64,000 bases of DNA from a virus. Positions 1 through 64,000 of the stretch are shown one piece after another (within the stretch, counting starts at the first letter, position 1; each line of letters starts with the position of its first letter). The notes below the pieces were generated by a model. That model made no database searches, had not been told where the DNA came from, and saw nothing but the letters and a program-made list of their open reading frames with translations. The position numbers and the translations under genes were made by a program. The stretch spans positions 2,531-66,530 of the IMG/VR virus record IMGVR_UViG_3300032282_002017; one strand, written 5' to 3'.

Positions 1-678
1 GAAAAGGAGTGGGTTGATCGAATCAAAAAACACACTGGATTGCCAATAAAAATCATCCGGTGTAAGGACAAAGAGGGATTCAAAACAAAGCTCAACCTAG
101 ATAAACTTTGCGGCAAACAGAGGGTAATGTTTGCCGATGTTGATCTGTGGTTCTGTCAAGGTGTTGACTTTCCCAAGTGGGACGCATCTTGCTGGTTTGC
201 GGTACAAGACGCGGGAGTTTACAATCCACACATCTTTCCACGCCAAGATTGCGACTTGTACCGCATGGATATAAACCGTTACTTCAACAGCGGCCTGATG
301 ATAATGAATTTGGCAATACCGTCACATCGCCAAGTTTTCCAAAAAGCCAGAATGCTCAACAAGCACATGGAGTCAGGAGTTCTGCCAAATCAGTTCTACG
401 ATTCAACCGATCAAAGCCTACTGAATCTAGCCGCTCAAAAGGTTGGTGTAAATCTATCTATACTCCCTCAGAAATTTAACTACTACCATAAAAATTGGGA
501 GTGGGGTCAGTTGGAAATAATTCCTCGCGGAATCATAGGGCTTCATGCCGCTGGATTCCCGTTGCCCGAAAAACTCGCGGCGTTGCAAATGCAAGAGAAG
601 GTTCTTTGCAACGTCCAAAGACCAATGTGGCCGGATGCAATTCATTCTCGATACGCCAAGATTTACGACATGGTATGA
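1..678 (+). CDS. Glycosyltransferase family 8-like (5' end outside window)
   Basis: Frame is open from base 1. GT8 hallmarks: DxD (FADVD), YFNSGLMIMNL, DQSLLN, FNY, LHAAG. Confidence 0.8.
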   Translation, partial: EKEWVDRIKKHTGLPIKIIRCKDKEGFKTKLNLDKLCGKQRVMFADVDLWFCQGVDFPKWDASCWFAVQDAGVYNPHIFPRQDCDLYRMDINRYFNSGLMIMNLAIPSHRQVFQKARMLNKHMESGVLPNQFYDSTDQSLLNLAAQKVGVNLSILPQKFNYYHKNWEWGQLEIIPRGIIGLHAAGFPLPEKLAALQMQEKVLCNVQRPMWPDAIHSRYAKIYDMV

Positions 679-1415
679 AACAGGTGTTTTTCATTACGTC
701 GTTTAATGATCCTGCGTCGGCAAGTGTTTCAATGCCGCAGTTTGCTCCGCTTGGTGAGATGTGCGATTTAATCCTTTCGGATCAATCTACGGATGTTGCG
801 TGCATTGATGAATACCAGCGCTTGTGTTCTCAACACGGGTTCCGTTATATCCACAATGAGAACAAAGGAGCGTCTGAAGCCAAGCGGAATATCGTGGAAA
901 TAGCTTCACGGGAAGAGTACACGCTCATTCATCAAATCAGCGAGGATTTTGAGCTTGTGCCAGATGGCGAACAGCATCCAGCGGCCCCTTTGGGCAACAA
1001 GGATTTTTTATTCGTTAAGGAAGCGGCGAAGCTAGTGATTCAACACCCTCATATTTCCTTTGTGAACTGGACTTGGTTTCGCTCATCGGGCCACGATCAT
1101 CATGGATATAATTGGGGTGATACTCGCAGCCCTACTGATTTTTCGCTACGCAGGCTACAAGGATTCTCTCTGTTTCACGTCCCACACGACGTAAGCATGA
1201 TGAATTGGCCTTATACTGGTAGAGTCGAGCACGTTGCCCAACTTCAAAACTTTGCCCGCTGGCTAACACCGGGAACGCCGCATCAATTAAAGCAGCACGA
1301 ATTATCAGGCGGTGAATGGTCGCTTGCTTTTGTGAGCAAAGGTAAGGGTGTGTCTTTATACGCCCATCCAGTTCGCCACAGAAACAGGGTTAAGCCAGAA
1401 GGATCATTGCCATGA
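675..1415 (+). CDS. Putative GT-A fold glycosyltransferase
   Basis: ATG at 675 overlaps the upstream stop (ATGA). FFITSFN...LSDQSTD...NKGASEAKRN...QISEDF resembles a GT2 pattern. Confidence 0.55.
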   Translation: MKQVFFITSFNDPASASVSMPQFAPLGEMCDLILSDQSTDVACIDEYQRLCSQHGFRYIHNENKGASEAKRNIVEIASREEYTLIHQISEDFELVPDGEQHPAAPLGNKDFLFVKEAAKLVIQHPHISFVNWTWFRSSGHDHHGYNWGDTRSPTDFSLRRLQGFSLFHVPHDVSMMNWPYTGRVEHVAQLQNFARWLTPGTPHQLKQHELSGGEWSLAFVSKGKGVSLYAHPVRHRNRVKPEGSLP

Positions 1416-1927
1416 GCGAGTCACAAGAGCGTTATTTAGCCCATCAGGAGCGCAAGAAAAAGGCACTCATGGAAATCATGCTGGAAAGGCACTCTCAACG
1501 TGCTTTTTCCGAAGAATCGCCTTCCGTTGAAACCATTATGGAGTTGCTCTCCGCTATGAGAACTTGCCCGTCTTCATGTGACCGAAAAGGAGTTAGGGTT
1601 TATGCGCTTGAGGGTAGAGATAAAAAAGCCCTGCTTGGCGGTTTACTCGTTGGTGGCGTTGGCTGGATTCACAGAGCGCCAGTTGTTTTACTCATGTTTG
1701 CCAATGCAGAATGCTACAAGGCGGAAGGCGAGATTGCCTACATGCCGTACCTTGATGCTGGGGCGATGATGTATGCAGCCTACTTGCACGCAACAGCAAA
1801 TGGAATGGCCTGCTGCTTCTGCAATCCCAACATCCGAGAAATGAACAAGGGGCATTTTGCGGACATTTTTGGTGAAGGTGTGTTTTGTGGAGCGATAGCC
1901 ATTGGATTTCCAAGAAAATCCTCTTGA
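1412..1927 (+). CDS. Nitroreductase family protein
   Basis: RHSQRAF, TCPSSCDR (APS-like loop) and DAGAMMYAAYLHATANGMACC match nitroreductase signature regions. Confidence 0.8.
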   Translation: MSESQERYLAHQERKKKALMEIMLERHSQRAFSEESPSVETIMELLSAMRTCPSSCDRKGVRVYALEGRDKKALLGGLLVGGVGWIHRAPVVLLMFANAECYKAEGEIAYMPYLDAGAMMYAAYLHATANGMACCFCNPNIREMNKGHFADIFGEGVFCGAIAIGFPRKSS

Positions 1928-1980
1928 CGCCAAAAATTCCCTATTGCCATAGCGGGGATTAAGGCATAATCTCAGGGATT

Positions 1981-3861
1981 ATGGCTACTGCTTCTTCTCG
2001 CAATTTTAGCGCATCACCACGAACTTTCGCCGCTGGTGGCGGAAATGGTTTTTCCGACGCTTTCGAGCGCGGCAACCAAGGCTACATGCACGCTGGCGAT
2101 TGGCGCAATACAGACCGAAATCCAAGCGATGATGGCTACCGAATTAACGCCCGCGCAGGCGCGTCTATGCCGGGAACGGGGCCGGGAACTGGTAATACCA
2201 GTATTCCAATGGGGCGCGGCTTTGGCGGTTTGAACTATTTTAACGCCTTGCAAAATCGCAATTTGCCAGCTTTTCGCCAACCAAATCAAGGAACGCCGTG
2301 GGGCATGGGCAATTCAGCACAAGAAGCTGGAGCAAACATGACTCAGGGCGGTAACTTGCTTCGCGCTGATGGGACTTACGTTCCCGACACGATGTATAAC
2401 CGCACACTTGGTTCCATGAATCCTTATGGCGGCAATCAGGCTCCACAGCAAGCCCCACAAGGCCCGAATGAGGATCAACAGCGTTGGGCGGAGAAGTTCG
2501 CTGGTAGTCAGGCTCCTTCTTCTTCGGGCGCAACACCGTTTGCAGACGCCTTGAAAAACGTGCGCTCACATCCATTGATAGCTGGCAAGGGCGGTCAGTC
2601 CGGTAATCAGCCTCTTAATTTCTCTCGTTCCGCGCTTATTCAAGGCGCTCAAAAATCAGGCGAGTTCGGTAAGATCATGGAGGATTATAACGCTAAGGCC
2701 AAGGCGGCTGGTACGGGTATGCAAATGGACGACAGGGGCAACATCAACCCACTTTCAAAACTAGATGACGGTTCCGGCACATCCCCATTTGCCCGTGCAA
2801 CCCTTGGCGCTGGCGCTGAAGATATTCGCGCTCGTCGTGATTTCAATCGTGGCGAGTCTTTGGATAAGTCGGTTTCCAATGGCGTTGGAACATTGACCAA
2901 GATAAACCCCTATGGTTCAGCCGGTGCAACTTATGGTGGCAAGCCTACGGGGCCGGGAATGATGCCTGACCCCCTAACAGGTAAGATGGTTCCAATGCGC
3001 CAATGGGCGGCAGATCAAAGCTCAGTTCAGGCGACGAAATACGCGCCATTCCCGGCCCAGTCATCCTCTCAAGTTGCGGGAAAAACAGTTATAACACCGA
3101 CGCGCTCTGCTGTTGCTCTGACCCCATCTTTAGGTGCCGTGTCGAATCCGTATGGCAGACCTCTTAACCCTAATTTCGTTCCTTCGGCTAGCGCTGGAAA
3201 CCTTGGCTCAGGTGTTGGTAATGGAAACGCCGGTTTAATGAGTGCTACCGGTAATGTGATGAACACTTGGGAAGGAATGCGCCAAGACGCAATGAAAGAT
3301 AAGCGAGGCCCGCTTGAAAGGATTGGCGCTCCCGTTAATTATCCAATGCCATCTGCCACTATGTCACCCGACGCTCAAAGTCGTTACCATCAGGTTATGA
3401 GTTCATTGCCAAACGCAACCCCATCTGTTGTTGGTGGCGAGAAACCATTAAATGCAGAAAGTGGACAAAGACTTAAAGATGCGGTGAGTGGGAAGGCTCC
3501 AATTCAGTTGAGCAAACCAGCAAGCCCAGCCGCTACGGCAAGCTCAAGCAATTTACAGAAAGCCAATCCATACAACGAGCCAAGAACTCAAAATAACACC
3601 AAGTTAGCGCCCTTCTTTACTAAAAAGCACCAAGGGGAAATTGATGAAGCTGATTCAAATCTTAAATACCATCAAGAAATAGTTGATAGGTTGCAAAGCC
3701 CAAGCGGGCAGGTTGGTGGATTAAAATTTGGAGATGTCGGTTATACTAGAGCGGCTGACAATAACATCAAACATAGTCTAAAAAGAATCGAAGAATATAA
3801 AAAAGCCAAAGCTGCCGCCGAGCAAAAACTAAAAGCCGTTTTGGCAAGAAAGGCTCAATAA
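1981..3861 (+). CDS. Low-complexity putative internal virion/ejection protein
   Basis: 626 aa, G/A/S/N/Q/P-rich, in the structural block upstream of the giant protein. Confidence 0.45.
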   Translation: MATASSRNFSASPRTFAAGGGNGFSDAFERGNQGYMHAGDWRNTDRNPSDDGYRINARAGASMPGTGPGTGNTSIPMGRGFGGLNYFNALQNRNLPAFRQPNQGTPWGMGNSAQEAGANMTQGGNLLRADGTYVPDTMYNRTLGSMNPYGGNQAPQQAPQGPNEDQQRWAEKFAGSQAPSSSGATPFADALKNVRSHPLIAGKGGQSGNQPLNFSRSALIQGAQKSGEFGKIMEDYNAKAKAAGTGMQMDDRGNINPLSKLDDGSGTSPFARATLGAGAEDIRARRDFNRGESLDKSVSNGVGTLTKINPYGSAGATYGGKPTGPGMMPDPLTGKMVPMRQWAADQSSVQATKYAPFPAQSSSQVAGKTVITPTRSAVALTPSLGAVSNPYGRPLNPNFVPSASAGNLGSGVGNGNAGLMSATGNVMNTWEGMRQDAMKDKRGPLERIGAPVNYPMPSATMSPDAQSRYHQVMSSLPNATPSVVGGEKPLNAESGQRLKDAVSGKAPIQLSKPASPAATASSSNLQKANPYNEPRTQNNTKLAPFFTKKHQGEIDEADSNLKYHQEIVDRLQSPSGQVGGLKFGDVGYTRAADNNIKHSLKRIEEYKKAKAAAEQKLKAVLARKAQ

Positions 3862-3866
3862 GCATA

Positions 3867-4838
3867 ATGAACTCGCGCCTTACCGTAGCAGATTGCAGAA
3901 CGCAGTTATGGACACTAGCAGACGCTAGCGACATAAACAGCGCCAAATTCCTACGCATGCTCAATGAGGTGTGCGAGAAATACATCCTTTCCGGCAAGTG
4001 GAAAGGCGCGGTGGTCAACGTCGATTTCGACAGCGCTGAAGGCTATATCTCTCTCCCATACGAGTATTACAGCGTTCTCTGTATGACTTACAACAAGTGT
4101 CCCGCGATGACGTTTTCGCAGTTCCACACTTATCAAGAGAACGGCCCCGGTGAACTGGACGAGACGAAAGCATGGCCGGGAATCCTCATTGACCTTGGCG
4201 ACGGCTTTGCAACGCAGTCGGATATTACGACGGCGGGAACGCTCAAAGTGATGACCAATGTAGTTGATGACGCTAAGAAGATTCGCATCTTCGGCCTAGA
4301 TGCCAGCAATAACGTCATTTACGGCAGTGATGGTGTAGAAGGCGAGTTAGTTACTTGCACCGCTCCATTCGTTAATACCACGCACACCTTCTCCAAAGTG
4401 ACAGGCATTCAGGCTACTCCAGACCCCGCTATCACGATGCAAAGCGGCTGGACTCTATGGGTAAATGGCGCTCCCGCTGTTCAAATCGGCAGCTACTATC
4501 CCGGCGAGAATCGCCCCATGTATCGGCGCTATCAGACGGGCAAAGCAGAGAAAGCTATCCGCGTTTGCTGCCATCGTCGTTTCATGCTGATGCGCAACGA
4601 AAGCGATTGGGTAATTCCCGGCAACCTTTCCGCATTACGTTCAGGCTTTTGGGCGCTCAACTTCATTGACGGTTCCGATCAAGCATCAGCTAACGCAGCG
4701 TTTGAAGATGGCCTCAAGTGGCTTAACAACGAAGCTAAAGCCTCCCGTGGTGGTTCTGCAATTACCACGAACTTTATGAATTGGGGAATGACTTATGGCT
4801 ACGGTAACGGTAGCTGGGGAACGCTCACTTCGCTCTAA
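3867..4838 (+). CDS. Putative head-tail adaptor / tail tubular protein
   Basis: N-terminal helical pair followed by 'GYISLPYEYYSVL', an adaptor-like pattern; structural context. Confidence 0.45.
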   Translation: MNSRLTVADCRTQLWTLADASDINSAKFLRMLNEVCEKYILSGKWKGAVVNVDFDSAEGYISLPYEYYSVLCMTYNKCPAMTFSQFHTYQENGPGELDETKAWPGILIDLGDGFATQSDITTAGTLKVMTNVVDDAKKIRIFGLDASNNVIYGSDGVEGELVTCTAPFVNTTHTFSKVTGIQATPDPAITMQSGWTLWVNGAPAVQIGSYYPGENRPMYRRYQTGKAEKAIRVCCHRRFMLMRNESDWVIPGNLSALRSGFWALNFIDGSDQASANAAFEDGLKWLNNEAKASRGGSAITTNFMNWGMTYGYGNGSWGTLTSL

Positions 4839-4841
4839 AAT

Positions 4842-6506
4842 ATGCCCGCTCCACGATTTACACCTGCCCAGCGTCAATTCGGAATTGGCTTAACGCCAAC
4901 CTACGATATTTTCCGTCCACCTGAAGGCATGGAGTTAGACCCTGCGTATTCGCCAGCTACACGGCAACAGCAAGGCTTGGCAATGACAGCAGATTTGCAA
5001 CGGCAAGCGTTTAAGGACGCGGCTGATGAGCAGGCATTTGCACGTCAACAGCGCATGGATGACCAGCAAATGCAGCAAGTGGAGCAACAAGCCACGGAAG
5101 CGTTGCGTGGTGCTCCGCCTGAAGAGTTTGGCAATATCCTATCCAAGTTCCCAGAACTAGCTCGTTCAAAGAATCTAGGCGGCTTCACGAACTTTGCACA
5201 AGCGGTTACGCCTAGTGCGGGGCAGAAGACATTGGCACCGAGTTTGCGTAATCGCCTCAAGCCACATGAGCGCCAGTATTTTGACGAGCATTTCACCAAA
5301 GGTGGGGATGCGGTAAGTGCATTTGATTCCGCACAACTTCGCGGAGAACATGAGAACGGCCTTGTGGATATGATGAAAAGCGGCGTTCCGCTGGACGTGA
5401 TTGATAAGTATCGCGATAGGCCGCTTAGCCCGATTGAGCGGGAGGCGATTGTTCAACAGCACGCTACGACCAAAGGCGGCAAAAGCACAAGTCCTTTACA
5501 GGATGCCTACGAGCTTGATTTGAAGGCGCTTTACGATGATGACGAGTTCCTTTCTCTACCTCCCGCTGACAAAGCTAAACGGGTGCGTGATATGCGCCTA
5601 GCCTACGAGCTAGATAAGGCCGCAGTAGCGCAGCAAGTGGCACAAGCGCAAGGAGCGCCCGTTGCTGGACAGGTTCAGCAGAATGCGGTGGCGGGTGCTC
5701 CTAAATCTCAACTCAAAGAGGTTCTTGGCGGCAAGCCTGAAGCAACTCAAAAGGCATTTGCGCTTCCAAACGAGATTGAAATGAAGGCAATGATTAACAG
5801 TCCTGAAGCGGTGGAAGGTGATTACAGCGGCCTAATTGAAAACGCCAATGTTCCGATTCATTTGAAAAAGCAAGCGCTTGAAAAGTTCCGCGCATTTGCG
5901 GCCAATCCGCCAACTCTACCGGGATCAACCTTGGGCGATGTGCTGGCCCGAAAGGATAAAATCGCAGAACAGCTAAAGCGTGCCGAAAAAGCAGTTAGAC
6001 TTGCGCCAGAGCAGGATAAATACATTCAGGCGTGGAGTGACGCCAAACAGGACACGGCCAAGGACATTTCTCGCTTCGCTAAGTCAATTGGCGCTGATGA
6101 GGATTCAATCGTCAACTCGCTGGCAAAAGACGAAATTATTGAAATTCCCGGTAGATTTAATCCTGAGACAGAAGATTTCAAATGGAGCGTGCGAGATTTG
6201 TTCTACGACGATCAGGCCAAACGTCTTGGCGTGGATGCTCGTAGGATTCCGTCATTGCCAAACGAAAGGCTTGAGCCGTTTCAAAAGTCGGAGTTCGCCA
6301 AAGAGCTTGGGGTTGAGAGCTTCACGTTGCCGGGGCTTCGCAGGATTGAACTTGGTTCCGGCAAGAAAACGTATGACGATGTGCTAAACGCCTACGTGCA
6401 AGAAAAGGTAAAGCCGGTTGCGAGAGCAAATCAGAGTGCTAATGTTGCTCCTAACGCTGTTAAAACCAGCACAGGAAACACAGCAACACTCAAATCTGCC
6501 AACTAG
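4842..6506 (+). CDS. Putative internal virion protein
   Basis: 554 aa, Q/A-rich helical, directly upstream of the giant protein. Confidence 0.45.
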   Translation: MPAPRFTPAQRQFGIGLTPTYDIFRPPEGMELDPAYSPATRQQQGLAMTADLQRQAFKDAADEQAFARQQRMDDQQMQQVEQQATEALRGAPPEEFGNILSKFPELARSKNLGGFTNFAQAVTPSAGQKTLAPSLRNRLKPHERQYFDEHFTKGGDAVSAFDSAQLRGEHENGLVDMMKSGVPLDVIDKYRDRPLSPIEREAIVQQHATTKGGKSTSPLQDAYELDLKALYDDDEFLSLPPADKAKRVRDMRLAYELDKAAVAQQVAQAQGAPVAGQVQQNAVAGAPKSQLKEVLGGKPEATQKAFALPNEIEMKAMINSPEAVEGDYSGLIENANVPIHLKKQALEKFRAFAANPPTLPGSTLGDVLARKDKIAEQLKRAEKAVRLAPEQDKYIQAWSDAKQDTAKDISRFAKSIGADEDSIVNSLAKDEIIEIPGRFNPETEDFKWSVRDLFYDDQAKRLGVDARRIPSLPNERLEPFQKSEFAKELGVESFTLPGLRRIELGSGKKTYDDVLNAYVQEKVKPVARANQSANVAPNAVKTSTGNTATLKSAN

Positions 6507-6508
6507 CC

Positions 6509-9500
6509 ATGCCAACGTATGAACTTCGTAGCCAAAAGACAGGCAGGACTTACGAGGTAGATTTTGCTAATCCACCTTCGGACACGGATATTGACGAGTC
6601 CATCAATCAATTTGATGCCGCCAATCCGGTTGCAGACGAGCCGCTAATTGATATTTCGGACACGTTGAAAGCAGCGGGTCAGGCTGTTTCAGGCATCACG
6701 ACTACCGCCCCCCACGCCTTCCGCCAGCTTTATTCTGGTTTGGATAACCCTTGGCAGCGCAGCGAGGGCTACAACGCCTCTCAGGCCGAGATGGATCGTC
6801 TAAACGCAGAAACAGAAGCCGCAAATCAAGCCGCCGTTGAATCCGGTGATATTTCCACCATGTCTCGCGGGATGCGCCAAGCGGGTCAATCAATTGGCTT
6901 TAGTGCTGGCGCAATGGGCGCTGGATTACTTGGTAGCTCAACGGCTGGAACGGCTGGACGATACGTTGGTGGTTTATTTGGCCCTGAAGGCGTTCCAATT
7001 GGTGAGGCGGTTGGACGTGGCGTTGGTGCTGTTGGCGCTGGCTACGGCGCTGCTTACCGAATGGCTGGCGCTCAATTCTTGGACGATGCCCGCAAAGAGA
7101 TTGATGACAAGTTCATGGTTAAACTTGGACGCTTGCCGAATGCGCAAGAACAAGAAGAGGCTTACAATGAGCTTAAACCGCTGGCAGAAGCCTTTGGTCA
7201 TGCGGAAGCTGGCCCTGAAGCTATTGGCAACCTTGCGATGGCAAAAGCTGGCAAATTCATCTTTGGACTTGGTGGCAAGAAGGCCGTTACAAGCCTTGCC
7301 GCAAACGCACTCAAGAAAGTTGGCGTAGGTGCTGGTGGATTAGCAACGGAGCTTGGTGGCGAAACAGCTACTCAGGTTGAGCAAAATCGCATTGAAGAAC
7401 AAAAGAACGCACTCCTAAGTGGTCAGGCCCCGCCAGAGCAAGGTGCTCGCACGGTTGATGAATACTCCAAAGCTCTTGGTGAAGTAGCTCCCGCGACACT
7501 TGCAACAATGGGCCTTATGGGTTCCGTTCCAGCCGCTTACAAGGCTGGCACAATAATTAAGGGTGCTTTTACGCCCAAGCCTCAAGAAGCCCCCCAAGTC
7601 CAAGAAGCCGTCATTGCAGCCGACGATGCCTTGGCGCAAGCCGCCGCAGACCCGCTTGTTCCTGTTAGCGAGACATCAAAAGCATACGCTGAATTTCTCG
7701 CCACAATGGAACGCGGTGAACAATCTCCCGCAGAAACACCTTCAGACGTAGAATCTCGCCTTGCTGCCATCCAAAGCGCCCCATCTGCATTCTACCAGCA
7801 ACTTCAACGCGGCATCACTCCGCAAGCAGCAATTGCAGGCCAAGAAACGCCTTTAGATGTCGAGCAACGTCTATCAGCAATCCAAAATGAACCCATCGCC
7901 ACAGCCCCCGTTGGAACTCCTCTTTCAGAAGTTGGAACAGAAGAAGCAGCAGCAACCATTGGAGATTCCAGCCTCGACCTTGGAAATGACGGTGGAGCAG
8001 TACTTGAAGAAGCACAACCTGAAGCGCCTCGACAGGCACCATCGAAAACTTTGGCTAGCCCTACAACGGTAGATGAAACGCCAAGATTAAAAGCTGCCAT
8101 AGCGCAAAAACCAGATGGTAAAACAAGTGGTTCTCGCGTGACGGATGTAGATGCCAATAACGACTTTGCCAAGAATGGAGGCTGGAAACTTCATCTCTCC
8201 GTTAAGCCGGAGAATTACAAAGCGGTTGACGAATGGTTGCATAAAAACCACAAAGGACAATACAAGCTACTCAGCGGCGGCTCGCCGGAAGAAGGTTCTG
8301 ATTTCACCATCTATGTTGGGCATAAAGATGCAGCCAATAGCCTTGCATCCAAGATGGAATCTGAAATTGGAGAGTTTCTAAACCCATTTGAGAGTGGGCC
8401 AGCAAAGGATGCCAAGTTTAATGCCAAAGTTGGAGGCAGATTTGATGTTTCTCGCACTGGAAAATCCAAGGATATTCCGTGGAATTTTGCAGGAATGAGC
8501 GGCGTTCCATTTGATGAGACGGCAATGGAGGCCATTAATTACATTGGTGATGCTCCAAAAACGCGAGAACAGTTTGCCTCCAAAGCCGCTCCAGAGATTG
8601 AGAGAATCAATAAGCAATTGGCAGCTAAATACGGAGACAGATACACTGGAACGGTAACCCCAACCACCGAAGAATCCTTGTCGGTTGAGACACCAAAGAC
8701 AAAGATAGAGGACTTCTCAAATCCAGACGAGTTTTATCGCGTGGTTGTTGGCGACGAAGCCTTCAACGACATTGTTGAGAGCGGTCAGGTTCGCACCAAT
8801 GCGGCAAATAAAAACAAGACAGGAAGTAGCCTTGCGGACAAGTTGGCCGCTCGACCAACCGCGTTCCCATCCTTTAGTAAAGGTCAGGCGGCAGTTAGTT
8901 ACGCCCAAGATAATCCAAATCATTACATCGTTGTAACTGCTGATGAATCCATTAAACCATCAACCAGTGGACGCCACAGCAAGGGGAAAACGATGTTCCC
9001 AACGGATGCAAGCGGCAAGCATTTACCATCACTGGACGCTAAAAAAGTTCGTGTGTATAAGCATCTCGCTAATGGCAATTACGAACTGGTTTATGACCGT
9101 GGCAATGTGGTAAGCAAAAAGCAGGCTGCAAAGCCATTAGCCAATCCAATTGTTCGCGCTCATGCGGGCGATATTGAAGAGCGGACAGAAACTGAAAACG
9201 CCCCTCGTATCACCGAACTTGTCCGCAAAGCTGCCGCGATAAATAGTGGCAAGGAGAAGGGGGCTGATTTGGGGTTTGCGCCAACGAAAAGTGAACCAAC
9301 AAATCAAGCTGATTCCATAGATTCATTCGTCAAAGGAATGACGCCAATGGTGGCTAAACGTGCTCGCAACGCACTGGATGAAAGTGTGTCCAGTGGAGGA
9401 ATGCCATTCCAGCGCAAAGAACTCGTTCAAAACAAAGTGGCAGCAGGCGCAAAAGTTGAGCAAAAGGTTACAACGGATACCGCGCGGATTAAAAAACTAG

Positions 9501-12500
9501 AGTCGCTGATTCGCAGTATGCGGAACACGGTTCCTTTTGGCAATCCTAACCACCCTGAAACAATCGCCTTTAATGCCGCTAAGGATGAACTGGCCGCTGG
9601 CCCTAAAATCACGCAACGCAGACTGGTGAATCCAGATGGATCATTTTTGGCTGAATCGCAAATCAGCAAGACTGCTATGGACTACGCGGAGCATTTGATT
9701 GCTTCGCAAAAAAGCCAGCCTACCAAACCAATCACTCCCCCAGTGGAGACGCCGACGAACGCTACCGAAGGCAAGCCCATGTCGGGAGACAGCGGCAGCG
9801 TGGCTGGCTTATCAGTTCCACTAACGGCAAAAGTTACCAAGGTTGGCAAATCGGATTTTCCTGCCCAACACGGAGCCGCATATCAAGTATCATTTAACAA
9901 CGGTTCAATTGGATTTATTGCCAACAAAAAGCAATCCATTCCAACTTCCGACCCATCAGTTTTCATAACAAGGCCGGATGACTACATTGAAGACAGCCTT
10001 GGTGGCAACGACAACATTTCAGTTATTGTTGATGGCACCTCTGATGAGGGTACTGGAATGAAGGTACATGATCTTCCGAAAATTATTCTGGATAGCTGGG
10101 ATTATTCCAAGCCGCCATTAGATAATGTGAAGTCTGCCTTGGCGCTTTTCTATAAAAAGCATAAGAGCGCATTCCAAGCAAGTCAGTACCCAAGCGCAAT
10201 TGGAACGATTGCTCTAAGCGTCAATTATCCAAAAGGAAGCGGCAAGTTTGAAGGAAAAACATTGGTTGTTACTGTTGGCGACACTATTGCGTTAGTTGAC
10301 GGAAAGCCCATTCAGACATTGGGCAAGGTTTATATCTCCCCAAATGGCGACGTTTTAGGTATAGACCCATTTAAGTTTAAGGGGGTAATGCAAGCGCCAT
10401 TTACAATCACAGATGCAACTAACAAGTCTGTTGTGATTGCATCAGATGGACTTTCAAAGGCTATTCAGGACAATCCAAATGGAACAATTGAAGAGTGGCT
10501 AAATCATCCTGAAACACAACACAAGGGCATTCTTCAAGATGATGTCTCAGTGATTGATCTTCGCCAAGCCAAGATTTCCCTAGCGCCACAATCCACCGAA
10601 AAAGCTGAAAAGCCTTCCGCCACTCAAGAAATCGTCACTCGTCTCAATTCCGCATCTTCGCGTGATGAAGCCCGCGAGATACTAAGTGGCGTCAAAGACC
10701 TGCTTGCGCTCAAAGAAGTGGCGAAAGCGATGAATTACCCGACAACAGGCATCAAAAAGGACGTGGTAAATCGCCTCGTTGCCGCAGTTGGTTCGCGTGC
10801 TGATGGTAAAGCTATTCGCGGTGATAACCCACGCATCTTAAATACCCCAACGATTGTTCGCACGCCTGAACAACAAGCGGCCTTTGATGAAGAACGTCGC
10901 TTGGAAAATGAGCGCGCAAAAGAGCTTGACGTAAATATTCCAAAAAAGAAGCCACGCACCGCCGAAGAATTTGCCCGTGATATGGAAGCGATTATGGCCC
11001 CATCTCAAGGAGAAACGCCAAGCGCGAAAGTTGATCTTACTCAAAACCCTCTGGTTCGCGGCGATGAAGCGCCCGTTACAAGGCAACCGTTCCCGGCTAG
11101 TAGTCAGGACACAATGCTCCCAACTAACCCCAAGGTTGAGGCGGGCGTATCGGCATTGCAAAATATCATCTCGGAATTACCAGTTGGCGCTCAAGCAAAG
11201 TACACTACCGAAGTGCTTTCCAAAGCCGCCAAGTTCTTTGAATCAGGCAATTCCGCCGATTTGGACGGTCTAACATCCATCCAAAAGACCAAGATTAACG
11301 AAGCTCGCTACCGCAGTAATGCGGCGGCAGAAGCCCAAGAAAAGGCTGAACGTAAGCTCTACGAAAAGAAGCTACGCGAGGAAGAGAAGGAAAACGCTCG
11401 CCTTGAAAAAGAACGCGCTGAACAGGAGAAATTGACCGAATCTCGCCGTGAATCGCTAGATTCCATCATCGGAACTCCAACAGGTGTCGAAATGAACGCC
11501 GTAAGCCCTATGGACGGGCAAGAAAGCCTCGCGCTTGTTCACAACTCAGGCGATGTTCCCGGTGTCCTGAATGCCTTTGTCGGCACATCCAAAGAGTTCT
11601 TGGCGAATAAGCAGAACGAGAAGGACTTCCCCGAACTCTACAAGATCATCAAAGCTGGACGTGTAGATGAGGGCAATTTCGCTTACGGCAGAGCTTTTGT
11701 CTTTACAGACGGCATCGGAGTCAACGCTAGTGATCGCGCAAACGCTACAAAGCTCGGTATTACGCCTTCAGTTGCCGCTGTACGTCGTGTGCTCATTCAC
11801 GAAGGTCTTGTTCACCGTGGCATCTACGGCCTGCCAGCGAGGCTGCAAATGCAAATACTGCAATGGGTGCGGCAGAATGCTACACCGCAAGAGCTTGATG
11901 CACTTGCCAAGGATTACCCGCAATACGCCGATTGGGCAACAAATCCGCAGCAGATGCTTGGCCTTGCTGAAGAGTTCCTTGCAAAAAAGGTCGAGAAGAT
12001 GACGAAGTTTCCGACTAGCGGGCCACTTGCTCGCCTTGTGGAGATTTTGAAGGACATTTGGCGCTATATCACGGGCAAAGATGGTGAGCCTACGGTGAAG
12101 AATTTGCGTGATGTCGTGAAGCTGTTGAAAGCGGGCGCTAAGGCGGCTGATGCGAGGCTTGTGAATGGTGGCGGGATTAAGATGAGCCAGCTTCGTGCGC
12201 AAGGCTTTGTCACGCCTGAGATGGATGCGGAGTATGCCAAGGCGATTGCTGATGGCGACGTTGCCAAGCAGCAGGCGATGGTGGATTCGGCGGCGAAGGC
12301 GGCTGGGTATAACGTGTTTAATGTCGGCAATGGTATTGTTTACGAAAAGGGCGATGAGCCGACTACTGTTTATGGCCCAAGAGACAATGTAATGTCTCAC
12401 GGTGGAGAAATGGGATTCTATTTCTCAGATTCTCCTAAAGTGTGGGCTGATTATTCCAAGCCAAGGCGTGCTGGCGAGAAGGGCAAAATCAATCGTGTTT

Positions 12501-15500
12501 CTTTGAGCTTAAAGAAGCCATTGGTATTCGCACAGGAAAACATCTCATATGACAATTTTAAGGCGAAGATGATTGAATCTGGCGTGACTTTGCCAGCCAT
12601 TGTATCAAGCCGCCTTGATAGGCTTGTAAACGGTGGTCTTGGTAAGGTTCAGCCTGTGTGGTTCTGGCTACATCCAACCCATGTTGGCGCTGGCGCTGAA
12701 TACGGAAGCGCTTTGCGAGATGCTTTTGTGAAAGCTGGATACGATGGCATTATTCATCCTGATAGCTCGCTTATTGAAGGCGGTTTAGATGAGCCAGCAA
12801 CCTCCCATGTTGTCTTCAACCCCAACCAAATCAAATCCGCCGACCCCATCACCCGCGATGACAACGGCCAAGTAATCCCCCTCTCGCAACGCTTTAACGC
12901 GGCGAAGGCGGATATTCGGGAGTCTCGTATCTCCTACACAAACCCGCTCGATGCCCAACTAGCTTCCGCGTCTGAAAGGATGCGGCAGATGAGGGAGAAG
13001 GTGGTGACGCAAGAGGTTGAGCCTTCGCTGGGCGGTCTTTCTGAGGCGGAGGTTGTGATTCCAACAGCATTTAGAGGACAAACCACGCCTTTTGAAGGTA
13101 AGATTCCCAAAGGAGGTCTGCATTTTAGCAGCGATGAAGACTATGCTCGTAGTTACATGCTGGATGGGTTTAGCAACATTGCGGGTGAAGAGTCATCAAT
13201 TACATCTGGAAGTTTGTTGTTCCGCAATCCGCTCGATCTTCGGGGGGTTAAAACGAAAGTGCAGGCAGAGGCATCATTTGCAAAAGCTGGCATTCCCCTA
13301 TCAACCAAGGTGCGTCTATACCCATTCACCCAAAATGAGGAATACAAAGGAGAGAAAACTTTGCGCGAATGGTTCGCGTTTCTTGATTCCGCGATTGATG
13401 GCTTTGGCCCAGATTTCTCCCCAAATGAGGCTCTCACCGATCATCTTGGGGAAGCCATCAGGCCATTTGTTGACGGGATTATTTTTGACGAGCACGGCAA
13501 TCCTAAAACCACTAGCTATGTCATTTTTAACAGTTCTCAGTTCTCTACTAGAAACCCTGAATCCTCGCGTGCCGCAGGTAGCATGTCACCCGCACAAGTC
13601 CGCACCGAAATCCGCAAGGCTTATGATACCGCCATTCAAGGTAGCGGCAGCGTTCAAGCGTCGTTGCAGCAAGTTTACGACACGGCTAAAGAGGCGATTC
13701 CAACGCTGACAGAGAAGCAATTTGGCGAGCAAGTACAGGCGCTTTACGAAGACGGTAGCGCGTTCCTTGTGCCAACCGATAGAAGCTCGGATATGCTTGC
13801 GGCAGGCGAGAAATGGGGCGTTTATGATGTAGCGGGATTGCCTGCGAGTTATTTGGGCGTGATGCCATCTCAAGAAACGAATTATGAAAACGACATTCGA
13901 GCTAATACTACTAGCCTCAGACCAAGAGGCACAATGGAACCTCGCGGCGGAACGGAAAAGTATGGCGCTACTACTCCGCAATTATCGCCAAAGGACAAAT
14001 CGCCAAGAGCGAATACTCTCAGAGCAGTGGTGGATGAACGAGTATGGCGAAACCTCTCGCCAGACCAGAAAAAGAATGCTCTTGACGATTTCGGAGCAAA
14101 GCGGTTGGAAGGAATTGCGGCCAACTCAAAGCTTGTTTCTTCATCATACAGAATTGCCAAAGCGCCATCAGATCATGCTTTTGCAGCACTCCTTCCAGAG
14201 ACTAATGCCGAGAGGCTGGTGGTCGAAATAAACCCATCTATTGATCCAAAGCATCCTATTTTGCAAAAGTCGGCATTGGAGGCTCACGCCTTCATGTATG
14301 ATATGATGCAGGAGGAAATGATTCATTTTGCACAGCACTACAACGCTTGGCAGCAATGGGTTAAGAGTGGCGCTAAAGGCTCCGTGGTGGCATTTGAAAA
14401 CAAGCATTTCAATGACCAAATCAATGAGTTGATGGCCCAAAGGAATGCCGCGATTCAAAACGGTGATTCCAACGCTGCTCGCAAAATTGATACCGCGCTC
14501 ATTCACGCTTGGAACCTTTATGATCCTAGCCGCCAAGTTTCTACACTTGACCAGCTTGGCAACGCTCTTGGTGATGCCAAGGTAAGGATGCCTGAGTTCA
14601 TGATGGAAGTCACTCGCCAGCTTGTGCAAATCGGCAGGCAGGACTTCACGACAGAAACAGGATGGGCGAAGTTTAGAGATATGCTCGTCAAATGGGCAAA
14701 CGATGTGCTTAATTCTCTGCGCAATACGCTTGCTAGCGTGAGAAGCGGTGAATTTGGACAACTGCTTAAAGACGAAGTTGCCAACATTGAGCGAATTGTT
14801 AATCAGATTGAAACTGGCGATGGCGTTCTTCCATCTCAAGAAAGTCCAATTGTTAAAGCGACACCAATTGACCAAAATGCACTCAAATCCATTATCGACA
14901 AAGCGGCCAGCAAACCCATCAGTGATGATAGCATTAAGAGCTTCATTCGCGATACCGTTGCCTTGCACGGGGCATTATCCAAAGTGCGGATGGCAAGATT
15001 CGACCCAAATGCCCCTTTACAGGTCATGCCTCATGAGAATGGTGAACTCGTCATGGGACTCGGAGAGGGGCAGGCAAGACAAATTATACGCGATTCGGGT
15101 TCTTCGGAGGCTGGCTTCCGCTATATCGCGGATGCAATTGAAGAGGAAATAATTCATCTTGCGGATTATTTAGCGATAAGGTCAAAATGGGAGTCTCAAG
15201 GAAGCAAGGGGAACTTTATTGTCTTTGCTCAACGTGAAACACAAAGGCTCACCAAGGATTTGCAGGACGTTGCAAAAACACTTTCAGATTCCGACAAAGA
15301 AGCGTTGCGAAAAACTCTTGGGGCAACAGTGGCCTCGTATCACGACAAAAGCGAAATTGCTAACGCAAGCCTTGAGCAATTGATACAGCTTTCTGCCAAT
15401 ACTTCGGCCCCCATGTTTGCTCATTCAGAGTTAATTCGCTCGCTTATTCAAGCCAAACGCTCCGGCGAAATTACAGCCACGGGATATAAACGCATTGCAA

Positions 15501-18500
15501 ACACGCTCGTTAAATGGCTTCAGGATGCGCTTAATTGGCTAAAGCAAGCCTATGGTCAATCCCGCAGCGGTGGATTTGGTAATGTGCTAGCACAACGTAT
15601 TCAGGATACCGAACAGCAGCTTGAGATGCTTGGTGTGATGCCGACTGAGATTAAGGCGAGCAAAGCTCAAAAGGATGTTGATACAGCTATTCACTCCGCC
15701 CGTGGAATTACTGGCAAGGTTGATAAAATCGTCAATGGGCTTCCTGCCAACTCTTACACTGGAAAGCCTTTGCAAGATGCCATGTCGCAATCCTTTGCTC
15801 CACTTGGAAGTCAAAAGTTTTACGATGAAACCAAATCTCTCATCGTTGCTGCTATTGATGACATGGTTAAGCGCGGCATTGATTCCGGTGACATTCTAGC
15901 AACGGTTATCCAGCCCGATTTCACAGAGGAAGCAATGAAGGGGTGGAATGAGTCGGCTAAATCAGTCGCGAAAAGCATCTACTTCAATCACGGGCTTCTT
16001 CTAGCTATCCAAAAGCAGGAACAATTGATGAACGATGGCGATATTACAGCCGCCAATAATCAACAGGACAAGATTGATGCGTGGTCGAAGTTCTGGTTCA
16101 ATCTAACCAATAACTTTGGCGTCACGGGCAATGCTATTCAAAGAGCAATGGAAGACCCCGCGTATCAGGGGCTTTACTTACTAACCAACTTTGCCGCACA
16201 GACTCAAAAGGGCCAAAAGGAAGTCACAGATTCAAATGTGGCAAATCCAAACGAAGTTGCCAAAGACATCAACGATGCTGGCGCAAAGTCTAAAGATGAT
16301 GCCGATTCGGATGTTGCTGATGCCTTGACTGGCATTCAGTTTGAAGATGAAATTGCCGCTGGTGAAGCTGCATTGACGCCAGAAAACAGGACTCTTTGGG
16401 AGAGAGCTAAAGCGATTCTTCGCTCACTTGCTAGAATTGCCAAGGCGGAGACTTTCTTTGCCGCCAAAGGCATCAAGGCATCCAATGCGGCTGAATCCGC
16501 AGATGAAGAAGTTGCTCGCTATATTCAAATGGGGCCAAAGGGTGTCGGCGTGCTGAAAGCCAAGCTACAAAAAGAGTTCGGCAGCATTGTTGCTAAACTT
16601 ACCGGAACCGAAAAGACGGCAACTCCGCGCAAACCACGCACCCCAAAAGAAGAAGCGGTTCATCCGTTGATCGCTCGCATGATTGCGAGAACAGCGGCCA
16701 AGCTCAATGCTGGCACGAATCTGGATGCTGCTTTGGCTGATTTGATGCCCGAAGCGCCTTCATATCGCGACAGAATCGTTGATGACGTAGTTTCTGGTAT
16801 TGTTGGCCGCGCAAATCGCTCCATTAAGAAGCCTGTTGCACCAAAAACATTGGCGGACTTGACCAAACAGCTTAAAAGGATTCTCAGCGAGAATATCAAG
16901 GTTGAACCAAAAACCATTCCAGAAGAATCGCTTGGCAAGAAGGCGTTGCGAGCATTTGGATATGTTGCATCCAATGAGCAAATCGTTGAGGACGCTTGGA
17001 ATAAGGCCAGAAACAAGGTGCAAGAAACACTCCAAGAAGAAAATAAAGATGCCACGCCAGAAGAAATTGAGACTCTACTGAACTCATTGATGAGCGAGGT
17101 TCCGAAACAGCTTTACTCATCATCTCAGGCTAGGTCTATTATTCGGGAGTCTTTGGAAGGTGGTAAATTTGACAATTCCAAGGAGATTTTAGATGATGTG
17201 AATGGCGCTCGCGATGCTGTTCTCAAAAGCATTGAGGACGCGGTAAAACAAGAGAAGGCAGCTAATCCAGATCAATTCCAACACGATCCTAGCTATGAAA
17301 AGTCCTATATCCTCAATGAATTTAACGCTCTTGTTGCCGATTTGCAGAAGGCTAGAGACGCTGGAATTGCAGCATCTAACAAAGCCGTTCGTGATGCCGT
17401 ATTTGGTGCTGATGCACAAAAGGCGCTCAAGATCATCGTTCGCAAACTCACGGCGGTTCGTCCCGGTATTGATGCGCCACTTGCGCCAGCATTGGCATGG
17501 AAGCGCCTGTTTGAAATGACACAAACAGATCAGGGTCAAATCAAAGGCCGCATGTTTGACATCGTTAAAGACGAGCCTGCATTTGCCGACTTAGACAATG
17601 CTGATAAGCAAAAGCTGGCCGATATTCTTGAAAAGGCTTGGGATGCTCGCCGCGCACAAGTGTTGGAAAAAGAATTTGATCGCTTGAGAATCAAACATCG
17701 CAACCGCATGACCAAAAAGGCGGCAAAAGTGTTTGATAAGCGTCCAGCCATCCTACGAAAGATTGATTCAGGCGTATTTGATTATGACGACCTAGCAGTT
17801 CTGGTTGGAGAGGAATTTGGCATTAAACCTCTCACCGCCGCTGAAAATAAACGCGCCAAGGAAATCTCCGCACGCCTAAGTGAAGATATTTCACCACATG
17901 AGCGCACGAAGCTGCAAAACGAGCTTCAAGAGATGATGGTCAATAAAAACCTGTCTCTTGGCGAAATGCTCAAAGCATGGTGGATTAGCGCCGTGCTTAC
18001 AGGCCCAAGAACTGCGTTTACAATCGGGTGGAGCTTCCTGTCGGGCGGTTATGAACTTATGGGCCACGCGGCAACCGTTTTGCTTAATCCAAAGATGTCT
18101 ATGGCGGAAAAGGGTGCTGCCATTGGAGACTCTATCAAAAACTGGTGGAGCAGCATTGGCCCCGAACTGCGCAGCGCATACATGTACGTCTTGACTGGAG
18201 ACAAGACGCTTCAAGACCCTGCCGCACTTATGCAGTCAGCGTTCTTTGACAACCAATTCCGTAAAGAGATGGGGCGTTTCTCGTTCTCCGTTGCTGAGAA
18301 AATGATTGCCAGCAAGAATCAACTCGTTCGCTACGCAGGTTGGTTTATGACTTATGGAAGCCGTATTTTGAATGCGCTGGACGCTTTCAACTTTAACATC
18401 ACCAAAGCAGGCTCAGCGCCATTGGTGTATTCGATGCTGAACAATAGCTACCAAGCTGGCAGTTTCCAGACATCTAAGCTGTTCAAAGAGGCTCGCAAAA

Positions 18501-19942
18501 AGATCATTGCTAATGAATATGGCGGCACAGAACCAGCCGACACATCGCGCCTCAACTCTTGGGCTAGAAACGCTGCGTATCAGGAGCTTTCCAAGATTAC
18601 CGCGCTGGCTGAAAACATGAATCAAGTCGCACGGCAATCTAACTTTACCTTGGAGCCTACTGGATTGGGCGGATGGCTTTACAGCGGGCTTAAATTTGCC
18701 GACGCCTTTGTTCAAAAGAAATCGGAAGCGTTTGTTGTGCGGATGAAGCAAGACCTTTTGCAAAATGGCGGAAGTGCATTTAGCAAGATCATGGTTGGCG
18801 TAGCTGAACTTATCCAAGCAGGAGCAATGCAGACACTACCAATTTTGGGCCTCCAATTTGCCAAATTTGCGCTCAATAAGCTGAATCAGACCATTTCATT
18901 CATTCCCGTTGCCGGACTCATTAGAACCAAGGAATCAAGCGTTGAAGGCCAGCGTGTACACACGGCGATGATTTGGAGAAATCAGGCCGTTGGAACAATG
19001 CTATTCTCGTTCGTTTACTTTACTTTGAAGGCTATCGAAGATGAGCCAGATGATGAAAAGCGCGGATGGGGTATTGAAGGCGGATGGAGTAATCTTACCC
19101 CGCAAGAAAAACGTCAACGTGATGCAGCCGGATTGAAGGAGCACACGATTTGGTGGAGAGGCAAGGACGGCAAGCGAACCGTGGCAAATTTTATGAACTG
19201 GCCGATTAGCCCAATTCTAGCTGCCGCTGGAGCCATGTCGGATCAAATCAAATACAGCCCCGACCAATGGGCGCAGGGCGGCGTTTTAAAGCGTGGCGTC
19301 ACGATGGGTTGGGCTATGGGTAAATCCGTGTCTGAAACATCAGCGCTAAGTCAGTTCACAGAACTGTTTGGTAGTAGCATGGCCTCCCGTGATCCAGTTG
19401 AGGCATTTGCAAATAAAGCAGCGCGTGTATTTGGCGGCTACGCTGGCGGCTACATTCCTCGTATTTTCAAGGATATTGACCGCAATATGCAGCCAGAAAT
19501 TCGTAAATACGAAGGATGGGAATATCTAGGCAAGGAATTGCCCTATTACCGCAGATACATCGGCAAAGAATATCTCGACATTTTTGGCAACGTCATTGCG
19601 CCGTCTCAAACGCCTTGGTCGCGTGAATTTGTTCATCAGCCAGCAAGCCCTGAATATGAGATGTTAAGCCGTGTTAATTCGCATGGAGTTTGGTTATCGC
19701 CAGCCGTGGCGGAGAACCGTCTCGTTGGCAAAGGTTCACATAAGCGTGAGATGACAGACGACGAGGCCAATCGCTACGTCAAGATCGTTGGTAAGGGCTA
19801 TTCCGACCTGATTCTCAAATATGGCGAACGAATCATCTCTATGCCAAAAGACAAAGCCAAGAAATTCGTCGCTGAAAAGGCAGACGACATTAGAGATAAG
19901 GCCACCAAACGTGCTATAAAACAACCCTTGACTTCGGGCTAA
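6509..19942 (+). CDS. Giant (4477 aa) polyvalent internal virion protein with lyase-, ART-, PP2C- and zincin-like modules
   Basis: Uninterrupted 13.4-kb ORF. G/A-rich hydrophobic N-terminus; motifs GWKLHLS/FTIY, DG/GD/ASDGL/DD, HEGLVH, GYDGII..VVFNPNQIKS, EExxH x2; helical C-terminus. Confidence 0.85.
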   Translation: MPTYELRSQKTGRTYEVDFANPPSDTDIDESINQFDAANPVADEPLIDISDTLKAAGQAVSGITTTAPHAFRQLYSGLDNPWQRSEGYNASQAEMDRLNAETEAANQAAVESGDISTMSRGMRQAGQSIGFSAGAMGAGLLGSSTAGTAGRYVGGLFGPEGVPIGEAVGRGVGAVGAGYGAAYRMAGAQFLDDARKEIDDKFMVKLGRLPNAQEQEEAYNELKPLAEAFGHAEAGPEAIGNLAMAKAGKFIFGLGGKKAVTSLAANALKKVGVGAGGLATELGGETATQVEQNRIEEQKNALLSGQAPPEQGARTVDEYSKALGEVAPATLATMGLMGSVPAAYKAGTIIKGAFTPKPQEAPQVQEAVIAADDALAQAAADPLVPVSETSKAYAEFLATMERGEQSPAETPSDVESRLAAIQSAPSAFYQQLQRGITPQAAIAGQETPLDVEQRLSAIQNEPIATAPVGTPLSEVGTEEAAATIGDSSLDLGNDGGAVLEEAQPEAPRQAPSKTLASPTTVDETPRLKAAIAQKPDGKTSGSRVTDVDANNDFAKNGGWKLHLSVKPENYKAVDEWLHKNHKGQYKLLSGGSPEEGSDFTIYVGHKDAANSLASKMESEIGEFLNPFESGPAKDAKFNAKVGGRFDVSRTGKSKDIPWNFAGMSGVPFDETAMEAINYIGDAPKTREQFASKAAPEIERINKQLAAKYGDRYTGTVTPTTEESLSVETPKTKIEDFSNPDEFYRVVVGDEAFNDIVESGQVRTNAANKNKTGSSLADKLAARPTAFPSFSKGQAAVSYAQDNPNHYIVVTADESIKPSTSGRHSKGKTMFPTDASGKHLPSLDAKKVRVYKHLANGNYELVYDRGNVVSKKQAAKPLANPIVRAHAGDIEERTETENAPRITELVRKAAAINSGKEKGADLGFAPTKSEPTNQADSIDSFVKGMTPMVAKRARNALDESVSSGGMPFQRKELVQNKVAAGAKVEQKVTTDTARIKKLESLIRSMRNTVPFGNPNHPETIAFNAAKDELAAGPKITQRRLVNPDGSFLAESQISKTAMDYAEHLIASQKSQPTKPITPPVETPTNATEGKPMSGDSGSVAGLSVPLTAKVTKVGKSDFPAQHGAAYQVSFNNGSIGFIANKKQSIPTSDPSVFITRPDDYIEDSLGGNDNISVIVDGTSDEGTGMKVHDLPKIILDSWDYSKPPLDNVKSALALFYKKHKSAFQASQYPSAIGTIALSVNYPKGSGKFEGKTLVVTVGDTIALVDGKPIQTLGKVYISPNGDVLGIDPFKFKGVMQAPFTITDATNKSVVIASDGLSKAIQDNPNGTIEEWLNHPETQHKGILQDDVSVIDLRQAKISLAPQSTEKAEKPSATQEIVTRLNSASSRDEAREILSGVKDLLALKEVAKAMNYPTTGIKKDVVNRLVAAVGSRADGKAIRGDNPRILNTPTIVRTPEQQAAFDEERRLENERAKELDVNIPKKKPRTAEEFARDMEAIMAPSQGETPSAKVDLTQNPLVRGDEAPVTRQPFPASSQDTMLPTNPKVEAGVSALQNIISELPVGAQAKYTTEVLSKAAKFFESGNSADLDGLTSIQKTKINEARYRSNAAAEAQEKAERKLYEKKLREEEKENARLEKERAEQEKLTESRRESLDSIIGTPTGVEMNAVSPMDGQESLALVHNSGDVPGVLNAFVGTSKEFLANKQNEKDFPELYKIIKAGRVDEGNFAYGRAFVFTDGIGVNASDRANATKLGITPSVAAVRRVLIHEGLVHRGIYGLPARLQMQILQWVRQNATPQELDALAKDYPQYADWATNPQQMLGLAEEFLAKKVEKMTKFPTSGPLARLVEILKDIWRYITGKDGEPTVKNLRDVVKLLKAGAKAADARLVNGGGIKMSQLRAQGFVTPEMDAEYAKAIADGDVAKQQAMVDSAAKAAGYNVFNVGNGIVYEKGDEPTTVYGPRDNVMSHGGEMGFYFSDSPKVWADYSKPRRAGEKGKINRVSLSLKKPLVFAQENISYDNFKAKMIESGVTLPAIVSSRLDRLVNGGLGKVQPVWFWLHPTHVGAGAEYGSALRDAFVKAGYDGIIHPDSSLIEGGLDEPATSHVVFNPNQIKSADPITRDDNGQVIPLSQRFNAAKADIRESRISYTNPLDAQLASASERMRQMREKVVTQEVEPSLGGLSEAEVVIPTAFRGQTTPFEGKIPKGGLHFSSDEDYARSYMLDGFSNIAGEESSITSGSLLFRNPLDLRGVKTKVQAEASFAKAGIPLSTKVRLYPFTQNEEYKGEKTLREWFAFLDSAIDGFGPDFSPNEALTDHLGEAIRPFVDGIIFDEHGNPKTTSYVIFNSSQFSTRNPESSRAAGSMSPAQVRTEIRKAYDTAIQGSGSVQASLQQVYDTAKEAIPTLTEKQFGEQVQALYEDGSAFLVPTDRSSDMLAAGEKWGVYDVAGLPASYLGVMPSQETNYENDIRANTTSLRPRGTMEPRGGTEKYGATTPQLSPKDKSPRANTLRAVVDERVWRNLSPDQKKNALDDFGAKRLEGIAANSKLVSSSYRIAKAPSDHAFAALLPETNAERLVVEINPSIDPKHPILQKSALEAHAFMYDMMQEEMIHFAQHYNAWQQWVKSGAKGSVVAFENKHFNDQINELMAQRNAAIQNGDSNAARKIDTALIHAWNLYDPSRQVSTLDQLGNALGDAKVRMPEFMMEVTRQLVQIGRQDFTTETGWAKFRDMLVKWANDVLNSLRNTLASVRSGEFGQLLKDEVANIERIVNQIETGDGVLPSQESPIVKATPIDQNALKSIIDKAASKPISDDSIKSFIRDTVALHGALSKVRMARFDPNAPLQVMPHENGELVMGLGEGQARQIIRDSGSSEAGFRYIADAIEEEIIHLADYLAIRSKWESQGSKGNFIVFAQRETQRLTKDLQDVAKTLSDSDKEALRKTLGATVASYHDKSEIANASLEQLIQLSANTSAPMFAHSELIRSLIQAKRSGEITATGYKRIANTLVKWLQDALNWLKQAYGQSRSGGFGNVLAQRIQDTEQQLEMLGVMPTEIKASKAQKDVDTAIHSARGITGKVDKIVNGLPANSYTGKPLQDAMSQSFAPLGSQKFYDETKSLIVAAIDDMVKRGIDSGDILATVIQPDFTEEAMKGWNESAKSVAKSIYFNHGLLLAIQKQEQLMNDGDITAANNQQDKIDAWSKFWFNLTNNFGVTGNAIQRAMEDPAYQGLYLLTNFAAQTQKGQKEVTDSNVANPNEVAKDINDAGAKSKDDADSDVADALTGIQFEDEIAAGEAALTPENRTLWERAKAILRSLARIAKAETFFAAKGIKASNAAESADEEVARYIQMGPKGVGVLKAKLQKEFGSIVAKLTGTEKTATPRKPRTPKEEAVHPLIARMIARTAAKLNAGTNLDAALADLMPEAPSYRDRIVDDVVSGIVGRANRSIKKPVAPKTLADLTKQLKRILSENIKVEPKTIPEESLGKKALRAFGYVASNEQIVEDAWNKARNKVQETLQEENKDATPEEIETLLNSLMSEVPKQLYSSSQARSIIRESLEGGKFDNSKEILDDVNGARDAVLKSIEDAVKQEKAANPDQFQHDPSYEKSYILNEFNALVADLQKARDAGIAASNKAVRDAVFGADAQKALKIIVRKLTAVRPGIDAPLAPALAWKRLFEMTQTDQGQIKGRMFDIVKDEPAFADLDNADKQKLADILEKAWDARRAQVLEKEFDRLRIKHRNRMTKKAAKVFDKRPAILRKIDSGVFDYDDLAVLVGEEFGIKPLTAAENKRAKEISARLSEDISPHERTKLQNELQEMMVNKNLSLGEMLKAWWISAVLTGPRTAFTIGWSFLSGGYELMGHAATVLLNPKMSMAEKGAAIGDSIKNWWSSIGPELRSAYMYVLTGDKTLQDPAALMQSAFFDNQFRKEMGRFSFSVAEKMIASKNQLVRYAGWFMTYGSRILNALDAFNFNITKAGSAPLVYSMLNNSYQAGSFQTSKLFKEARKKIIANEYGGTEPADTSRLNSWARNAAYQELSKITALAENMNQVARQSNFTLEPTGLGGWLYSGLKFADAFVQKKSEAFVVRMKQDLLQNGGSAFSKIMVGVAELIQAGAMQTLPILGLQFAKFALNKLNQTISFIPVAGLIRTKESSVEGQRVHTAMIWRNQAVGTMLFSFVYFTLKAIEDEPDDEKRGWGIEGGWSNLTPQEKRQRDAAGLKEHTIWWRGKDGKRTVANFMNWPISPILAAAGAMSDQIKYSPDQWAQGGVLKRGVTMGWAMGKSVSETSALSQFTELFGSSMASRDPVEAFANKAARVFGGYAGGYIPRIFKDIDRNMQPEIRKYEGWEYLGKELPYYRRYIGKEYLDIFGNVIAPSQTPWSREFVHQPASPEYEMLSRVNSHGVWLSPAVAENRLVGKGSHKREMTDDEANRYVKIVGKGYSDLILKYGERIISMPKDKAKKFVAEKADDIRDKATKRAIKQPLTSG

Positions 19943-20016
19943 GTGGTGGAAAATTAAACGCGCCAAGGGAGTGTATCAGCACTCATCATGGCGCTAACAC
20001 CTAACACGCTACTAAC

Positions 20017-20727
20017 ATGTCAGACGCTAATCAAAAATACGTTCGGATTCCTCTTACGCAAGGCAAATACTGCATCATTAGCAGTGAAGACCTTCCGGTT
20101 ATCGGAAAATATCAATGGTTATTTGCCAATGATAGCGCGTGCAGAAACGCCAGCAAAAGCGAAAGGCAATCCTTGGGCGTTTGCCGTATTTGGATGCACC
20201 GTCAAATTATGGGGCATCCTCAAGACCTTGAAGTAGATCACGCCAATGGCGATAGACTGGACAACTCAAGGGATAATCTGCGCATTGCTAACAGAAACCA
20301 AAATATGTGCAATGCTAAGTGGGATGTGCCGACATCTGGATTCAGAGGGGTAGAGTTGATTCCAAGTAGGAAGAATAATTCTTGGTGTGCCAATATCCAA
20401 TTCCAAGGAAAAGGCGAATATCTTGGATCGTTCCCTTCAGCAAAAGAGGCGTACGCAGCTTACGAAAAACGCGGCAGAGAACTGCATGGAGAGTTTTTTG
20501 CTTTAGATCGTCCTCCACTAAAAGACCATTCGGTTATTCCTATTTGCCAGCGAGTTCCAAGGTCAAATCAATCATCATCTGGATTTAGAGGCGTATATCC
20601 GCGCAAAGACGGAAGCTGGCAGGCGGTTGTCAGGCATGAGCGGAAGAATATTTACCTTGGACACTTCAAGGAACCTGCGCTTGCGTCCTTGGCGGTTGAG
20701 GCGAAGATCAAAGAATTAAGGCCATGA
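20017..20727 (+). CDS. HNH homing endonuclease with two AP2 domains
   Basis: MHRQIM..VDHANGDRLDNSRDNLR..N, then two SGFRGV..W.A..YLG.F AP2 repeats. Own hairpin leader at about 19960-19994. Confidence 0.88.
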   Translation: MSDANQKYVRIPLTQGKYCIISSEDLPVIGKYQWLFANDSACRNASKSERQSLGVCRIWMHRQIMGHPQDLEVDHANGDRLDNSRDNLRIANRNQNMCNAKWDVPTSGFRGVELIPSRKNNSWCANIQFQGKGEYLGSFPSAKEAYAAYEKRGRELHGEFFALDRPPLKDHSVIPICQRVPRSNQSSSGFRGVYPRKDGSWQAVVRHERKNIYLGHFKEPALASLAVEAKIKELRP

Positions 20728-21284
20728 TAGAACCCGTTCAACAACACGAAACGCCATCAGGAGGATGGACATATCGCGATGAGCGCACTGGCATCTCATT
20801 TAAGGAACACGCATTAACAGCGATTCTCCAACGTGTGCACAAGTCTTGGATCGCAAACAACATCGAAATCCCCGAAAACTGGCAGGCTGTCATTCGCCAA
20901 GAGATTTGCGAGCAACGGCCCGATATTGAGTGCCGCGAGATTGGTGAGCCTGAACGGTTTACCACGTTTGCAGATGTAGAGCGATTTGCAGTTACGCTCA
21001 AGAACTGGCTATCACAAGGCGCTCAATGGGTTCCGCAAGAAGAGGCTGAACGTAGAGCGGCTATATGTGTTGCGTGCAAAGAAAACCGTCACGCTAAACT
21101 ATGCTTGGGTTGCACGGGGCTTCGTTGGCTTGCAGAGCGTTCTGGTATGCCATCATCCAGCCGTGATCCTGAATTGCAGTCATGCCGTAGGTGCGGTTGT
21201 CAGAACCGAATCGCTATTCATGTTCCAAAAGAGGCGCTGGATACTACGGGCGTTACGTTTCCAAGTCACTGTTGGAAGGCTTAG
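20724..21284 (+). CDS. Cys-rich (Zn-binding) hypothetical phage protein
   Basis: RRAAICVAC..CLGC..CRRCGC..CW; ATGA coupling to the upstream gene. Confidence 0.6.
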   Translation: MIEPVQQHETPSGGWTYRDERTGISFKEHALTAILQRVHKSWIANNIEIPENWQAVIRQEICEQRPDIECREIGEPERFTTFADVERFAVTLKNWLSQGAQWVPQEEAERRAAICVACKENRHAKLCLGCTGLRWLAERSGMPSSSRDPELQSCRRCGCQNRIAIHVPKEALDTTGVTFPSHCWKA

Positions 21285-21496
21285 CTCAAACTTTCGCCAT
21301 GCAAGTGACGTGACATACTTGATGCCAAAACATTATCATTATGGCGAGTATTAATCAGCATGGCTGAAGCAACAGAGGCCAAATCCATTGCCATTTTTCC
21401 TTCTTTGGGCCAAGTGGATTTACTTGCAATCGCAATGGCTGAATCCATTAATGATTGAAGAAATTCGGGGCAATTAAGGTCGATTTCAGTTTTCAT
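21281..21496 (-). CDS. Hypothetical protein
   Basis: Last ORF of the leftward block, converging with the 20724 gene. Confidence 0.4.
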   Translation of the reverse strand: MKTEIDLNCPEFLQSLMDSAIAIASKSTWPKEGKMAMDLASVASAMLINTRHNDNVLASSMSRHLHGESLS

Positions 21497-21522
21497 AATT
21501 GTTTTAGTTTACGTTATGCTTA

Positions 21523-22572
21523 TTAAGCAGCTTTTATCCATCCAGCGGGAACTGACACCTTAAAGCCAGCAGCCTCAAGCTTGGCTTTCATCGTTTGATT
21601 GTCGCTTTTAAGCTCCGAAGCCAGCACATGAAGCCGCAACGAACCCTTTGCCAATTTAGCCTCCACAAGCTCCTTCAAGCCCGAAGGCTCCCCGCTCGCC
21701 ACATCGCCAGCGGGAAGTGGCGCATGAGAACCCCCAACAATTCCCGGTGTTGGGGCTGCATGTGGCGTTGCAGTAACGTCCGGTTGACACTCCCTTTCGG
21801 GAAATAGTAGGTTATCAAGGCTATCGTCCTTGCAACCGTGAATGAGAACAGCCTCTTTGTTCACAAGCCCACCGCGAAGGCGAACCGTGCGGTTAATCGG
21901 CTTTGCATCGCAAGCAATGCCATCAGTAGTTTTGCGGAAATTGATCGTATTCCATTGGTCTGCGATGAGGTTTGTATCAGCCATTCCAATACGGCGAAGG
22001 CTTCCACGCAAATACACGTCAAAAGGAGGCTCAGGATTACGCGGTGGCGGTTTACTCAAGTCAGCCACAAGCGCAGAAGATTCGGGATGCGTGGACAAAT
22101 TGGCTGGATAGATGCCAACAGCCATCATCATTTTGTCATTCGTGACGGTGATAAGCTCACCAGCGCTAATCAGTGGCAAATCAACTACGTTGCCCATGCA
22201 CTCGCGGCCCTTTTGCTTGTATTCCTTCACCAGCGTATTTAGCCAGCCGTAGTCAATTGGACGCGCATCAAGCTCAAGCCACAAAAAGGGTTCTTTATTG
22301 CCGATATTCGCAAGGTGACGAACGGCGCTGACAAACAGCATGTTTACATCAGTGAACAGGCCAAATTGATACTCGTAGCTTGTCTCAAAGCATTCAACGC
22401 CACCAACGGAAGGACGAATTTCATCAGCGGCTTGCTTAGCTTCAGCGGCGCACGATGGCGAGTGAAGAAAAACGATGCCGTGGTCAATTAAGCCCCCAAA
22501 ATGAATGAGAGCTTTGACCATTTTTGGCAGACGGGTGACATCGTGAGTGGTTACAGGGATTACTACTTTCAT
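21523..22572 (-). CDS. Putative GT-A fold glycosyltransferase
   Basis: MKVVIPV N-terminal strand, FLWLELDA (ExD), late HGCKD motif; adjacent to other GTs. Confidence 0.55.
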   Translation of the reverse strand: MKVVIPVTTHDVTRLPKMVKALIHFGGLIDHGIVFLHSPSCAAEAKQAADEIRPSVGGVECFETSYEYQFGLFTDVNMLFVSAVRHLANIGNKEPFLWLELDARPIDYGWLNTLVKEYKQKGRECMGNVVDLPLISAGELITVTNDKMMMAVGIYPANLSTHPESSALVADLSKPPPRNPEPPFDVYLRGSLRRIGMADTNLIADQWNTINFRKTTDGIACDAKPINRTVRLRGGLVNKEAVLIHGCKDDSLDNLLFPERECQPDVTATPHAAPTPGIVGGSHAPLPAGDVASGEPSGLKELVEAKLAKGSLRLHVLASELKSDNQTMKAKLEAAGFKVSVPAGWIKAA

Positions 22573-22589
22573 AAGTGGCGTAAGTTCTT

Positions 22590-23600
22590 TTAGGCGATTC
22601 CAGCGTTTCGTTTAGCAACCATAAACTTCTTTAGCTCAGGGTCAAGCATTACATTGTCAAACCACGAAGGAATCCGCTTGGCGTTGTAGGCGAGTAATTC
22701 GGCCATCGCCTCGTCTTTGGTCAATTTCGGGTTATTCTGCCGCATGAATGTGATGACGACGCTAGGACTCATTTGCGACGGGCAATCGGGATACTGCCAC
22801 ATGCCGGGAGGCGTTTCGTGCATGTTCATCTCTGGCTTAGGCTTGGTTCGCTCTATAACGAGTTCTGGCGTGTCTCCAACGGCGGGTAGGGTCATGGAGC
22901 CATCGGCGCTGTATTGTGCGTTATTTGGGCTGGAATTGAACAAGCAGTCGGGCAACCATAAACAAACCTCCTGAATGCGAGGATGCTTCAATCCTTCCGC
23001 AATCGTCATACAGCTTGACTGGTTAGCGATTAGCAAGGCGCTACCAGCTATTACTTGCGCTGCAATCAAAAAATTCGCCGTTGGATAGTATTCGACCTCC
23101 CCAAATCGCTGTTCAAACAGATCGTGCTCCGGCTTAGTGCCAAGAAAAACCAGTTTCTTGCCATAGTGCTCAACGATTTTGCGCCAAGGAAAGTGCGGAT
23201 TTTCGTATCTGGTTGTTTTGTTGATAACCACACGTTCAGCCCATTTGGTGCTAGGTTTGACTGTTAGCCACGGTTGAGAAACGTCTGGAAACGTGGATAT
23301 GAATTCATCTCGGATTGCTGCTTCAGCATGGTTGAGAGCAAGGCTTAGGCCATTGTTGTGGTATCCGTATTTTCGGAAGTTCTCGGAATGCCAGTCGATA
23401 TGCTCGCCATTCCACGGGCGCACATCTTCAATGTAGGGTTGCGCCTTCACAAGCGGTGCCACAACGTCAAAGCGACGTAGAATGCCAGCGGTTTGCCCGT
23501 TGTCATACAGGTAGCAAATAGCTTTCTCGCCCTTGCTTTTGACGGTGGCTAGAGAAAGGAACAGATCACCCGCATCTCCAACGCTAGCGAAAGTAGTCAT
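22590..23600 (-). CDS. Glycosyltransferase family 9 (heptosyltransferase-like)
   Basis: GDAGDLFLSL and AAQVIAGSALLIANQSSCMTIAEGLKHP match GT9 motifs. Start set at the ATGA overlap (23600). Confidence 0.72.
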   Translation of the reverse strand: MTTFASVGDAGDLFLSLATVKSKGEKAICYLYDNGQTAGILRRFDVVAPLVKAQPYIEDVRPWNGEHIDWHSENFRKYGYHNNGLSLALNHAEAAIRDEFISTFPDVSQPWLTVKPSTKWAERVVINKTTRYENPHFPWRKIVEHYGKKLVFLGTKPEHDLFEQRFGEVEYYPTANFLIAAQVIAGSALLIANQSSCMTIAEGLKHPRIQEVCLWLPDCLFNSSPNNAQYSADGSMTLPAVGDTPELVIERTKPKPEMNMHETPPGMWQYPDCPSQMSPSVVITFMRQNNPKLTKDEAMAELLAYNAKRIPSWFDNVMLDPELKKFMVAKRNAGIA

Positions 23601-24946
23601 AATGTTTTTTCTCGGTATTCTCCTTGGTAATCTTCCCTGATGAAATTCCACGTCACTGTCTCATTATAGCCTTCAGGTGTCGTGTGGCATCCGTGGACGC
23701 CTATATGCCAGCTTCTTGAGGCTGTTGGCACAAGGCATTTCAGACCATTCTTAGGCATCACGCGCAAATGAATGTTCCAGTCGAAACCCGAAGGAGTTCC
23801 ATCTGCGTTTCCGCTGGAATAGTCTTCATCCCACCCCTGACGTAAGTAGTTGCGCCATCTGTCGGCCCATGTCAGCCAGATGTTACCCGAAAATCCTTCA
23901 TCGTAGGTAAATGTGGATGGGTCTTCATTGCTGGTAGGCCCAACGTTCTTGGCGCAAATGGCGAGCGTCTTAGGTTGCGCTTGTTGACGAGCCGATTCAA
24001 AGAATCGTAAAATGTCACTTGATGGAATGAAATCGTCCTCGGCCAAAATAACTGCGGTAGCTAATTGCAGGTCAAAAAGATTGTGGAATAGGTTTTTGGG
24101 ATTCTTCAACACCCCCAACCTCTCAGGATTCACATGCTTAATCACGGGAACTGGACATTTGGCGGCAAAGTCATCAATAACTTTGGTGATTTCGTCCAGT
24201 TTATCCGAAGGCTCGATGTAGAATTGAACCGATGTCACAAGCTCAAGATTCGTTTTTAGCCACGAAGCCAAAGTCTGTTTGAGGTAGTCAACGCGATTGT
24301 AAGCAGTAAAGGCAAGAACCACTTGGTTGCTTACTAGGCGCTCGTAAACCGCTTTGCCGTGGGCGTAGCGTTCTTTGGAGTTGCTGATGCGGGCCACTTC
24401 GTCCTCATGCCCATACCCTTGAGAGACGTGGGCATGTAGAAAACCAAGATCAACTTTCCCGCCTTCGGTGGCGTCAACGTAACCCCATGATTTTGCCATC
24501 GTCGTAAACCAGTCGTCACAACAGATAGACCTGAACGCGGGATGCCAAACGTAACCAATCGTGTCGTAGTATCTTTTTGAGAAGATTGGGTGGCACATCA
24601 ATTGGTCTTTGCGATGCTTATCGCCAACATGGAGAATGTCGGCACCCTTTGCCATATAAGAGCAAATCACCTCATTCCATCCAAAACAAGGCTCAAAATC
24701 ATCATCTACAACTATAAAAACATCTCCAGTGGCATGTTTAGCGGCCTCGTTCCAAGCTGGACATACACCAACTCCGTAGCTTAAAACAGCGTTCGGAAAT
24801 GCTTGTTTGCATGCCTCATCATCAGCGTCAATTGCGGTGATTATCTCAATATTCGCCGCATTCTCTGCGCGTTCTAGCCAGAGTTGCTGGCATTTCTTCC
24901 CCTCAATGGGCCTCTTTGTGGCATGCAAAAGCGATAGCTTCATCAT
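23597..24946 (-). CDS. Two-domain GT2-like glycosyltransferase
   Basis: First domain AIDADD..AWNEAAKHATGDVFIVVDDD; second domain FTAYNRVDYLKQTL..ILAEDDF..SRSWHIG. Confidence 0.8.
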   Translation of the reverse strand: MMKLSLLHATKRPIEGKKCQQLWLERAENAANIEIITAIDADDEACKQAFPNAVLSYGVGVCPAWNEAAKHATGDVFIVVDDDFEPCFGWNEVICSYMAKGADILHVGDKHRKDQLMCHPIFSKRYYDTIGYVWHPAFRSICCDDWFTTMAKSWGYVDATEGGKVDLGFLHAHVSQGYGHEDEVARISNSKERYAHGKAVYERLVSNQVVLAFTAYNRVDYLKQTLASWLKTNLELVTSVQFYIEPSDKLDEITKVIDDFAAKCPVPVIKHVNPERLGVLKNPKNLFHNLFDLQLATAVILAEDDFIPSSDILRFFESARQQAQPKTLAICAKNVGPTSNEDPSTFTYDEGFSGNIWLTWADRWRNYLRQGWDEDYSSGNADGTPSGFDWNIHLRVMPKNGLKCLVPTASRSWHIGVHGCHTTPEGYNETVTWNFIREDYQGEYREKTL

Positions 24947-24974
24947 TTATATGTCGTGTGGTTTACCGTAAAGA

Positions 24975-25166
24975 TCAAGCATATAAAACATGGTCGTATT
25001 GCAACTCATGCGATTCGCCCATGTCAGGATTTACTTCTGTTGTCCAATAATCCAACCCCGCTCTACTATGGTCGTCTTTGACGCATTGCCTCCATGCGTG
25101 CATTGGTGAAATGACGTTGTGAACCAAGATTTCCTCGCTATTTTCAATTGTGACTGAGTATGTCAT
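24975..25166 (-). CDS. Small hypothetical protein
   Basis: Fills the gap between terL and the GT genes; ATG at 25166. Confidence 0.35.
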   Translation of the reverse strand: MTYSVTIENSEEILVHNVISPMHAWRQCVKDDHSRAGLDYWTTEVNPDMGESHELQYDHVLYA

Positions 25167-25197
25167 TGGTTTAATTTTATGCCTAGATTCAATTACC

Positions 25198-27066
25198 TCA
25201 AGCGATACCTTGATGCCAGCCTCCACCAATGCTAATATATGCGGGCCTCGTCTGCTGTTGCGGCTTGCGGTTGAAGTCATACGGCGGGAAAAGCAGGTTG
25301 TTTGGATGCGTTTTTGAGGCTGGACGTGGTGCGGCTGCTTCGTTTGAAGTCAATCCATGTCGCATCCTAGCTAGGTGAAGCGCCAAAAAAGTTGCATCTG
25401 CAAAATCGGGACTTTTCTTAGTCCTTAGCTTCATGTCATACTTAGGCTCAATGGCAATCTTGCCGCTTGCCTCGGTGTATGACCTTGCCACCATTTCACT
25501 CATTACATCGGCAACAAGCCCCTTTAGCTGCCCTGTGCGGATTAGCTCTTTGCCAACCATCCATAGCTCGGTTGCCATATTCTTGAACCGCTCAAAGCCT
25601 CTACGGGTGTCGTTTTTGCTGACTGGTTTATCGGATGCTTTCTCGCTGAATTTGACGTTAAGAGCGCCAAGTCCAATATCGCGGGCAAGTAGCGCCATGA
25701 ACGGATCGCCACCGCCTGTTCCGTCAACAGCCAAATTGCGCACATCAACGCCATGCTCTTTGAGTTTTTCTTTGGTTAGCTTCACTACCCATTCGCTTTT
25801 ATCAATGGAGGTATCGGTAACATCTTCATCTAGCGAGTAGATTTTGATAAGCTCAAACACTTTTTGAACTTTGCCAATTAGCGGGTCTTCAGCCAATCCG
25901 ATTTTTCCAATAGCTAGCGCGGCACGATCCCCGCCGTGTTTGTAAGCAGGGTCAAGGCCAGCGACCATTGTTGGCACATCAATCCAGCGTTTAACCTTTG
26001 CGCCAGCCTGCCATTTGATAATGTCGGCAGATGAGTAAATCGCATCCTTCTCGCCCGAAGTAATCCAGAACGCTTTGATTTGCTGATAATAGCCAGCGGT
26101 CTTTGTGCCGTTACGTTGAGCTTCTTTGAAGTCCTCAACTTTGAGCAAGCCCTTCCAGCGATTCCAGCCCTCAAGCACGTTAGGGGACTTCTCACCATCG
26201 AAGCGAATACAGAAGCCTTTGTAGCCGTATTCCTCAAGCTCCGTCTCCCATTCTGGCGTATCTTCAGTGACAGTGTGCCATCCATTTTTAGGACGGCTAA
26301 TTGCTCCATCAGGGCCAAAGATTGACGTAGGGTTGAAGCCAGCCACAAACCAGAACTCGTCGTTTCGTTTGAGGTTGCTTAGCGCCGTGCGAATCAAGCT
26401 ATGATGCAGTTCGGCAAACTCATCACCCATCAGAATCAACTTGGGAGATTTGATACCCTGAATCTTAGCGGCAGATGCTTTGGCTTGCGACTGTTCACCA
26501 ACCACAAGCTCAATGCCGCGAGTTTCGTCTTTATGATCCCCTACCTCGTAGCGAATCTTGTTTTTGGAATCAATCAGCTTTCCCGGCATGTTGTCTTTGC
26601 CAAAGAAAGACTCCATGTGTGACCAGCAGTTTTTGACATGGCCCCATACACGGCCCGAAGCGGCAGATGCGGTAATGGAAGTGACGAGAACCTTGGTGTT
26701 CTTTGGGTCAATCCAAAACATCATAACGGCGATAAGTGCCATTGCGTGCGTCTTCCCGCTGCTGGCGCAACCGGCAATCGCAAGTATGCGATGACGCCTG
26801 AAATTGCGCAAAATCCTTAGCGCATTTGGGTTCCACTCGAAGGGCCAGATGCCTTTAGGGTCTTTGAATATGATGTCCGTTAAGCGGCAGAAATGTTCTT
26901 CCCAAGGTAGCAACTTGATGCCTTTTATGTCTTTCCATTTATCGTAATTACGCAAAACTCGTAATTCAATCATCCAGTCAGTATAAGTAATTAACTTGCC
27001 CCTTGGCCCTTTTAACGGCGTGTGGACAATGCCATACTTTTTGATACTCTTTGCTCTGACTGCCAT
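25198..27066 (-). CDS. terL: Terminase large subunit
   Basis: Walker A GCASSGKT, Walker B LILMGDE, NP coupling motif, nuclease GLDPA..GGD and KSPDFADA. Confidence 0.88.
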   Translation of the reverse strand: MAVRAKSIKKYGIVHTPLKGPRGKLITYTDWMIELRVLRNYDKWKDIKGIKLLPWEEHFCRLTDIIFKDPKGIWPFEWNPNALRILRNFRRHRILAIAGCASSGKTHAMALIAVMMFWIDPKNTKVLVTSITASAASGRVWGHVKNCWSHMESFFGKDNMPGKLIDSKNKIRYEVGDHKDETRGIELVVGEQSQAKASAAKIQGIKSPKLILMGDEFAELHHSLIRTALSNLKRNDEFWFVAGFNPTSIFGPDGAISRPKNGWHTVTEDTPEWETELEEYGYKGFCIRFDGEKSPNVLEGWNRWKGLLKVEDFKEAQRNGTKTAGYYQQIKAFWITSGEKDAIYSSADIIKWQAGAKVKRWIDVPTMVAGLDPAYKHGGDRAALAIGKIGLAEDPLIGKVQKVFELIKIYSLDEDVTDTSIDKSEWVVKLTKEKLKEHGVDVRNLAVDGTGGGDPFMALLARDIGLGALNVKFSEKASDKPVSKNDTRRGFERFKNMATELWMVGKELIRTGQLKGLVADVMSEMVARSYTEASGKIAIEPKYDMKLRTKKSPDFADATFLALHLARMRHGLTSNEAAAPRPASKTHPNNLLFPPYDFNRKPQQQTRPAYISIGGGWHQGIA

Positions 27067-27107
27067 TCAGCAGCCATCTTTACGCAAATGTGAGAGTTTG
27101 CAAGGGG

Positions 27108-28478
27108 TTATGCTTCCTGTATCGGTTCAAATCTAAAGAACCTGCCGTGTAGCGTAGCCTTGACGATCTTCAAGCGCTCGCCATTTCGATTCTTCTTGAT
27201 GAAAAGGTTGCGGTCAAAATTCGGTTCGTCGTCCTCTTTCTTCTTTTGCCACGCCTTGCCAGTGGGCTTGTCGGCAGTCTTTTGAATGATAATCAGGTTG
27301 TCGCTATCTTGCTCTATGGCGCGGCTTTCACGAACCTTGCCATCCTCGTTAAGCTGGCTAGGCATGATAATATGAGCGCCTGTCATCTTTGCGCATTGCT
27401 TGGCGGTCGCGGTGATGTGAGCAACCTCACGCTCTCGATTCCCATTGCTGGTTTTGGACGTAAGGCAAAGCTGGATGTAGTCAATAGAGGCCACCAATTT
27501 CTGCCCCTGTTTGAGTTTCTTTGATCGCCTAGCGATGTCGCGGCAAATCTGCTCAATCGTCTTGCCTGCTACGTCCACGATGGAAATGGGCCACTTGGAA
27601 AGCCTGCCAAGTTTAGCCCCAACACTTTGCTGTTCCGCCCGCGTGAGAATACCGTGCTTCAGATTGCCTGAATCTACGCCAGATTGTGAGCAAAGCAGTC
27701 GTCCAGCTTCTTCCAAAGATGTCATCTCGTACGAGTAGATAACCCCAACATGATCCTGCAAACACGCAGATTCCACGAATTGACGCGCAAGGCAGCTTTT
27801 GCCATCACTGGATTCACCAGCAATCACGGTTAAGCGCCCCTCTTCCATGCCGCCAAGGTATTTATCAAAGCCAGCAAAACCTGTTGATATGCCGGGAATC
27901 TTGCCGGGATTAGCGCACCGTTCCTCAATTCCATTCACAACATCGGTCAAAAGCTCTCCAATCGGACGAAACGGCAAATCAGCGCTAGAATCATCATTTA
28001 CAGCCTCACAGACGAGCTTCGTCACATGCTGGAGTGCATCAGTAGCGGAAGCGCCATCGGCCTCTTGAAACGCCTGCAAATGGGCTATACCAGACGCTAG
28101 CGCGCCTATCATCTGACGAAACGTGAACTTATCTCGAATAATCGTTAAGTAATACGAATAATGCGAGGTTGTCGGAACCAATGTGTAAAGCTCACTGATA
28201 AACGCAGCGCCACCGACAATATCTAGCTTATTCGCATTTCTGAGAGCGTGAGTCAGTGATATTTGGTCAACAGGCTTACCAGCGGCGAATAGGCCGATAA
28301 TCGTTGTCAGGACTACGCGATTCGCTTCGTGATAGCAAATCTCAGGATGCGGAGCTTCATCGCACAACGAAGGACGCTGAAGTAGGCATGAAATCATCGC
28401 CTGCTCTGACAGATCATCATACGGAAGCGGCTTGTTTAGCGAGGCAAGAAGTTCCTCGGTTGTGGAAGGTTGGGTCAT
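27108..28478 (-). CDS. dnaB: Replicative DNA helicase, DnaB family
   Basis: N-terminal DnaB domain (LP....EQAMI), GISTGF..FD, GESSDGKS, YEM, IDYIQL, SQLN, RESRAIEQDSD, KNRNG. Confidence 0.95.
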   Translation of the reverse strand: MTQPSTTEELLASLNKPLPYDDLSEQAMISCLLQRPSLCDEAPHPEICYHEANRVVLTTIIGLFAAGKPVDQISLTHALRNANKLDIVGGAAFISELYTLVPTTSHYSYYLTIIRDKFTFRQMIGALASGIAHLQAFQEADGASATDALQHVTKLVCEAVNDDSSADLPFRPIGELLTDVVNGIEERCANPGKIPGISTGFAGFDKYLGGMEEGRLTVIAGESSDGKSCLARQFVESACLQDHVGVIYSYEMTSLEEAGRLLCSQSGVDSGNLKHGILTRAEQQSVGAKLGRLSKWPISIVDVAGKTIEQICRDIARRSKKLKQGQKLVASIDYIQLCLTSKTSNGNREREVAHITATAKQCAKMTGAHIIMPSQLNEDGKVRESRAIEQDSDNLIIIQKTADKPTGKAWQKKKEDDEPNFDRNLFIKKNRNGERLKIVKATLHGRFFRFEPIQEA

Positions 28479-28864
28479 TTCTTCTCAGGTTCGTAGTTTT
28501 TAGCTCTATCAATCTCCCCCTGCCAATTATTCAGCAAGGTTCCAAGGTCTTTGCGAAGGTATTGGCAACCAGACTCAGTGTAGTACCATTTGAGGGCTAG
28601 CCAGTCGTCTCCAGTGAAATCTTGCAGGGTTTGATGCGGAAGCCAAGCGGCTTTCTCCTTCTTGCTCCACTCGGTACTTGGCTTGCGATTGAACCAAGAG
28701 GCAACTTCGATTTGTTCAGGCGTTGGATTCCAAGCCTCACTCGTCACTCCCAACTCCAATTCAGGCTCATCAGTGGACGCACGAACGATAATATCACCGT
28801 TCGGCAGCCGTTCAAATGCTCGATTATGCTTGAGCGCAGCTTTAATTATGGGGTCTATTTTCAT
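28475..28864 (-). CDS. Hypothetical replication-linked protein
   Basis: Translationally coupled directly upstream of dnaB. Confidence 0.5.
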   Translation of the reverse strand: MKIDPIIKAALKHNRAFERLPNGDIIVRASTDEPELELGVTSEAWNPTPEQIEVASWFNRKPSTEWSKKEKAAWLPHQTLQDFTGDDWLALKWYYTESGCQYLRKDLGTLLNNWQGEIDRAKNYEPEKK

Positions 28865-29388
28865 TCTTCAATGTGTTTTCTTTTGCATCCACTAATATAT
28901 CTACCCATTTCCGTATCGGAGTATTTGCATGTCATGGCCGCTTTCGCCACCCATCCATAAACAACTTCCTCTCCGTATTTTTGGAGATAGCTATTAACAA
29001 CATGAAGCGTCCCTGTATCAATAGATGATCTACCAGTAAGTTCGCACCAAAAATCAGACAAGGATGAAACTCGTTTGATTTTGTTTTTTGCCGATTCTGC
29101 GGCGAATGTTGCCGCCATGCTTTGCTCTAACGAGTCTTGAATCATTCGCAACCGATCCATTTCCGTTGGCGCTGTAACTTGAGTAAGGATATTTGATTTT
29201 CCGAGATTACAGTCAATGCAGGATGTGATTAAATTGGCCTCATCATTGGTGCCACCCTTCGACACTGGAATAATGTGGTCTATGTGAAGAATGACATCAC
29301 CAGCCTGCTTGCCGCAATACCTACAAGTGTATGAGTCCCGAGTAAAAATTGAAAAGCGAAGTCGCTTACTTAATGATTTTCGTTCCAT
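28861..29388 (-). CDS. HNH endonuclease
   Basis: RDSYTCRYCG..HIDHIIPVSKGGTNDEANLITSCIDCNLGK. Confidence 0.9.
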   Translation of the reverse strand: MERKSLSKRLRFSIFTRDSYTCRYCGKQAGDVILHIDHIIPVSKGGTNDEANLITSCIDCNLGKSNILTQVTAPTEMDRLRMIQDSLEQSMAATFAAESAKNKIKRVSSLSDFWCELTGRSSIDTGTLHVVNSYLQKYGEEVVYGWVAKAAMTCKYSDTEMGRYISGCKRKHIEE

Positions 29389-29504
29389 GTGCGTAAAAAT
29401 CCCCCTCATGTTCGGCCCACTCCCGCGAACGGTTATGGCATGAGAGGGAAAATTCTCCGGTTAAATCATCAGCCGAAATGATGACTGCCTATGTAGGCAC
29501 TCCA

Positions 29505-29532
29505 ATTATACGATAAAATTTCTGCCAGTCAA
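29505..29532 (-). promoter_or_regulatory. Sigma70-like promoter for the HNH/dnaB block, followed by a hairpin-rich leader
   Basis: TTGACT-16 nt-TATAAT on the minus strand. Confidence 0.65.
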
Positions 29533-29540
29533 CTAAATCC

Positions 29541-29882
29541 TCACTGGCGTTTTGCGGTTAGGGATTCGTGCAAGCAGCAGGCTTGTTCGGCCTCGTTATA
29601 TGCTTCTCCATCCTTTGCCATTGAATGCAGCCAAGCAACAGGGCTAAGCGCGTTATATAGCCTGTCTGCATCCTTGCGCGATTCGACCAACTTCTCCCTC
29701 CACCCATCCTCAATGCGGATCAACTGCGCTTGAAAGCTCTCTTGGCGCTCACGAAGGCGTTGGGTTAGGTCGTTACGCTCTCTTTCGAGCTTGCGGGCGA
29801 AGTCTCCACTTACGGCGTCCTTTTCTCCATACCAAGCCATACTTGCGGCATCCGTTTCCGGCGTATCGCTTTTAGCAGGCAT
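29541..29882 (-). CDS. Hypothetical coiled-coil protein (TPxTD...FARxLERE type)
   Basis: MPAKSDTPETDA..DFARKLERERN; similar to the 34436 ORF. Confidence 0.55.
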   Translation of the reverse strand: MPAKSDTPETDAASMAWYGEKDAVSGDFARKLERERNDLTQRLRERQESFQAQLIRIEDGWREKLVESRKDADRLYNALSPVAWLHSMAKDGEAYNEAEQACCLHESLTAKRQ

Positions 29883-29986
29883 CCAGCCCTCCCGCTGCTC
29901 TTCCTGCAATGCTTGTATTTCCTTGAATGGTGATGTCGTTTCCATTTTTAACGCTAATCCATTCACTTAACCAAGTCAACATTGGG

Positions 29987-30133
29987 TTATTTCTTTTGCT
30001 TGTTCCTGCGTTCAGCGAAAAATACTGCGTCTTGTTTCGATAAACCGAAAACAATCGTCTTTCGCGTTTCGGCGTTGATGATTTCCCATGTAGGAGGGTT
30101 TTTCTCGTCTGCTTTGGCTATCCAAATTGTCAT
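29987..30133 (-). CDS. Small hypothetical protein (48 aa)
   Basis: ATG overlaps the ruvC-like stop; translated by hand as MTIWIAKADEKNPPTWEII... Confidence 0.4.
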   Translation of the reverse strand: MTIWIAKADEKNPPTWEIINAETRKTIVFGLSKQDAVFFAERRNKQKK

Positions 30134-30621
30134 AAGTTTTCTTTTGCATAAAATGCTACGAGCGCGGAATCAACGAGTCCATCGTGAGGAACACTACACC
30201 GCTTACTCGCCAACCAGCTTTCATCAGGCCATAGCTTTTGAGCTAAGCGTAACGCAGCAGGTTTGGTATCGCCAGCCTTGGCTTTGAGTAAGGGCTTCTG
30301 CCACTTTTGCGGCGTGATGCGCGTAAACCGAATCTTGTTGAGTTCAAACATGGCGCGTAGAGCGTGGAACGAAGCGGCCATTGAGACAGCCGCCTTGTAG
30401 CTTTTAGCGCCTCCCGGTTCTTCAACGACGGCATGCAGCTTGTCTAGGTTGTGATATTGAACAGTGTCGTGAATCCAGTTCCACGTGGCAACAACGTCAA
30501 CCTCGCGTCCTTTGCGAGACTTCTTTACCGGCATAATTGTCTTGGCGATGATTAACGAGCCTGAGATGACGCATAGGCCACCGCTTAACCCGTTATCCAC
30601 CCCCACTACAATCTCGCTCAT
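30130..30621 (-). CDS. RuvC-like Holliday junction resolvase
   Basis: VVGVDNGLSGG, VVEE, TPQKWQK and HDGLVDSAL give the RuvC acidic pattern. Confidence 0.85.
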   Translation of the reverse strand: MSEIVVGVDNGLSGGLCVISGSLIIAKTIMPVKKSRKGREVDVVATWNWIHDTVQYHNLDKLHAVVEEPGGAKSYKAAVSMAASFHALRAMFELNKIRFTRITPQKWQKPLLKAKAGDTKPAALRLAQKLWPDESWLASKRCSVPHDGLVDSALVAFYAKENL

Positions 30622-30633
30622 ACCAGTGGCAAT

Positions 30634-31074
30634 TCAGGACTCGATTCCCCGCGAAGGTGGGGGGGGCATCTCCGCTAGCGTACGATCTTCACTGGCAATC
30701 GTGAGCGGCTTGCGCGTTACAACGATCAAATTGTCCACCTTATAGACGAATACGCCAAGCCACTCAGCAACCTTCTTCATCTCATTAACAACGCCGCCTT
30801 CAAATCGTGAGCAACTTTGCTTCGGATTGAGCAACTCAAGCGAGTCCATGATGCCGATTCGGTCAATGTTTTCCAATGCTCGCAAGGCTTTCTTACGCTC
30901 GCTCCATTTGCAAAGAGGGATGCGCGAGAGTTGAGCGATGTTGGTTAGCGCCTCGGCGAGAATAGCAGCCTTTCGGCCATCTTTGACAAAGCCATGAAGT
31001 TGCGAAGCTGCGTTGAGCATTTCGCCAACCGTGCATTTACGTAACGCTGGAAATTTAGGTCGTTTGATTTTCAT
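30634..31074 (-). CDS. Hypothetical protein
   Basis: 146-aa ORF in operon-like packing. Confidence 0.5.
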   Translation of the reverse strand: MKIKRPKFPALRKCTVGEMLNAASQLHGFVKDGRKAAILAEALTNIAQLSRIPLCKWSERKKALRALENIDRIGIMDSLELLNPKQSCSRFEGGVVNEMKKVAEWLGVFVYKVDNLIVVTRKPLTIASEDRTLAEMPPPPSRGIES

Positions 31075-31241
31075 ACATTTGCCTCCAGTTCAGCGCAGCG
31101 GCCTTCAGACCATTGCAGCCAGTCGTTTTCGAGCTTGGTTACGTTGTCCTTTGAGATGATGAACTCGCGTTGGTTTTGAAACAGCGCTGCTTTAACGCGA
31201 TTGATTTCTTGTGGCGTTTCGGGGAAGTGTTCTTCGGTCAT
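31071..31241 (-). CDS. Small hypothetical protein (56 aa)
   Basis: AAAACGACT-ATG leader; stop overlaps the next start (ATGA). Confidence 0.5.
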   Translation of the reverse strand: MTEEHFPETPQEINRVKAALFQNQREFIISKDNVTKLENDWLQWSEGRCAELEANV

Positions 31242-31284
31242 AGTCGTTTTGTGCTGCCAATTACCGCTGGCAGCGGCGGGTTAA

Positions 31285-31764
31285 TTATTCGTATTTGCGA
31301 TTGAGGCGGTTTAGCTCAACATGGCGCTCGGCGTGGTGTTTGGTGCATAACCATTTAACATCAAGGGGCTTTGAGTAGTCGTCGTGATGAGCCTGAACGC
31401 GAAGCTCACCGCAGACTTCGCAAGGTTGTCGAATAAGTTTGCCAGATTGTATGGCATATTTAACGCAGCCGTTTGCATATTTTTTGTGTTTGTTTCGTTG
31501 ATACCACGCCTTTTTAGCCCTATCAGACGCTTCTTTATTTGGGAATCTTCCTTCAGCCCTGAATCTGGCGGACTTTTCTCTTTGCCTAGCCAATTCTTTT
31601 TCCATCCAAATTGGGTCTTTTCCTTTTTCGGCAAATCGGTTTTTTTCATCTTGTTTTGTGCAATCTTTACATTTTCCAAGATGCCCATCAGCCATCATCT
31701 TGTGTTTATAAAACTCATCAATTGGCTTGGTAATATTGCATTTGAAGCAGGTTTTTTGGTGCAT
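31285..31764 (-). CDS. HNH-type endonuclease with N-terminal Zn ribbon
   Basis: CFKC..EFY..CKDC; PCEVCG..AHHDDYSKPLDVKWLCTKHH. Confidence 0.8.
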   Translation of the reverse strand: MHQKTCFKCNITKPIDEFYKHKMMADGHLGKCKDCTKQDEKNRFAEKGKDPIWMEKELARQREKSARFRAEGRFPNKEASDRAKKAWYQRNKHKKYANGCVKYAIQSGKLIRQPCEVCGELRVQAHHDDYSKPLDVKWLCTKHHAERHVELNRLNRKYE

Positions 31765-31769
31765 TTTTT

Positions 31770-31798
31770 ATCCTAAACCTATCCAATAAACATGTCAA
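31770..31798 (-). promoter_or_regulatory. Sigma70 promoter, leaderless
   Basis: TTGACA-17-TAGGAT, then 5 nt to the ATG. Confidence 0.7.
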
Positions 31799-31806
31799 CC
31801 TTTTAA

Positions 31807-32193
31807 TCAAAAAGGTATCGAATCTTCCTCTAATCCATCTGCAATCGGCTTTTCTGGCAGCTTGTTTTTTTCAGTGGACTGCTTTTTGTAGCCACCTGAT
31901 CCGCCGCCGTCAAAGACAAACTCCTTCCCTGAGCCAATGAAGGGAGTGTACTTCTTTGCAGCCCGCTCTTCTTTTGTCATCTTCTCGCAAATCGAATGCG
32001 AATTTCCAAACTTATCCTCGCCATCGCGATTGGTTTTACAGTCGATTGACAAGTAACACTTGCCGTTTGCATGCGCGTTGATGCGGCTTTCTGGAATGCA
32101 GATTGCAACGTATTCTTTGCCGTCTTTGCCTGTGATGCGTTTCGCGCCTTGCAGCGCCAGTAGATCAAAACTGATGTTAATTGTGCTAGCCAT
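31807..32193 (-). CDS. Putative single-stranded DNA-binding protein
   Basis: Beta-rich core (GKDGKEY, DKFGN, FIGSGK) and an acidic C-terminal tail ending DSIPF; next to recE/recT. Confidence 0.65.
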   Translation of the reverse strand: MASTINISFDLLALQGAKRITGKDGKEYVAICIPESRINAHANGKCYLSIDCKTNRDGEDKFGNSHSICEKMTKEERAAKKYTPFIGSGKEFVFDGGGSGGYKKQSTEKNKLPEKPIADGLEEDSIPF

Positions 32194-32220
32194 AGAAGAA
32201 AGATTAGTTCAATTTTACGG

Positions 32221-33021
32221 TTAGATCAACCCATATTTGCGCTTTTCATAAAGAGGTACGTCGAGTTCAATGATGCCTCCACCGTGACCTTTCCATTTGC
32301 CACTAGCGGTACATTCCGCGTGTAGCTCTAGCGCCTTTTCCATCTGCTTTTGTCCAAGCTCAAGGCCATCGGCAGGCGGTTGGAAAATACACACATCAGC
32401 GGCTTCGGAATTTTCAACAGTAAGCCAGTAAAATGCTGGACGGTAATCCAGCCCATACTCAAGCGCTACAAGCGACTGGTACCAGCAACACTGCATGAAA
32501 TATTTGAAGCCACATGCGCTACGCGAGAACTCATGCGGATCACAAGAGGTTGTCGTTTTCAAATCCAAGATGCAGTATTTACCATCCTCATCTTTGAAAA
32601 TGCAGTCAATCTTGCCCTTGATGGTGGTGTCGCGATACTTTTGCACGATGCCTATTTCGCAATCAACAGCTTTGGACAACAGGTATTGAACATCGGCATT
32701 TGCAGCCACAGCATCAACCATGCGCTTGTATTGCGCGTACTCGTCTTGGGTAATGACAGTCTTGGAAGCGTTGGCGTCTTTGAACGCCTTTCCTTCTTTC
32801 GTGCGGCCATCCAGACCATCCGGCATCACGGCGTAGTTTTCTTCACGCCCCTCTAAGCATTTGGAATGCACCATCGTCCCCAAGAACATCGCTTTAGACG
32901 GCTCCTTTTTCGGTGACTTGAGCGCCGTTTGATAGTGAAGGGGTGATGTTAGGATACTTTTCAGCGACGAAAAGTTTAGTCCATTCGCAGCCCTGTACTC
33001 TATGTCGTTTTTGATTTTCAT
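32221..33021 (-). CDS. RecE-like PD-(D/E)XK exonuclease (ExoVIII/DUF3799-like)
   Basis: FSSLK..SPLHY, GTMVH..LE, KGKID, DLKTT, Y.MQ..WY. Confidence 0.88.
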   Translation of the reverse strand: MKIKNDIEYRAANGLNFSSLKSILTSPLHYQTALKSPKKEPSKAMFLGTMVHSKCLEGREENYAVMPDGLDGRTKEGKAFKDANASKTVITQDEYAQYKRMVDAVAANADVQYLLSKAVDCEIGIVQKYRDTTIKGKIDCIFKDEDGKYCILDLKTTTSCDPHEFSRSACGFKYFMQCCWYQSLVALEYGLDYRPAFYWLTVENSEAADVCIFQPPADGLELGQKQMEKALELHAECTASGKWKGHGGGIIELDVPLYEKRKYGLI

Positions 33022-33024
33022 AAA

Positions 33025-33077
33025 TTTTAACTGATCGTTGCAGCGAACCCTACGAGTCGCTGAACTAGGTGTTCGGC
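33025..33077 (+). mobile_element. Integron attC-like site 1 (53 bp)
   Basis: TTTTAAC-TGATC-GTTGCAGC-GAAC-CCTACGA-GTC-GCTGAAC-TAGGT-GTTCGGC gives R''-5-L''...L'-5-R' with two extrahelical bases. Confidence 0.75.
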
Positions 33078-33606
33078 GTCAAAGTCGTGGCCGGTAGATT
33101 ATCACGGCGACGGGAAACGGCGCGGAGGCGTCCGCACCTGCAAATTTCACGCGCCCCTTCGGAAATCGGACTTCGCCTTTCGCGGCGTAGTTGTGCCACC
33201 AGTTTGTATCCACGCGGGCAGGCACGAAGCACACGACGAGCGCACCGTTGTCCCGCGCTTCCTCGTAGGCTTTCTTCATCCACCGACCGAGATCGCGGCC
33301 ATACGGCGGATTCATAAACACACGCTCGTCTTGCCACGATTGCGCCAGCCCGTCCTCAGCGGGCGTGTAGTGCTTCGCGCACTTGGCGGTTTCGTGGTGG
33401 CAGCACGGATCGAGCGTGAATCCGAACTCCAGATCGAGGTAGTCGAACCATTGCTGCGGAGTCGCCCACGTCATGTCTTTCGAGGATGACATCACTTGGC
33501 GCGAGTGCGTTGACGCCGAACAAGGCGGTGGACTCAACAGAGTCCCGGCGGGAGTTGGTTCTGTATTCATAGATTATTGGCGGGACTCTGTGAGTCACCT
33601 ATTGCG
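33072..33606 (+). mobile_element. Integron-type gene cassette carrying the Dam methylase gene in inverted orientation
   Basis: Bounded by G|TTCGGC and G|TTAAGA. Cassette start is complementary to its own R'' (GCCGAAC). Local GC rises (37/60 in the hand-counted line at 33121). Confidence 0.72.
33079..33570 (-). CDS. Phage-type DNA N6-adenine methyltransferase (Dam family)
   Basis: WATPQ, FTLDPC, DGL, VFMNPPYG, PARVDT.WWH, GRVKF, APFP. Confidence 0.92.
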   Translation of the reverse strand: MNTEPTPAGTLLSPPPCSASTHSRQVMSSSKDMTWATPQQWFDYLDLEFGFTLDPCCHHETAKCAKHYTPAEDGLAQSWQDERVFMNPPYGRDLGRWMKKAYEEARDNGALVVCFVPARVDTNWWHNYAAKGEVRFPKGRVKFAGADASAPFPVAVIIYRPRL

Positions 33607-33612
33607 TTAAGA
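33515..33612 (+). mobile_element. Integron attC-like site 2 (98 bp)
   Basis: GCCGAAC-AAGGC-GGTGGACT-CAAC-AGAGTCCCG..loop..CGGGACTCT-GTG-AGTCACC-TATTGC-GTTAAGA. Confidence 0.8.
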
Positions 33613-34340
33613 CTGAACTGCCCCACTTCCTGACTCGGCAGCTTCAACGCAGCTTGCGGAACTGGCGTAATGTCGCGTTCAAGAACCACATCGCCATCCT
33701 TGTCGATATGCTCGGCAATCTCGCTAGAGAGTGGCAGTAGCTTGCAAAGACGACGAATGCTCGTTTTCTTTGCCATTTCGCCATAGTCAGTTGCCCAAGG
33801 GCCAGATGCGCCAGAACGACTACGTTTGCGAATAGCATCAACTTCGTCTTTGGTCATGGTGGCAGTCTGCGTCTCGCCTGATTTGAGCACGGCTTCAGCA
33901 TAAACGGCCTGAACATCGCCACGCGGTTTACGCCAATCAACCTTGTGCGTCACCTTGCCATTCTCCCATGAGAACTCGTCATTCTCACACACAAGCTCAG
34001 AGCGGATGCTAAGCACATCACCAGAACGTCGAACGAGTTCAATCAATCCAAGATAACTCAAAATCAAAGTGCATTCAGTGCCGTATGGAATCAGGTAAGC
34101 CCTACGCCCATCAGGCTCAAGGCCAGCGGCGGAAAGGTCAAGCAAGCATTTGAACAGGCTGGTCTGCGTGCAATCCTGCAACTTCGGCGTTCGCTGCAAA
34201 GCGGTAAGGGCGATGCGAGCAAAGCGATCTGGCGTCATGTGGCTAGGCAATGCCAGCGACAATTGCTGCTTAAACTGCTCCCCTCCAATTAGCTCTTTGA
34301 TACTCGCGGGTTTCTTGGCAATTTGTGTTTCTTCGCTCAT
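33567..34340 (-). CDS. recT: RecT-family single-strand annealing recombinase
   Basis: LALP.HMTPDRFARIALT, GLEPD..AYLIPY, SYLGLIELVRRSG, GPWATDYGEMAKKT..RRL.K.LP.S. Confidence 0.93.
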   Translation of the reverse strand: MSEETQIAKKPASIKELIGGEQFKQQLSLALPSHMTPDRFARIALTALQRTPKLQDCTQTSLFKCLLDLSAAGLEPDGRRAYLIPYGTECTLILSYLGLIELVRRSGDVLSIRSELVCENDEFSWENGKVTHKVDWRKPRGDVQAVYAEAVLKSGETQTATMTKDEVDAIRKRSRSGASGPWATDYGEMAKKTSIRRLCKLLPLSSEIAEHIDKDGDVVLERDITPVPQAALKLPSQEVGQFSLNAIGDSQSPANNL

Positions 34341-34435
34341 AATAGGCACCAATCCTCGCTCAATCTCTGTCTGATTGCAACCTTCAACTTTATGTTTCTC
34401 GTTGAAAGTGTCTCGATTTGAGTTTAGCCTTTCTT

Positions 34436-34645
34436 ATGGACGAGATACCAACACCGAGATGCGATGAACATGAATTACTCATGGAAAGCGAAGACTTTGA
34501 CGTAGAGCTTGCCAAAACAAAGACATTTGCAAAGCAAATTGAACGCGAGCTAACCATTGCTACAAAAACCATAGCAGACAGGGATGTGGCTATCGCGAAT
34601 CTTAACGCCATTCTTGACCAATGGGAGCAACAATGCGGCAAATGA
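34436..34645 (+). CDS. Hypothetical coiled-coil protein (TPxxD...FAKQIERE), opposite strand to its neighbours
   Basis: Own leaderless promoter TTGAAA-17-TAGCCT at 34402-34430. Confidence 0.6.
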   Translation: MDEIPTPRCDEHELLMESEDFDVELAKTKTFAKQIERELTIATKTIADRDVAIANLNAILDQWEQQCGK

Positions 34646-34821
34646 ACCACCACTACGCCCGCGATAAAGGCATTTTAGCCGCGCTTGACTACCTCGGTGT
34701 GGACTTTGGTATTCATCCAACGCTACGACGCGTAAAACAGCCAAAGAAAGCGGTTTGCAGGCCATCTACGGGACGCATCTTAGCGATATGGTGGATGATT
34801 TGTGTGAGTATTAAGCCTTAA
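34642..34821 (+). CDS. Small hypothetical protein
   Basis: ATGA-coupled to the 34436 ORF. Confidence 0.35.
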   Translation: MNHHYARDKGILAALDYLGVDFGIHPTLRRVKQPKKAVCRPSTGRILAIWWMICVSIKP

Positions 34822-35003
34822 AGCTCAACCCCTTCTTCCAAGCTCCTGCATTCATCGCAGAAACCATCGCCAATCTCTCGGTCAATTTCAATATCTTCAT
34901 CGGACATTTCACGTTCGCACTTGGCGCAATGTCGGGTTGACCAATAAGCGTCGTATTGAGCTTCGGTGTGAGAGCAGAGCGAGCTATCAAGTTGTTGTGG
35001 CAT
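34818..35003 (-). CDS. Small Zn-finger protein
   Basis: CAKC..CDEC. Confidence 0.5.
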   Translation of the reverse strand: MPQQLDSSLCSHTEAQYDAYWSTRHCAKCEREMSDEDIEIDREIGDGFCDECRSLEEGVEL

Positions 35004-35203
35004 TAAGCAAAAGTTGATTGTTTCCAGTTCGTAAGCCAGTCGGCGCTGCGCATGCAGGCGTCCAAAGCATCGTCCACATGAGCCATAAAACGCTCGGTAT
35101 TTTCCAGCTTGCTGTACTCAACTGCAAAATACAGCGATTCACCGATTGCACCGCTCCAGAACGAGTGAGCCAGTAAGCATGAGGTTGTCCAGAGTGGTTT
35201 CAT
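35003..35203 (-). CDS. Small hypothetical protein
   Basis: Tight packing; ATG at 35203. Confidence 0.4.
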   Translation of the reverse strand: MKPLWTTSCLLAHSFWSGAIGESLYFAVEYSKLENTERFMAHVDDALDACMRSADWLTNWKQSTFA

Positions 35204-35204
35204 A

Positions 35205-35399
35205 CTAATAGCGGCGCAATTCACCGAGTTTCTGAAGCAACAGCAACGCTTGATCCCCGTTAGGAGTCGTCGCACCGCTAAACCACCGCATGAACTGCTT
35301 CGTGGTTACTTCGTGTTTCGCGGCAAATTGATTGATTGTGCCGTACGCATGTGGCGTCGGGTAATGTTTTTTTAGCAGTTCGCTTATGGTTAGTTTCAT
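35205..35399 (-). CDS. Cro-like HTH protein
   Basis: INQFAAKHEVTTKQFMRWFSGATTP. Confidence 0.6.
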   Translation of the reverse strand: MKLTISELLKKHYPTPHAYGTINQFAAKHEVTTKQFMRWFSGATTPNGDQALLLLQKLGELRRY

Positions 35400-35638
35400 T
35401 GGTTTTGATTTAATCTGTTGCGGTGAAATTGCCAAAAGTCCGACAAGTCTCCATTTTTGATCTTTCGTGTGCTGTGCATCTCATCACCTGTTTTGTTTAG
35501 GAAAATGTCTGGATCGTTAAATAGACCAACGCTTTCGCGAACATCGTCTGCAACAGGGTGGTTTCCAAGTTTTGTGATTCCAGTTCCGCCATTAGTCCAG
35601 TGGTCGGGCCATGTGCATCGGTGCGTCGTTTTGCTCAT
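35396..35638 (-). CDS. Hypothetical protein
   Basis: Stop overlaps the next start; start position uncertain. Confidence 0.4.
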   Translation of the reverse strand: MSKTTHRCTWPDHWTNGGTGITKLGNHPVADDVRESVGLFNDPDIFLNKTGDEMHSTRKIKNGDLSDFWQFHRNRLNQNQ

Positions 35639-35678
35639 GTCTAAACCTATCCCACATTTGGGAAGTTGTAAAGGTGGT

Positions 35679-35999
35679 TTATTCTTCGTCAATCTGCTGT
35701 TTCAAATCTGCAATCGCTTCTTCTTCGGTTTCACCCCAGCCTTTTAAGCCGTCCTCATAGCCGTATTGATAGGCAAGCCAATCTAGGGTGCGCACTGGCA
35801 TTGGCGGAAATACGTGTTGAGTAATGATTTTCCCGTACTTCTCAAACTGTTCTTGGGCTTCACGCTCTTCGGCGCTGTGCGGCTCATCGTAAGTATTCGG
35901 AAAGCAATTCGCGCAATCCACAGCACCGCACATACGGTCTTTGCATCGGTAAGCGCGGCGTTTCTTTTCGGGGTAGCTTTCGTCGTCGAGGTCTTTCAT
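35679..35999 (-). CDS. Hypothetical protein (CxxxxCGAxDCxxC)
   Basis: Cys cluster and GWGETEEEAIADL C-terminus. Confidence 0.55.
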   Translation of the reverse strand: MKDLDDESYPEKKRRAYRCKDRMCGAVDCANCFPNTYDEPHSAEEREAQEQFEKYGKIITQHVFPPMPVRTLDWLAYQYGYEDGLKGWGETEEEAIADLKQQIDEE

Positions 36000-36358
36000 G
36001 GCTTATTCTCCCAAAGGTTGAGGGCGCAAAGAAATGCTTTAGCCCGTTGACTGGCATCAGCTACAAATGCGTAGGAACGGGCATCAAAGCCTCGCGCCTC
36101 TGTTGTGATGTTCGCCAGCTTATTTGCATAAGAAACAAGAAGCTCGGCAAGGTCTAGCTTCTTCTCAGCTTCGTGCATTGCATTCAAATCATTCAAATAA
36201 TCCGGCAAAGGATCGAGAGGAATGTCCTCAATGTTGCCAAGAATGCGTTGCTCGTAAGGCACAGGCCGCGATGGAGCGTAGCCAACAAGGAACTGTTCAG
36301 AGATTCCACGCCAACCGCATGCTTTAGCGATGGCTATTCGTATTTTCTCTTTAGTCAT
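35996..36358 (-). CDS. Hypothetical phage protein
   Basis: IAIAKACGW..PDYLNDLNAMHEAE..A.QRA.AFL; AAACGA leader. Confidence 0.65.
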   Translation of the reverse strand: MTKEKIRIAIAKACGWRGISEQFLVGYAPSRPVPYEQRILGNIEDIPLDPLPDYLNDLNAMHEAEKKLDLAELLVSYANKLANITTEARGFDARSYAFVADASQRAKAFLCALNLWENKP

Positions 36359-36365
36359 AAGTCGT

Positions 36366-37079
36366 TTATTCGTTTCCCAACATTAGTTCAGCTTTGGGTG
36401 GTTGTAAAGAGGTTTGGTTTGCTGCCGCCTCAATTCTTTGCTGGCAGATGGCGAAATACTTCTCGTCTCGCTCAATGCCGATGAATTTGCGATTGGTATT
36501 CATGCAAGCCACGCCGGTTGTGCCGCTGCCCATACAGCAATCGAGGATGGTATCTCCTATTTTCGAGCTTGCCAGTATAAGCCTCTCCATAAGCTTTACC
36601 GGCTTTTCTGTCGGGTGGATTTTTGACCTGCCGGATGGGTTGCTCCACAAAGCTTTTTTACACCTCTCATTGAAAATTGCCTTGGGCTTTCTGGCGAATA
36701 CGCAAAACTCCATGCCTGACAGCCATAGCTTGGTGCCGTTCATTGGTGATGGATTCGTTTTGTCCCACGCGCCCACTCTGGTTGACATCTTTAGATTTTT
36801 AAACTCAGTCACAAGTTGGCTTATCTGTTGTGTTCCGCAGAAGACATAAAAACTACCGTGGCAAATTCTATGAAATTCGCCAACAAGTAGCCGCAGGTCT
36901 ATATCGCACCTATCCGCCTTCCCTCTATCCAACAATCGAAGTCCAGAGCTTTTCTGCGAAACCTCATCGTATGGTATGTCTGTTAGCACCATATCCACGC
37001 TGCCAGTTTCGATTTCCTGCATGTGTTCAAGGCATTCGCCAAGCATGAGGGTGTATTTGTCGGTTTTGATGTTGTTCAT
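36366..37079 (-). CDS. DNA methyltransferase, N6/N4 beta class
   Basis: [50 protein letters not shown]. Confidence 0.92.
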
Positions 37080-37122
37080 ATTCGTTTTCCTTTTATCGCT
37101 GGTTGGGTGGTTGGGGCTTGGG

Positions 37123-37551
37123 TTAGTCTGTTTCAGTATTCATTTCCGGTGGTGATGGGCATTTCCATGCTGCCCTTGATCTTGCCAAAAATACCTTAAC
37201 CTGTTGTGGCAGTTTGTTATGATGACTATTTACCTTTTCACGCGATTTAGAATTGCCGCGCTTTGTGTTATGGCTTTTGCAATAAAGAAGAAAATGAAGG
37301 ATGCAGTGTCGAATTTGCGAAACAGTAAACTTTGGCATTCGCTTCCACATTTCGTGTACTTGACCGTGACAGTTGTCGCACAAAACCATCAAGTCAGACA
37401 TCTTTTCACGGCCAATGCGCTTATAAGTGAGGTGATGAATTTGCAGGCGGCTGGCATTTAAGCAACCTTCGCATTTGTGAGAGGATTGCCTTAACTTGAT
37501 TTGACGAATGGCTTTCCATTCAGGAGAGAGTAGGTATGCGGTGTAGTTCAT
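37123..37551 (-). CDS. HNH endonuclease
   Basis: [35 protein letters not shown]. Confidence 0.88.
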
Positions 37552-37985
37552 GTTTTAATAGGGGTTAAATTCAGGATTAATTGCCAGCGGAGAGAGAGAG
37601 GAAATCAACCCCTAACCCCTTTCCCCGTGAGAGGAAAAAGGTCAGGGTGAATGACTTTGCCGTGCTTTCGCTTCGCTTCGTCATCAGGACATCGTTTGTT
37701 CTAGGGAGCCATTTGCCATTGCTGGAAGTTATAACCTAGACGTGTCCGCACCCCCGGTGATTGCTCACCAAGCTATTTCTGAGTGTGTGTCTAAAATCTT
37801 GTCTGTTTGCACCCTTAACCCCCGAATCAAACCGAAGTGTGGATACTTGCTCAGACCCGACAAACTCGATCTTCTGAACAAACCGCAAAACAAAAAGCCG
37901 ACTCACGTGAGGCGAGAGTCGGCTTAGTGCGGTTTGCAGTAGCGCGGATCACTCCGCCTCACAGAGCAAACCAATTGAATTGAGG
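37552..37985 (-). ncRNA. Candidate large structured RNA / leader upstream of the HNH gene
   Basis: No credible ORF; multiple complementary stems; promoter immediately upstream. Confidence 0.5.
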
Positions 37986-37990
37986 CTGTA

Positions 37991-38019
37991 ATCCTACATC
38001 TCGAAAAAGGCTCTGTCAA
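37991..38019 (-). promoter_or_regulatory. Sigma70 promoter
   Basis: TTGACA-17-TAGGAT. Confidence 0.75.
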
Positions 38020-38358
38020 AAAGAATTTAATCCAGTTCTCCAAATTCCTCAAATAACTGGAGCATCGCGGCTCGATTTTGGCTCTCCGAATACAATCTCA
38101 CCACAAAAGATTGCAGAATGAGTAAGTTTGTGCGGAGTCGAGACTGCTGCTCTTTCACTTTCGTCTTTGGCTCTAACTAACCCAAAAGTGGGCGGCTCTC
38201 CCATCGGTATCACAACCCATATGGGCGCTGACACTGTTCAGTTGAACGCCCTTGTTTCACCGCATCGTGAACGCGGCCCAAATCGTGAACGCTAGGCGTT
38301 TCAGCTATCGAGACACTGGCGATGGGTTAGGATGCGCCAGAACGCGAGGAAAGGGCAC

Positions 38359-38394
38359 AAAAAAGGCCCGCCAGCGGTTAAGCTAGCGGGCCTT
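38359..38394 (-). terminator. Rho-independent terminator ending the early block
   Basis: AAGGCCCGCTAGC-loop-GCTGGCGGGCC followed by TTTTTT on the minus strand. Confidence 0.8.
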
Positions 38395-38397
38395 GTG

Positions 38398-38619
38398 TTA
38401 TCGGTTTGAGCTTGTGAGAACCATGCGCGAGACTTTATGATCGTATCGGCATCCTGTCGCCCTTGCGTTGCTAATAGCGTATTCTTGAGCTTCCGAATTG
38501 GTGGCAAAATCAGCCACAAAATGCTCGCCTTTCCAAGTTTCGACTCGGTAAAATACGCAATTTCTGTCTTTCGGTATGGTTCCTAGATGTGTTAATGGTA
38601 GCGGTTTGGGTGCTTGCAT
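38398..38619 (-). CDS. Small early-region protein
   Basis: ACGAAAGGAAACCA leader; ends just before the terminator. Confidence 0.55.
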   Translation of the reverse strand: MQAPKPLPLTHLGTIPKDRNCVFYRVETWKGEHFVADFATNSEAQEYAISNARATGCRYDHKVSRMVLTSSNR

Positions 38620-38784
38620 TGGTTTCCTTTCGTGTTTATTGCGCTGATTCCAAGTACCAAGGCTTCAGCCTCGCTAGCTTGCCGTCCTCCTTTTCCTTTC
38701 GTTCTTGAGCCTGCCGCGCTTCCTCGTCACGCTGGCGTTTGTCCAGTAGAGCGAAAAAGGCGGCTAGTTTGTCGGTGGCGGTGG

Positions 38785-38982
38785 TCATGCGGCCAGCCTC
38801 CTAATTCTGCTTTGCGTCCTTTCGCTCATGCAATGGCAGGTTGTGTAATGATCTGCTACGCTGTCATATACTCGCACGGTGCCGCCAGCATCGACGGAAA
38901 AGCAGTACTCGCGAATGCCGCAATTCGTGAACGCTCGCGCCTTTGCGAGCACTTTTTTAAGTCCATTATTTTGAGTTTTCAT
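38785..38982 (-). CDS. Small early-region protein
   Basis: AGGAG leader; GTVRVYDSVADHYTTCH. Confidence 0.6.
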   Translation of the reverse strand: MKTQNNGLKKVLAKARAFTNCGIREYCFSVDAGGTVRVYDSVADHYTTCHCMSERTQSRIRRLAA

Positions 38983-39027
38983 TCTGTTATTCTCCTTTTC
39001 TTGTTTCGTTTGTGGGCGTATTCCGCC

Positions 39028-39061
39028 CGAAAGTTTGCAGGTTTACGGATTGCCTGCTTCC
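39028..39061 (-). repeat. Conserved intergenic hairpin, copy 1
   Basis: GCAGG-CAATCCGTAAA-CCTGC; matches 40966-40998. Confidence 0.7.
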
Positions 39062-39168
39062 GTTTTGCCTAGTGGCAGAATCCTAGCAGAATCCCCGCAA
39101 AAAATGCCGCGAACGCGACAATGATTACAAGTTGAGCTAGTGGGCTGTTTTCTAGTGGTTCCATGTGG

Positions 39169-39393
39169 TTACTTTTTCCAGTTGAGTTTAGCGTATCTGC
39201 TTGGCGTGTTTCTCTGTGCTGCTTCTTTCGCTTGTTGGCGCGTATCGGCTATAACGTAGATTTCCACGTCACCAGCAAAGGCGCACCATTCTTTGTCTGT
39301 GACCTTGTGAAGGTGCAACGCATCGCCAGCGTATGAGGCTGGAGTGCGTGTACGCCTTTCATGCCAAGGCTTGTCTTTGTATGGCAATGTCAT
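39169..39393 (-). CDS. Small early-region protein
   Basis: AAAACGACAAA-ATG leader. Confidence 0.5.
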   Translation of the reverse strand: MTLPYKDKPWHERRTRTPASYAGDALHLHKVTDKEWCAFAGDVEIYVIADTRQQAKEAAQRNTPSRYAKLNWKK

Positions 39394-39476
39394 TTTGTCG
39401 TTTTGTTGACCTATTAGCCAACAATCCAAGCGTCAAAGGCTCCGAGTTATGGAGCAATTGACACCTGACTTGTTGC

Positions 39477-39815
39477 CTATTCTGGCACCTGCCACGCTGG
39501 CGTTTCACGCACGCCGCGAAGCTCTTTCGCGGTTTCGCTGCGTTCAGCTAGGCGGCGCATCGCTTGACGATGGCTGGCGAGTTCTTGCTCGCTTGCAATC
39601 TTACTATCGAGGATTGGCAGGTTAAGACGCGAGGCTAGCGCGTAGAAATCTGCCGTGGTCATTTCTGCGATGGGTACTCGTAATTCGCCTTCTTCGTCCT
39701 TTCGGACTTCAGCGGCAATAATACGGCCATTAGCAAGCCTGTCTAAGGCTAAACCAATGATGCGGTTTTGAGCTATCCAATGCGGGAGCTTATCGTTTGG
39801 TATGTGGTCGAACAT
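39477..39815 (-). CDS. Early-region hypothetical protein
   Basis: AAACGAA-ATG leader. Confidence 0.55.
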   Translation of the reverse strand: MFDHIPNDKLPHWIAQNRIIGLALDRLANGRIIAAEVRKDEEGELRVPIAEMTTADFYALASRLNLPILDSKIASEQELASHRQAMRRLAERSETAKELRGVRETPAWQVPE

Positions 39816-39937
39816 TTCGTTTGTCTTTCGTTTTACCCGTATTTTAAGACGATACGCGAGGGCAACGCGTACCGAATTGTGCCTTGTGGCATCATTGCCG
39901 ACTCCGGTTTTTTAGGCCGGAATCGGGGATGGTGTCA

Positions 39938-40312
39938 CTAATTAATTCGGAAGGCGTAGAAGTCGCCCTCTAGTTCTTCCTCGTTGCCGTCATAGGATGA
40001 AAGCGAATGGCCGCGTCCATCCATGCGAGCGTCGCGCTTCCACATTTCCTCGTCGAATTTGATGTAGGCGGACAGATTGCCGACTTCCAGCTTGTCGATT
40101 TCTGGCGTAATACATTCCTCAATGTAGGAATCAAGCGATTGATCCCAAGCCTCGTCTGCTTCCTCGTCCGTAGCTACTGCGTACTCTTTTGAGCCAAGCG
40201 AAAAAACCGTCATGCCATAGCAATCGTGGCTTTCTTCGCTCAATTCGTCCGGTTCGCATTCGAGATATTTAGCTAGTGCCAGTTTCTTTTCTTCGTTGTC
40301 TGTGTCGTTCAT
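39938..40312 (-). CDS. Highly acidic early protein (possible DNA mimic / antirestriction)
   Basis: D/E-rich; AYIKFDEEMWKRD resembles the ArdA C-terminal pattern. Confidence 0.6.
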   Translation of the reverse strand: MNDTDNEEKKLALAKYLECEPDELSEESHDCYGMTVFSLGSKEYAVATDEEADEAWDQSLDSYIEECITPEIDKLEVGNLSAYIKFDEEMWKRDARMDGRGHSLSSYDGNEEELEGDFYAFRIN

Positions 40313-40338
40313 AGTGTCGTTTTCTTTCTCGTTTGTTG

Positions 40339-40512
40339 TTACTTCCGCAAAGCTAGCAGGCATCCCGCAATCGCTGAAAAAATCAGCAGTCGAAGAAATG
40401 CGTTGAGGTTGGCTTTTACTTCCGCCGCGTGCTTTGCACGCGCGGATTGATTTAGCGGATGACTTGCGAGGTGCAAGTACGCCGCGCTTGTGTCTGGTTT
40501 GAGTTTTGGCAT
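40339..40512 (-). CDS. Small membrane-anchored early protein
   Basis: C-terminal hydrophobic segment; ACACGACT-ATG leader. Confidence 0.45.
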   Translation of the reverse strand: MPKLKPDTSAAYLHLASHPLNQSARAKHAAEVKANLNAFLRLLIFSAIAGCLLALRK

Positions 40513-40588
40513 AGTCGTGTTTGTCGTTTGTTCGTGGGCTTTGTAGCTCACGCATCGACGCACCCCGAAGGATGTGCCGAAGCGCGGT

Positions 40589-40930
40589 CTAAAGTTTGTA
40601 CTTACGTTTCTTATATGCTAGATGCTTTTGAAGCTCTCCCATTGTAAAAACGGTGTGCTTGTGGCTTGATCCGCAGCCGCAACTAGTCCGGCTTTTGAGC
40701 TTGTGATTGCCCCATTCTTGATTTGCGTACCACGTTTCAAAGCTGAGCGTATGACGCCCATTTTTGAAGCAGTGCGCAAGATACCACGCGCCACCCATTG
40801 CGCCGATTCGGGTTGAATGCGAGTAGTGGTAGCCAAACTCCGCCGCAATAGGTGAGCAGGGATGCTCGGCCCATGATGCGTGGAAACCTTGACCACATCC
40901 ATTATCGTTTTCTAAAACTGGCTTTTCCAT
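40589..40930 (-). CDS. Early-region hypothetical protein
   Basis: ACGAAAGGA leader. Confidence 0.55.
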   Translation of the reverse strand: MEKPVLENDNGCGQGFHASWAEHPCSPIAAEFGYHYSHSTRIGAMGGAWYLAHCFKNGRHTLSFETWYANQEWGNHKLKSRTSCGCGSSHKHTVFTMGELQKHLAYKKRKYKL

Positions 40931-40965
40931 ATTTGTTTTGTCCTTTCGTTTGTTTTGCCTTATGG

Positions 40966-40998
40966 CGAAATTTGCCGGTTTGCGGATTGCCGGGTTCC
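40966..40998 (-). repeat. Conserved intergenic hairpin, copy 2
   Basis: CCGG-CAATCCGCAAA-CCGG. Confidence 0.7.
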
Positions 40999-41005
40999 TG
41001 CGTTG

Positions 41006-41290
41006 CTACCATATCACATGGCATTTAGGCAGCGCCTTTGCTCGCATTTTTATCGTTGCTTGCTTACTGTTTACAATGTTTTCCGGCATTGCGTACCAGC
41101 GGTTCCATCGTTTCGCCAGCGTTCCCCTTGAGCCTCTGTCGCTTGTATCCATCACATAAAAAACGTGATCTTGAGGCAATAGGCTTTTTTGTTGATACGA
41201 TAGCTTTATCAAGCGGCGCGATTCTTCGCGACTCAAAACGCTTGTTTCGCGATTTTGAACGTGTGCATAGTGACCGATAAATTTAGGCAT
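41006..41290 (-). CDS. Early-region hypothetical protein
   Basis: AAACGAAAG leader; ATG at 41290. Confidence 0.5.
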   Translation of the reverse strand: MPKFIGHYAHVQNRETSVLSREESRRLIKLSYQQKSLLPQDHVFYVMDTSDRGSRGTLAKRWNRWYAMPENIVNSKQATIKMRAKALPKCHVIW

Positions 41291-41560
41291 AATATTTATT
41301 TCTTTCGTTTGTTTCCTTCCCGCCGTTGTGGCGTTCAATGGGGCGCATAGACTTGCTATGCGCCCGGTTGAGCGTCATTTATCCTGCTACACTTGCGTAC
41401 CCGTCCATTGCGGCACCTGCTGCTTGCTCTGCGTACCATTGCCAGCATTGCGGCCCATCATTAGGCCAGCTTTTTTTCGCGGCATCATATTCGCGCCAAT
41501 AAATGCCGCTCGTATCTAGTCCGCGCTTTTCCGTGTTCGTTTCTAGTGTGTTCATTGTAT

Positions 41561-41764
41561 TTATGCGTATTGGTTTCCTCTTTCGTTTTTCTTGAGCGTC
41601 ATATCTAGAAACGCTCGCGTTTTCTTGTCACAAGGGAAGTACTCGCCGCAATCCCATCGCTCAATGTAGGCGCATCCGTCGCATTGAAGCAGGTGATTTC
41701 TTGCGTGTTCTAGCCTTGTAAAGCTCGCCGATACTTGGCAATTGCCGTAATTTATTCTGTACAT
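41561..41764 (-). CDS. Small early-region protein
   Basis: MYRINYGNCQVS; flanked by hairpins. Confidence 0.45.
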   Translation of the reverse strand: MYRINYGNCQVSASFTRLEHARNHLLQCDGCAYIERWDCGEYFPCDKKTRAFLDMTLKKNERGNQYA

Positions 41765-41852
41765 GTGTCGAATAGAGCGCCGGGTTATACGGCGCTCATG
41801 GCGAGACATTGAAAGGGGAAAGGGATGGAACCTTTCCCCTTGTTTGGGGAAG

Positions 41853-42092
41853 TTACTTGAAATCAGGAAACCAGTCCTGTATGCACTCGCCGTTTTTATG
41901 GAGTTGCAACGTGTGAACATTGTCACGCGCAGCGCCCTCGTAATCCGTATCGCGCTCATATGAGCGATTCCAATAATCCCGATTCATTCCGCATTCTTTA
42001 ACCCATTGCTTAGCTTCTTTGAGTGACTCAAAAGAGCGTGAGTCCGATTGATTCTCTTCCTTGTCTAAGATGATTACTTCGATTGTGTTCAT
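41853..42092 (-). CDS. First gene of the early block, hypothetical
   Basis: AAAACGAAA-ATG leader; upstream TTTACA-17-TAAAGT near 42284-42312. Confidence 0.55.
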   Translation of the reverse strand: MNTIEVIILDKEENQSDSRSFESLKEAKQWVKECGMNRDYWNRSYERDTDYEGAARDNVHTLQLHKNGECIQDWFPDFK

Positions 42093-42343
42093 TTTCGTTT
42101 TAGTTCTCACTCTGCATTGTCGGGCTTGTGACCGTTAAGCACTTTGTAGTACTTAGCTGCATTAAGTCCCCTCTATCCTTTGGGGAATGGCCTAGAATCG
42201 AGTTCTAGGGACGCACCGCTTGTTTCCAAGTTCCGGCGGAGGTGTCCATCGTTTGATGCAGCACACTCTCTTAACGTGCTTATACTTTAACCCATGAATG
42301 TCCTATTGTAAAGGACGAGATTGATAAATCGTAAAGATGGGGA

Positions 42344-42958
42344 ATGAATGCAGGCATGGAAACAGAAAAGATAGAGCAAGCCAGCGAGGTAGAAACGAAA
42401 GAAGCTACACCTTGGAACTCATGGCAAAATCCCGTAGCTGATCCCGAACGATGGATTGAGATTCGCCGTGCCGTTGAAGCCGGAATGAGTCAAAAAGAGG
42501 CAAGCGACGTTTTTAAGATCAGTTATGAGGCGATAAAAAAGAGGGCGCAAAGGGAAGAATGGCTAACGGAAAAGCGCATAGAAGCAGCGAAAGAAGCGAA
42601 GATTGCCAGTTTAGTCCCTGATAAGTCCCTTGCTCCACAGAATGCCTTGCAAGCGGTCGCAGAGTCCTTCGAGAGTCACAGGAGCGGAACGCTGCTAAAC
42701 CTCGCTAAACTGGCAGGAAAGGGCATACAAAAGGCAATCGACGCAAATCTCAATATTGAGAACTGGCAAGATGCGAAAATCGCAGCCGATATTGCAATGA
42801 AGTTGCATAATGTCGGCCAAGATAGTGTTCAGGTGAACATCGCTCAGGCGTTCGCTGGCATGGATGAGGGGCCTGTTGTTGAGACTGAGGTCGAGAATGC
42901 GGATGATGAAAGAGACAATGCCAGTGATGGCCCTCGTTTCTTTATTGAAGATGAGTAG
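42344..42958 (+). CDS. terS: Terminase small subunit (putative)
   Basis: HTH MSQKEASDVFKISYEAIKKRAQREEW, helical middle, VQVNI strand, acidic tail. Confidence 0.65.
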   Translation: MNAGMETEKIEQASEVETKEATPWNSWQNPVADPERWIEIRRAVEAGMSQKEASDVFKISYEAIKKRAQREEWLTEKRIEAAKEAKIASLVPDKSLAPQNALQAVAESFESHRSGTLLNLAKLAGKGIQKAIDANLNIENWQDAKIAADIAMKLHNVGQDSVQVNIAQAFAGMDEGPVVETEVENADDERDNASDGPRFFIEDE

Positions 42959-43045
42959 GTTAAGCCTGATTCGATAGGCTGAATATGACCTTGTTCCTAC
43001 TCTGTATGCTACCTGTTGCAGCGACTTAACAAGTTAAGCTGATCT

Positions 43046-43091
43046 TAGCTAGAGCGAGAGGCAGGGCGAGTGAGTAGCTAGAGCGAGAGGC
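43046..43091 (+). repeat. 17-bp direct repeat in the non-coding region after terS
   Basis: TAGCTAGAGCGAGAGGC at 43046-43062 and 43075-43091. Confidence 0.85.
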
Positions 43092-43230
43092 TAGAGAGAC
43101 ACCACGCGGGGCGGTGTCATACCCCCAAGCGCGAGCGCTGTATATACATATCACCCCACACAATTTTTCTCTCTTTATTCAACTTTACACTACCGCTTGA
43201 ACTTTACGGTATCCGCGCATACACTTACCA

Positions 43231-43653
43231 ATGCTCAACAACCTCACATCCAATACCTATACCCGCCTTACGGTGCTAGAACGCGCTGCTAATGTGGAAG
43301 GATCGCGCCATGCTTACTGGCGGTGTAAATGTTCTTGTGGCGCTGAGAAGGTAGTTCTAGGCCATAATCTCCTAGCAGGAAAGACACGCTCATGTGGTTG
43401 CCTTAATCGCGAGCTAGTAGGCGCTAGATCAACCTGTACTGCTAGGGCTAACCGTATTCCCAATGGAACACCAGTAGGCGATAACCTCTACAAGTGGGGT
43501 AATGCCATGCCAATGTCGATGGGTGCTATCTGCCGCAAGGAGAAGGTTGATTACCTGATGGTGTGGCGCAAGACGAAGGTAATGGGTTTGAAGGATGCAG
43601 TGTATGCTACAAGAAGGCATCAACGTGAGAAGGAACCCGCGCCCACCAACTAA
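43231..43653 (+). CDS. Homing-endonuclease-associated Cys-rich DNA-binding domain protein
   Basis: RLTVLE..WRCKCSCG..L..G.TRSCGC; leaderless promoter TTGAAC-17-TACACT. Confidence 0.65.
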   Translation: MLNNLTSNTYTRLTVLERAANVEGSRHAYWRCKCSCGAEKVVLGHNLLAGKTRSCGCLNRELVGARSTCTARANRIPNGTPVGDNLYKWGNAMPMSMGAICRKEKVDYLMVWRKTKVMGLKDAVYATRRHQREKEPAPTN

Positions 43654-43675
43654 GCAAAACAAACGATTGAACTTT

Positions 43676-44002
43676 ATGACAAACGAATACACCAAAGAAT
43701 CAATCTGGACAGAACTACCGCGCTTCAAGTTTCTAGCCACTGCGCATGGTTTTGAAATACTAAGCAACCCCAATCTAGGAACCAAAAGCTACACGCGGGT
43801 TAAGCGCTCACTTAAAGAGCGATTTCTTTCGTGGCCGTGGCGTCCTTGGCGCTCCTACAAAGAAGTTTGTACCTTCGTACCTTCGCGGCAGATTTACCGT
43901 GAGGGATCAAAACTTATCATGCACCCGGACATGTCAGCGATACTGATTCAAGCCATTAATTATACGGGTTCGTATTGGGAATATTTAACAGAGAAGCCTT
44001 GA
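43676..44002 (+). CDS. Hypothetical protein
   Basis: KRSLKERFLSWPWRPW..LIMHP. Confidence 0.55.
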   Translation: MTNEYTKESIWTELPRFKFLATAHGFEILSNPNLGTKSYTRVKRSLKERFLSWPWRPWRSYKEVCTFVPSRQIYREGSKLIMHPDMSAILIQAINYTGSYWEYLTEKP

Positions 44003-44032
44003 ACTTTACACTCACCAGCTTTACGGTTGGCA

Positions 44033-44200
44033 ATGGAAAACGATCCAATAACAAAGATAGCCGCCATCGACGAAACGCTCAAAACGTGTACCGACGCATG
44101 GAAAGACGCCTCGCCTGATAAGGTCAATAAGTGGCGCATCAAGATTGATGATCTACTCGACCAACGCCTTGAACAAATGAAAGCACGTGATTCCAAATGA
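44033..44200 (+). CDS. Small hypothetical protein (55 aa)
   Basis: Hand-translated MENDPITKIAAID..WRIKIDDLLDQRL; ATGA overlap with the next gene. Confidence 0.5.
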   Translation: MENDPITKIAAIDETLKTCTDAWKDASPDKVNKWRIKIDDLLDQRLEQMKARDSK

Positions 44201-44385
44201 CACCCAAAGAATCAGCCGCAATCCGGTGGTTTACCCGCAACTACCCTGATGTACCGGAGCGTAAAGATGGAACCGTGGACTACGAGGCGCTATGTGAAGA
44301 GTTCCTTGCCGATGGGTTTAAGGCAGTAGATGTCCAGAAGCACTACGCGAATTTGCCAGCTAAAGTAAAACACGAAACCAAATGA
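44197..44385 (+). CDS. Small hypothetical protein
   Basis: Part of a chain of coupled ORFs. Confidence 0.45.
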   Translation: MTPKESAAIRWFTRNYPDVPERKDGTVDYEALCEEFLADGFKAVDVQKHYANLPAKVKHETK

Positions 44386-44579
44386 CACCGCAAGACCCTA
44401 ATTGTAAAGCGTTCCACGCCGCCAAAACTTGCGAGCGAATTGATCCGCTGGCGCTTGGTAGCGTGTCTGTGCTTGCCCTCATGCACAACCAAACTCACGG
44501 CTACGATAAGACGTTTCCGATGAATATGGGATTTTACCCAAACGCTATCAACAACGAGTGCGAAAGGCTGGTTGGGTGA
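44382..44579 (+). CDS. Small hypothetical protein
   Basis: Part of a chain of coupled ORFs. Confidence 0.4.
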   Translation: MTPQDPNCKAFHAAKTCERIDPLALGSVSVLALMHNQTHGYDKTFPMNMGFYPNAINNECERLVG

Positions 44580-44587
44580 GGGGATTA

Positions 44588-44709
44588 TCACAATTGCTGT
44601 GACTGCCCCACATTGAGAGACTACATACCTATCTTTTTAAGATAGGCCCCCGTTGAGGGCCAGTCACATTTTGTGTGATATTTTACTTGCCTGCTCACAT
44701 AAACTGTGA
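44588..44709. promoter_or_regulatory. Three palindromic TCACA-N5-TGTGA boxes
   Basis: Exact matches at 44588-44602, 44664-44678 and 44695-44709. Confidence 0.7.
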
Positions 44710-44721
44710 TATTTAACAATC

Positions 44722-45468
44722 ATGCAGAAGATTCTTGAAAATGACCTTATCCAAGCGCTCTCCCATTTGAGCCACGGTCATAAACTTCTGTATCGCATAT
44801 TATGGGAGTTAGCAGATGAGGTTGGGGTTGTGGAGTTTGACATTGGGATGATTTCGGACGCATCGGGCATCAAATACCACGAATCCGATTTTGACGCATT
44901 CGGAAAACGAGTTGTTAGGTTTAGCGCAACCACATTGTTTCTTCCTCTATACCTAACCCGCCACATCAGGACGTTTGACCCTAACAACCCCGGTCAAAAG
45001 CGTATCTGGAGACGATTAAAGGAAAGGTGGGGAGCAACCAAGGAGCACATGGAGCCGTTTTATAGTTTATGCCAAGACAAAGGCGTACTCAACCTTCTCC
45101 CAAAGTTTCCAGATTATCACGTGGACGAGAATGGCATTAAGCCGTGGCTTTTGGAGTATCAGCAAGGATTAAAGATGGCAGCAACCGTTGATACGCCCTA
45201 CGGGTGGCCAGAATCAGTTGATAGCGCTTTCAAGAGCTACATGAAAAGCAGAATTGAGAAATGCGAAAAGATAATCACCAAGTCTGATAGGAATAGAAAC
45301 ATCCTTCAAGTGGATAACGTGCTAGCCCTCCAAAGAACTATTGGTTTATTTTTGCAATCAGGCTACTCGGACTTCCAGATAACCAAAGCAATTATAGATT
45401 CAGAAGCAAACAATTGGCCCACATTCAAAATATATGAAAAACCAGCAAACGCCCCAAAGCATACTTGA
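44722..45468 (+). CDS. Putative replication initiator / wHTH protein
   Basis: LSHGHKLLYRILWELADEVGVVEFDIGMIS resembles phage Rep N-termini. Confidence 0.5.
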   Translation: MQKILENDLIQALSHLSHGHKLLYRILWELADEVGVVEFDIGMISDASGIKYHESDFDAFGKRVVRFSATTLFLPLYLTRHIRTFDPNNPGQKRIWRRLKERWGATKEHMEPFYSLCQDKGVLNLLPKFPDYHVDENGIKPWLLEYQQGLKMAATVDTPYGWPESVDSAFKSYMKSRIEKCEKIITKSDRNRNILQVDNVLALQRTIGLFLQSGYSDFQITKAIIDSEANNWPTFKIYEKPANAPKHT

Positions 45469-45694
45469 ACAGCTAACAGAGTTTGAGGTTCGCCAAAAAA
45501 ACGAGGAATTGGAAGTCCATGAAGAGATTCGCCGCTTTATGGCCGATCTTCGCAACCAAATGGGGGAAACGGCGGAGCAATTTGCAAACCGAAGTGGCGG
45601 CGTAAAGCGTCATTACATTTACATGATTGAATCTGGCTCCCGTCGTTGGAGTCCAGAAATGCTAGAATCATTTACCAAATCATTACAACCATGA
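45434..45694 (+). CDS. XRE-family HTH regulator
   Basis: LRNQMGETAEQFANRSGGVKRHYIYMIESGSR. Confidence 0.7.
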   Translation: MKNQQTPQSILEQLTEFEVRQKNEELEVHEEIRRFMADLRNQMGETAEQFANRSGGVKRHYIYMIESGSRRWSPEMLESFTKSLQP

Positions 45695-46137
45695 AAAAGT
45701 TTTACGAATACTCGGAGGTTAGCGCTGCCTTTGAAGAGTTTGCCGACAAGGAAAATGGCCCCACGCCAGACCAATCGCATCCACGATACGCGGGCCTTGG
45801 AAAGTGTTGGGGATGGAAAGGCCCATTGAATAATTGCGGGTATGCTACCATTCCGGTCGTTGGGCGCAGCTTGCTCGCTCACAGGGTTTCATTTACAAAT
45901 CATGGTGGCGAAATACCATATAAAATGTGCGTTTTGCATCAGTGTGATAACCGCTCATGCACAAATCCAGAACACTTGCACACCGGAACTCATGCTGACA
46001 ACATGAGGGAATCATCAGAGCGTAAAAAGGGTTTGCCCTCAATGGCAAATAAAACGAAAAAAGATTACATGCGAGAATACATGCGAGCATATCGAGCTAA
46101 AAAGAAGGCAAACCCTACACCAATCCCCACCCTCTAA
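45691..46137 (+). CDS. HNH endonuclease (HNH_3 type)
   Basis: CWGWKG..GY..AHRVS..VLHQCDNRSCTNPEHL..GTHADNM. Confidence 0.9.
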   Translation: MKKFYEYSEVSAAFEEFADKENGPTPDQSHPRYAGLGKCWGWKGPLNNCGYATIPVVGRSLLAHRVSFTNHGGEIPYKMCVLHQCDNRSCTNPEHLHTGTHADNMRESSERKKGLPSMANKTKKDYMREYMRAYRAKKKANPTPIPTL

Positions 46138-46168
46138 ACCCGCCGAGTGTATCGTGCAAAAGTAGTTT

Positions 46169-46378
46169 ATGAACAAATCAGACCTATGGCGCATCTACTG
46201 CGATAAAAACCCGCAGTTCGCGAATGATGATGCCAAAATCACCATGACTGGACGCGGCCTGCAAAAGCTATTCGACCAAACGTACGATGCTGGCTATCAG
46301 CAAGCGATGGTTAATACTGGAGCTAAAAATACCACAAAAGGAGACTTTGAAACCTTGAAACGCTTCATGGGAATGTAA
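46169..46378 (+). CDS. Small hypothetical protein
   Basis: Operon-like packing. Confidence 0.5.
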   Translation: MNKSDLWRIYCDKNPQFANDDAKITMTGRGLQKLFDQTYDAGYQQAMVNTGAKNTTKGDFETLKRFMGM

Positions 46379-46382
46379 CTTT

Positions 46383-46601
46383 ATGAACACCCTCGTCCCA
46401 CTAAAGCCCCAAAACGGTTCCTGCTCCATCTGCAAGACGCCACAAACGCTCTATGGCCTATGCAAAGCCACGGGCCTAGCCTTTGGCAAATGCTGCGCTG
46501 ATGACATGGCTTACGCATCTTGGATCATTGATAATCACGCTTTGCGCTTTGGTATGAGGCATCCGCAAGTAGGCGATGACTTTGGAAAGGAGACGATATG
46601 A
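46383..46601 (+). CDS. Small Cys-rich protein
   Basis: CSIC..C..CC. Confidence 0.45.
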   Translation: MNTLVPLKPQNGSCSICKTPQTLYGLCKATGLAFGKCCADDMAYASWIIDNHALRFGMRHPQVGDDFGKETI

Positions 46602-46807
46602 AAGCAATCCTAGAATTTAACCTGCCAGAAGATGAAGTCGAGCACAAACGGGCGCTGTTTGCGGATGTGGTTTACTCCCAAATGGACGAAGCTAGGCTGC
46701 AATGCCGCAACTGGCTTAAATACGGCCATGACTTCAAAACGCCAGATGAGGCCATTGAAGCCTGCCGAGCTTTACTCATTTTTGAGAATCCGCTTGAGTT
46801 GCCATAA
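46598..46807 (+). CDS. Small phage protein (MKAILEFNLPED type)
   Basis: N-terminal motif of a type common in phages; RNWLKY. Confidence 0.6.
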   Translation: MKAILEFNLPEDEVEHKRALFADVVYSQMDEARLQCRNWLKYGHDFKTPDEAIEACRALLIFENPLELP

Positions 46808-46827
46808 AGTCGGATTATGGCTGGTGC

Positions 46828-47025
46828 ATGAATGCACGCAAGATTTTAACAGGTCAGAAATTTGGACTTTTAACGGTAGGAAAACAAGTTGGCACGAATA
46901 AATGGAAAAACTCTATCTGGCTGTGCAAGTGCGAGTGCGGCGGCGAAAAAGAGGTTTTGTATCAGCGTTTGACACAAAAACAGACCCGTAGTTGTGGCTG
47001 TTTGAGAAAGAAGAAAACGACATGA
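46828..47025 (+). CDS. Stand-alone Cys-rich homing-endonuclease-associated domain
   Basis: GQKFGLLTV..WLCKCECG..TRSCGC; paralogous to the 43231 ORF. Confidence 0.6.
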   Translation: MNARKILTGQKFGLLTVGKQVGTNKWKNSIWLCKCECGGEKEVLYQRLTQKQTRSCGCLRKKKTT

Positions 47026-47207
47026 TTACCCATAAAAACGCCCTCATCGAAGCACTTGCCCAACTGCAAGTTCAGCCGCTAGGTCACAAAGTAACCATGC
47101 CAGCACGCATTCAGTATCGAGTGGAGAACCTTGATGAGTGGGCGGCAAAGCATGGCGTTTCATACACGTTGGATTCGCGGTATTTGAGCATTTGGAGAAA
47201 TCCATGA
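47022..47207 (+). CDS. Small hypothetical protein
   Basis: AAAACGAC-ATG leader with ATGA overlap. Confidence 0.45.
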   Translation: MITHKNALIEALAQLQVQPLGHKVTMPARIQYRVENLDEWAAKHGVSYTLDSRYLSIWRNP

Positions 47208-47301
47208 ATTTAGCCTTACCGTAAATTTAGTTCTTGACTCTATAAAGCCAATAAGGCATTTAAGCGGATAACTGCTAATTTTTTCAGCAGTTTTCTCGCC
47301 A

Positions 47302-49557
47302 ATGATTCTCACTGATTCTAAAAATTCCGTCACGCCGTCCACGCTGCCATCAATCATTGATGCGGAGACGGGTGAAATTAAGATGCGGAATCGAATCAGT
47401 TCGGCGGCGGAACTTGCTTCTACTTTCCAAGCCTTGTTTGTTGCTGACTTTCAAGCCAGCCGCGCACGGGCTTTAGTTCAAAGCGAGGTTGACGGTAATC
47501 CTCCTTACTCAGACGAACAGGATCGCAAGTTTGGTATCGGCGGCAGAACCAACGTCAATTGGGGCTACCTTACTCAAAGTCAGCAGGACATTGAGGAACC
47601 ATACATCTCACTTTTCGAGTCCATTGACACCTTTGGCTCCACGCCCGTTGACTACGGTTCAGAGCTTGAGCGCAATCAATACTCCCAAGTCATCGCGGAA
47701 GAAGTAACCCGAATGATTCGCAACTGGCCCGATTGGCCGTTTACGTTGCAAATGACCGTGCATCTATTCACGATGTTTGGTGTCAGCTTCACTTTCCGAG
47801 AGGATGCCCATGACTGGCGCTGGAAGGTTTATGATCTTGGCTACCTCAAGATGCCACGACGCACACGGGCAAGCATCAACGATGTTGATATTGTAACGTG
47901 TAAGGTGGAAATGCTGCCATCGCAGCTTTACTCCAAGATCAAGAATGAAGAAGTGGCAACGCTGGCTGGATGGAATGTGGAAGCGGTCAAAGCGGCCATG
48001 AAATCGGCTACGCAAAAGGCTGCTGATACCTCCAACCCACAGGCGATGGAGGCAACTTACAAGGATCAAGACTACTTTACGGGTCTTTCCGCTACCACTG
48101 TTGACCTTATTCACGGTTGGGTACGTGAAGCAGATGGCACGGTTACACATATTATTGCCCGCTACGACGGTGTAGGCGAGTTCCTTTACAAATGTGAGGG
48201 GCTTTATACAGACATGAGCCAGCTTGTGACGGCTTACACGTTTGGTGTCGGCAGCAATGGCGATTTCTACTCAATTCGTGGCAACGCATGGCGTGGACAC
48301 AACGCTTCCGCCTCGCTTAACATGATGACTTGCAAGTTCATGGACTTGGCTTGTCATGTGAGCACGCCCCACGTTCAGGCAAGCTCCGAGGATGCGGTTA
48401 TTGACCAAATGATTCGTCCACGCGGGCCTTATAATGTGGTGGATCAAGGCACGACACTGGTTGAAGTGCCAACGCCACAGTTCCAACAGACCCTCATTCC
48501 TGCGATTGAAAGCCTGCAAGGCATCTTTGCCATGCGTACACGCTCTGGTACGTCCATGCGGGCAAACAATGCCGCTAAAACCGCCGAAGAAATCAAGACG
48601 CAAAACGAGATTGATGGACGGCTGAATACTGCGCAGACAGACCTGTTCTTCACTAGCTGGAAAAACGATTTCAAGGAGGTTGTTCGCCGTTTTGCATCCC
48701 GTGATGTTTCTCAAGCGCATCCCGGTGGCAAGGAAATCTTTGAAGCTCGTAAACGCTGCTTGAAGCGCGGAGTGCCGATTGACGCCATTTACTCCATTGA
48801 CGTTGACTCCATCGAAATCAATCGCGGCATCGGTAAGGGCAGCGCTCAAGAACGCCGTAGTGCATTTGGCGCTCTCATGCCTAACATGGGTAGCTTTGAC
48901 CAAGAAGGCCAGCGCATCCTGCTTCGTCAATTTACCGCCAGCTACACAGACCTTCAGTTTGCCCGCCTGCTTGTTCCAGATCAAGCCGGTTCTCGTCCTC
49001 CAATGGACTTGCAGATTGCCAACATGGAAAACTCGCTGATGCAGCTTGGGCAAGAGGCAACCATTGAGCCAAATCAAGATCATGTGGTTCACGTTGGATC
49101 GCACCTAGCCGTTGTGTCTGAAATCAATGGACAGCTTGAGCAGATGCAGATTCCGCTTGAAGAGGCGATTCCCAAGATGTTCCCGATTTGGAAACACGCT
49201 GGCGAGCATATGCAGTTTATCAGCCCTGAGAATCCGTTGTTCCCTGAGTTCAAGGAGGCGCTACAACAGGTTGGTGAAGTGGTTATCAACGGACAGAAAC
49301 ACTTGGATGCTGAAGCCCGTAAAGCGCAAGCGGCAGAGGGTGAAGCCGCGCCTGAAGGCGATACGCCCCCCGGTGTTAGTCGGCAGGCAATTCAAGCGCA
49401 AGCAATGCTTGCCCAACTGGAAGTCCAAAAGAAGCAGCAAGACCTTGCCTTTGACCAAGCTGAACGCCGCCAGAAGCTCGCATTTAACGATGTGGAGTTT
49501 GCCCAAAAGATTCGACAGGACGCAATCAAGCAGTCCATGCAAAAGAAACCGCAGTAA
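47302..49557 (+). CDS. Portal protein (putative)
   Basis: 751 aa; first gene of the portal-small gene-scaffold-capsid order; KTAEEI motif; Q-rich C-terminal barrel as in P22-like portals. Confidence 0.7.
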   Translation: MILTDSKNSVTPSTLPSIIDAETGEIKMRNRISSAAELASTFQALFVADFQASRARALVQSEVDGNPPYSDEQDRKFGIGGRTNVNWGYLTQSQQDIEEPYISLFESIDTFGSTPVDYGSELERNQYSQVIAEEVTRMIRNWPDWPFTLQMTVHLFTMFGVSFTFREDAHDWRWKVYDLGYLKMPRRTRASINDVDIVTCKVEMLPSQLYSKIKNEEVATLAGWNVEAVKAAMKSATQKAADTSNPQAMEATYKDQDYFTGLSATTVDLIHGWVREADGTVTHIIARYDGVGEFLYKCEGLYTDMSQLVTAYTFGVGSNGDFYSIRGNAWRGHNASASLNMMTCKFMDLACHVSTPHVQASSEDAVIDQMIRPRGPYNVVDQGTTLVEVPTPQFQQTLIPAIESLQGIFAMRTRSGTSMRANNAAKTAEEIKTQNEIDGRLNTAQTDLFFTSWKNDFKEVVRRFASRDVSQAHPGGKEIFEARKRCLKRGVPIDAIYSIDVDSIEINRGIGKGSAQERRSAFGALMPNMGSFDQEGQRILLRQFTASYTDLQFARLLVPDQAGSRPPMDLQIANMENSLMQLGQEATIEPNQDHVVHVGSHLAVVSEINGQLEQMQIPLEEAIPKMFPIWKHAGEHMQFISPENPLFPEFKEALQQVGEVVINGQKHLDAEARKAQAAEGEAAPEGDTPPGVSRQAIQAQAMLAQLEVQKKQQDLAFDQAERRQKLAFNDVEFAQKIRQDAIKQSMQKKPQ

Positions 49558-49563
49558 AACGAA

Positions 49564-49914
49564 ATGGAAAAACAATCTAAAATCATGGCGTTTCGCAAAA
49601 GCGATGACGCCCGAACCGAACTAGGCAATCTGCTTGGCAACAAGACGCTTCAATGGGCGATTGATGCCATTCGCGAAAAGGGGATTCCAAAGAGTGTTCC
49701 TAAAGTGGATACGCTTAACCATCCCGACACCATTATTGCCCATGAGTTTCACAAGATGGTGGGCATCAACTACGCCCTAGACCTGTTGGAGCGCATGACA
49801 TACCCGCTGGACACGCATCCAGAGGACGAGAAAGAACCCGAAGAGGCGTTTGTTCACACATTGCCAGCACATCTGCGCACTCCGCCAAAAGGATTCACTT
49901 TGCCAAAACAGTAA
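49564..49914 (+). CDS. Small head-module protein
   Basis: Between portal and scaffold. Confidence 0.55.
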   Translation: MEKQSKIMAFRKSDDARTELGNLLGNKTLQWAIDAIREKGIPKSVPKVDTLNHPDTIIAHEFHKMVGINYALDLLERMTYPLDTHPEDEKEPEEAFVHTLPAHLRTPPKGFTLPKQ

Positions 49915-49940
49915 ACGAACCACCAACCTAAAAGAACCCC

Positions 49941-51176
49941 ATGACTAAGCTACATTACCCCCTGTTTAACGAAGCCGCGCCAATCTCTGATGCTGGTGGT
50001 GGATTTCCTGCTGATGACTTTGCTGCCGCTCTTGAAGCTGGCATGAGCGAAGTCGCACAGCCACAAGCGCAAGCGCCAAAAGAATCACAACCATCTGAAG
50101 AACTCGGAACAAAGGTTAAAGGCGCTGAAACTGAAACGCCTACTGCTAAATCCAAGCTGACTGACAAAATCGGCAAGATTGAAGAGGAAAAGGTCGAAGA
50201 AGTTGCGACGGATACCGAAGAATTGCCCGAAGGTGACCAAAGCCCCAAGGCCGTAAGTAAGTGGAAGCAGCTTCGACAGACTGAGAAGCAGTTCAAAGAG
50301 CTTGAGCCAAAATTGAAGGAATATGAGGCCAAGATTGCCGAGTTACAGAAAGCTGTGATTCCGCCTGAATTGGAAGCTGAATTGGCAGAGCTTCGACAAC
50401 ATCGCGACGTGTTTGATTTGCACAACTCGCCTGAGTTCAAAAAGACCGTGGCAGAACCACTTGAGCGCATTGGCTCCGAAGTGGCTGATATTGCCAACGA
50501 GTTTAAGCTCAATGAGGGTGAATTGCTAAACGCCATGCGTGAAACTACGGAGTGGAAACGCACGATTGCCATTGAGAAAGCGATTAAGTCTGCCGAGAAA
50601 AAGGCACAAGAAGCCGCCGAAGAATCGGGCGAGGAATATAATCCAATTCCATCTGGCGTTATCGGCGTCATTGCTAATCATGCGAATCGCTTGCATCAAG
50701 TGTGGCAGAAGCAGTCAGAGTTGGAAACTAAAGCTGGTGAACTGAAGCAGTCTAAGGAGGCTGAATACCAGCAGAAATCGCAGCTTTCCACCGTTGAGCA
50801 GGAAAAGGCTTGGACTAAGGCGGCTGATGAATCGCGGACGATCATTGAGACGAATCTTGCTCCCGTCATTAAGATGTTGCCTGAAAAAGACCGCGCCGAG
50901 TTCCTTGATGCCGTTAAAAGCGCCAAGATTTCGGATGATCCTGTGAGTCGCGCATTCCAAGCGCAAGCCCCTGAAGTTGCCGCCATGCTTACAAACGTGG
51001 TCATCAACCTGCGCAAAGAGCTTGCCGAGCAAAAGAAGATCAATGGCGGACTTATTTCAGCCAAGCCGGGAACCAAGCAGAATCATGGCGAACCCGTGAA
51101 GAAAGTTGCTCCCGGTTCTGACTACGACGACTTTGAAAGCGAGCTTGAGAGCGCTATGAAGAATCAATACGCTTAA
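49941..51176 (+). CDS. Capsid scaffolding protein (putative)
   Basis: Acidic disordered N-terminus, long coiled coil, upstream of the capsid gene. Confidence 0.65.
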   Translation: MTKLHYPLFNEAAPISDAGGGFPADDFAAALEAGMSEVAQPQAQAPKESQPSEELGTKVKGAETETPTAKSKLTDKIGKIEEEKVEEVATDTEELPEGDQSPKAVSKWKQLRQTEKQFKELEPKLKEYEAKIAELQKAVIPPELEAELAELRQHRDVFDLHNSPEFKKTVAEPLERIGSEVADIANEFKLNEGELLNAMRETTEWKRTIAIEKAIKSAEKKAQEAAEESGEEYNPIPSGVIGVIANHANRLHQVWQKQSELETKAGELKQSKEAEYQQKSQLSTVEQEKAWTKAADESRTIIETNLAPVIKMLPEKDRAEFLDAVKSAKISDDPVSRAFQAQAPEVAAMLTNVVINLRKELAEQKKINGGLISAKPGTKQNHGEPVKKVAPGSDYDDFESELESAMKNQYA

Positions 51177-51412
51177 TTAAGCTCAACGGCTTCATCCTTG
51201 TCCATTGAGGCGAGGATGGAGTCTAGCGCTTTCGAGAATGCAGCAGATAACTCAGATCGTGCGTCTTTGCTGTTGGAATGAATAAGGCAACCAGTGACGA
51301 CCGATAAGGCTCCAAGTGCATCTGCAAAACTTGCGCCAAGCTGCTGACAGTTGAAATCGAGGCACTTGCTGAGTTTATCTGTGATTTGTTCTTCAAGGGA
51401 TTTGTCGGGCAT
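51173..51412 (-). CDS. Small antisense moron gene
   Basis: Own leaderless promoter TTGCTC-17-TACACT at 51418-51446. Confidence 0.55.
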   Translation of the reverse strand: MPDKSLEEQITDKLSKCLDFNCQQLGASFADALGALSVVTGCLIHSNSKDARSELSAAFSKALDSILASMDKDEAVELN

Positions 51413-51730
51413 GAGTAAGTGTAAAGTTGGACACTCTATTGAGCAAGTAAATTGAGCCTCAAAAGATTTCTAAACTTTTTTCTTGCGTTTGTTTTAGAAT
51501 TGGTCATTATCCGCATTGAGCTATAAAGGCTGTGAAATCAGGACTGAGTGCTCACCAGTCAATAATTCATATTGAGTTGAAACCCCTGTAACAAGGGGAT
51601 CGGTCGCTCGCCGGTCGTCAAGAAGTGTTTCGCATCCGCGAGGCATGTCAATTTTCTTGCCGCTCCGACGCATCAAAGCACCGCTGTGGCAGACCAAACC
51701 AAACCACCGCTAAATAACTCATTATCAATT

Positions 51731-52903
51731 ATGTCAAACTTGTCTCAAATTTTCTCGTCCGATACAACCCGCCTTCAGGGTCGCGTGTATCAACTCCTTC
51801 GCGCTAAAGGCCGCGTTGCCGCCCTTATTAAGAAAGAAAGTTTCCCAACAGGGATAGGTTATTCTCCTATTACTGTAAATACTCTACGCTCTAATCCTGT
51901 CGGCGGTTCCGGCTGGGTTACAGTAGCACAGGAAGACGGTACGGCCAATAACTGCCAAGTTGATCCTTCTGTCGTTACGCCAGCCCTTTCGACCATCAGT
52001 TACACGATTGAGCAGCAGATGACCAAATCTGCTACCATCTGTCTCACGGATGCTCGCTTTGGCTACATGTTCCAAGAGCAGGTCAAAAACAACCGCGAGA
52101 ACTTCGTGTCCACCATTGTTGACACTTGGGAAGACCGCTCGAAATACTGGTATCAGTATTGGGCTGCTCACAAGATCATCAACAACAGTTCACAGACCGA
52201 AGGTTCTGGTACGGCGTTCCCAAATACCGCTGCTACCTACATCGCTTCGCAGGAACAGCTTGATCCTCTTTGGACTCGCATCATGCAGGACGGTGGCGGT
52301 GAAGAACCCTACGCTATGTCCAATGGCGCGGCTTGTATCCCTGCCATCATGTCTCCTGAAGCTCATCGGAACATCATCAAGGGCAGTTCGTCTGTCCGCG
52401 AAGACTTCCGCTTTGCACAGATGGGTAAAGGCTATGAAGGCGCACAGCTTCTCCAGTCTTGGGGCGTTGATAAGCCCTACGGTGGTTTCATGCACGTCAT
52501 CGACTATCGTATGCCGCGCTACAACTTCACTGGCGGTGCTTATGTCGAGGTTCCTTACTACACCACGGCTGCTGCTACCATCGGCACACAGACCGTTCTC
52601 AACCCTGATTATGAGTCCGCTGGCTATGAAGTCATCTACCTGTTCCACCCTGAAGCGGTTATTCGCCAGACTCCAACCCCAATGGGTTCTGTCGGCGCTG
52701 ACACAAAGTTCCTTGCGGCGAACTACAATGGCGACATCATCTGGCGCAATATCCCGAACGAAACCACGAATCTCTTTGAGAATCAGGGCGTTTGGGCAGC
52801 ACAGTTGATGGCAGCTTGGAAGCCTACGGCTAAGCGTAACTACGCCTACGCCCTCATGGTCAAGCGCTGCCCAACGGTGGTTGGTACTGAGTGTGCCTAC
52901 TAA
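51731..52903 (+). CDS. Major capsid protein (putative)
   Basis: 390 aa; strong codon bias; follows the scaffold; long structured leader and downstream hairpins. Confidence 0.75.
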   Translation: MSNLSQIFSSDTTRLQGRVYQLLRAKGRVAALIKKESFPTGIGYSPITVNTLRSNPVGGSGWVTVAQEDGTANNCQVDPSVVTPALSTISYTIEQQMTKSATICLTDARFGYMFQEQVKNNRENFVSTIVDTWEDRSKYWYQYWAAHKIINNSSQTEGSGTAFPNTAATYIASQEQLDPLWTRIMQDGGGEEPYAMSNGAACIPAIMSPEAHRNIIKGSSSVREDFRFAQMGKGYEGAQLLQSWGVDKPYGGFMHVIDYRMPRYNFTGGAYVEVPYYTTAAATIGTQTVLNPDYESAGYEVIYLFHPEAVIRQTPTPMGSVGADTKFLAANYNGDIIWRNIPNETTNLFENQGVWAAQLMAAWKPTAKRNYAYALMVKRCPTVVGTECAY

Positions 52904-53030
52904 TTGAGCAAATCCACGGCTCCCTAGCCTCAAAACTAGGGAGCCTTAATTTGCTCAAATTTCGCTGGTGGCACTTCCTCTTTGGTGCTACACAGTGAGG
53001 GTCAGTCAGGTGTCGTTTCCTGACTGGCCC
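52902..53030 (+). terminator. Two strong hairpins after the capsid gene
   Basis: TTGAGCAAAT..GGCTCCCTAG/CTAGGGAGCC..ATTTGCTCAA and GGGTCAGTCAGG/CCTGACTGGCCC; no clean U-tract. Confidence 0.5.
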
Positions 53031-53058
53031 GCCTTAAATCACCTAAATACCGCCCTCA

Positions 53059-53397
53059 ATGAAAAACTTTCCAGTAGTCGAAGAAACCGAAGAAACGGTT
53101 GTAGCTCCTAAAGCAGCGGGCGGCATTATGATCCCAATTCCTGATGGATTTGAAATTCCACAGGGCAAGAAGGACGGCGATGAAATCGAGATTCTGGCCA
53201 AGGTGAAGAAAGTTGGCGGACAACTTGAAGTCTGCGAACTCAACGGTATCAAAGTTTCCGACGCTGAAGAAGAAGCCGCCGAAGAAGAAGTTGATGCGGA
53301 TGAAGCCGCCGACAAAGAATCTAAGGCTATGGCCGAAGAGGATGGGGAGGAACAATTTGCCTCCGAACTTTCAAGTGCAATCCGCCAAATGCGATAA
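53059..53397 (+). CDS. Acidic hypothetical protein
   Basis: ORF directly after the capsid gene. Confidence 0.6.
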   Translation: MKNFPVVEETEETVVAPKAAGGIMIPIPDGFEIPQGKKDGDEIEILAKVKKVGGQLEVCELNGIKVSDAEEEAAEEEVDADEAADKESKAMAEEDGEEQFASELSSAIRQMR

Positions 53398-53400
53398 TTT

Positions 53401-53532
53401 ATGAATGGCCCTTATGCATCCTCTGACAAAGTAGCCATCGCGGTTGCCGCTTTAGGCACAACCGTTATTGGTAGCGATGACACCATTCTTTTGCAACAAG
53501 CCGTGGTTCTAGCGGCTAACCTCATGGACTAA
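53401..53532 (+). CDS. 43-aa protein paralogous to the fibre N-terminus
   Basis: MNGPYASSDKVAIAVAALGTTVIGSDDTILLQQAVVLAANLMD (hand-translated). Confidence 0.65.
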   Translation: MNGPYASSDKVAIAVAALGTTVIGSDDTILLQQAVVLAANLMD

Positions 53533-53533
53533 T

Positions 53534-55090
53534 ATGCCCGCCTACGCCTCATCTGCTAAAATCGCCTCTGCCGAAGCCAAGTTGGGTGGGCCTATCGCGC
53601 TGGATTCGTCCATCCTTCTACGCCAGCTTGTTGTGGCGCTTGGGAATGTTACAGGTGGTGGTGGTGGCGGGGGTTCTGGCACCGTTACTAGCGTTTCGGT
53701 AACTACGCAAAACGGCGTTTCAGCCACGGTTACAAACCCTACTACGACGCCAACGCTAGCTTTCACCCTTGGTGCTATTACGCCAACAACGGTTCAGCTT
53801 TCTGGTTCGGTAAGTGGCACAACTTTATTGCAATCCCCGCCTATTGCTGGCAGCGCGGTAATTACCTTCCCTTCCGTTACTGGCACACTTGCCATTATTG
53901 GCAACCCTCTTTCTCAGTTTGCCGCAACCACTTCCGCTCAACTTGCAGGTGTTATTTCCGATGAGACGGGCAGCGGATCGCTTGTTTTTGCAACCTCCCC
54001 AACACTTGTCACGCCCGTCCTTGGCACCCCGACAAGCGGCACATTGAGCAATTGCACTGGATTGCCAATTTCCACTGGCGTTAGCGGGCTTGGAACAGGC
54101 GTTGCAACAACCCTTGCTACCAATCTTTCCATCACAGGCGGAGGCACGATTGCTCTTGGCGGATTCACCCTAACCATCCCAGCCACAGGCACGGCTGCGC
54201 TTTTGGGAACGGCGAATGTGTTCACGGCTGCGCAGACGATCTCCGTGGCGGGTGTCAACTCCACACCACCGCTTTACCTCACGGGCGCACTCAACGTCGC
54301 AGGTTCAGGCACGACGACCTTCCCACACATCTTCCACCAACCCACGGGCGCAACAGCAGCCACCACATGGAGCAGTGGAGCGTCCGCTGGCACGGTGTTC
54401 GGAGCAAATGAAGCAACGGGGTTTACTGGCAATTTCTTTGACGGCAAGGTGGCTGGCGTCACCACATGCAAAATCGTCGGCTCCACGGGAGCGATGAGCG
54501 TTTACACTTACAACGCTATCAACTGGGCGGTCTATGATAGCGTAGGTGGCACGCTTCGCTCTTATGAGCAAGGCGGGCGCTGGTATGGATCGGACGGGTT
54601 TACATCTGGCGGTGGCAGCGCCGGATTTGGCTTGCTGACCACATACAGCGGCCTTCGATTAGCCAACGGCTATTGGATCGGCTGGTCGGCAGACACGACC
54701 TTTTACGGCACCAACGATTTAATCCTTGGCCGTAAGGCTGCCGCGACCCTCCAACTTGGCGCGGACGCAGCAGGCGTCACCAACCAGATGTTCACGGCTG
54801 CCTCGCGAATCACAAGCAACGGCGCTGGAGCAAACCTAACAATCGCCCCCGGTAACTGTCGAGGGACTACGGGCGAAGGTGGCGTTGGTGGTACTCTCAT
54901 TCTCTCCACCTATGCCGCTTCCGGTAGTTCCAACACTATTGGCACCCTCACTTCCCGCATGACCATTGATACCGCTGGCGCTCTGGCATTCCCAAACATT
55001 ACCGCCGTTGTCACTGAAACCGTTGTTAGTGACCGCACGCTTGCCGTTTCCATCAATGGCACCGCTTATAAAATCTGCCTGAAAGCCTAA
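53534..55090 (+). CDS. Fibre protein (head or tail fibre)
   Basis: G/T/S-rich; GTVTSVSV and SDETGSGSLVFATSPTLVTPVLGTP segments; C-terminal INGTAYKI. Confidence 0.75.
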   Translation: MPAYASSAKIASAEAKLGGPIALDSSILLRQLVVALGNVTGGGGGGGSGTVTSVSVTTQNGVSATVTNPTTTPTLAFTLGAITPTTVQLSGSVSGTTLLQSPPIAGSAVITFPSVTGTLAIIGNPLSQFAATTSAQLAGVISDETGSGSLVFATSPTLVTPVLGTPTSGTLSNCTGLPISTGVSGLGTGVATTLATNLSITGGGTIALGGFTLTIPATGTAALLGTANVFTAAQTISVAGVNSTPPLYLTGALNVAGSGTTTFPHIFHQPTGATAATTWSSGASAGTVFGANEATGFTGNFFDGKVAGVTTCKIVGSTGAMSVYTYNAINWAVYDSVGGTLRSYEQGGRWYGSDGFTSGGGSAGFGLLTTYSGLRLANGYWIGWSADTTFYGTNDLILGRKAAATLQLGADAAGVTNQMFTAASRITSNGAGANLTIAPGNCRGTTGEGGVGGTLILSTYAASGSSNTIGTLTSRMTIDTAGALAFPNITAVVTETVVSDRTLAVSINGTAYKICLKA

Positions 55091-55094
55091 TCCT

Positions 55095-55358
55095 ATGACT
55101 ATCCAAGTAACCCTCCCCGACGACTCCATTGAAGCATGGAACTATGCGCTAGGAAACTACAACGCAGCCTCCCCAACTAAGCTAACGCTGCCACAATACG
55201 TCAATGACATCATTGTTGGTGCGCAGACTAATGCCAATGCAAGCGCCTATGCCACCTACCAGTTGACGCAGCTTGTTCCTCTTGGGGAGCAATACAATGC
55301 TGCTCCTGAAGCCGTGCAGAAACAGGTTGACGCCCTGCTTGCACCGTTTAACACTTAA
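55095..55358 (+). CDS. Putative fibre-associated/chaperone protein
   Basis: Directly follows the fibre gene. Confidence 0.5.
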   Translation: MTIQVTLPDDSIEAWNYALGNYNAASPTKLTLPQYVNDIIVGAQTNANASAYATYQLTQLVPLGEQYNAAPEAVQKQVDALLAPFNT

Positions 55359-55386
55359 CGTCAATTCAACCCAAAACGACATCACC

Positions 55387-55782
55387 ATGCTCAACCTGCT
55401 AACCATCTGCCAACAGTCCGCCGACGGCAAAACGCCATTTATCGACGCTTTTAACCGCGCCCTATCTACACCATCTACACCTGCTAAAACGGGTTACTGG
55501 CTTGGAAGAATACTCAAGAAGTGCGTTGATGAAGTAAAGGAATTTAGCGAGGCGAAGAATAAGTTGGTTATCGCTCACGGTGCTCCAGTGGAAGGCCAAG
55601 AAGGTCAATACGCCGTTCCTGCCGAAAAACTAGAAGAGTTCTACAATGAATTATCCAGCCTTGACCACGAAGTTGATTTTGGACTACCCGCTGAATTAAA
55701 GCTGCCACTTCCAGCCAACTTCACCCCTGCCGATTGGATGCCGCTCATGACGTCACTAGATATTTTCGAGGAACCTAAGTAA
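55387..55782 (+). CDS. Hypothetical protein (fibre-chaperone-like)
   Basis: AAAACGAC leader; helical acidic protein after the fibre genes. Confidence 0.55.
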   Translation: MLNLLTICQQSADGKTPFIDAFNRALSTPSTPAKTGYWLGRILKKCVDEVKEFSEAKNKLVIAHGAPVEGQEGQYAVPAEKLEEFYNELSSLDHEVDFGLPAELKLPLPANFTPADWMPLMTSLDIFEEPK

Positions 55783-56384
55783 TGTCAATCGCCATCGCCT
55801 ACCCTCTATCTATCCGTGAAAGTCACATCAACGATTGCGCGTCAACTTTAGAGGCTTCTCCCGAAAATTGGAGCGTGGGTGATATTGTCACAGTTGGCGG
55901 TATCTTATCAGGCATTTTTCTATGGTTGTGGAAGAAGCCGATTAAGCTACTTTTGGACATAATGAAAGGGCCGGGGCGCATAGAACTAATCTTGAAGAAG
56001 CTAGAGGTAATCGAAGCTGGGGTTAGCCTTGCCGCATCCTTATCTCGCGTTACTTGGAAGTTACTTGATAAACCCGTGTGGCAATCGGACGCAACAGGGA
56101 TGTGCGTATTCTGCAATCCTTGTATGCTCTCTATCCTTGGTAGGCAAGAGGACGAACTTCTTGGCAACGGTTGGCGCTCTATTATCCATGAAGATGACCG
56201 TGATAGGGTTCAGCACGAATGGGACTCGGCAATCAAGGATGACCGCGATTTTAACTTGAGTTATCGCTGGACGCACGCTAACGGAACATCTATTCCAATC
56301 ACTGCTCATGCCTCTAAACTCACTGATAATGAAGGGAATCGCCTTGGTTACGTAGGCTTTGTAACGGTGCTCAAGAAGCATTGA
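55782..56384 (+). CDS. Membrane-anchored PAS-domain protein (holin-like position)
   Basis: One TM (IVTVGGILSGIFLWLW), then PAS motifs D..G.C.F.N..LG...ELLG.GW..IIH.DDR. Confidence 0.8.
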   Translation: MSIAIAYPLSIRESHINDCASTLEASPENWSVGDIVTVGGILSGIFLWLWKKPIKLLLDIMKGPGRIELILKKLEVIEAGVSLAASLSRVTWKLLDKPVWQSDATGMCVFCNPCMLSILGRQEDELLGNGWRSIIHEDDRDRVQHEWDSAIKDDRDFNLSYRWTHANGTSIPITAHASKLTDNEGNRLGYVGFVTVLKKH

Positions 56385-56467
56385 CTTGCGTAAAGTTGAG
56401 GATTGGTATAGGTTTTCTCAGGGCGATAACAACTCACGCTCTGATTGGACACTAAATAAACGATCCT

Positions 56468-57469
56468 ATGTCAAAACCAAGCGAGGCAAATCTGATAGCT
56501 CGACAAGCACTTGAGCAAACCCCCGACATTCCAACCCGCACACTTGCTCGCATTCTTTTTGAGAATGATCCCAAGATGTTTAAGTCGGTGGATAATGCGC
56601 GTAAAACCATTCAATATCTTCGTGGGCAGAATGGAACGCACTGCAAAAAGTTTGCGGCTAAAACATCGCCTAATTTGATTAAGAGCGCGGGATGGCAACT
56701 AAACGAAATGCCAGTCAGCATCAGTCGCCCAACAAAGGCACTTCAGGTCAACGGCGAAAACCGTGTTCTCATCATGTCGGACATGCACATTCCGTATCAC
56801 GATAAGAACTCTATTGAAGCTGCCGTGAAGTTTGGCCGCGCATTCAAGCCTAATATCATTCATCTCAATGGTGACATTGCCGATTTCTACGCTATCAGCC
56901 GCCATGATAAAGACCCTCGCCGCGAGATGGTTCAAGAACTTGATGCCGTGCGTCAATTTCTTTACTGGTTGCGAAAGTGCTTTCCGAAAGCTCAAATCCT
57001 CTACAAAATTGGCAACCATGAGGATCGCATGGAGCGCTTCTTGGTCAAAAATGCACCTGTGTTTCTTGGCGTTCCTGACTTTGAAGTGGCTGAAATCCTC
57101 AAGTTCCGCGACATGGGAATTGAGCTAGTCAAATCGCTACAACTTGTTCGCTTTGGCAAGCTGCCCGTGTATCACGGCCATGAGCTTCCACAAGGAATGA
57201 GTTCTCCCGTCAATCCTGCTCGCGGTCTTTGGATGCGTGTTCAAGAAACATGCGTTGCTGGACATTGGCACCGCGTATCAGAGCACACAGAAAAAACGGG
57301 CATTAGCGACAAGATTTCAAGCTGTTGGAGCCTTGGCTGCTTGTGCGACATGAAACCCGACTACGCCTCCGTTAATCGTTGGAGCGCTGGATTTGCCACC
57401 GTTGAGACGGATAAAAGCGGGGAATTTGAGTTCCATAACAAGAAGATCATTCAAGGGAGGGTGTTCTAA
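56468..57469 (+). CDS. Calcineurin-like metallophosphoesterase
   Basis: SDMH, GDIAD, GNHE, HGH, GHWH. Confidence 0.9.
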   Translation: MSKPSEANLIARQALEQTPDIPTRTLARILFENDPKMFKSVDNARKTIQYLRGQNGTHCKKFAAKTSPNLIKSAGWQLNEMPVSISRPTKALQVNGENRVLIMSDMHIPYHDKNSIEAAVKFGRAFKPNIIHLNGDIADFYAISRHDKDPRREMVQELDAVRQFLYWLRKCFPKAQILYKIGNHEDRMERFLVKNAPVFLGVPDFEVAEILKFRDMGIELVKSLQLVRFGKLPVYHGHELPQGMSSPVNPARGLWMRVQETCVAGHWHRVSEHTEKTGISDKISSCWSLGCLCDMKPDYASVNRWSAGFATVETDKSGEFEFHNKKIIQGRVF

Positions 57470-58245
57470 TGAAGCCCAAAATGATCTACATCGCTGGCCC
57501 AATGACGGGCTACAAAGACTTCAACTTTGCCGCTTTTGACAAGGCTCGAAACAAACTCAACGACGAAGGTTGGACGGTAATCTCTCCCGCTGATATTGAC
57601 CGTGAGAACGGCTTTGACGCACTCAAGGGCGATAGTCCAGAGCTTGTGACCAAGGAGTTCATGCGGAAGGCAATGCGGGCTGATTTGGACGCTTTACAGA
57701 AGGTAGATGCTATTTACATGCTTACAGGGTGGGAGGACTCAAAGGGAGCTTCCGCTGAATACCATGTGGCAAAGTGGAGAGGAATTGAAGTCTTGCACGA
57801 AGATGGGTCTAAAATATCTTTAGACGATTTGTTGAAACAAAGAAGGCGGATGCCAGTAAAACCAAATGAGATTAAGGTTGAGACATACAAATCTAATCTT
57901 GTGGATATTGCGATGCAATTACACGCCGTCACCAATCCAACAGACCCCAAAGGCGAAGCTGGCAGCAAGAAAGCCCCAATGTGGCTACTACCGCCGTTTT
58001 CGCTTGAGCAGCAAGCGTGGGCGCATAAGGAGGGCCAAGAAAAATATCAAGCCTATAATTGGAGGTCAACAAAAGTTTGCGCTTCAACCTACATTTCTGC
58101 AATCCTTCGTCATTGGGGCAAGTTCCTCAACGGCCAAAACCTTGATGAGCATTCCGGCGCTCATCACCTTGGGCATATTGCGGCCAACTGTAATATCCTG
58201 ATGGATGCGCAAGAGCGCGGGTGCTTAATTGACGATAGGCCATGA
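57469..58245 (+). CDS. DUF4406 (deoxyribosyltransferase-like) fused to DUF5664 (dATP/dGTP diphosphohydrolase-like)
   Basis: IYIAGPMTG..NF.AF..SPA..DAIYML.GWE.S.GA..E; then DPK...G..K.P..LLP, KY..YNW, RH, SG.HHL.H..AN. Confidence 0.8.
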   Translation: MKPKMIYIAGPMTGYKDFNFAAFDKARNKLNDEGWTVISPADIDRENGFDALKGDSPELVTKEFMRKAMRADLDALQKVDAIYMLTGWEDSKGASAEYHVAKWRGIEVLHEDGSKISLDDLLKQRRRMPVKPNEIKVETYKSNLVDIAMQLHAVTNPTDPKGEAGSKKAPMWLLPPFSLEQQAWAHKEGQEKYQAYNWRSTKVCASTYISAILRHWGKFLNGQNLDEHSGAHHLGHIAANCNILMDAQERGCLIDDRP

Positions 58246-58508
58246 AGCCGCCCAAATCTATCACCATTCTACGCCGCAAGCTCGGCAAGCATCGTGCTCA
58301 TGGATTGGCGCACGAACATGGACTGATTGAGATTGACGAGCGTTTAACAGGTCTAGCAAAGCTTCAAATCCTCATTCACGAATGGCTACACGTCTTTGAA
58401 TGGATTCTACCCGAAGAAGTCGTAGATAAAATGAGCCGTAAACTTGCCCTGTTTCTTCACAAAAATGGGGCTAGACTTGTGGAAAAAGGGGATACATTGC
58501 TTCCATGA
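58242..58508 (+). CDS. Small zincin-like metallopeptidase
   Basis: G.A...IEID.RL..ILIHEWLH..E..V. Confidence 0.7.
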   Translation: MKPPKSITILRRKLGKHRAHGLAHEHGLIEIDERLTGLAKLQILIHEWLHVFEWILPEEVVDKMSRKLALFLHKNGARLVEKGDTLLP

Positions 58509-59161
58509 AGCGCACGGCATACATCGCAATTAACGGCATCCTGACTAACCCCGGTGATTCTGAAGGCTGGACTGACCGTTTCGTTACTTGGGTTAATACA
58601 CGGTTGCCAGATGGCGTTGTAGCTGAAAAGTTTGAGTATTTCACGGACGCCTTGACGCGAATGCTCAAACAGCGCGAACGGGCTGATGCGATTGCTAAAA
58701 AGGTTGGCTACTACCGCCGTGCTGGTTATCGCGTGGTGCTTGTTTCTCATAGCAACGGTGGCGATTTAACCGCTCGCGTACTGAATGATGCAGGGGTTGA
58801 GATTGACTCAGCCCATCTATTTGCGCCCGCTACCGATGACGAACTAATTGCCCAAGCTATCCGAGAAGGGGCGGTTAAGCGCGTTCACATCTACGGCAGT
58901 CGTAATGACGGCGCTCTCAAGTTTGCGAAAGCTACTCGCCCGTTTATTGGCTGGCTTGGCTTTGGCTACGGCTCACTTGGTTTGCGTGGACGTGAACTTG
59001 CCGCACAGTTTCCAGCCGTGGTTAAAGACCATAGCAATGACGCCTACGGGCATAGCACATGGTTCCAACGTGGTGCCATTTTTGAGGAAACGATGAAGCT
59101 GATTGCTGCCAATGAGCGTGATGATCTTGACCCAAGCCAGCCGCCAACAACCCGCTTATGA
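58505..59161 (+). CDS. Alpha/beta hydrolase
   Basis: INGI, nucleophile elbow SHSNGG, D (NDGAL) and H (GHSTWF). Confidence 0.8.
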   Translation: MKRTAYIAINGILTNPGDSEGWTDRFVTWVNTRLPDGVVAEKFEYFTDALTRMLKQRERADAIAKKVGYYRRAGYRVVLVSHSNGGDLTARVLNDAGVEIDSAHLFAPATDDELIAQAIREGAVKRVHIYGSRNDGALKFAKATRPFIGWLGFGYGSLGLRGRELAAQFPAVVKDHSNDAYGHSTWFQRGAIFEETMKLIAANERDDLDPSQPPTTRL

Positions 59162-59409
59162 AACGCTTCCTTCTCCCGCTCATCATTGCCGCATTCAGCG
59201 CATTTCTTGCCCTATTTCACGTCTCCTGCGCACTTACGCCGGAACAAATGCAGAACGTACAGCTTAACGCGCTAAAAGACGCTCGCGCTGCTGGCATTGG
59301 ATACCTTCAGGCGGGTCAATCAGGCGCTATTTACGGCCTTACAGCGCAAATCTTGATGAACCACGCGCCATTGACAGCAGCTAAGAATCCACGGAAGATT
59401 ACTCCCTGA
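59158..59409 (+). CDS. Putative lipoprotein (spanin-like position)
   Basis: Basic N-terminus, hydrophobic stretch, Cys at VSC. Confidence 0.5.
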   Translation: MKRFLLPLIIAAFSAFLALFHVSCALTPEQMQNVQLNALKDARAAGIGYLQAGQSGAIYGLTAQILMNHAPLTAAKNPRKITP

Positions 59410-59516
59410 TGCCAATCGCATTCACCACCCTTGAGTTCGCCGGATTGCTGTTTACGGCAATGGCGCTTTTCGTATGGGGTATAATTATCGTATTCAGTAG
59501 CAACACAGATTTATGA
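59409..59516 (+). CDS. 35-aa membrane peptide
   Basis: MPIAFTTLEFAGLLFTAMALFVWGIIIVFSSNTDL; overlaps the endolysin start. Confidence 0.45.
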   Translation: MPIAFTTLEFAGLLFTAMALFVWGIIIVFSSNTDL

Positions 59517-60007
59517 ACCAACAAGAACGATTCAATAAATGGCTCAACTGGCTTTTCAAATGGGAAGGCACGGTTTATGAGGATGATCCTTCAGACAAAG
59601 GCGGTGAAACGAAATTTGGCGTAGATAAGCGCTCTCATCCCAATGAAGATATTCGCAATCTTACTCGCGATAGGGCGGCTGAAATCTATTGGAACGAGTA
59701 TTGGACAAAATGTAAAGCGCACCTGATGCCGTTTGGTGTTGGTGAGGTTGTTGCCAATATCGCAGTCAATGCGGGCCATTCTAGGGCGGCAAAGTGGCTA
59801 CAAGCCATTGTAGGCGTTGACCAAGATGGCTCCATTGGAAACAAGACGCTTGAGGCACTTGGGCGGTTCCAAGCTGATTTAGTCGCCACCTTGCTTTTGC
59901 AGCGTACGGAACAGCATTACCGCAGTATCGCTAAGGGCAGAATGGCGAAGTTTTTGCGCGGTTGGATAAATCGTAATGACGACCTGCGAAAGTTTATCCA
60001 TCCATGA
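59513..60007 (+). CDS. Endolysin, glycoside hydrolase family 108
   Basis: EG..DDPSDKGGETKFGV, IYW..YW, VNAG, DG.IG..T, FLRGWINR. Confidence 0.92.
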   Translation: MNQQERFNKWLNWLFKWEGTVYEDDPSDKGGETKFGVDKRSHPNEDIRNLTRDRAAEIYWNEYWTKCKAHLMPFGVGEVVANIAVNAGHSRAAKWLQAIVGVDQDGSIGNKTLEALGRFQADLVATLLLQRTEQHYRSIAKGRMAKFLRGWINRNDDLRKFIHP

Positions 60008-60198
60008 GCGATTGGGAGCGCATAGTCAACCACTTCGAGGCAACGGCCCGCTGTGTCCATAAAAACGCACCGAAAGTCAGCTACGAACCCGGTTGCCTTG
60101 TTGTTGAATGTGACGGCTGCAACTGCGCTCATCACGATGGCAACGGCTTACCCCTTACCCAAGTCCTAATCGAGTGGAAGAAGCGGTTTTACGCCTGA
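60004..60198 (+). CDS. Small Cys-rich protein
   Basis: ATGA-coupled to the endolysin. Confidence 0.4.
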   Translation: MSDWERIVNHFEATARCVHKNAPKVSYEPGCLVVECDGCNCAHHDGNGLPLTQVLIEWKKRFYA

Positions 60199-60425
60199 TT
60201 TGGAGGCTTTGGAATCTCGCACCAATGCGTAGGGATTATATCTGGATCATTGTCTTCAGCGTATGAGCCACTTTGAGTAATTTGCCAGTCGTCCACGATC
60301 CATTTAACGACGCACGAAGCCCAATGCCAATCAGTTTGGCTGAATCTTCCCCAATCAGTCCATGAGCCGATAAGAATTTCAGTTCCGTCTTTAGGCGCTG
60401 TGGATATGTCTTGCCAAGTATTCAT
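60189..60425 (-). CDS. DUF551-like protein
   Basis: WQDISTAPKDGTEIL..PTHW..P.PP. Confidence 0.75.
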   Translation of the reverse strand: MNTWQDISTAPKDGTEILIGSWTDWGRFSQTDWHWASCVVKWIVDDWQITQSGSYAEDNDPDIIPTHWCEIPKPPNQA

Positions 60426-60916
60426 AAATTTGTCATCTTGCAATCACCCGTCCATTCTCGCTGAATATGTACAGCGCCAAGGCTGAATCCAGTTTGCGGC
60501 CAAGGTTTAGGCGGTGTTGGCACGAACAAAATCTCCTTCATTCCAAAGCCAGCTTCTTGCATGTCGCGTTGACGGGCTTTCATAAAGAAGGCGTTTACAA
60601 GGCAGAGGAATACTACGTTGTCGGATAACTCCATTGAACGCTTGAGGAATTGGCGCGTTTGGCTCCACGGGCAATTTGTGATGATCCACTGATACTTTCC
60701 CAAGTCGGCCTTTAGGAAATCGGTTCCAACGTCAATCTCACAACAATCCACAGGACATTCAGACCACTTAAACATGGCGTTGCTAAAAGCATGTTTTCCT
60801 GCGCATGGCTCAAGCATTTTACCACTAGGCTTAAAATGATCCACAATTGCAACGGCAAGCTCTGGAGGCGTGTAAACGCGGTCATCGCCACCTTTGGGCG
60901 CTAATGGTCTGCTCAT
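60422..60916 (-). CDS. Small DNA adenine methyltransferase-like protein
   Basis: VYTPPELA, LEPCAG, DFL, IITNCPWS (NPPY-equivalent). Confidence 0.75.
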   Translation of the reverse strand: MSRPLAPKGGDDRVYTPPELAVAIVDHFKPSGKMLEPCAGKHAFSNAMFKWSECPVDCCEIDVGTDFLKADLGKYQWIITNCPWSQTRQFLKRSMELSDNVVFLCLVNAFFMKARQRDMQEAGFGMKEILFVPTPPKPWPQTGFSLGAVHIQREWTGDCKMTNL

Positions 60917-60919
60917 CTC

Positions 60920-61150
60920 TTATTTTTTTCCTTTCTTTTCCTGTTTCTCGCCAAAAATAAGCATTTGCTTACTTTGCACATAGACTGGTTTTGGCGCTTC
61001 GGGTTGTCTCTCTGGTAAAGGCTCAAGTCGAGTAGCGTTCCATGCGTGAAACTGGCTAGAATTGAGAACACTGGTGTTTGGCAAGCATAAGCAGTCTGAA
61101 TCGGCTAAAGAACGGCCAAAACGAGTCCAACATGTCTGACAAAGGTTCAT
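60920..61150 (-). CDS. Small hypothetical protein
   Basis: Part of a chain of coupled ORFs. Confidence 0.4.
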   Translation of the reverse strand: MNLCQTCWTRFGRSLADSDCLCLPNTSVLNSSQFHAWNATRLEPLPERQPEAPKPVYVQSKQMLIFGEKQEKKGKK

Positions 61151-61383
61151 TCGTCTAAAATTTGGTAGTACTGTGCAACTCGAAATTTACCATCTTCGTA
61201 AATCATTCTACGATCATAAGGGGCCAGTTCAAGCCAAAGCAGATTATCATCTGTATTTATCAAATCGGGCCGCAAATCGACACCCTTGAAAGTTACAAAG
61301 TGATTATCTTTAGTGGTTTTATTATGCAACAACCAACGCTCGTATTCAGCGACTTTCCATTCTGAATGAATAGATAGCTTCAT
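61147..61383 (-). CDS. Small hypothetical protein
   Basis: ATGA overlaps at both ends. Confidence 0.45.
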   Translation of the reverse strand: MKLSIHSEWKVAEYERWLLHNKTTKDNHFVTFKGVDLRPDLINTDDNLLWLELAPYDRRMIYEDGKFRVAQYYQILDE

Positions 61384-61586
61384 CCAGCAAATCCAAGCGG
61401 GTCTGTGCAACTATCACAATCGCAATCGTCAAAATCAAGGCAAGCGAGCGGAAGCAGGCTTGAGAGCATCGTGTTGTCATCTTTGAACCAAGTCACTTTG
61501 GCAAAGTCGTCATCTACGATAGCACATAACGTCATTGGTGGCCCACCTGATTTAAGTTCGCAGATTGATCCGATTTCGATAGTCAT
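61380..61586 (-). CDS. DUF2158/YodC-like protein
   Basis: IGSICELKSGGPPMT..VTWF. Confidence 0.75.
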   Translation of the reverse strand: MTIEIGSICELKSGGPPMTLCAIVDDDFAKVTWFKDDNTMLSSLLPLACLDFDDCDCDSCTDPLGFAG

Positions 61587-61775
61587 TTTGTTTGGGTGCT
61601 AAGGACAATAATCCAAAAGGTGACGGCAATAAAGCCAAAGCCGCAAATCATTTCTAGATTGCGTACCTCACTGATGAGTAGGTTGAGTTGTTCGGGTGTC
61701 ATTTTGTTTTACGTGCCCTAGCCCCAATATCTGCGAGTTCTTTGATGTTCATAGTGTCGTTTTGTGGAAGTAACT

Positions 61776-61961
61776 TTATGTTTCAACTTCATCTTTTGCA
61801 AGCCGTTCTTCAATCGGCTCGCGCTTTTTGTTGTGGTGCGTTCTGTTTCCTTCGCATCTTGGGCAACCGCCGTGATTACGACATCCAGACGCAGCCGCTT
61901 TAGCTCCACGATAAGGCTTACGGCGTTCTTTCTTGTGATGAATGGCTTTTTCTAGGCTCAT
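61776..61961 (-). CDS. Small basic Cys/His protein
   Basis: LEKAI..KERRKPYRGAKA..CRNHGGCP.C..NR. Confidence 0.6.
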   Translation of the reverse strand: MSLEKAIHHKKERRKPYRGAKAAASGCRNHGGCPRCEGNRTHHNKKREPIEERLAKDEVET

Positions 61962-62929
61962 GAGACGCCTTTGAATTTCATTGCCAGCATCTTTAGAAGA
62001 TTGGTTGTAGAGCCGTTTGGATAACGCTTGAAATGCCTATTGATTGATTTTCTTATTGCAGCCTTATTATCTTTGGGTAGCTTTTTTGCAAACTCTTGAG
62101 AGAAAGCAGACCTGCAACGCCACCACTCTGCTGGCATTTGGTCTATATATTCGCGAGTTACTTGTTCAATTGGCTTTGACCACAGAGAATAACGCTTTTT
62201 GATAGACGAACGCAAAGACCTAACCTTTCTGTGTCGGCAGTCGTAGCAAACCTCAAGAAGTCTGTTGATTTGAAGGCTGGTATCTTCTTTGGGAAAGTCC
62301 GTTGGGTGTAATGCCAATGTTCTTTCCGTCAAAATTTCTTCACGCCCGCTCTCATAGATGGCGTTAATACTACATTTCCCGTATCCATCCGTAAGCCTTG
62401 TGAGATTTTCATGCACGCTGATTTCTACATCGCCACGCCAACTGTTTTCTTGAGCATAATTTGAGCGGTCAACAACCCTTGTCGAGCCGCAATGAACACA
62501 TGAGATTGGAGTGTTAAACCAACGAACGCGAACTTTGTCAACGCAAAGCTCTTTTCTCCACATATTAACCAATGGCGAAAGGTCGTAGCTGGGGAGTATG
62601 TCTTTATCTGCTAGTCCGCGCATCCTCTGTGAATGATACCAAAATTCAACTTTTTCAGTCTTCAATTCAGCAAGAACAATTGGGTCGTATCCGGTGACGT
62701 GATTGTAAATCTCACGTCGTTCTTCTTGATGATGACTATCTCTAGCAACCAAAACATGCACCCACGGTTGGAGTATTAACAACGACTTCCCAAGTTGATC
62801 GCCGTGCTTACAGAGGTCAGTGCTTTGGAAGCGTCGATATGATGAATCAACGACGTGACATGTGTAAACAATTTCAGCGCCAAGCGGATTTGATGGGCTT
62901 CCGCGTGATATGGTCGGTTTCCAACTCAT
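61958..62929 (-). CDS. Hypothetical protein with Cys pairs
   Basis: 323 aa; CVHC and CYDC. Confidence 0.55.
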   Translation of the reverse strand: MSWKPTISRGSPSNPLGAEIVYTCHVVDSSYRRFQSTDLCKHGDQLGKSLLILQPWVHVLVARDSHHQEERREIYNHVTGYDPIVLAELKTEKVEFWYHSQRMRGLADKDILPSYDLSPLVNMWRKELCVDKVRVRWFNTPISCVHCGSTRVVDRSNYAQENSWRGDVEISVHENLTRLTDGYGKCSINAIYESGREEILTERTLALHPTDFPKEDTSLQINRLLEVCYDCRHRKVRSLRSSIKKRYSLWSKPIEQVTREYIDQMPAEWWRCRSAFSQEFAKKLPKDNKAAIRKSINRHFKRYPNGSTTNLLKMLAMKFKGVS

Positions 62930-63495
62930 GACATTTGAGCAAGAATAACAGCAAGTTCCTGACGGGTAAGCTCACAGGCAGAATTAAAGATAACCTTGCC
63001 GGACTTAATCTGCCAAGATGGAGTGGCTGTTGAGCATGGAATCTTCTTGCGACGATCTTCGATAAATGCCCGTTGAGCGCCAAGCGAACGAACGCCATCC
63101 TTGCTAAACACCTGCTTACATTGGTCTTTGGTCAAATCACGGGAGCGCACATTGAGCGTGTCTGTGCCGTTGTCTCGAATAACCAGAAGCTCAACGGAGC
63201 CATCAAGAAGCCTTTGTTGTTCACTCATTGGCATGCGTTGCAGATGCCGTGATGCTGGAAAGTCCATTACCAGCAGTTTTGGCATCACCTGTTGCCGTCC
63301 GATTCGCTCAAATTGAGCCAGTACGTTTTCGGTGATGTAGTCAGATTTTGCCGCAGTGGCAATCTCCTCAAGGCTCATACGGTCAATGTCAACAAGGCGC
63401 ACAACTTCACGCCCTGCTGTTTCCCACGCTTCGATTCCAGCCTCAATAGCTGATTTTAGTGATTCAATTGATGTCGTTTTAGTAGAGAGTTCCAT
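62926..63495 (-). CDS. Hypothetical protein
   Basis: ATG at 63495 with promoter TTGACT-17-TAAAGT just upstream. Confidence 0.6.
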   Translation of the reverse strand: MELSTKTTSIESLKSAIEAGIEAWETAGREVVRLVDIDRMSLEEIATAAKSDYITENVLAQFERIGRQQVMPKLLVMDFPASRHLQRMPMSEQQRLLDGSVELLVIRDNGTDTLNVRSRDLTKDQCKQVFSKDGVRSLGAQRAFIEDRRKKIPCSTATPSWQIKSGKVIFNSACELTRQELAVILAQMS

Positions 63496-63508
63496 AGCAA
63501 TACCAACT

Positions 63509-63787
63509 TTACGGTTCGTTTTGTTTGAAGTCAACAGCGCGTTGCATACTCCACCAAACTTCGGCTTCGCGTCTAGCGTCCTCAATCATTTCAAAAGCGT
63601 CTTCCTTGCCAAGGATTTCGACAAGTTGCTTTTTCAGGTTCTCTACGGTTTTATTGGAAATATCGTAAGCTCTAACGAGGCGCGATGAAGCTGGTTTCTC
63701 GGCTGGTTGAGTTGATTCTTGGACGGCGTTTAACCGCTTTCGCAGGACGGCGATTTGATCTTGGAGGAAGTTTTGTTCTAGGAGCAT
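63509..63787 (-). CDS. Hypothetical coiled-coil protein
   Basis: ATG at 63787. Confidence 0.45.
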   Translation of the reverse strand: MLLEQNFLQDQIAVLRKRLNAVQESTQPAEKPASSRLVRAYDISNKTVENLKKQLVEILGKEDAFEMIEDARREAEVWWSMQRAVDFKQNEP

Positions 63788-63886
63788 AAAGATTTCCCTT
63801 GATGGTAAGAGCGCTTGTGCCATTATAGCAACGCTGCCGCTCTGGTAGGAGTCGGCAGCGTCTAACTCCAAACCCATATCATTACT

Positions 63887-64000
63887 ATGAGCATTAAAGC
63901 TGAAATAAGCATAACCACACTTATGCTGCCGGTCAAGTTTACAGATAAACAACTCGACCAATTCTGGTCAAAAGTGGACAAAACAATTCATCCAAACGGA
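63887..64000 (+). CDS. HNH endonuclease, N-terminal fragment (runs off window)
   Basis: ..QFWSKVDKTIHPNG is the usual HNH_3 start; hairpin leader ACGCTGCCG..CGGCAGCGT at about 63832-63862. Confidence 0.6.
   Translation, partial: MSIKAEISITTLMLPVKFTDKQLDQFWSKVDKTIHPNG

Follow-up and report, generated by a model that had tools for sequence, protein, structure and literature searches.

A methylase gene (dam) in this phage genome lies between two sites of the integron attC type, inside a recT-recE operon. The 603 bp that hold the gene and both sites have probably been acquired as one segment, whose entry or exchange was probably mediated by the integron integrase of a host. The window, the whole stretch of DNA analysed, is 64 kb long. 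All coordinates given in an earlier note agreed with the sequence. The features are as follows, with R3 denoting an attC covariance model described below.

32221–33021, minus strand: recE-like PD-(D/E)XK exonuclease (PF12684, PF12705, phrog_412)
33022–33624: putative acquired segment of 603 bp with both attC sites, dam and 12 more bases; missing from related recT-recE loci
33025–33077, minus strand: attC-like site 1, 53 nt; R3 match at 33029–33073, 24.8 bits, E 5.6e-4
33079–33570, minus strand: dam, an orphan N6-adenine DNA methylase with an NPPY motif (PF05869, E 2.9e-26, residues 28–149; phrog_111)
33515–33612, minus strand: attC site 2, full-length ungapped R3 match, 49.9 bits, E 2.5e-10
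33567–34352, minus strand: recT, single-strand annealing protein (PF03837, E 1.1e-45)

The boundaries of the segment were defined by related phages. Similarity of recT ends at 33625 in comparison with L003 and at 33630 with L002, and similarity of recE to L004 and L009 begins at its ATG (33021). Dam was present at the junction in none of 28 related recT-recE loci. The two genes abut or overlap in 24 of these, with the recT stop overlapping the recE ATG at the ten junctions inspected. The unit 33072–33606 is GC-richer than its surroundings, as described before (0.58–0.63 vs. 0.44–0.53 in the flanks). A nucleotide search with the recT-dam-recE stretch yielded no match in INPHARED phages, in near and distant modes, or in E. 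coli genomes.

The earlier note had suggested that the phage carries an attC landing pad loaded with changing genes. The pad is not supported: none was present at the recT-recE junction of the 28 relatives, and the indel comprises the whole segment, both sites included. The expectation of other genes at this position held in part. Four of the 28 relatives have other genes at the junction, but these lack flanking hairpins, and R3 detected no attC at the junctions. Pfam has no family for these four ORFs. At other loci, R3 found attC sites in three relatives (G012, G013 and G014). In G013, an attC match follows a dam homologue (51% identity), and a further attC-type hairpin upstream of this homologue was recognised by eye.

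The R boxes of attC sites have the consensus RYYYAAC and GTTRRRY with conserved AAC and GTT triplets; in the bottom strand, the one that recombines, the arm opposite AAC has two or three extrahelical bases (PMC5027507). Both phage sites carry AAC and GTT, and the heptamers TTTTAAC, GTTCGGC, GCCGAAC and GTTAAGA fit the consensus partly. Site 2 consists of GCCGAAC, a 5-nt spacer, a 19-bp stem with two bulges (G33531 and A33537), a 6-nt spacer and GTTAAGA. It has the bottom-strand configuration on the minus (gene-sense) strand, and its two bulges are on the 3′ arm of that strand, in the place of the extrahelical bases. As single-stranded DNA, it folds better than shuffled sequences (z −3.8 and −4.7, none of 200 shuffles as good).

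The home-made covariance model R3 represents 27 real attC sites from a class 1 integron in L245 and from arrays next to integron integrase genes (L202, L204 and L188), which were chosen and aligned with the model R2, itself trained on the phage family. A search of the whole 64-kb window without filters, with E-values from a shortened calibration, gave two significant matches, sites 2 and 1, both on the minus strand and flanking dam. The check with an attC model proposed in the earlier note was thus positive for both sites with this home-made model. Site 1 was the second-best match, and the next one had an E-value of 1.2. The central spacers of site 2 (6 nt and 5 nt) are those of the real sites behind R3. 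With the family models, site 2 scored 88.3 and 86.5 bits.

The family of hairpins to which site 2 belongs also occurs as arrays in phage records without an integrase; five array-bearing ones revealed no tyrosine recombinase. All 19 stem pairs were altered on both sides within the family. The covariation score was 0.514 vs. 0.139 after shuffling; it was reached by none of 500 shuffles and fell to at most 0.10 on sliding. Model-based alignments were used in place of the MAFFT alignment A1, in which the inner stem was misaligned and from which RNAalifold retrieved the basal helix only. Rfam offered no family, the sole match being a 13-nt chance match to ssnA (E 1.7). An element of the IS200/IS605 or MITE type, with hairpins close to its ends, was considered and dropped because the hairpins are homologous to attC sites.

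Site 1 is less typical. TTTTAAC is followed by a 5-nt spacer, a 9-bp stem with a bulged G (33040) and a 10-nt loop, a 5-nt spacer and GTTCGGC. Contrary to the earlier description of a second extrahelical base, site 1 has one such base, not two. Its 5-nt and 5-nt spacers appear as one deletion in the R3 model alignment. The family models R1 and R2 did not detect it, and its single-stranded fold was no better than that of shuffled sequences (z −0.85, 38 of 200 shuffles as good). One other phage lineage, L206, has a homologue with AAC and GTT flanks (R2: 14.9 bits, E 0.055). A viral scan for the arms of site 1 revealed two loci, this homologue and one coding coincidence. The same scan of metagenomes revealed 33 loci, none with recT, recE or dam. 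Three have the L206 sequence; the other 30 were unrelated to site 1 by eye, many being copies of one coding sequence. A scan by a rule written after seeing the sites (AAC and GTT at the two ends, 5–6 nt next to each, and between them a stem of 9 bp or more with no more than one bulge) found only sites 1 and 2 in 64 kb, with about 0.33 sites expected per random 64 kb.

The inner R boxes of the two sites are part of an inverted repeat.

33070–33082: left arm, 13 bp perfect, with the R′ heptamer GTTCGGC at 33071–33077
33510–33522: right arm, 13 bp perfect, with the R″ heptamer GCCGAAC at 33515–33521

The repeat, reported before, is real and perfect; a repeat of such length arose in 26 of 3000 random 851-nt sequences. 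The reported cross-match between the ends of the two sites was reproduced as well. At the four variable R-box positions, swapped partners match in seven of eight cases vs. one of eight for the partners now in place. Between the outer R-box halves of the two sites, three of four variable positions agree.

Bacterial counterparts of the hairpins are located next to integron integrases. According to R2, arrays in the Verrucomicrobia L202 and L204 diverge from IntI genes in the canonical manner, starting about 0.4–0.5 kb upstream of them. Both adjoin TIGR02249-positive genes, which ties the family of site 2 to such genes. TIGR02249 was above cut-off in all five element-bearing bacterial genomes tested (10 found) and in none of 14 controls. 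This dam as query had no match in the five IntI-bearing bacterial genomes, which does not imply absence of such genes. The sedentary chromosomal arrays of L202 and L204 share with the family of site 2 the spacers of 6 nt and 5 nt, the bulges on the arm opposite AAC and the conserved motifs AACG and CTTGTTC; the basal stem is common to site 2 and an attC of the Verrucomicrobia MAG L192. Unlike the phage locus, the Verrucomicrobia arrays have an adjoining intI, and their ORFs are on the top strand in 14 of 15 intervals.

The similarity extends to mobile integrons. On the class 1 integron region of a phage P1 isolate (MH445380), R2 produced seven matches with E <1e-3, six of them directly 3′ of an annotated cassette gene and on the opposite strand. 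These class 1 attC sites (59-base elements) were detected at 22–39 bits and have the box order and strand logic of the family. They differ from the phage sites in that they are short (60–70 nt) and follow top-strand resistance genes next to intI1 and attI1.

The earlier statement that the window lacks an integrase holds for the complete 66.5-kb phage genome, in which PF00589 had no match. The locus is not a complete integron, with intI and attI beside an array, as the genome has no tyrosine recombinase. Sites 1 and 2 are on the same strand, 442 nt apart, in a genome without an integrase; judged by sequence, dam and its two sites are a small CALIN (cluster of attC sites lacking an integron integrase) by the published definition (Cury et al. 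2016, PMC4889954). The integrase would be supplied by the host cell and, we infer, act in trans. The segment would enter and exchange by recombination at the AAC and GTT triplets of single-stranded, folded attC hairpins. Dam may then methylate phage DNA against host restriction.

Contigs of other metagenomes contain the dam portion of the segment.

33071–33527: dam module, near-identical in other metagenomes, bounded by the two inner R boxes

The three runs (X2–X4) represent contigs only, in which rare excision products are invisible, and do not cover recT and recE. The X2 contig spans 33057–33527. The X3 contig matches 33071–33212 with one difference and is unlike beyond 33071; the X4 contig matches 33070–33204 with no difference and is unlike beyond 33070. 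All three diverge after 33527. X3 has a site 2-like hairpin ending at GTT 33608. The same module sits between other hairpins in other metagenomes, with breakpoints at R boxes. A 72-base skip in a single X4 contig (33327–33400, depth 2.2) was disregarded. Of the crossover points expected by the earlier note, the left one (G|TT, 33071|33072) coincides with the break at 33070/33071 in two runs, but the right one had been placed at 33606|33607, and the break is at 33527 in three runs. The search that it proposed for an empty allele or a circular junction was without result: neither these nor a site 1-only allele were found in the viral and metagenome scans or in the contigs of the three runs.

Several observations argue against the acquisition of the segment through a host integrase. 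Site 1 is weak, the gene orientation is reversed and no excision product or empty allele was found. In three runs, the module leaves its hairpin at 33527, unlike a canonical cassette of a gene with its own attC, which would do so at 33606|33607. Such a cassette, a top-strand ORF moving together with its own downstream attC, is not present here because dam lies on the bottom strand and the dam module occurs with other hairpins and breaks at 33527.

Dam lies on the bottom strand of attC, an orientation opposite to that of bacterial cassettes and usual in the phage family. The hairpin therefore forms the 5′ leader of dam. The last 13 codons of recT are the 5′ half of site 2, and the loop contains the recT stop together with the first dam ATG. 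Of 49 members of the phage family, 38 contain a start codon whose ORF continues for 40 codons or more past the element, vs. 2 of 27 bacterial attC sites; an upstream frame ends within the element in 43 of 49 vs. 8 of 27. A narrow literature search found no description of reverse polarity in phages.

These features would fit a more far-reaching and tentative reading. Phages may keep their own pool of reverse-polarity integron cassettes, in which the attC bottom strand is coding and each hairpin supplies the stop of one gene and the start of the following one. Gene and hairpin modules would be exchanged separately at both R-box triplets, and host integrases would edit lytic genomes, core operons included. 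Such separate exchange implies that both attC strands recombine or that genes flip between neighbouring sites. Reverse polarity and breakpoints at both R boxes are not predicted by the bacterial model.

Short conserved intergenic elements that serve modular gene shuffling are known from phages: the promoter–stem-loops (PeSL) or ‘mobile regulatory cassettes’ of T4-type phages and the boundary or linker sequences of lambdoid phages. Both act by homologous recombination; they carry promoters and are not known to have attC architecture. In general outline, the hairpins described here resemble them as short conserved intergenic elements. The hairpins might descend from attC and now be linkers. Modules would then be swapped by ordinary recombination through homology or microhomology, for which the R-box and spacer motifs offer about 12 conserved bases, without an integron integrase. 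The phages' own RecT/RecE-type enzymes could perform the exchange during co-infection. We consider this somewhat unlikely, despite a number of matching observations. The breaks of the dam module, at 33070/71 and 33527, fall at the two inner R boxes rather than at a single R′ for each cassette. Near-identical hairpins are located before at least five unrelated ORFs, with similarity ending right after the conserved heptamer. In the family member L124, two hairpin types are combined and the arms are unpaired, which points to an ordinary homologous exchange with a crossover within the loop. The insert sits inside the recT-recE operon, the junction of which also accepts other genes without hairpins, and neither the phage genome nor the five array-bearing records revealed a tyrosine recombinase. 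However, the stems retain pairing, bulge positions and spacer lengths despite extensive sequence change, which a mere linker would not need. The matching outer R-box halves are as a G|TT crossover would leave them, and IntI1 was shown to act on attC sites of other phages (PMC9892861).

The hairpins may also act mainly as RNA and have no present role in recombination. Site 2 would couple or throttle the translation of dam after recT, and site 1 would end or stabilise the message before recE. The structure is on the sense strand, and the overlap of the recT stop and the dam ATG (ATGA) in the loop suggests translational coupling of dam to recT. The frequent start and stop codons inside the phage elements, less frequent in bacterial attC, agree with such a function. 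As the main role it is improbable: it leaves unexplained the conserved AAC and GTT triplets, the unpaired spacers, the homology to IntI-adjacent sites, the breakpoints at R boxes and the scatter of elements across different loci of related phages. The hairpins could serve as RNA and as DNA at once, and the two roles are not necessarily alternatives. An ordinary moron gene with palindromes on either side by chance is hardly credible, even with a site 1 that alone folds no better than shuffled sequence, in view of the model matches, the family covariation, the count of just two rule matches in the 64 kb and the rarity of the 13-bp repeat in random sequences.

Phage attC clusters with methylase cassettes were already published in 2023 (PMC9892861). 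Like the phage studied here, those phages have attC without intI and a DNA methylase among the cassettes, and the integrase is expected from the host. Their arrays are described as same-direction, ‘most typical of bacterial arrays’, with some divergent sites. Here, in contrast to the arrays described there, a single gene is wedged into the recT-recE operon on the attC bottom strand, with stop and start in the loop. The present analysis adds these variant features and the family resource of models, arrays and bacterial counterparts; clusters of attC and methylase genes in phages are in print. If host integrases act on the sites, lytic phages can acquire and shed methylases and other counter-defence genes through integrons, even within essential operons, and phages would carry cassettes between bacteria. 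A reverse-polarity pool, if true, would connect the accessory genes of phages with the integrons of Verrucomicrobia and similar bacterial carriers. Reverse polarity and the breakpoints at both R boxes raise two questions: which attC strand recombines in phages, and whether translational coupling is a second function of the hairpin.

The long dam ORF starts at the ATG in the site 2 loop. Met27 (33490–33492) may be the real start, since the Pfam domain starts only at residue 28. Among the 16 best-ranked homologue loci in a tblastn search with dam, the match starts at residues 12–26 in 13 and at residue 1 in three.

Between recT and recE, this phage has gained a dam gene with an attC-type site on either side. 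The source record of the window (its bases 2531-66530) is a 66,530-bp IMG/VR virus with direct terminal repeats, rated complete. The locus comprises:

32221-33021, minus strand: recE-like PD-(D/E)XK exonuclease (PF12684; phrog_412 'exonuclease VIII')
33025-33077, minus strand: site 1, attC-like hairpin
33079-33570, minus strand: dam (PF05869, E 2.9e-26, residues 28-149 matched)
33515-33612, minus strand: site 2, attC hairpin
33567-34352, minus strand: recT (PF03837, E 1.1e-45)

At 33567-33570, the recT stop overlaps the first ATG of dam, as ATGA. A direct check of the sequence located every feature described by the earlier note, including the two attC-type sites around dam, and the unit 33072-33606 is GC-richer than its flanks as claimed (0.58-0.63 inside versus 0.44-0.53 outside). 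The real dam start may be Met27 (33490-33492), because the Pfam domain begins at residue 28 and the tblastn matches of Dam homologues start at residues 12-26 in 13 of the 16 best-ranked loci and at residue 1 in three; the 26 hairpin-encoded codons would then be an optional extension.

Among 3000 random sequences of 851 nt, 26 contained a perfect 13-bp inverted repeat like the one at the inner ends. A scan rule drawn up once both sites were known (AAC, spacer, bulged stem no shorter than 9 bp, spacer, GTT) matched exactly twice in the whole 64 kb, at sites 1 and 2, with about 0.33 matches expected per random 64 kb. As single-stranded DNA, site 2 folds far better than its shuffles (z −3.8 and −4.7; 0/200 equal). 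Site 1 has no fold advantage over shuffles (z −0.85; 38/200 equally good). It is the weaker of the two sites, with one bulge and 5-nt spacers on either side.

The site 2 hairpin belongs to a large structured family in phages. Hairpins of this type with compensatory changes lie upstream of dam in two phage contigs with Dam homologues (L055 and L056), and motif scans recovered further copies. A covariance model of the phage hairpins, R1, had 48 matches in 57 sources. In several records, three to five copies stand in one orientation as an array, 270-1500 nt apart (R1, E 0.1 or better); two of these records are rated 96% and 100% complete. Among 40 family members, all 19 stem pairs have changed on both sides, and pairing holds in 93% of cells. 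Covariation scores 0.514, compared with 0.139 after shuffling (none of 500 shuffles as high) and no more than 0.10 with slid partners, in an alignment that was fitted to the model and is thus biased in favour of the structure. The AAC and GTT triplets are conserved together with a few adjoining bases, as are the unpaired 6-nt and 5-nt spacers and the bulge positions. No Rfam family corresponds to this hairpin. Site 1 was not detected by R1 or by a broader model, R2. One further phage lineage, L206, has a site 1 homologue with AAC…GTT flanks that is 84% identical across 49 nt; this homologue scored 14.9 bits with R2 (E 0.055), and its sequence was found again in three metagenome contigs.

Both sites share homology with integron attC sites. 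When one genome per prokaryote species was scanned with a gapped motif, 10 bacterial loci emerged. An integron integrase above the TIGR02249 cut-off was present in 5/5 genomes with the best model scores and in 0/14 control genomes. In two integrase-bearing genomes (L202, L204), the R2 arrays begin about 0.4-0.5 kb upstream of intI and head away from it. In L202, the ORFs and the model matches are on opposite strands; this is the canonical integron layout, and it makes the model strand the attC bottom strand. R2 was also run on a positive control, the class 1 integron region of MH445380, an isolate of phage P1 that a passage of PMC9892861 names. Of its 7 matches there (E <1e-3), 6 are immediately 3′ of an annotated cassette gene and opposite to it in strand.

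The attC covariance-model check proposed in the earlier note was made with a home-made model, R3, trained on 27 real attC sites (the class 1 integron, two IntI-adjacent arrays and a Luteolibacter array) and excluding phage-array elements. In an unfiltered search of the whole window, site 2 scored 49.9 bits (E 2.5e-10; full length, gapless, minus strand) and site 1 (33029-33073, minus strand) 24.8 bits (E 5.6e-4), followed by a third match with 11.6 bits (E 1.2); the training sites were chosen and aligned with R2 and the E-values come from a shortened calibration. The sites flanking dam are canonical attC sites. By the definition in a passage of PMC4889954 (two attC sites less than 4 kb apart on one strand, no intI nearby), they form a CALIN. 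The absence of an integrase, noticed earlier for the window, extends to the whole phage genome, which has no match to the tyrosine recombinase family PF00589; five array-bearing phage records have none either. Integrase-less phage loci (L047, L049, L050, L053, L056, L120, L132, L148, L149 and L178) carry co-oriented arrays of three to eight attC sites.

Queries of IMG/VR with RecT and RecE gave 39 loci, 32 via RecT, of which 28 had both genes. In none of these 28 does dam lie between recT and recE. The two genes abut or overlap in 24, and the recT stop overlaps the recE ATG in ten junctions inspected. The other four carry different ORFs at this junction:

L002:2740-3327 and L024:4732-5280: mutually homologous ORFs, 182-195 aa
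L003:4707-4949: ORF of about 80 aa
L015:4773-5510: ORF of 245 aa

These ORFs have no Pfam family and no flanking hairpins; for accessory genes in general, this junction is a hot spot. In local alignments, recT similarity stops at 33625 (L003) or 33630 (L002) and recE similarity begins at its ATG, 33021. These alignment limits delineate 33022-33624 as the lineage-specific segment. Both sites fall within it, and the attC landing pad proposed earlier was seen in no relative.

The genes are oriented unusually. According to a passage of PMC5027507, the recombined bottom strand bears AAC in R′ and has its extrahelical bases on the opposite arm. In the window, as in the whole phage family, it is the coding strand that has this configuration. 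Across 30 Dam-homologue loci, each of the 32 R2 matches points the same way as dam. Of the intervals in phage arrays, 23/30 have their longer ORF on the model strand; in bacterial arrays, 14/15 have it on the opposite strand. A start codon with an ORF running at least 40 codons occurs in 38/49 phage elements versus 2/27 bacterial and class 1 sites; an upstream frame ends in the element in 43/49 versus 8/27. Judged by these counts, phage cassettes are reversed relative to bacterial ones, with a stop-start junction inside the hairpin. The bacterial arrays L188, L202 and L204 thus have a polarity opposite to that of the phage arrays, whose genes occupy the attC bottom strand. The ATGA overlap in the loop would couple dam translation to recT.

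In other metagenomes and related phages, the same modules occur in other combinations, with the R boxes as joints. Contigs with near-identical dam sequence were found in three other metagenome runs (X2, X3, X4), and two further contigs match parts of site 2:

33057-33527: X2 contig, dam match
33071-33212: X3 contig, 1 difference, unlike beyond
33070-33204: X4 contig, 0 differences, unlike beyond
33567-33608: separate X3 contig, divergence right after GTT
33517-33597: another X2 contig, match

The left breakpoint of the dam module falls at the attC crossover point G/TT, 33071/33072 (X3, X4), as the earlier note had placed it. Its right boundary, 33606/33607, did not hold: past 33527, the dam contigs of all three runs diverge into a different hairpin arm, and the gene module breaks within 33515-33527, the inner R box with its spacer. 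As this stretch is conserved family-wide, the crossover could be anywhere in it, including the top-strand AA/C 33520/33521. The earlier reading is partly supported: attC identity and one of its two boundaries stand, and the landing pad and IntI-driven loading are hypothetical. Given a breakpoint at G/TT on one side and at the inner R box on the other, genes and hairpins seem to be swapped as separate modules, at the triplets of both R boxes. Nearly identical hairpins before at least five unrelated ORFs fit this, as does a hybrid hairpin (L124:1059-1158) with a 5′ arm of the window type and a 3′ arm of the L112 type. Its arms have lost their pairing because they are of two types, and it looks like the product of a crossover within shared loop sequence.

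Recombination would act on single strands in their folded form, with an IntI provided in trans by the host. The outer R-box halves are complementary at 3/4 variable positions and the inner halves at 4/4, extended to 13 bp; the halves as now paired match at 1/8. On sequence grounds, this supports a G/TT exchange between one former site (outer) and a cassette (inner). The chief alternative is that the conserved motifs serve for homologous or microhomology recombination, perhaps carried out by RecT/RecE of the phages themselves. This accounts better for the double breakpoints and the hybrid hairpin, and less well for the conserved bulges and spacers. A real contribution of folded-strand recombination by host IntI in trans seems somewhat probable. 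An RNA-level role of the hairpins is compatible with either route. Protection of phage DNA from restriction is an established role of phage orphan methylases, and by analogy Dam would shield this phage.

This kind of element is already known. Passages of PMC9892861 (Qi et al. 2023) report 17 CALINs among 10,705 phage genomes screened, five methylase cassettes and the recombination of five of six tested phage attC sites by IntI1. No earlier description was found of the recT-recE insertion, the reverse polarity with a stop-start in the loop, the Verrucomicrobia counterparts or the double breakpoints, PMC9892861 being covered without its supplements.

RecT-relatives of the phage have attC sites elsewhere (two in G012, three in G013, one in G014); none were found in the relative G015 or in G011, a fragment. 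G013 has a dam homologue (51% identity) elsewhere in its genome (L247:205-844); an R3 match at 745-844 follows this gene, and an attC-type hairpin upstream of the gene, at about 205-337, was recognised by eye. In G012 and G014 (L248, L249), attC sites lie beside genes mapping to window 20856-21086 and 21526-23105. Unlike the matching place in these genomes, window 21086-21526 (approximately) has no significant attC and may thus be a second variable locus.

Among the bacterial loci, L203 (G010:C38) encodes an integron integrase on the plus strand, with family attC sites 3-8 kb past its 3′ end. Their top strand is co-directional with intI, unlike the usual divergent layout. The array-adjacent IntI match of the Verrucomicrobia genome G007 (L204:3980-4918, contig C127) is interrupted by one in-frame TGA, which may reflect a pseudogene, an assembly error or recoding. 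In a Verrucomicrobia MAG, one attC (L192:4893-4984) has a basal stem sequence in common with window site 2, a weak hint at the phage host range or the cassette source.

Follow-up and report, generated by a model that had tools for sequence, protein, structure and literature searches.

The locus described here raises the question of how a cassette gene that has no apparent signals for its own expression could be used when it is placed in the middle of a phage operon. The window, a 64,000-nt stretch of DNA, comes from a complete 66.5-kb phage record and carries an integron-type cassette (33072-33606, minus strand) between recT and the gene for its exonuclease partner. The genes concerned are recT (34352-33567; PF03837, 156.1 bits), a 163-aa Dam-like N6-adenine DNA methyltransferase gene (33570-33079; PF05869, 92.6 bits against a cut-off of 28.1), and a PD-(D/E)XK (RecE-like) exonuclease gene (33021-32221; DUF3799, 97.3 bits, and PDDEXK_1), all on the minus strand. 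Methyltransferase activity is predicted from sequence: the NPPY motif is invariant among the methylases of alignment A1, in which the core of the window methylase is 72-83% identical to those of L033-L044 and 55-56% identical to those of L047 and L048. The cassette consists of a hairpin, attC_A, and the methylase gene, and its limits are set by two AA|C crossover points, which read G|TT in the plus-strand direction. We consider it probable that this is an integron-type cassette of reversed polarity, in which the attC acts as a translation joint between recT and the methylase.

The two ends of the cassette contain a perfect 12-bp inverted repeat, 33071-33082 pairing with 33510-33521, and G+C content is 56-63% over 33050-33600 compared to roughly 39-55% in the flanks. 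In contigs from three other studies, likeness to the window ends at 33071 (X3), 33070 (X4), and 33057 (X2). The sequencing-run contigs X2-X4 and X15 span only parts of 33057-33597, and within the covered parts no joint across the cassette was seen; the X15 RNA contigs cover 33075-33387 only, and may originate from relatives or from DNA. No match to 32900-33900 was found among GenBank phages by blastn, and no empty-site relative turned up when viral contigs were scanned for exact copies of the 34 nt that follow the cassette on its downstream side.

The joint between recT and the cassette is visible in the coding sequence. The methylase start codon (33570-33568) lies in the attC loop and overlaps the recT stop codon TGA (33569-33567) as ATGA, an arrangement claimed in the initial annotation and confirmed base for base. 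Direct reading likewise bore out the claim that the two attC arms encode the tail of RecT and the N-terminus of the methylase: the RecT tail LNAIGDSQSPANNL is the translation of the 5' box, spacer, 5' arm, and beginning of the loop, and the leader MNTEPTPAGTLLSPPPCSA is that of the loop, 3' arm, spacer, and 3' box, which together encode the first approximately 19 methylase residues. The last 12 recT codons (AIGDSQSPANNL) and the stop come from the cassette. In silico excision of 33072-33606 produced CTT AAC ACC TAG at the end of recT, the clean end that had been predicted for removal of the cassette. A comparison of RecT C-termini, suggested at the same time, showed that RecT relatives terminate 3-5 residues past QEV, with 26 of 32 overlapping the ATG of the next gene as ATGA, and that the tail in the window is 18 residues longer than theirs. 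The exonuclease gene follows recT in 24 of the 32 relatives, its ATG overlapping the recT stop; the exonuclease is the ancestral downstream partner of recT.

The hairpin itself (attC_A, 33515-33612, minus strand) is an imperfect one, classed as an attC-type recombination site from its folding, from a hairpin detector, and from a weak match to a covariance model, R1. Along the minus strand it is composed of an R' box, TCTTAAC (33612-33606), a 6-nt spacer (33605-33600), a 5' arm (33599-33581) with no bulged bases according to the detector, a 33-nt loop (33580-33548), a 3' arm (33547-33527) in which a T near 33537 and a C near 33530 are unpaired, a 5-nt spacer (33526-33522), and an R'' box, GTTCGGC (33521-33515). 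The arms form a stem of 19 pairs. Folded as DNA, the plus strand reaches -21.4 kcal/mol (z -3.26; 0 of 200 shuffles as stable) and the minus strand -17.9 kcal/mol (z -2.72; 3 of 200 as stable), and the mRNA strand folded as RNA reaches -33.5 kcal/mol (z -4.55; 0 of 200 as stable). The boxes hold the AAC and GTT triplets, and R' and R'' are each one position off the RYYYAAC / GTTRRRY consensus. A hybrid R' is the expectation for an insertion junction. Boxes, spacers, and 3'-arm bulges 7 nt apart are laid out as in sites adjacent to IntI genes, and the bulge layout matches the G16/T23 pair reported for attCaadA7 (Nivina et al. 2016, PMC5027507).

Because the hairpin detector alone is too loose, with 1-4 matches per shuffled window, its calls were relied on only beside IntI genes or in combination with R1. 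This model was built from 18 attC sites beside IntI genes, all chosen by the detector and restricted to those with more 3' bulges, and its E-values are rough. With filters off, R1 matched 33515-33612(-) over its full length with a weak score of 14.1 bits (E 0.025 in 7 kb), and this site and 33029-33073(-) were the best two in 30000-37000, the next match scoring 7.6 bits. A search of the whole window with default filters did not report attC_A. The homologous hairpin of viral record L048 (2959-3056) scored 32.2 bits (E 1e-5), family sites of 11 metagenome loci scored 18.6-25.3 bits on the ORF strand, and the 32 recT-relative loci gave no matches. The attC identity of the hairpin is supported by the agreement of box, spacer, and bulge geometry, the complementarity of the cassette ends, and the covariance model from IntI-linked sites, with a weak model score.

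A possible, very short second attC-like site, attC_B (33024-33077, minus strand), abuts the 3' end of the cassette, ends 3 nt before the exonuclease ATG, and holds the TAG that would close recT without the cassette. R1 scored 33029-33073(-) at 12.6 bits, the top-ranked match when the window was searched in full under default filters (E 0.57; E 0.063 with filters off), and the fold of attC_B alone is not significant (z -0.37). A G|TT junction is present at 33606|33607, and if attC_B is a genuine site the locus would be a two-site cluster. IntI (TIGR02249) was absent from the 66.5-kb record and from five related viral records, and the locus is not a complete integron with intI and attI beside an array. 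Three of five bacterial assemblies that hold such methylase cassettes do encode IntI, and a host integron integrase may be what moves these cassettes.

A pattern scan assigned 53 sites, distributed over 42 contexts in phages and metagenomes, to the attC family of this hairpin. Since the search pattern included ATGAATAC, the ATG and ATGA of family loops, including the loop ATG in 24 of 24 aligned sites, are present by construction; 26 of 76 metagenome pattern matches represented an unrelated conserved gene and were excluded. A strict 3'-arm pattern matched no viral contigs other than those of L047 and L048, and the family pattern was absent from 401 bacterial genomes of the class to which one IntI-bearing assembly belongs. 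Stem covariation in the family alignment was 0.217 compared to 0.102 in shuffles, with 0 of 500 shuffles as high, and conservation across the 24 aligned sites starts at AAC. Family hairpins of unrelated cassettes are 91-99% identical. In 37 of 40 family cassettes, the complement of the cassette's own R'' is found near the ORF end (at most one mismatch; 31 exact), a complementarity by which a circularized cassette would regain its R box. Where R'' is non-standard, the far cassette end covaries with it exactly in 9 of 13 variants, and a terminal 8-mer complement is present in 11 of 17 close methylase loci compared to 5 of 30 distant ones. Pfam domains were detected in 12 of 35 non-redundant family ORFs; many of the cargo genes are DNA methyltransferases, and one cassette carries Lar.

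These family data bear on the simplest alternative, that the structure at the recT-methylase junction is a fortuitous palindrome or an intrinsic terminator. A strong stem at a gene junction would fit such an element. However, the minus strand has no T-run and no terminator-like call, and the stem is conserved, with compensatory substitutions, across 24 distinct copies; a model made from IntI-linked sites also matches it. Contradicted by family conservation, covariation, and the terminator scan, this explanation was rejected as having almost no chance of being correct.

The orientation of the cassette can be read from the bulges. In 16 IntI-adjacent regions, the 3' arm of the intI-sense strand is the richer in bulges in 45 of 55 detected sites, with the reverse in 5, and the longest ORF is opposite to the bulge-defined bottom strand in 30 of 32 cassettes of IntI-linked arrays. 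In the window, the minus strand, which encodes recT, the methylase, and the exonuclease, is the bottom strand of attC_A, and the methylase begins inside the attC, the reverse of those 30 cassettes. The proposal of an inverted cassette in the initial annotation is thereby upheld, as the gene occupies the strand with 3'-arm bulges, which is the non-coding one in 30 of 32 IntI-linked cassettes. The locus is not a canonical promoterless gene cassette, in which a top-strand gene is followed by its attC. Applied to G+C-rich arrays of phages and metagenomes, the longest-ORF test gave an ambiguous result (19 top compared to 22 bottom), so we make no claim that all phage arrays are inverted.

One could instead assign the sites with the opposite polarity, such that the cassettes are ordinary ones, each a gene followed by an attC with the stop inside, attC_A is the site of an upstream element, and the methylase's own site is 33024-33077. 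In arrays the two readings are symmetrical, since both place GTTCNNN on one side of a body and its complement on the other. Moreover, contigs from three other studies join the same methylase body at 33527 to a different hairpin; a candidate site follows the methylase in the window, and another hairpin follows 14 of 34 family cassettes by the detector and more by eye. Because arrays are this common, a missing downstream hairpin is uninformative about polarity. Several observations nevertheless argue against ordinary polarity. R1 matches one strand only, in the window, in L048, and in the 11 family loci, and the strand features of the hairpin mark the bottom strand both in IntI-linked arrays and in the sites described by Nivina et al. 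2016 (PMC5027507). L048, L250, and L285 have a common hairpin (99-100%) and downstream methylase (91-100%) and unrelated upstream DNA, their likeness starting at the AAC upstream of the hairpin and extending into the methylase, and none of 86 compared pairs shares an upstream body and hairpin while differing in the downstream body. We regard ordinary polarity as improbable and retain the reversed orientation in what follows.

The reading frames that enter and leave the family sites are consistent with a joint between genes. Where the upstream frame stays open for 50 codons or more, it is the ATGA frame in 26 contexts compared to 1 and 5 for the other frames (P = 3.5e-8), which supports the stop/start junction built into the attC, as envisaged in the initial annotation, in 26 of 32 contexts. 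Another frame is used in 6 of the 32, a long upstream frame is missing in 7 contexts, and in L047 the upstream ORF ends 18 nt before the ATG. Chains of ORFs from ATGA to ATGA run through the arrays of L292, L241, L270, L268, and L045. At the far end, 33 of 37 cassettes have the AAC triplet in frame with the ORF, and 35 of 37 have their stop codon past the cassette boundary. Family ORF stops are ATGA in 14 of 40 cases compared to a background of 22.9%, suggesting that downstream chaining is common, but not a rule.

It had been asked whether any other phage genes start within attC loops, and many do: each of the 47 complete family ORFs that begin at the loop ATG is 61 aa or longer (median 110), a length reached from 28.9% of 6149 control ATGs. 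In L047 no further in-frame start codon separates the loop ATG from the conserved core, and L048 has only weak GTG/TTG candidates there. No GGAG, GAGG, or AGGA motif is present in the 17 nt before the ATG in any of 24 aligned family sites. The reading frame of the leader differs between cassettes, with at least two frames used, indicating that the DNA is conserved, rather than the peptide.

For the window methylase, Met27 is a possible second start, and the overlap in the window could be incidental if translation began independently there (MSSSKDMTW), leaving the 26 upstream codons as untranslated attC. The Pfam match (PF05869) begins at residue 28, the non-cassette homologues L043 and L044 begin 3 codons before the equivalent Met, and the leader is not conserved as a peptide, all of which would fit an internal start. 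Yet L047 lacks any in-frame ATG, GTG, or TTG in the corresponding interval, L048 has only GTG or TTG there, every one of the 47 family ORFs reads on without interruption from the loop ATG, and Met27 likewise has no Shine-Dalgarno-like motif upstream. An independent start at Met27 with a fortuitous overlap is, in our judgment, unlikely.

Another possibility is that the hairpin is not an integrase substrate in phages, but a conserved linker for the shuffling of modules, for example by RecT-mediated annealing of near-identical repeats, that is retained for its role in translation. The 91-99% identity of hairpins between unrelated cassettes would be sufficient for homologous exchange, no IntI was found in the six viral records searched, and the family pattern is absent from the 401 bacterial genomes of one class. 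In addition, near-identical methylase bodies from the three other studies carry a different hairpin joined at 33527, and methylase bodies are mosaic; the hairpin swap at 33527 is unexplained by integrase crossover at R' alone. Exchange within the repeat, however, would not keep R'' complementary to the far end of the cassette (31 of 40 exact; 9 covarying variants), and would not give the sharp onset of conservation at AAC. IntI1 recombined other phage attC sites experimentally (Qi et al. 2023, PMC9892861), and the presence of IntI in three of five bacterial assemblies with such methylase cassettes also speaks for an integrase. We give a linker of this kind a small chance of being the explanation and favor the integron-type cassette.

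Taken as a mobile joint, the attC could operate as follows. Ribosomes translating recT would read through the R' box, the spacer, and the 5' arm and stop at the loop TGA, which overlaps the methylase ATG; reading of the methylase would then pass through the loop, the 3' arm, the spacer, and the R'' box. The ribosome arriving from recT would open the 19-bp stem that may otherwise enclose the start region. No promoter-like or terminator-like sites were found on the minus strand over 32900-34500. Given the lack of these sites and of a Shine-Dalgarno motif, the methylase most likely shares a transcript with recT, termination-reinitiation being its probable mode of translation, and its translation probably depends on ribosomes delivered by recT. 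In this reading, family cassettes are open-ended coding modules, each with a start codon and a leader of approximately 19 codons in its own attC; the crossover triplet AAC is read as an Asn codon, and the stop is usually supplied by DNA past the cassette end. Starting in the loop, read through AAC, and lacking their own stop, such cassettes could, when inserted in frame or strung together, form a coupled operon with neither promoter nor ribosome-binding site. The methyltransferase-rich cargo and the single Lar cassette suggest that the role of these cassettes in phages is likely escape from host restriction.

Cassettes in reverse orientation exist elsewhere, for example the toxin-antitoxin cassettes of chromosomal integrons, in which the gene is antisense and is said to have its own promoter and start. 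The present family differs from these in having no promoter-like site, no ribosome-binding motif, and a borrowed stop. As described by Nivina et al. 2016 (PMC5027507), classical attC sites such as attCaadA7 and VCR share with this family a single-strand hairpin, R and L boxes, AAC/GTT, unpaired spacers, bulges opposite AAC, and a variable loop, and the first bases of a classical cassette are complementary to its own R''. Compared to that description, the family has a bottom-strand gene, a start codon in the loop, and translation of both arms and boxes, and its cassettes mostly lack their own stop codon and have no integrase or attI nearby.

The occurrence of attC sites and methylase cassettes in phages is already known. 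Qi et al. 2023 (PMC9892861) reported phage attC clusters with methyltransferase cassettes and no integron integrase, and proposed an anti-restriction role; genes starting in attC, reverse polarity, and coupling are not described in that paper, its supplementary tables aside. The lone cassette outside an integron and the G|TT junction (33606|33607) resemble the G|WT junctions of SALIN at attG sites (Loot et al., bioRxiv 10.1101/2022.09.11.507474), whose expression depends on local context, as that of this cassette probably does. Here, in contrast to SALIN as presented in that preprint, the host is a phage, and the target may be the small attC-like site at 33024-33077, which would imply attC x attC recombination. 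In class 1 integrons, attC stems hinder ribosomes, and termination-reinitiation rescues cassettes that have no initiation region of their own (PMC8876359). In the examples of that source, ORF-11 in attI1 and short ORFs in attC, a separate short ORF on the top strand is involved, whereas here both flanking genes meet in the bottom-strand loop and the site contributes real N- and C-terminal residues. Within the literature searched, the supplementary tables of Qi et al. 2023 and Loot et al. aside, we found no bottom-strand genes starting in an attC loop and no translated coupling attC of reverse polarity.

We lean, by a modest degree, toward the broader view that a cassette lineage has been turned round for use in phage operons, yielding a portable translation joint, modules without stops, and a swappable anti-restriction toolkit. 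The findings touch on the long-standing questions of how cassettes distant from the integron promoter are expressed and how a gene and an attC become joined. A single DNA element is under three constraints: it folds as a recombination structure, holds the last codons of one gene, and gives the following gene its start and N-terminal codons. Compensatory changes have preserved its stem while rewriting both peptides. If the coupling is real, it would explain how a promoterless gene that lacks a ribosome-binding site can work at once in a phage operon. Integron-type exchange is further indicated as a route by which phages may trade methylases and other anti-restriction genes, which bears on the arms race between phages and restriction.

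The genes around the cassette, within a 66,530-bp virus record that has direct terminal repeats and of which the window is a part, all lie on the minus strand: recT (34352..33567; PF03837), the gene for a 163-aa Dam-like adenine methylase (33570..33079; PF05869, 92.6 bits), and the gene for a PD-(D/E)XK exonuclease (33021..32221; DUF3799). Overlap between the methylase ATG (33570-33568) and the recT TGA (33569-33567) creates an ATGA, and G+C content is 56-63% in the segment 33050-33600 compared to roughly 39-55% on both flanks. In 32 viral loci containing RecT relatives (45-92% identity), the methylase and the tail of the window's recT are absent, and no match was found with R1, a covariance model that we built from attC sites beside IntI genes. 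The recT stop overlaps the ATG of the next gene as ATGA in 26 of these 32 loci (two loci run off the contig), with the exonuclease as the next gene in 24; the ancestral recT junction therefore had a coupled ATGA. The window's recT is longer by 18 residues, and the cassette supplies its last 12 codons and the stop. No sufficiently close empty-site relative was found among GenBank phages by blastn or among viral contigs by exact scan. At 33019-33081, the exonuclease lacks the overlap with recT present in 24 of the 32 relatives; its ATG is now 57 nt past the methylase stop, with no Shine-Dalgarno-like motif between. The same phage encodes a second DNA methylase (36366-37079, minus strand; N6_N4_Mtase, PF01555), and ORFs at 31285-31764 and 37123-37551 (both minus strand) appear HNH-like by eye only.

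The initial annotation placed the overlap of the methylase start and recT stop in the loop of a hairpin, and direct reading, folding and the G+C-rich segment bear this out as written. An imperfect stem of 19 pairs (33599-33527) encloses a 33-nt loop containing the ATGA, and the stem folds more stably than shuffled sequences (z = -3.26 and -2.72 for the two DNA strands, -4.55 for RNA of the coding strand). On the minus strand, a 5' box with a terminal AAC is separated by 6 nt from the 5' arm; after the loop comes the 3' arm, in which two bases spaced 7 nt apart are unpaired, and then a 5-nt spacer and a 3' box starting with GTT. An inverted copy of the box sequence, lengthened to 12 bp, lies at the far end of the G+C-rich segment (33071-33082 versus 33510-33521). 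This box layout and inverted end repeat give the element the appearance of a linearised integron cassette.

Published work describes the attC bottom strand as having AAC in the 5' box and extrahelical bases on the opposite arm (G16 and T23 in attCaadA7; Nivina et al. 2016, PMC5027507). Of 61 genomes from a single bacterial order, 28 had IntI genes scoring above the TIGR02249 cut-off; for a reference set, attI-side DNA was taken for 15 of these genes and one found earlier. A simple detector identified 55 hairpins on the expected bottom strand of the IntI-linked regions. The 3' arm was more bulged in 45 of them (5 reverse, 5 equal), and the top strand carried the longest ORF in 30 of 32 cassettes bounded by such sites, in agreement with the features given in that description. 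R1 was trained on 18 non-redundant sites from this set, all picked by our own detector. With filters off, its top match in the window from 30000 to 37000 was 33515-33612 (minus strand, full model), at a weak 14.1 bits and a rough E-value of 0.025, followed by an also weak match at 33029-33073 (minus strand, 12.6 bits), with the next at only 7.6 bits. With default filters across the whole window, only 33029-33073 was listed (E = 0.57, likewise rough) and 33515-33612 was missing. The comparative evidence given below weighs more than these R1 scores. The second match falls in a very short attC-like site (33024-33077, minus strand) that sits flush against the 3' end of the cassette, only 3 nt from the exonuclease ATG downstream; its support consists of the model match and the flush position only, and its fold alone is not significant.

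Among 71 viral loci with methylase relatives, two (L047 and L048) encode an enzyme core 55-56% identical to the window's, yet share its hairpin and start, and their stems carry compensatory changes. An 8-mer after the stop that complements the N-terminal-coding GTT-box is present in 11 of the 17 closest loci (window included) compared to 5 of 30 distant loci. In 35 viral and genome loci, R1 gave 50 matches at E < 1, and all but one of these (49) were on the methylase strand; among them are a site at 2959-3056 in L048 (32.2 bits, E = 1e-5) and the sites that overlap the methylase in L033, L041, L042, L035, L109, L045, L121 and L122. No IntI was found in five viral records searched; three of five bacterial assemblies holding such cassettes encode IntI, but on other contigs. 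Four viral records contain one-strand clusters of R1 matches within about 6 kb, with 16 in L041 (376-6040), 8 in L042 (1790-5053), 8 in L033 (279-3506) and 6 in L045 (2670-4578), exceeding the two-attC minimum stated for the clusters of Qi et al. (2023, PMC9892861). Two of these records have terminal repeats, and a search for IntI, which covered four records other than L045's, found none. The methylase copy of L035 (2989-3510) has an in-frame stop at an alignment-invariant Trp (AQS*QDERVF). In L040 (about 2900-3460), a methylase homologue without an attC signature lies between direct repeats of about 17 nt, a duplication of the first bases of the following gene; this gene was inserted in a different way.

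A pattern scan of metagenomes for the window's attC type with an ATG in the loop returned 76 loci, of which 50 constitute a hairpin family; the other 26 are an unrelated gene and were left out. Together with the window, L047 and L048, the family comprises 53 sites in 42 different upstream contexts. R1 recognises the site in 11 of the 50 metagenome loci (18.6-25.3 bits), on the coding strand every time. When 24 distinct copies of 98 nt are aligned, conservation begins at AAC, and the preceding four bases are free to vary. Two-sided changes occur at 8 stem pairs, and stem covariation is 0.217 versus 0.102 in shuffles, with none of 500 shuffles as high and every slid control lower; the paired percentage is reduced by one arm type that is out of register in this alignment. 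We conclude that the element in the phage window is a real attC-type cassette. In 13 of the 53 sites (including L241, L246/L303, L252/L274, L312, L288 and L245), the loop ATG, leader and ORF persist beside a 5' arm that is deleted, replaced or mismatched, which looks like hairpin decay after fixation. Other attC types with the family's bulge and spacer geometry lie downstream of family cassettes in L244, L250, L255, L256, L262 and L295, and several (L250, L255, L256, L262) have ATGA in the loop or 5' arm. In L247 (about 3500-3551), a tandem duplication within the loop has produced two copies of the ATG stretch.

All 47 complete ORFs starting at the loop ATG reach at least 61 aa (median 110, maximum 310), a length attained from only 28.9% of the 6149 other ATGs on these strands. 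The 35 non-redundant products include 6 Dam-type, 3 Methyltransf_11/25 and 1 N6_N4_Mtase proteins, 1 restriction-alleviation protein Lar and 1 DUF551 protein, the remainder having no match, and beyond the leader they are mutually unrelated. A one-base difference in the loop causes the arm to be read in another frame in several cassettes (for example, MNTPKDSTGGCCPPPPCSA versus MNTPKTQREAVDLHRLVR). What is conserved is the DNA structure and not the peptide. Near the ORF end, a 7-mer complements the cassette's own 3' box in 37 of 40 cassettes (31 exactly), and 9 of the 13 cassettes with a non-standard 3' box have an exactly covarying partner. Of these 37 cassettes, 33 have an ORF that reads AAC in phase as an Asn codon, in most cases following Pro, and the stop codon lies past the AAC boundary in 35; only the window's methylase and the ORF of L306 have their own stop ahead of it.

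Most copies have 36 nt between AAC and the loop TGA, and an ORF reading AAC as a codon therefore terminates at the ATGA. An open frame of at least 50 codons extends to the boundary in 32 of the 42 contexts (7 have no such frame and 3 are too short to judge): 26 of these are in the ATGA frame, 1 is in the ATG frame and 5 are in the third frame; the chance of at least 26 of 32 at one third is 3.5e-8. ORFs run from ATGA to ATGA, site to next site, in the arrays of L292, L241, L270, L268 and L045. Across the family, such chaining is modest and a less tidy fit: 14 of 40 family ORFs stop at ATGA compared to a background of 22.9%. GGAG, GAGG or AGGA was found in the 17 nt upstream of the ATG in none of the 24 aligned copies, and no promoter-like or terminator-like site was found on the minus strand from 32900 to 34500. 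Most likely, the methylase would be co-transcribed with recT and translated through termination-reinitiation at AUGA, the stem being opened by the ribosome that translates recT. A comparable effect has been described for the top strand of class 1 integrons, involving ORF-11 and short ORFs inside attC (review PMC8876359). The earlier proposal that the attC provides a stop/start junction for an inverted cassette is supported and extended to the family by the 26 of 32 frames and 47 of 47 ORFs, with the coupling itself predicted from sequence.

Both possible polarities are symmetrical in arrays, so the polarity call rests on structure (bulges, spacers and the R1 strand), on the upstream AAC as the point where conservation sets in, and on a single case of linkage: L048, L250 and L285 share hairpin and downstream methylase while upstream DNA is unrelated. 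No reverse case occurred among 86 pairs compared, and the longest-ORF strand test is ambiguous in G+C-rich arrays. Contigs from three other DNA studies match the window only from 33057, 33070 or 33071 to 33524-33527. The left break is the predicted crossover point in two of the three, and the right break is the base of the stem (33527), so that a methylase body with 90-99% identity adjoins another hairpin at this point. This mosaic is not explained by crossover at the 5' box alone; exchange within the conserved spacer and box could produce it, as could recombination on the other strand or independent capture.

Phage attC clusters with methyltransferase cassettes have been reported, together with IntI1-mediated recombination at attC sites from phages (Qi et al. 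2023, PMC9892861), as have isolated cassettes at genomic G|WT sites (Loot et al., bioRxiv 10.1101/2022.09.11.507474) and translational effects of attC (review PMC8876359). In the literature searched, we found no description of a cassette family with a bottom-strand gene (supplementary tables may hold orientations), a start codon in the attC loop, translation of both arms, an in-phase crossover triplet and a stop codon taken from the neighbour. The window's cassette is a new architectural variant of a known system, with putative integrase activity on its attC and putative coupling. If the short site at 33024-33077 is real, the methylase cassette would have entered by attC x attC recombination, and the phage would carry a two-site cluster.

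What the first reader, a model, noticed from the sequence alone, without database searches (positions are those of the whole stretch)
37123..38019. Promoter, ~430-nt structured RNA, then a small HNH nuclease
Seen: TTGACA-17-TAGGAT drives a non-coding stretch with nested stems on the minus strand (TCTGAG/CTCAGA; GGTGA/TCACC; GGACA..TCTAGG/CCTAGA..TGTCC; TGATGAC/GTCATTCA; a long CCCTGACCTTTTTCCTC/GGGGAAAGGGGTTAGGG hairpin). It ends at a 142-aa HNH gene with a basic C-terminal tail. Such a long gap is exceptional in this densely packed genome. Established: HEARO/omega RNAs are structured RNAs partnered with nucleases, but this protein has no RuvC motifs. Inference: a possible new RNA-HNH ribonucleoprotein or mobile unit; alternatively a complex leader for the whole leftward operon.
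Basis: partly seen in the sequence, partly recalled or inferred. Interest (0 to 1): 0.72.

Follow-up and report, generated by a model that had tools for sequence, protein, structure and literature searches.

The report
Conserved structured phage leader RNA beside HNH
An uncultivated phage carries a previously undescribed, strongly conserved folded RNA of about 400 bases at the head of a long operon, and the small HNH nuclease gene behind it looks like a passenger rather than the RNA's partner.

Summary
The window is 64 kb of a 66.5-kb virus record. Its largest ORF-free gap holds a sigma-70-like promoter (38019-37991, minus strand). About 410 nt of non-coding sequence follow: a GNRA-capped hairpin, an intrinsic terminator about 95 nt in, two more hairpins, and a 199-nt multi-helix core (37775-37577). 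The core ends about 25 nt before the 142-aa HNH gene.

A related metagenomic phage (L003 = L004) keeps 188 of 199 core columns. Its HNH gene is only 76.5% identical, 56.6% at third codon positions. Of 105 predicted pairs, 7 changed on both sides, 8 on one side and none broke. Loops vary only within GNRA. One-base indels rule out coding. Contigs from four further public runs carry the core. Rfam has no match.

The RNA-HNH partnership is not supported. A near-identical HNH also sits behind an unalignable "type B" sequence. Contigs from two to three of the runs continue from the core into a different start. No other HNH locus has the core. The protein is a plain HNH domain plus an unmatched helical tail.

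Best reading (confidence 0.5): a new cis-acting leader and attenuator RNA of the delayed-early operon, with a homing-type HNH gene in the variable first-gene slot. Its function is inferred, not shown.

The parts
38363..38394 (-). Intrinsic terminator that closes the upstream (early) gene 38619-38398: 13-bp stem, then TTTTGTG.
   Evidence: 13 pairs, 9 G-C; inverted repeat I3
37991..38019 (-). Sigma-70-like promoter TTGACA-17-TAGGAT. The start of transcription is inferred at about 37987-37984.
   Evidence: In the 27.9-kb contig of run X4 no change is listed in the -35 hexamer, the -10 reads TATGAT, and the spacer is changed but keeps its length (one base lost, one gained). L004 has no consensus promoter at the homologous place.
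37931..37972 (-). Hairpin 1: outer stem GGTTTGC/GCAAACC, inner 5-bp stem GCGGA/TCCGC capped by the GNRA loop GTGA.
   Evidence: L004 has ACGGA-GCAA-TCCGT, so a G-C pair became A-U and the loop is still GNRA. Its outer stem is longer by one base on each side (read).
37886..37925 (-). Intrinsic terminator or attenuator about 95 nt after the promoter: stem AAGCCGACTC/GAGTCGGCTT followed by TTTGTTTTG.
   Evidence: z -5.1; I2. Two pairs changed on both sides and two on one side in L004 (helix 4). The scan also calls it a terminator in L004. The stem is kept with a different loop in run X13 (loose end).
37810..37882 (-). Two hairpins of the linker: 37882-37846 and 37845-37810.
   Evidence: helices 5-8: 2 pairs changed on both sides and 3 on one side. 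One more pair, 37840/37818, goes from A-U to G-C in runs X4 and X13.
37776..37809 (-). Variable, apparently unpaired linker with indels between relatives.
   Evidence: indels at 37786-37797
37577..37775 (-). The 199-nt core domain. It consists of S1 GGTGA-GNRA-TCACC (37772-37753), a long helix S2 with an apical CCA-GNRA-TGG (37747-37687), S4 with two purine-rich internal loops and a GAAA loop (37685-37650), the 17-bp hairpin S5 (37647-37610), and a CU-rich tail ending ...CCGCTGGCAATTA (37609-37577).
   Evidence: 188 of 199 columns are identical to L004. Helices 9-16 have no broken pair and 2 pairs changed on both sides. The loops read GCAA, GCGA or GAAA. The laid pieces that reach this end of the core stop at 37563-37582 in each of the four runs. 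Fold z is -2.5 on this strand and -0.9 on the other.
37123..37551 (-). The 142-aa HNH nuclease gene: HNH domain at residues 2-68, conserved helical basic part at 70-130. No Shine-Dalgarno sequence precedes it.
   Evidence: AlphaFold2 model with mean pLDDT 91.9.

Best explanation
The gap holds a conserved, structured, non-coding leader RNA at the head of the phage's roughly 16-kb leftward operon. That operon carries the HNH gene, methyltransferases, RecT-like and nuclease genes, a DnaB-like helicase and a large-terminase-like gene.

Shown: the folded elements, their conservation, their strand, and that they are not coding.

Inferred mechanism: transcription starts at the sigma-70-like promoter, or reads in from upstream genes in relatives that lack it. 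It meets a GNRA-capped hairpin and then an intrinsic terminator about 95 nt in. Most transcripts should therefore stop there as a short RNA, unless an early phage function or the RNA itself lets the polymerase read on. This is the logic of the lambda N/nut and Q/tR' circuits. Read-through makes the 199-nt multi-helix core. The core ends at the ribosome-loading region of whatever gene comes first. It is proposed to act in cis on processivity, 5'-end stability or translation start of the operon.

The HNH gene is not a partner of the RNA. It is a small free-standing HNH endonuclease of the homing type. It occupies the variable first-gene slot directly behind an unusually invariant sequence, which is the kind of site such genes use as a landing place.
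For: STRUCTURE. RNAalifold on the window against L004 predicts 105 pairs. Seven changed on both sides, 8 on one side and none is broken. Sliding the partners by 1-3 columns gives 0-1 double changes, and 6 of 500 shuffles reach the observed values. I mapped the 22 listed variants that fall within 37552-37990 (of the 40 rows shown; 61 more were not shown) onto that structure. 10 fall in unpaired columns and 11 keep a standard pair. One (37695) appears unpaired only in a 203-nt contig of run X17 that ends before its partner column. One further pair, 37840/37818, changed on both sides.

LOOPS. Three hairpin loops vary only within GNRA.

SELECTION. The core is identical at 188 of 199 columns. The adjacent HNH coding sequence is 76.5% identical, 56.6% at third positions. 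The early genes of the same two phages are 30-64% identical as proteins.

NOT CODING. One-base indels occur inside the core in L004 and in runs X13 and X17. All three frames carry stops.

STRAND. About 18% of the predicted pairs are G-U on the minus sense, by my count. Fold z-scores favour that sense (against 58, 59 against 60).

ATTENUATOR. The terminator scan calls it in the window and in L004. The translated upstream of P0162 shows the same 5' module in a third lineage.

SPREAD. Twenty of 22 listed runs, from 17 studies, hold part of the RNA. Contigs from all 4 laid runs cover the core at 80% likeness or more.

HNH AS PASSENGER. Cluster-mates of L004's HNH, at least 90% identical, follow a different 'type B' sequence of about 350 nt. 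In the X4 contig an ATG of a different gene starts directly after 37577. In X13 a different ATG lies 12 letters on, and in X10 an ATG is followed two codons later by a stop (table 7). The covariance model finds no core in the other 81 sources, 79 of them HNH-homologue loci. Immediate neighbours on both sides differ between the window and L004.
Against: - No transcript data. The one 'RNA' run that was laid is flagged as probably DNA, so neither the RNA nor termination is shown.
- Only two full sequences (the window, and L003 = L004) plus variant tables support the structure. The structure was derived from the same alignment on which the pairs were counted.
- The promoter is not conserved in L004.
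- A simple leader does not obviously need a 199-nt near-invariant domain. High identity could partly reflect recent exchange of a mosaic module rather than selection: contig X4 joins a window-like 5' module to an L004-like core.
- No antiterminator protein was identified.
- HNH genes only 47% identical (P0003) to 81% identical (L004) to the window's both sit behind members of this leader family. The adjacency is therefore older and more regular than a chance insertion.
- For the laid runs, only 30 letters past the core are known. One of them (X17, translating MQGTWYLE) could be the start of a distant HNH.
Confidence: 0.5

Rival explanations
1. Stand-alone, trans-acting non-coding RNA gene or genes. 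One would be a roughly 95-nt small RNA from the promoter to the first terminator. The other would be a stable RNA of about 300-385 nt ending at the 17-bp hairpin S5. Such an RNA would act on a host machine such as RNA polymerase or the ribosome, or on a defence system.
For: The core is a self-contained fold. Its conservation stays within one stretch, and the laid pieces stop at its 3' end (37563-37582) whatever follows. S5 with its T-rich tail is called terminator-like in both phages. Several GNRA loops and purine-rich internal loops are typical of RNAs with tertiary structure (read). Near-invariance of the single-stranded parts suggests contacts with another molecule. The loop GTTATAAC is an 8-nt palindrome that could mediate dimerisation (read).
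Against: There is no expression or 3'-end data. The tail after S5 is a weak U-tract. In every case seen the element lies within about 25 nt of the next start codon and in the same direction, which is the position of a leader. No promoter was found between the first terminator and the core.
Confidence: 0.2
2. An RNA-HNH ribonucleoprotein: the small HNH protein binds the upstream RNA and uses it as a guide or scaffold. This would be a phage relative of the HNH-only IshB/omega-RNA systems.
For: The RNA lies directly upstream of the nuclease gene and in the same direction, as in IscB loci (recalled). The best NCBIfam hit of the protein is the HNH part of 'guided_IscB' (E 5.7e-6). HNH proteins from 47% to 100% identical all sit behind leaders of this family. 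The protein has a conserved basic helical C-terminal half with no structural match. IshB shows that HNH-only members exist (PMC11610941).
Against: The IscB hit scores 25.7 bits against a cut-off of 175 and covers only residues 13-68. No RuvC or PLMP part is present. No Rfam family, HEARO included, matches. The same HNH, at least 90% identical, goes with two cassettes that cannot be aligned. Contigs from two to three of the laid runs continue from the core into other starts. The other 81 sources, 79 of them HNH-homologue loci, have no core. The variable 5' part is fully paired and ends in a terminator, so it is unlike a guide. No repeat array was found, and no transposase family among the neighbours scanned.
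Confidence: 0.07
3. A DNA-level element that works as folded single-stranded DNA or as a protein-binding region. Examples are a replication origin or priming signal activated by the nearby promoter, or a recombination linker between phage modules.
For: The core contains GCGAAGC and GCGAAAGC. I recall these as exceptionally stable DNA mini-hairpins found in some phage origins. High identity next to unrelated flanks is the pattern of mosaic joints, and contig X4 is itself a mosaic inside the element. A promoter followed by a terminator would suit transcriptional activation rather than expression.
Against: About 18% of the predicted pairs are G-U on one strand only, and changes run G-U to G-C. 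Loops are kept as GNRA. Fold z-scores are strand-asymmetric. There are no iterons or AT-rich tracts. The replication genes lie 9-10 kb away.
Confidence: 0.1

Closest known systems
Lambda-type promoter-proximal antitermination leaders: pR'-6S RNA-tR' with Q, and nut boxB hairpins with N (recalled textbook knowledge, not tested here)
   Same: A strong promoter is followed within about 100 nt by an intrinsic terminator at the head of a long delayed operon. A short 5-bp hairpin with a GNRA-type loop lies between the promoter and the terminator.
   Different: No N- or Q-like protein was identified. About 300 nt of further conserved structure lie after the terminator, which lambda leaders lack. There is no sequence similarity, and the host is unknown.
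IscB / IshB OMEGA systems with omega RNA (HEARO RNA)
   Same: A structured RNA of a few hundred nt lies directly upstream of an HNH-bearing nuclease gene on the same strand. IshB is HNH-only and small, about 180 aa (PMC11610941, passages).
   Different: No Rfam match. Only the generic HNH domain is shared, at 25.7 bits against a cut-off of 175. No transposon context was seen. The RNA and the protein are not obligate companions.
Free-standing homing endonucleases of T-even phages, such as Seg and Mob proteins, and 'intronless homing' (recalled)
   Same: A small nuclease gene is present in some and seemingly absent from other related genomes at one fixed intergenic site next to a highly conserved sequence. 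The nuclease evolves much faster than the neighbouring sequence.
   Different: Cleavage and target are unknown. Absence in relatives rests on 30-letter contig ends. The neighbouring conserved sequence is an RNA leader, not a protein gene.
Large ornate bacterial and phage RNAs without known function: GOLLD, ROOL, raiA, OLE
   Same: A multi-helix RNA with several GNRA loops, found in phage sequence from aquatic and digester metagenomes, with function unknown.
   Different: It is smaller (199-nt core, about 410 nt in all). It matches none of these Rfam families. It is placed as a 5' leader.
GIR1 lariat-capping ribozyme upstream of a homing-endonuclease ORF in twin-ribozyme introns (recalled)
   Same: A folded RNA domain of about 190 nt ends just before the start of a homing-type endonuclease ORF.
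   Different: GIR1 is eukaryotic, sits inside a group I intron and derives from one. No Rfam hit here, no intron context, and no evidence of self-cleavage.

Membership tests
HNH endonuclease (Pfam PF01844) | Profile match above the curated cut-off; beta-beta-alpha metal finger with Cys and His ligands | tested here: met
   22.0 bits against a cut-off of 21.4, residues 27-66. Eight HNH-annotated PHROG families match. C27, C30, H39, H40, C58, C61, H62 and H66 are invariant in 14 relatives. The model has two strands and a helix at 36-68.
IscB / IshB OMEGA nuclease | Protein matches the IscB family model over more than the HNH domain (PLMP and bridge/RuvC parts for IscB; PLMP plus HNH for IshB, recalled) | tested here: not met
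   NF040563 guided_IscB scores 25.7 bits against a cut-off of 175. Only residues 13-68 align, to model positions 182-238. IscB and Cas9 chains appear only at E 0.3-1 in the fold search.
IscB / IshB OMEGA nuclease | Cognate omega RNA (HEARO-type fold) next to the gene | tested here: not met
   No Rfam family reaches its gathering score in 64 kb. No HEARO hit at E<=10 in 37000-38500.
IscB / IshB OMEGA nuclease | RNA and protein travel together; IS200/IS605 context | tested here: not met
   The same HNH cluster occurs behind type-A and type-B upstream sequences. The core continues into other starts in two to three laid runs. The core is absent from the other 81 sources, 79 of them HNH-homologue loci. 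No transposase family was found among the neighbours scanned. Transposon ends were not searched for.
Intrinsic terminator / transcription attenuator | G+C-rich hairpin followed by a U-run, downstream of a promoter and upstream of the genes | tested here: met
   Seen at 37925-37886 in the window and 4633-4673 in L004. The stem is kept through two double changes. Actual termination cannot be tested with these tools.
Lambda N/Q-type antitermination system | A phage antiterminator protein acting at the leader | not testable with these tools
   No early ORF has a Pfam or PHROG match. This part is inference only.
Free-standing homing endonuclease | Presence/absence polymorphism at one site among related genomes | tested here: inconclusive
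   The gene is present in the window and L004. The X4 and X13 contigs, and possibly X10, continue from the core into other starts. Only 30 letters are known for each, and a distant HNH cannot be excluded for X17.
Free-standing homing endonuclease | Cleaves the endonuclease-free allele near its own insertion site | not testable with these tools
   Needs a cleavage assay.
Group I intron carrying an endonuclease gene | Intron core fold; interrupts a host gene whose exons join in frame | tested here: not met
   No Intron_gpI hit at E<=10. The upstream gene ends with its own stop and terminator, and the downstream genes have their own starts.
CRISPR / TIGR-type guide arrays | Tandem or interspaced repeats | tested here: not met
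   Only an 8-nt, 3-copy repeat at 37100-37123. No repeat families appear in the RNA.
Any described RNA family (Rfam 15, 4227 models) | Covariance-model match | tested here: not met
   0 matches at the gathering scores in the window. At E<=10 there are 8 matches, all far below their gathering scores and to unrelated families.

The most novel reading that the evidence does not exclude
The 199-nt core, and an unalignable 'type B' counterpart that takes its place in sister phages, would be idiomorphs of a new class of ornate phage RNA. That RNA would work together with the small HNH protein: its conserved basic helical tail binds the RNA, giving a minimal HNH-only RNA-dependent nuclease in a lytic phage. 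This would be an IshB-like system outside transposons, used for homing or for attacking competitors.
Probability: 0.07. Interest if true: 0.85.

Novelty: new variant of a known kind. Interest (0 to 1): 0.55.

Why it matters
Phage leaders that control delayed gene expression are known from a few model phages. Almost nothing is known for uncultivated aquatic and digester phages.

This RNA is long and many-helixed, and it matches no Rfam family. It is held almost invariant while the neighbouring genes diverge to near-saturation at third codon positions. Parts of it occur in public runs from 17 studies. That level of constraint implies contact with a conserved machine such as RNA polymerase, the ribosome or a nuclease.

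It gives a concrete and testable object: a 95-nt attenuator plus a 199-nt domain. The locus also offers a natural experiment, because the first-gene slot is variable and the domain comes in two exchangeable versions.

It also corrects a tempting over-reading. Adjacency of a structured RNA and an HNH gene is not evidence of an RNA-guided nuclease.

Tried and rejected
SEARCHES FOR RELATIVES THAT FOUND NOTHING USEFUL
- blastn of 37100-38450 against GenBank phages: no match.
- TerL protein against the same collection: no match.
- Viral-contig scans with the HNH, the upstream 73-aa ORF, a 31-nt terminator string, a core 20-mer, an early-protein alignment and a gapped core pattern: none gave a relative of the RNA.
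- The HNH alignment in viral contigs gave one distant locus, L083, without the core.
- TerL gave two contigs of the same phage, L001 and L002, that stop short of the region.
- The core 20-mer in genome contigs gave one match inside a coding region of an alphaproteobacterial MAG. I take it as chance.
- There is no second copy in the phage genome.
- Searching the protein collection with a spurious 52-aa ORF across the core gave nothing.

EXPRESSION
The only laid run labelled RNA (X17) is marked 'probably DNA', so it says nothing about transcription. The lack of cover over 37100-37539 in X4, X10 and X13 is not used as evidence. The likeness threshold was 80%, and L004's own HNH is only 76.5% identical.

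READINGS REJECTED
- Group I intron, CRISPR or TIGR arrays, tRNA or tmRNA.
- A small protein in the core: frameshifting indels and stops in all frames.
- The weak SdsR_RyeB hit at 38359-38461 (21 bits against 38) is just the upstream terminator.
- The long-range pairing of the 5' TTGCT with the 3' GGCAA, predicted, is doubtful. A local stem with a paired one-base insertion in L004 competes with it (read).
- The PDB sequence and fold searches gave no significant match to the whole HNH protein.

CALLS THAT FAILED
- One search used a structure string I had mistyped by one column. Its numbers are void and are replaced.
- One search failed on a syntax error.
Full report
WHAT THE WINDOW IS

The window is bases 2531-66530 of a single 66,530-base virus record. 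It has few matches to known phage families. Those found are:
- a large-terminase-like gene at 25198-27066 (-) and a DnaB-like helicase at 27108-28478 (-);
- a DNA methyltransferase at 36366-37079 (-);
- a 4477-aa ORF with an ART-PolyVal domain.

Genes from about 41959 down to 21523 all lie on the minus strand. No tRNA was found. Only 17 of 69 mechanically chosen ORFs have even a loose Shine-Dalgarno motif.

THE OBSERVATION

The promoter-like site TTGACA-17-TAGGAT lies at 38019-37991 (-). The HNH gene lies at 37551-37123 (-) and scores 22.0 bits on PF01844 against a cut-off of 21.4. Both are as described.

The stretch between the upstream 73-aa ORF (38619-38398) and the HNH gene is 846 nt. Counting only ORFs of 80 aa or more, 37552-38613 is the longest ORF-free stretch of the genome.

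The upstream ORF ends in a strong terminator at 38394-38363.

The 106-nt unit from the promoter to that terminator folds with z = -5.1. The whole 439 nt gives z = -3.9 on the minus sense and -2.5 on the plus sense.

COMPARATIVE EVIDENCE

An alignment of the HNH protein with two homologues (A1) was scanned against metagenome contigs, which gave 80 loci. Two of them, L003 and L004, encode an HNH 81% identical to the window's. These two loci are 100% identical to each other where they overlap, so they count as one sequence. Their contig is a related phage: several early genes match the window's at 30-64% protein identity and in the same order. The genes immediately upstream and downstream of the RNA-HNH unit are unrelated.

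The non-coding stretch aligns from just before the first hairpin to the HNH start. Conservation is uneven.
- The first roughly 100 nt, holding hairpin 1 and the terminator, differ at many positions.
- The last 199 nt, the core at 37775-37577, are identical at 188 of 199 columns.
- The first 129 codons of the adjacent HNH gene are 76.5% identical, with 86%, 87% and 57% at codon positions 1, 2 and 3.

So the non-coding core is held far more tightly than the protein gene beside it.

STRUCTURE

RNAalifold predicts 105 pairs in 16 helices. Counted on the alignment, 7 pairs changed on both sides, 8 on one side and none is broken. When the 3' partners are slid by 1-3 columns, 0-1 double changes remain and only 35-49% of cells pair. 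Six of 500 shuffles reach the observed values.

There are two caveats. Only two sequences are compared, and the structure was derived from the same alignment.

Individual changes are instructive.
- The inner stem of hairpin 1 goes from GCGGA-GTGA-TCCGC to ACGGA-GCAA-TCCGT.
- The terminator stem has two double changes.
- CTTCGG/TCGGGG becomes CTCTGG/TCAGGG.
- CCA-GCAA-TGG becomes CCC-GCAA-GGG.
- The pair 37740/37695 goes from U-A to G-C.

FURTHER PUBLIC RUNS

Public runs add independent variants. Twenty of 22 listed runs, from 17 studies, hold part of the 439-nt stretch. One run holds all of it and may be the source sample.

I laid four runs: X4 (anaerobic digester), X10 (freshwater), X13 (marine plankton) and X17 (wastewater). 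In all four, contigs cover the core at 80% likeness or more.

I mapped onto the structure the 22 listed variants that fall within 37552-37990. These come from the 40 rows shown; 61 more were not shown.
- 10 variants fall in unpaired columns.
- 11 keep a standard pair. One of these pairs, 37840/37818, goes from A-U to G-C in both X4 and X13.
- One (37695) appears unpaired only in a 203-nt X17 contig, because that contig ends before the partner column.

Two loops change within the GNRA pattern. The S1 loop reads GCAA in the window, GCGA in L004 and GAAA in X4 and X13. The S3 loop reads GCAA or GAAA.

One-base indels inside the core occur in L004, X13 and X17. All three frames carry stops. The core therefore does not encode a protein.

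About 18% of the predicted pairs are G-U on the minus sense, by my count. The core folds with z = -2.5 on that sense and -0.9 on the other. This points to an RNA read in the direction of the genes.

In X4 no change is listed in the -35 hexamer and the -10 reads TATGAT. The spacer differs at several bases but keeps its length, which favours a real promoter in that lineage. L004 has no consensus promoter at the homologous site.

KNOWN RNA FAMILIES

No Rfam family reaches its gathering score in the window. At E<=10 only chance-level hits appear in 37000-38500. There are no repeat arrays and no second copy in the genome.

THE HNH PROTEIN

The HNH domain (residues 2-68) belongs to a very large family: 24,719 representatives at E<=0.001. 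About a dozen representatives share the C-terminal half as well.

An AlphaFold2 model from 14 sequences is confident, with mean pLDDT 91.9. It has no PDB match at E<=0.001. The HNH part resembles many HNH domains, such as phage GVE2 HNH, Cas5-HNH and Cap5, at E of 0.05 or more. The best NCBIfam hit is the HNH part of IscB, at 25.7 bits against a cut-off of 175.

IS THE RNA TIED TO THE HNH?

Three results say it is not.

First, a covariance model of the core (R1) finds it only in the window, L003 and L004 among 84 sources and 440,770 bases. The 79 other HNH-homologue loci lack it.

Second, the 90%-identity cluster that contains L004's HNH also contains 230-aa and 299-aa 'proteins' whose extra N-terminal part is a translation of upstream DNA.
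- Back-translated, the 299-aa form (P0162) matches L004's 5' module through the terminator at nearly every determinable base.
- After the terminator it cannot be aligned with the type-A core over about 350 nt.
- I call this sequence 'type B'. It too is tightly held: among the 8 members that carry it, 1 of 95 translated positions varies, against 12 of 135 in the HNH part (my count).
- The upstream translations of two further cluster-mates, P0164 and P0166, are +1-frame versions of each other over 9 residues (hand check with the genetic code). The type-B tail is therefore non-coding.

Third, the laid pieces that reach the 3' end of the core stop at 37563-37582 in each of the four runs, and the contigs run on into unlike letters.
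- In X4 an ATG of a different gene follows 37577 directly.
- In X13 a different ATG lies 12 letters on.
- In X10 an ATG is followed two codons later by a stop (table 7).
- Only 30 letters are known in each case.
- One X17 contig continues as MQGTWYLE, which could be a distant HNH start.
- Lack of cover over the HNH gene itself is not evidence, because L004's own HNH falls below the likeness threshold used.

Against a purely accidental adjacency: HNH genes from 47% to 100% identical sit behind leaders of this family.

INTERPRETATION

Shown: a conserved, strand-specific, non-coding, multi-helix element with an attenuator-like terminator, placed at the head of a long operon and ending at the first start codon.

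Inferred: it is a cis-acting leader. The arrangement of promoter, GNRA hairpin, terminator and genes is the logic of lambda-type antitermination (recalled). The S5 hairpin with its T-rich tail is a second terminator-like site, so expression of the operon would need read-through.

What the near-invariant 199-nt core does is not known. Candidates are polymerase modification, 5'-end protection or ribosome loading in a host that does not use Shine-Dalgarno sequences.

The HNH gene best fits a free-standing homing-type endonuclease parked next to an invariant sequence.

Rivals are a trans-acting stable RNA, a DNA-level element and the ribonucleoprotein reading.

LIMITS

- There are only two complete sequences.
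- There are no transcript data.
- No DNA is available for type B.
- The host is unknown.
- No supplementary files were needed or seen.
- The one paper used, PMC11610941, was read as passages only. The other papers were seen as listings and are not used.

Noticed in passing
window 38020-38360 (-): The 340 nt between the early terminator and the promoter are also partly conserved. The 27.9-kb contig of run X4 matches up to 38132, and X10 pieces match 38205-38247 and 38319-38365. A 43-aa ORF at 38158-38027 ends just before the -35 hexamer. Five of the 10 listed X4 changes in it fall on third codon positions, by my count. It could be a small gene or more leader.
   Followed up: partly
window 36366-37551 (-): In this phage the HNH gene is followed directly by an N6/N4 DNA methyltransferase. 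That pairing resembles a small restriction-modification pair. In L004 the next gene is instead an unrelated 274-aa ORF with no family match, so the pairing is not conserved.
   Followed up: partly
window 6509-19942 (+): A single 4477-aa ORF whose only Pfam hit is an ADP-ribosyltransferase domain of polyvalent proteins (ART-PolyVal, residues 1963-2112).
   Followed up: no
genome bases 1-723 of G000, outside the window, about 1.8 kb upstream of it: A second, unrelated 241-aa ORF at the genome's start. Reading its DNA by eye, it looks like another HNH-type homing endonuclease. It was not scanned against any library.
   Followed up: no
L001 and L002, corresponding to about window 34356: Two viral contigs from different samples carry a 100% identical terminase gene. 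Both end exactly 7290 bases upstream of it, near the start of the RecT-like gene. A shared assembly break suggests a variable region or a strain junction there.
   Followed up: no
whole genome: Only 17 of 69 ORFs have a loose Shine-Dalgarno motif, and the sequences before start codons are A-rich. This hints at a host that initiates translation without Shine-Dalgarno pairing.
   Followed up: partly
window 37739-37732 (-), inside the core: The apical loop of helix S2 holds the 8-nt palindrome GTTATAAC, which is invariant in L004. Such loops can mediate RNA-RNA dimerisation. Not tested.
   Followed up: no
proteins P0002, P0152-P0166 (no DNA held): Gene callers translated the leader of sister phages as N-terminal extensions of the HNH protein, giving 230-aa and 299-aa forms. 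In P0162 the open frame runs 164 codons upstream of the HNH start without a stop.
   Followed up: partly
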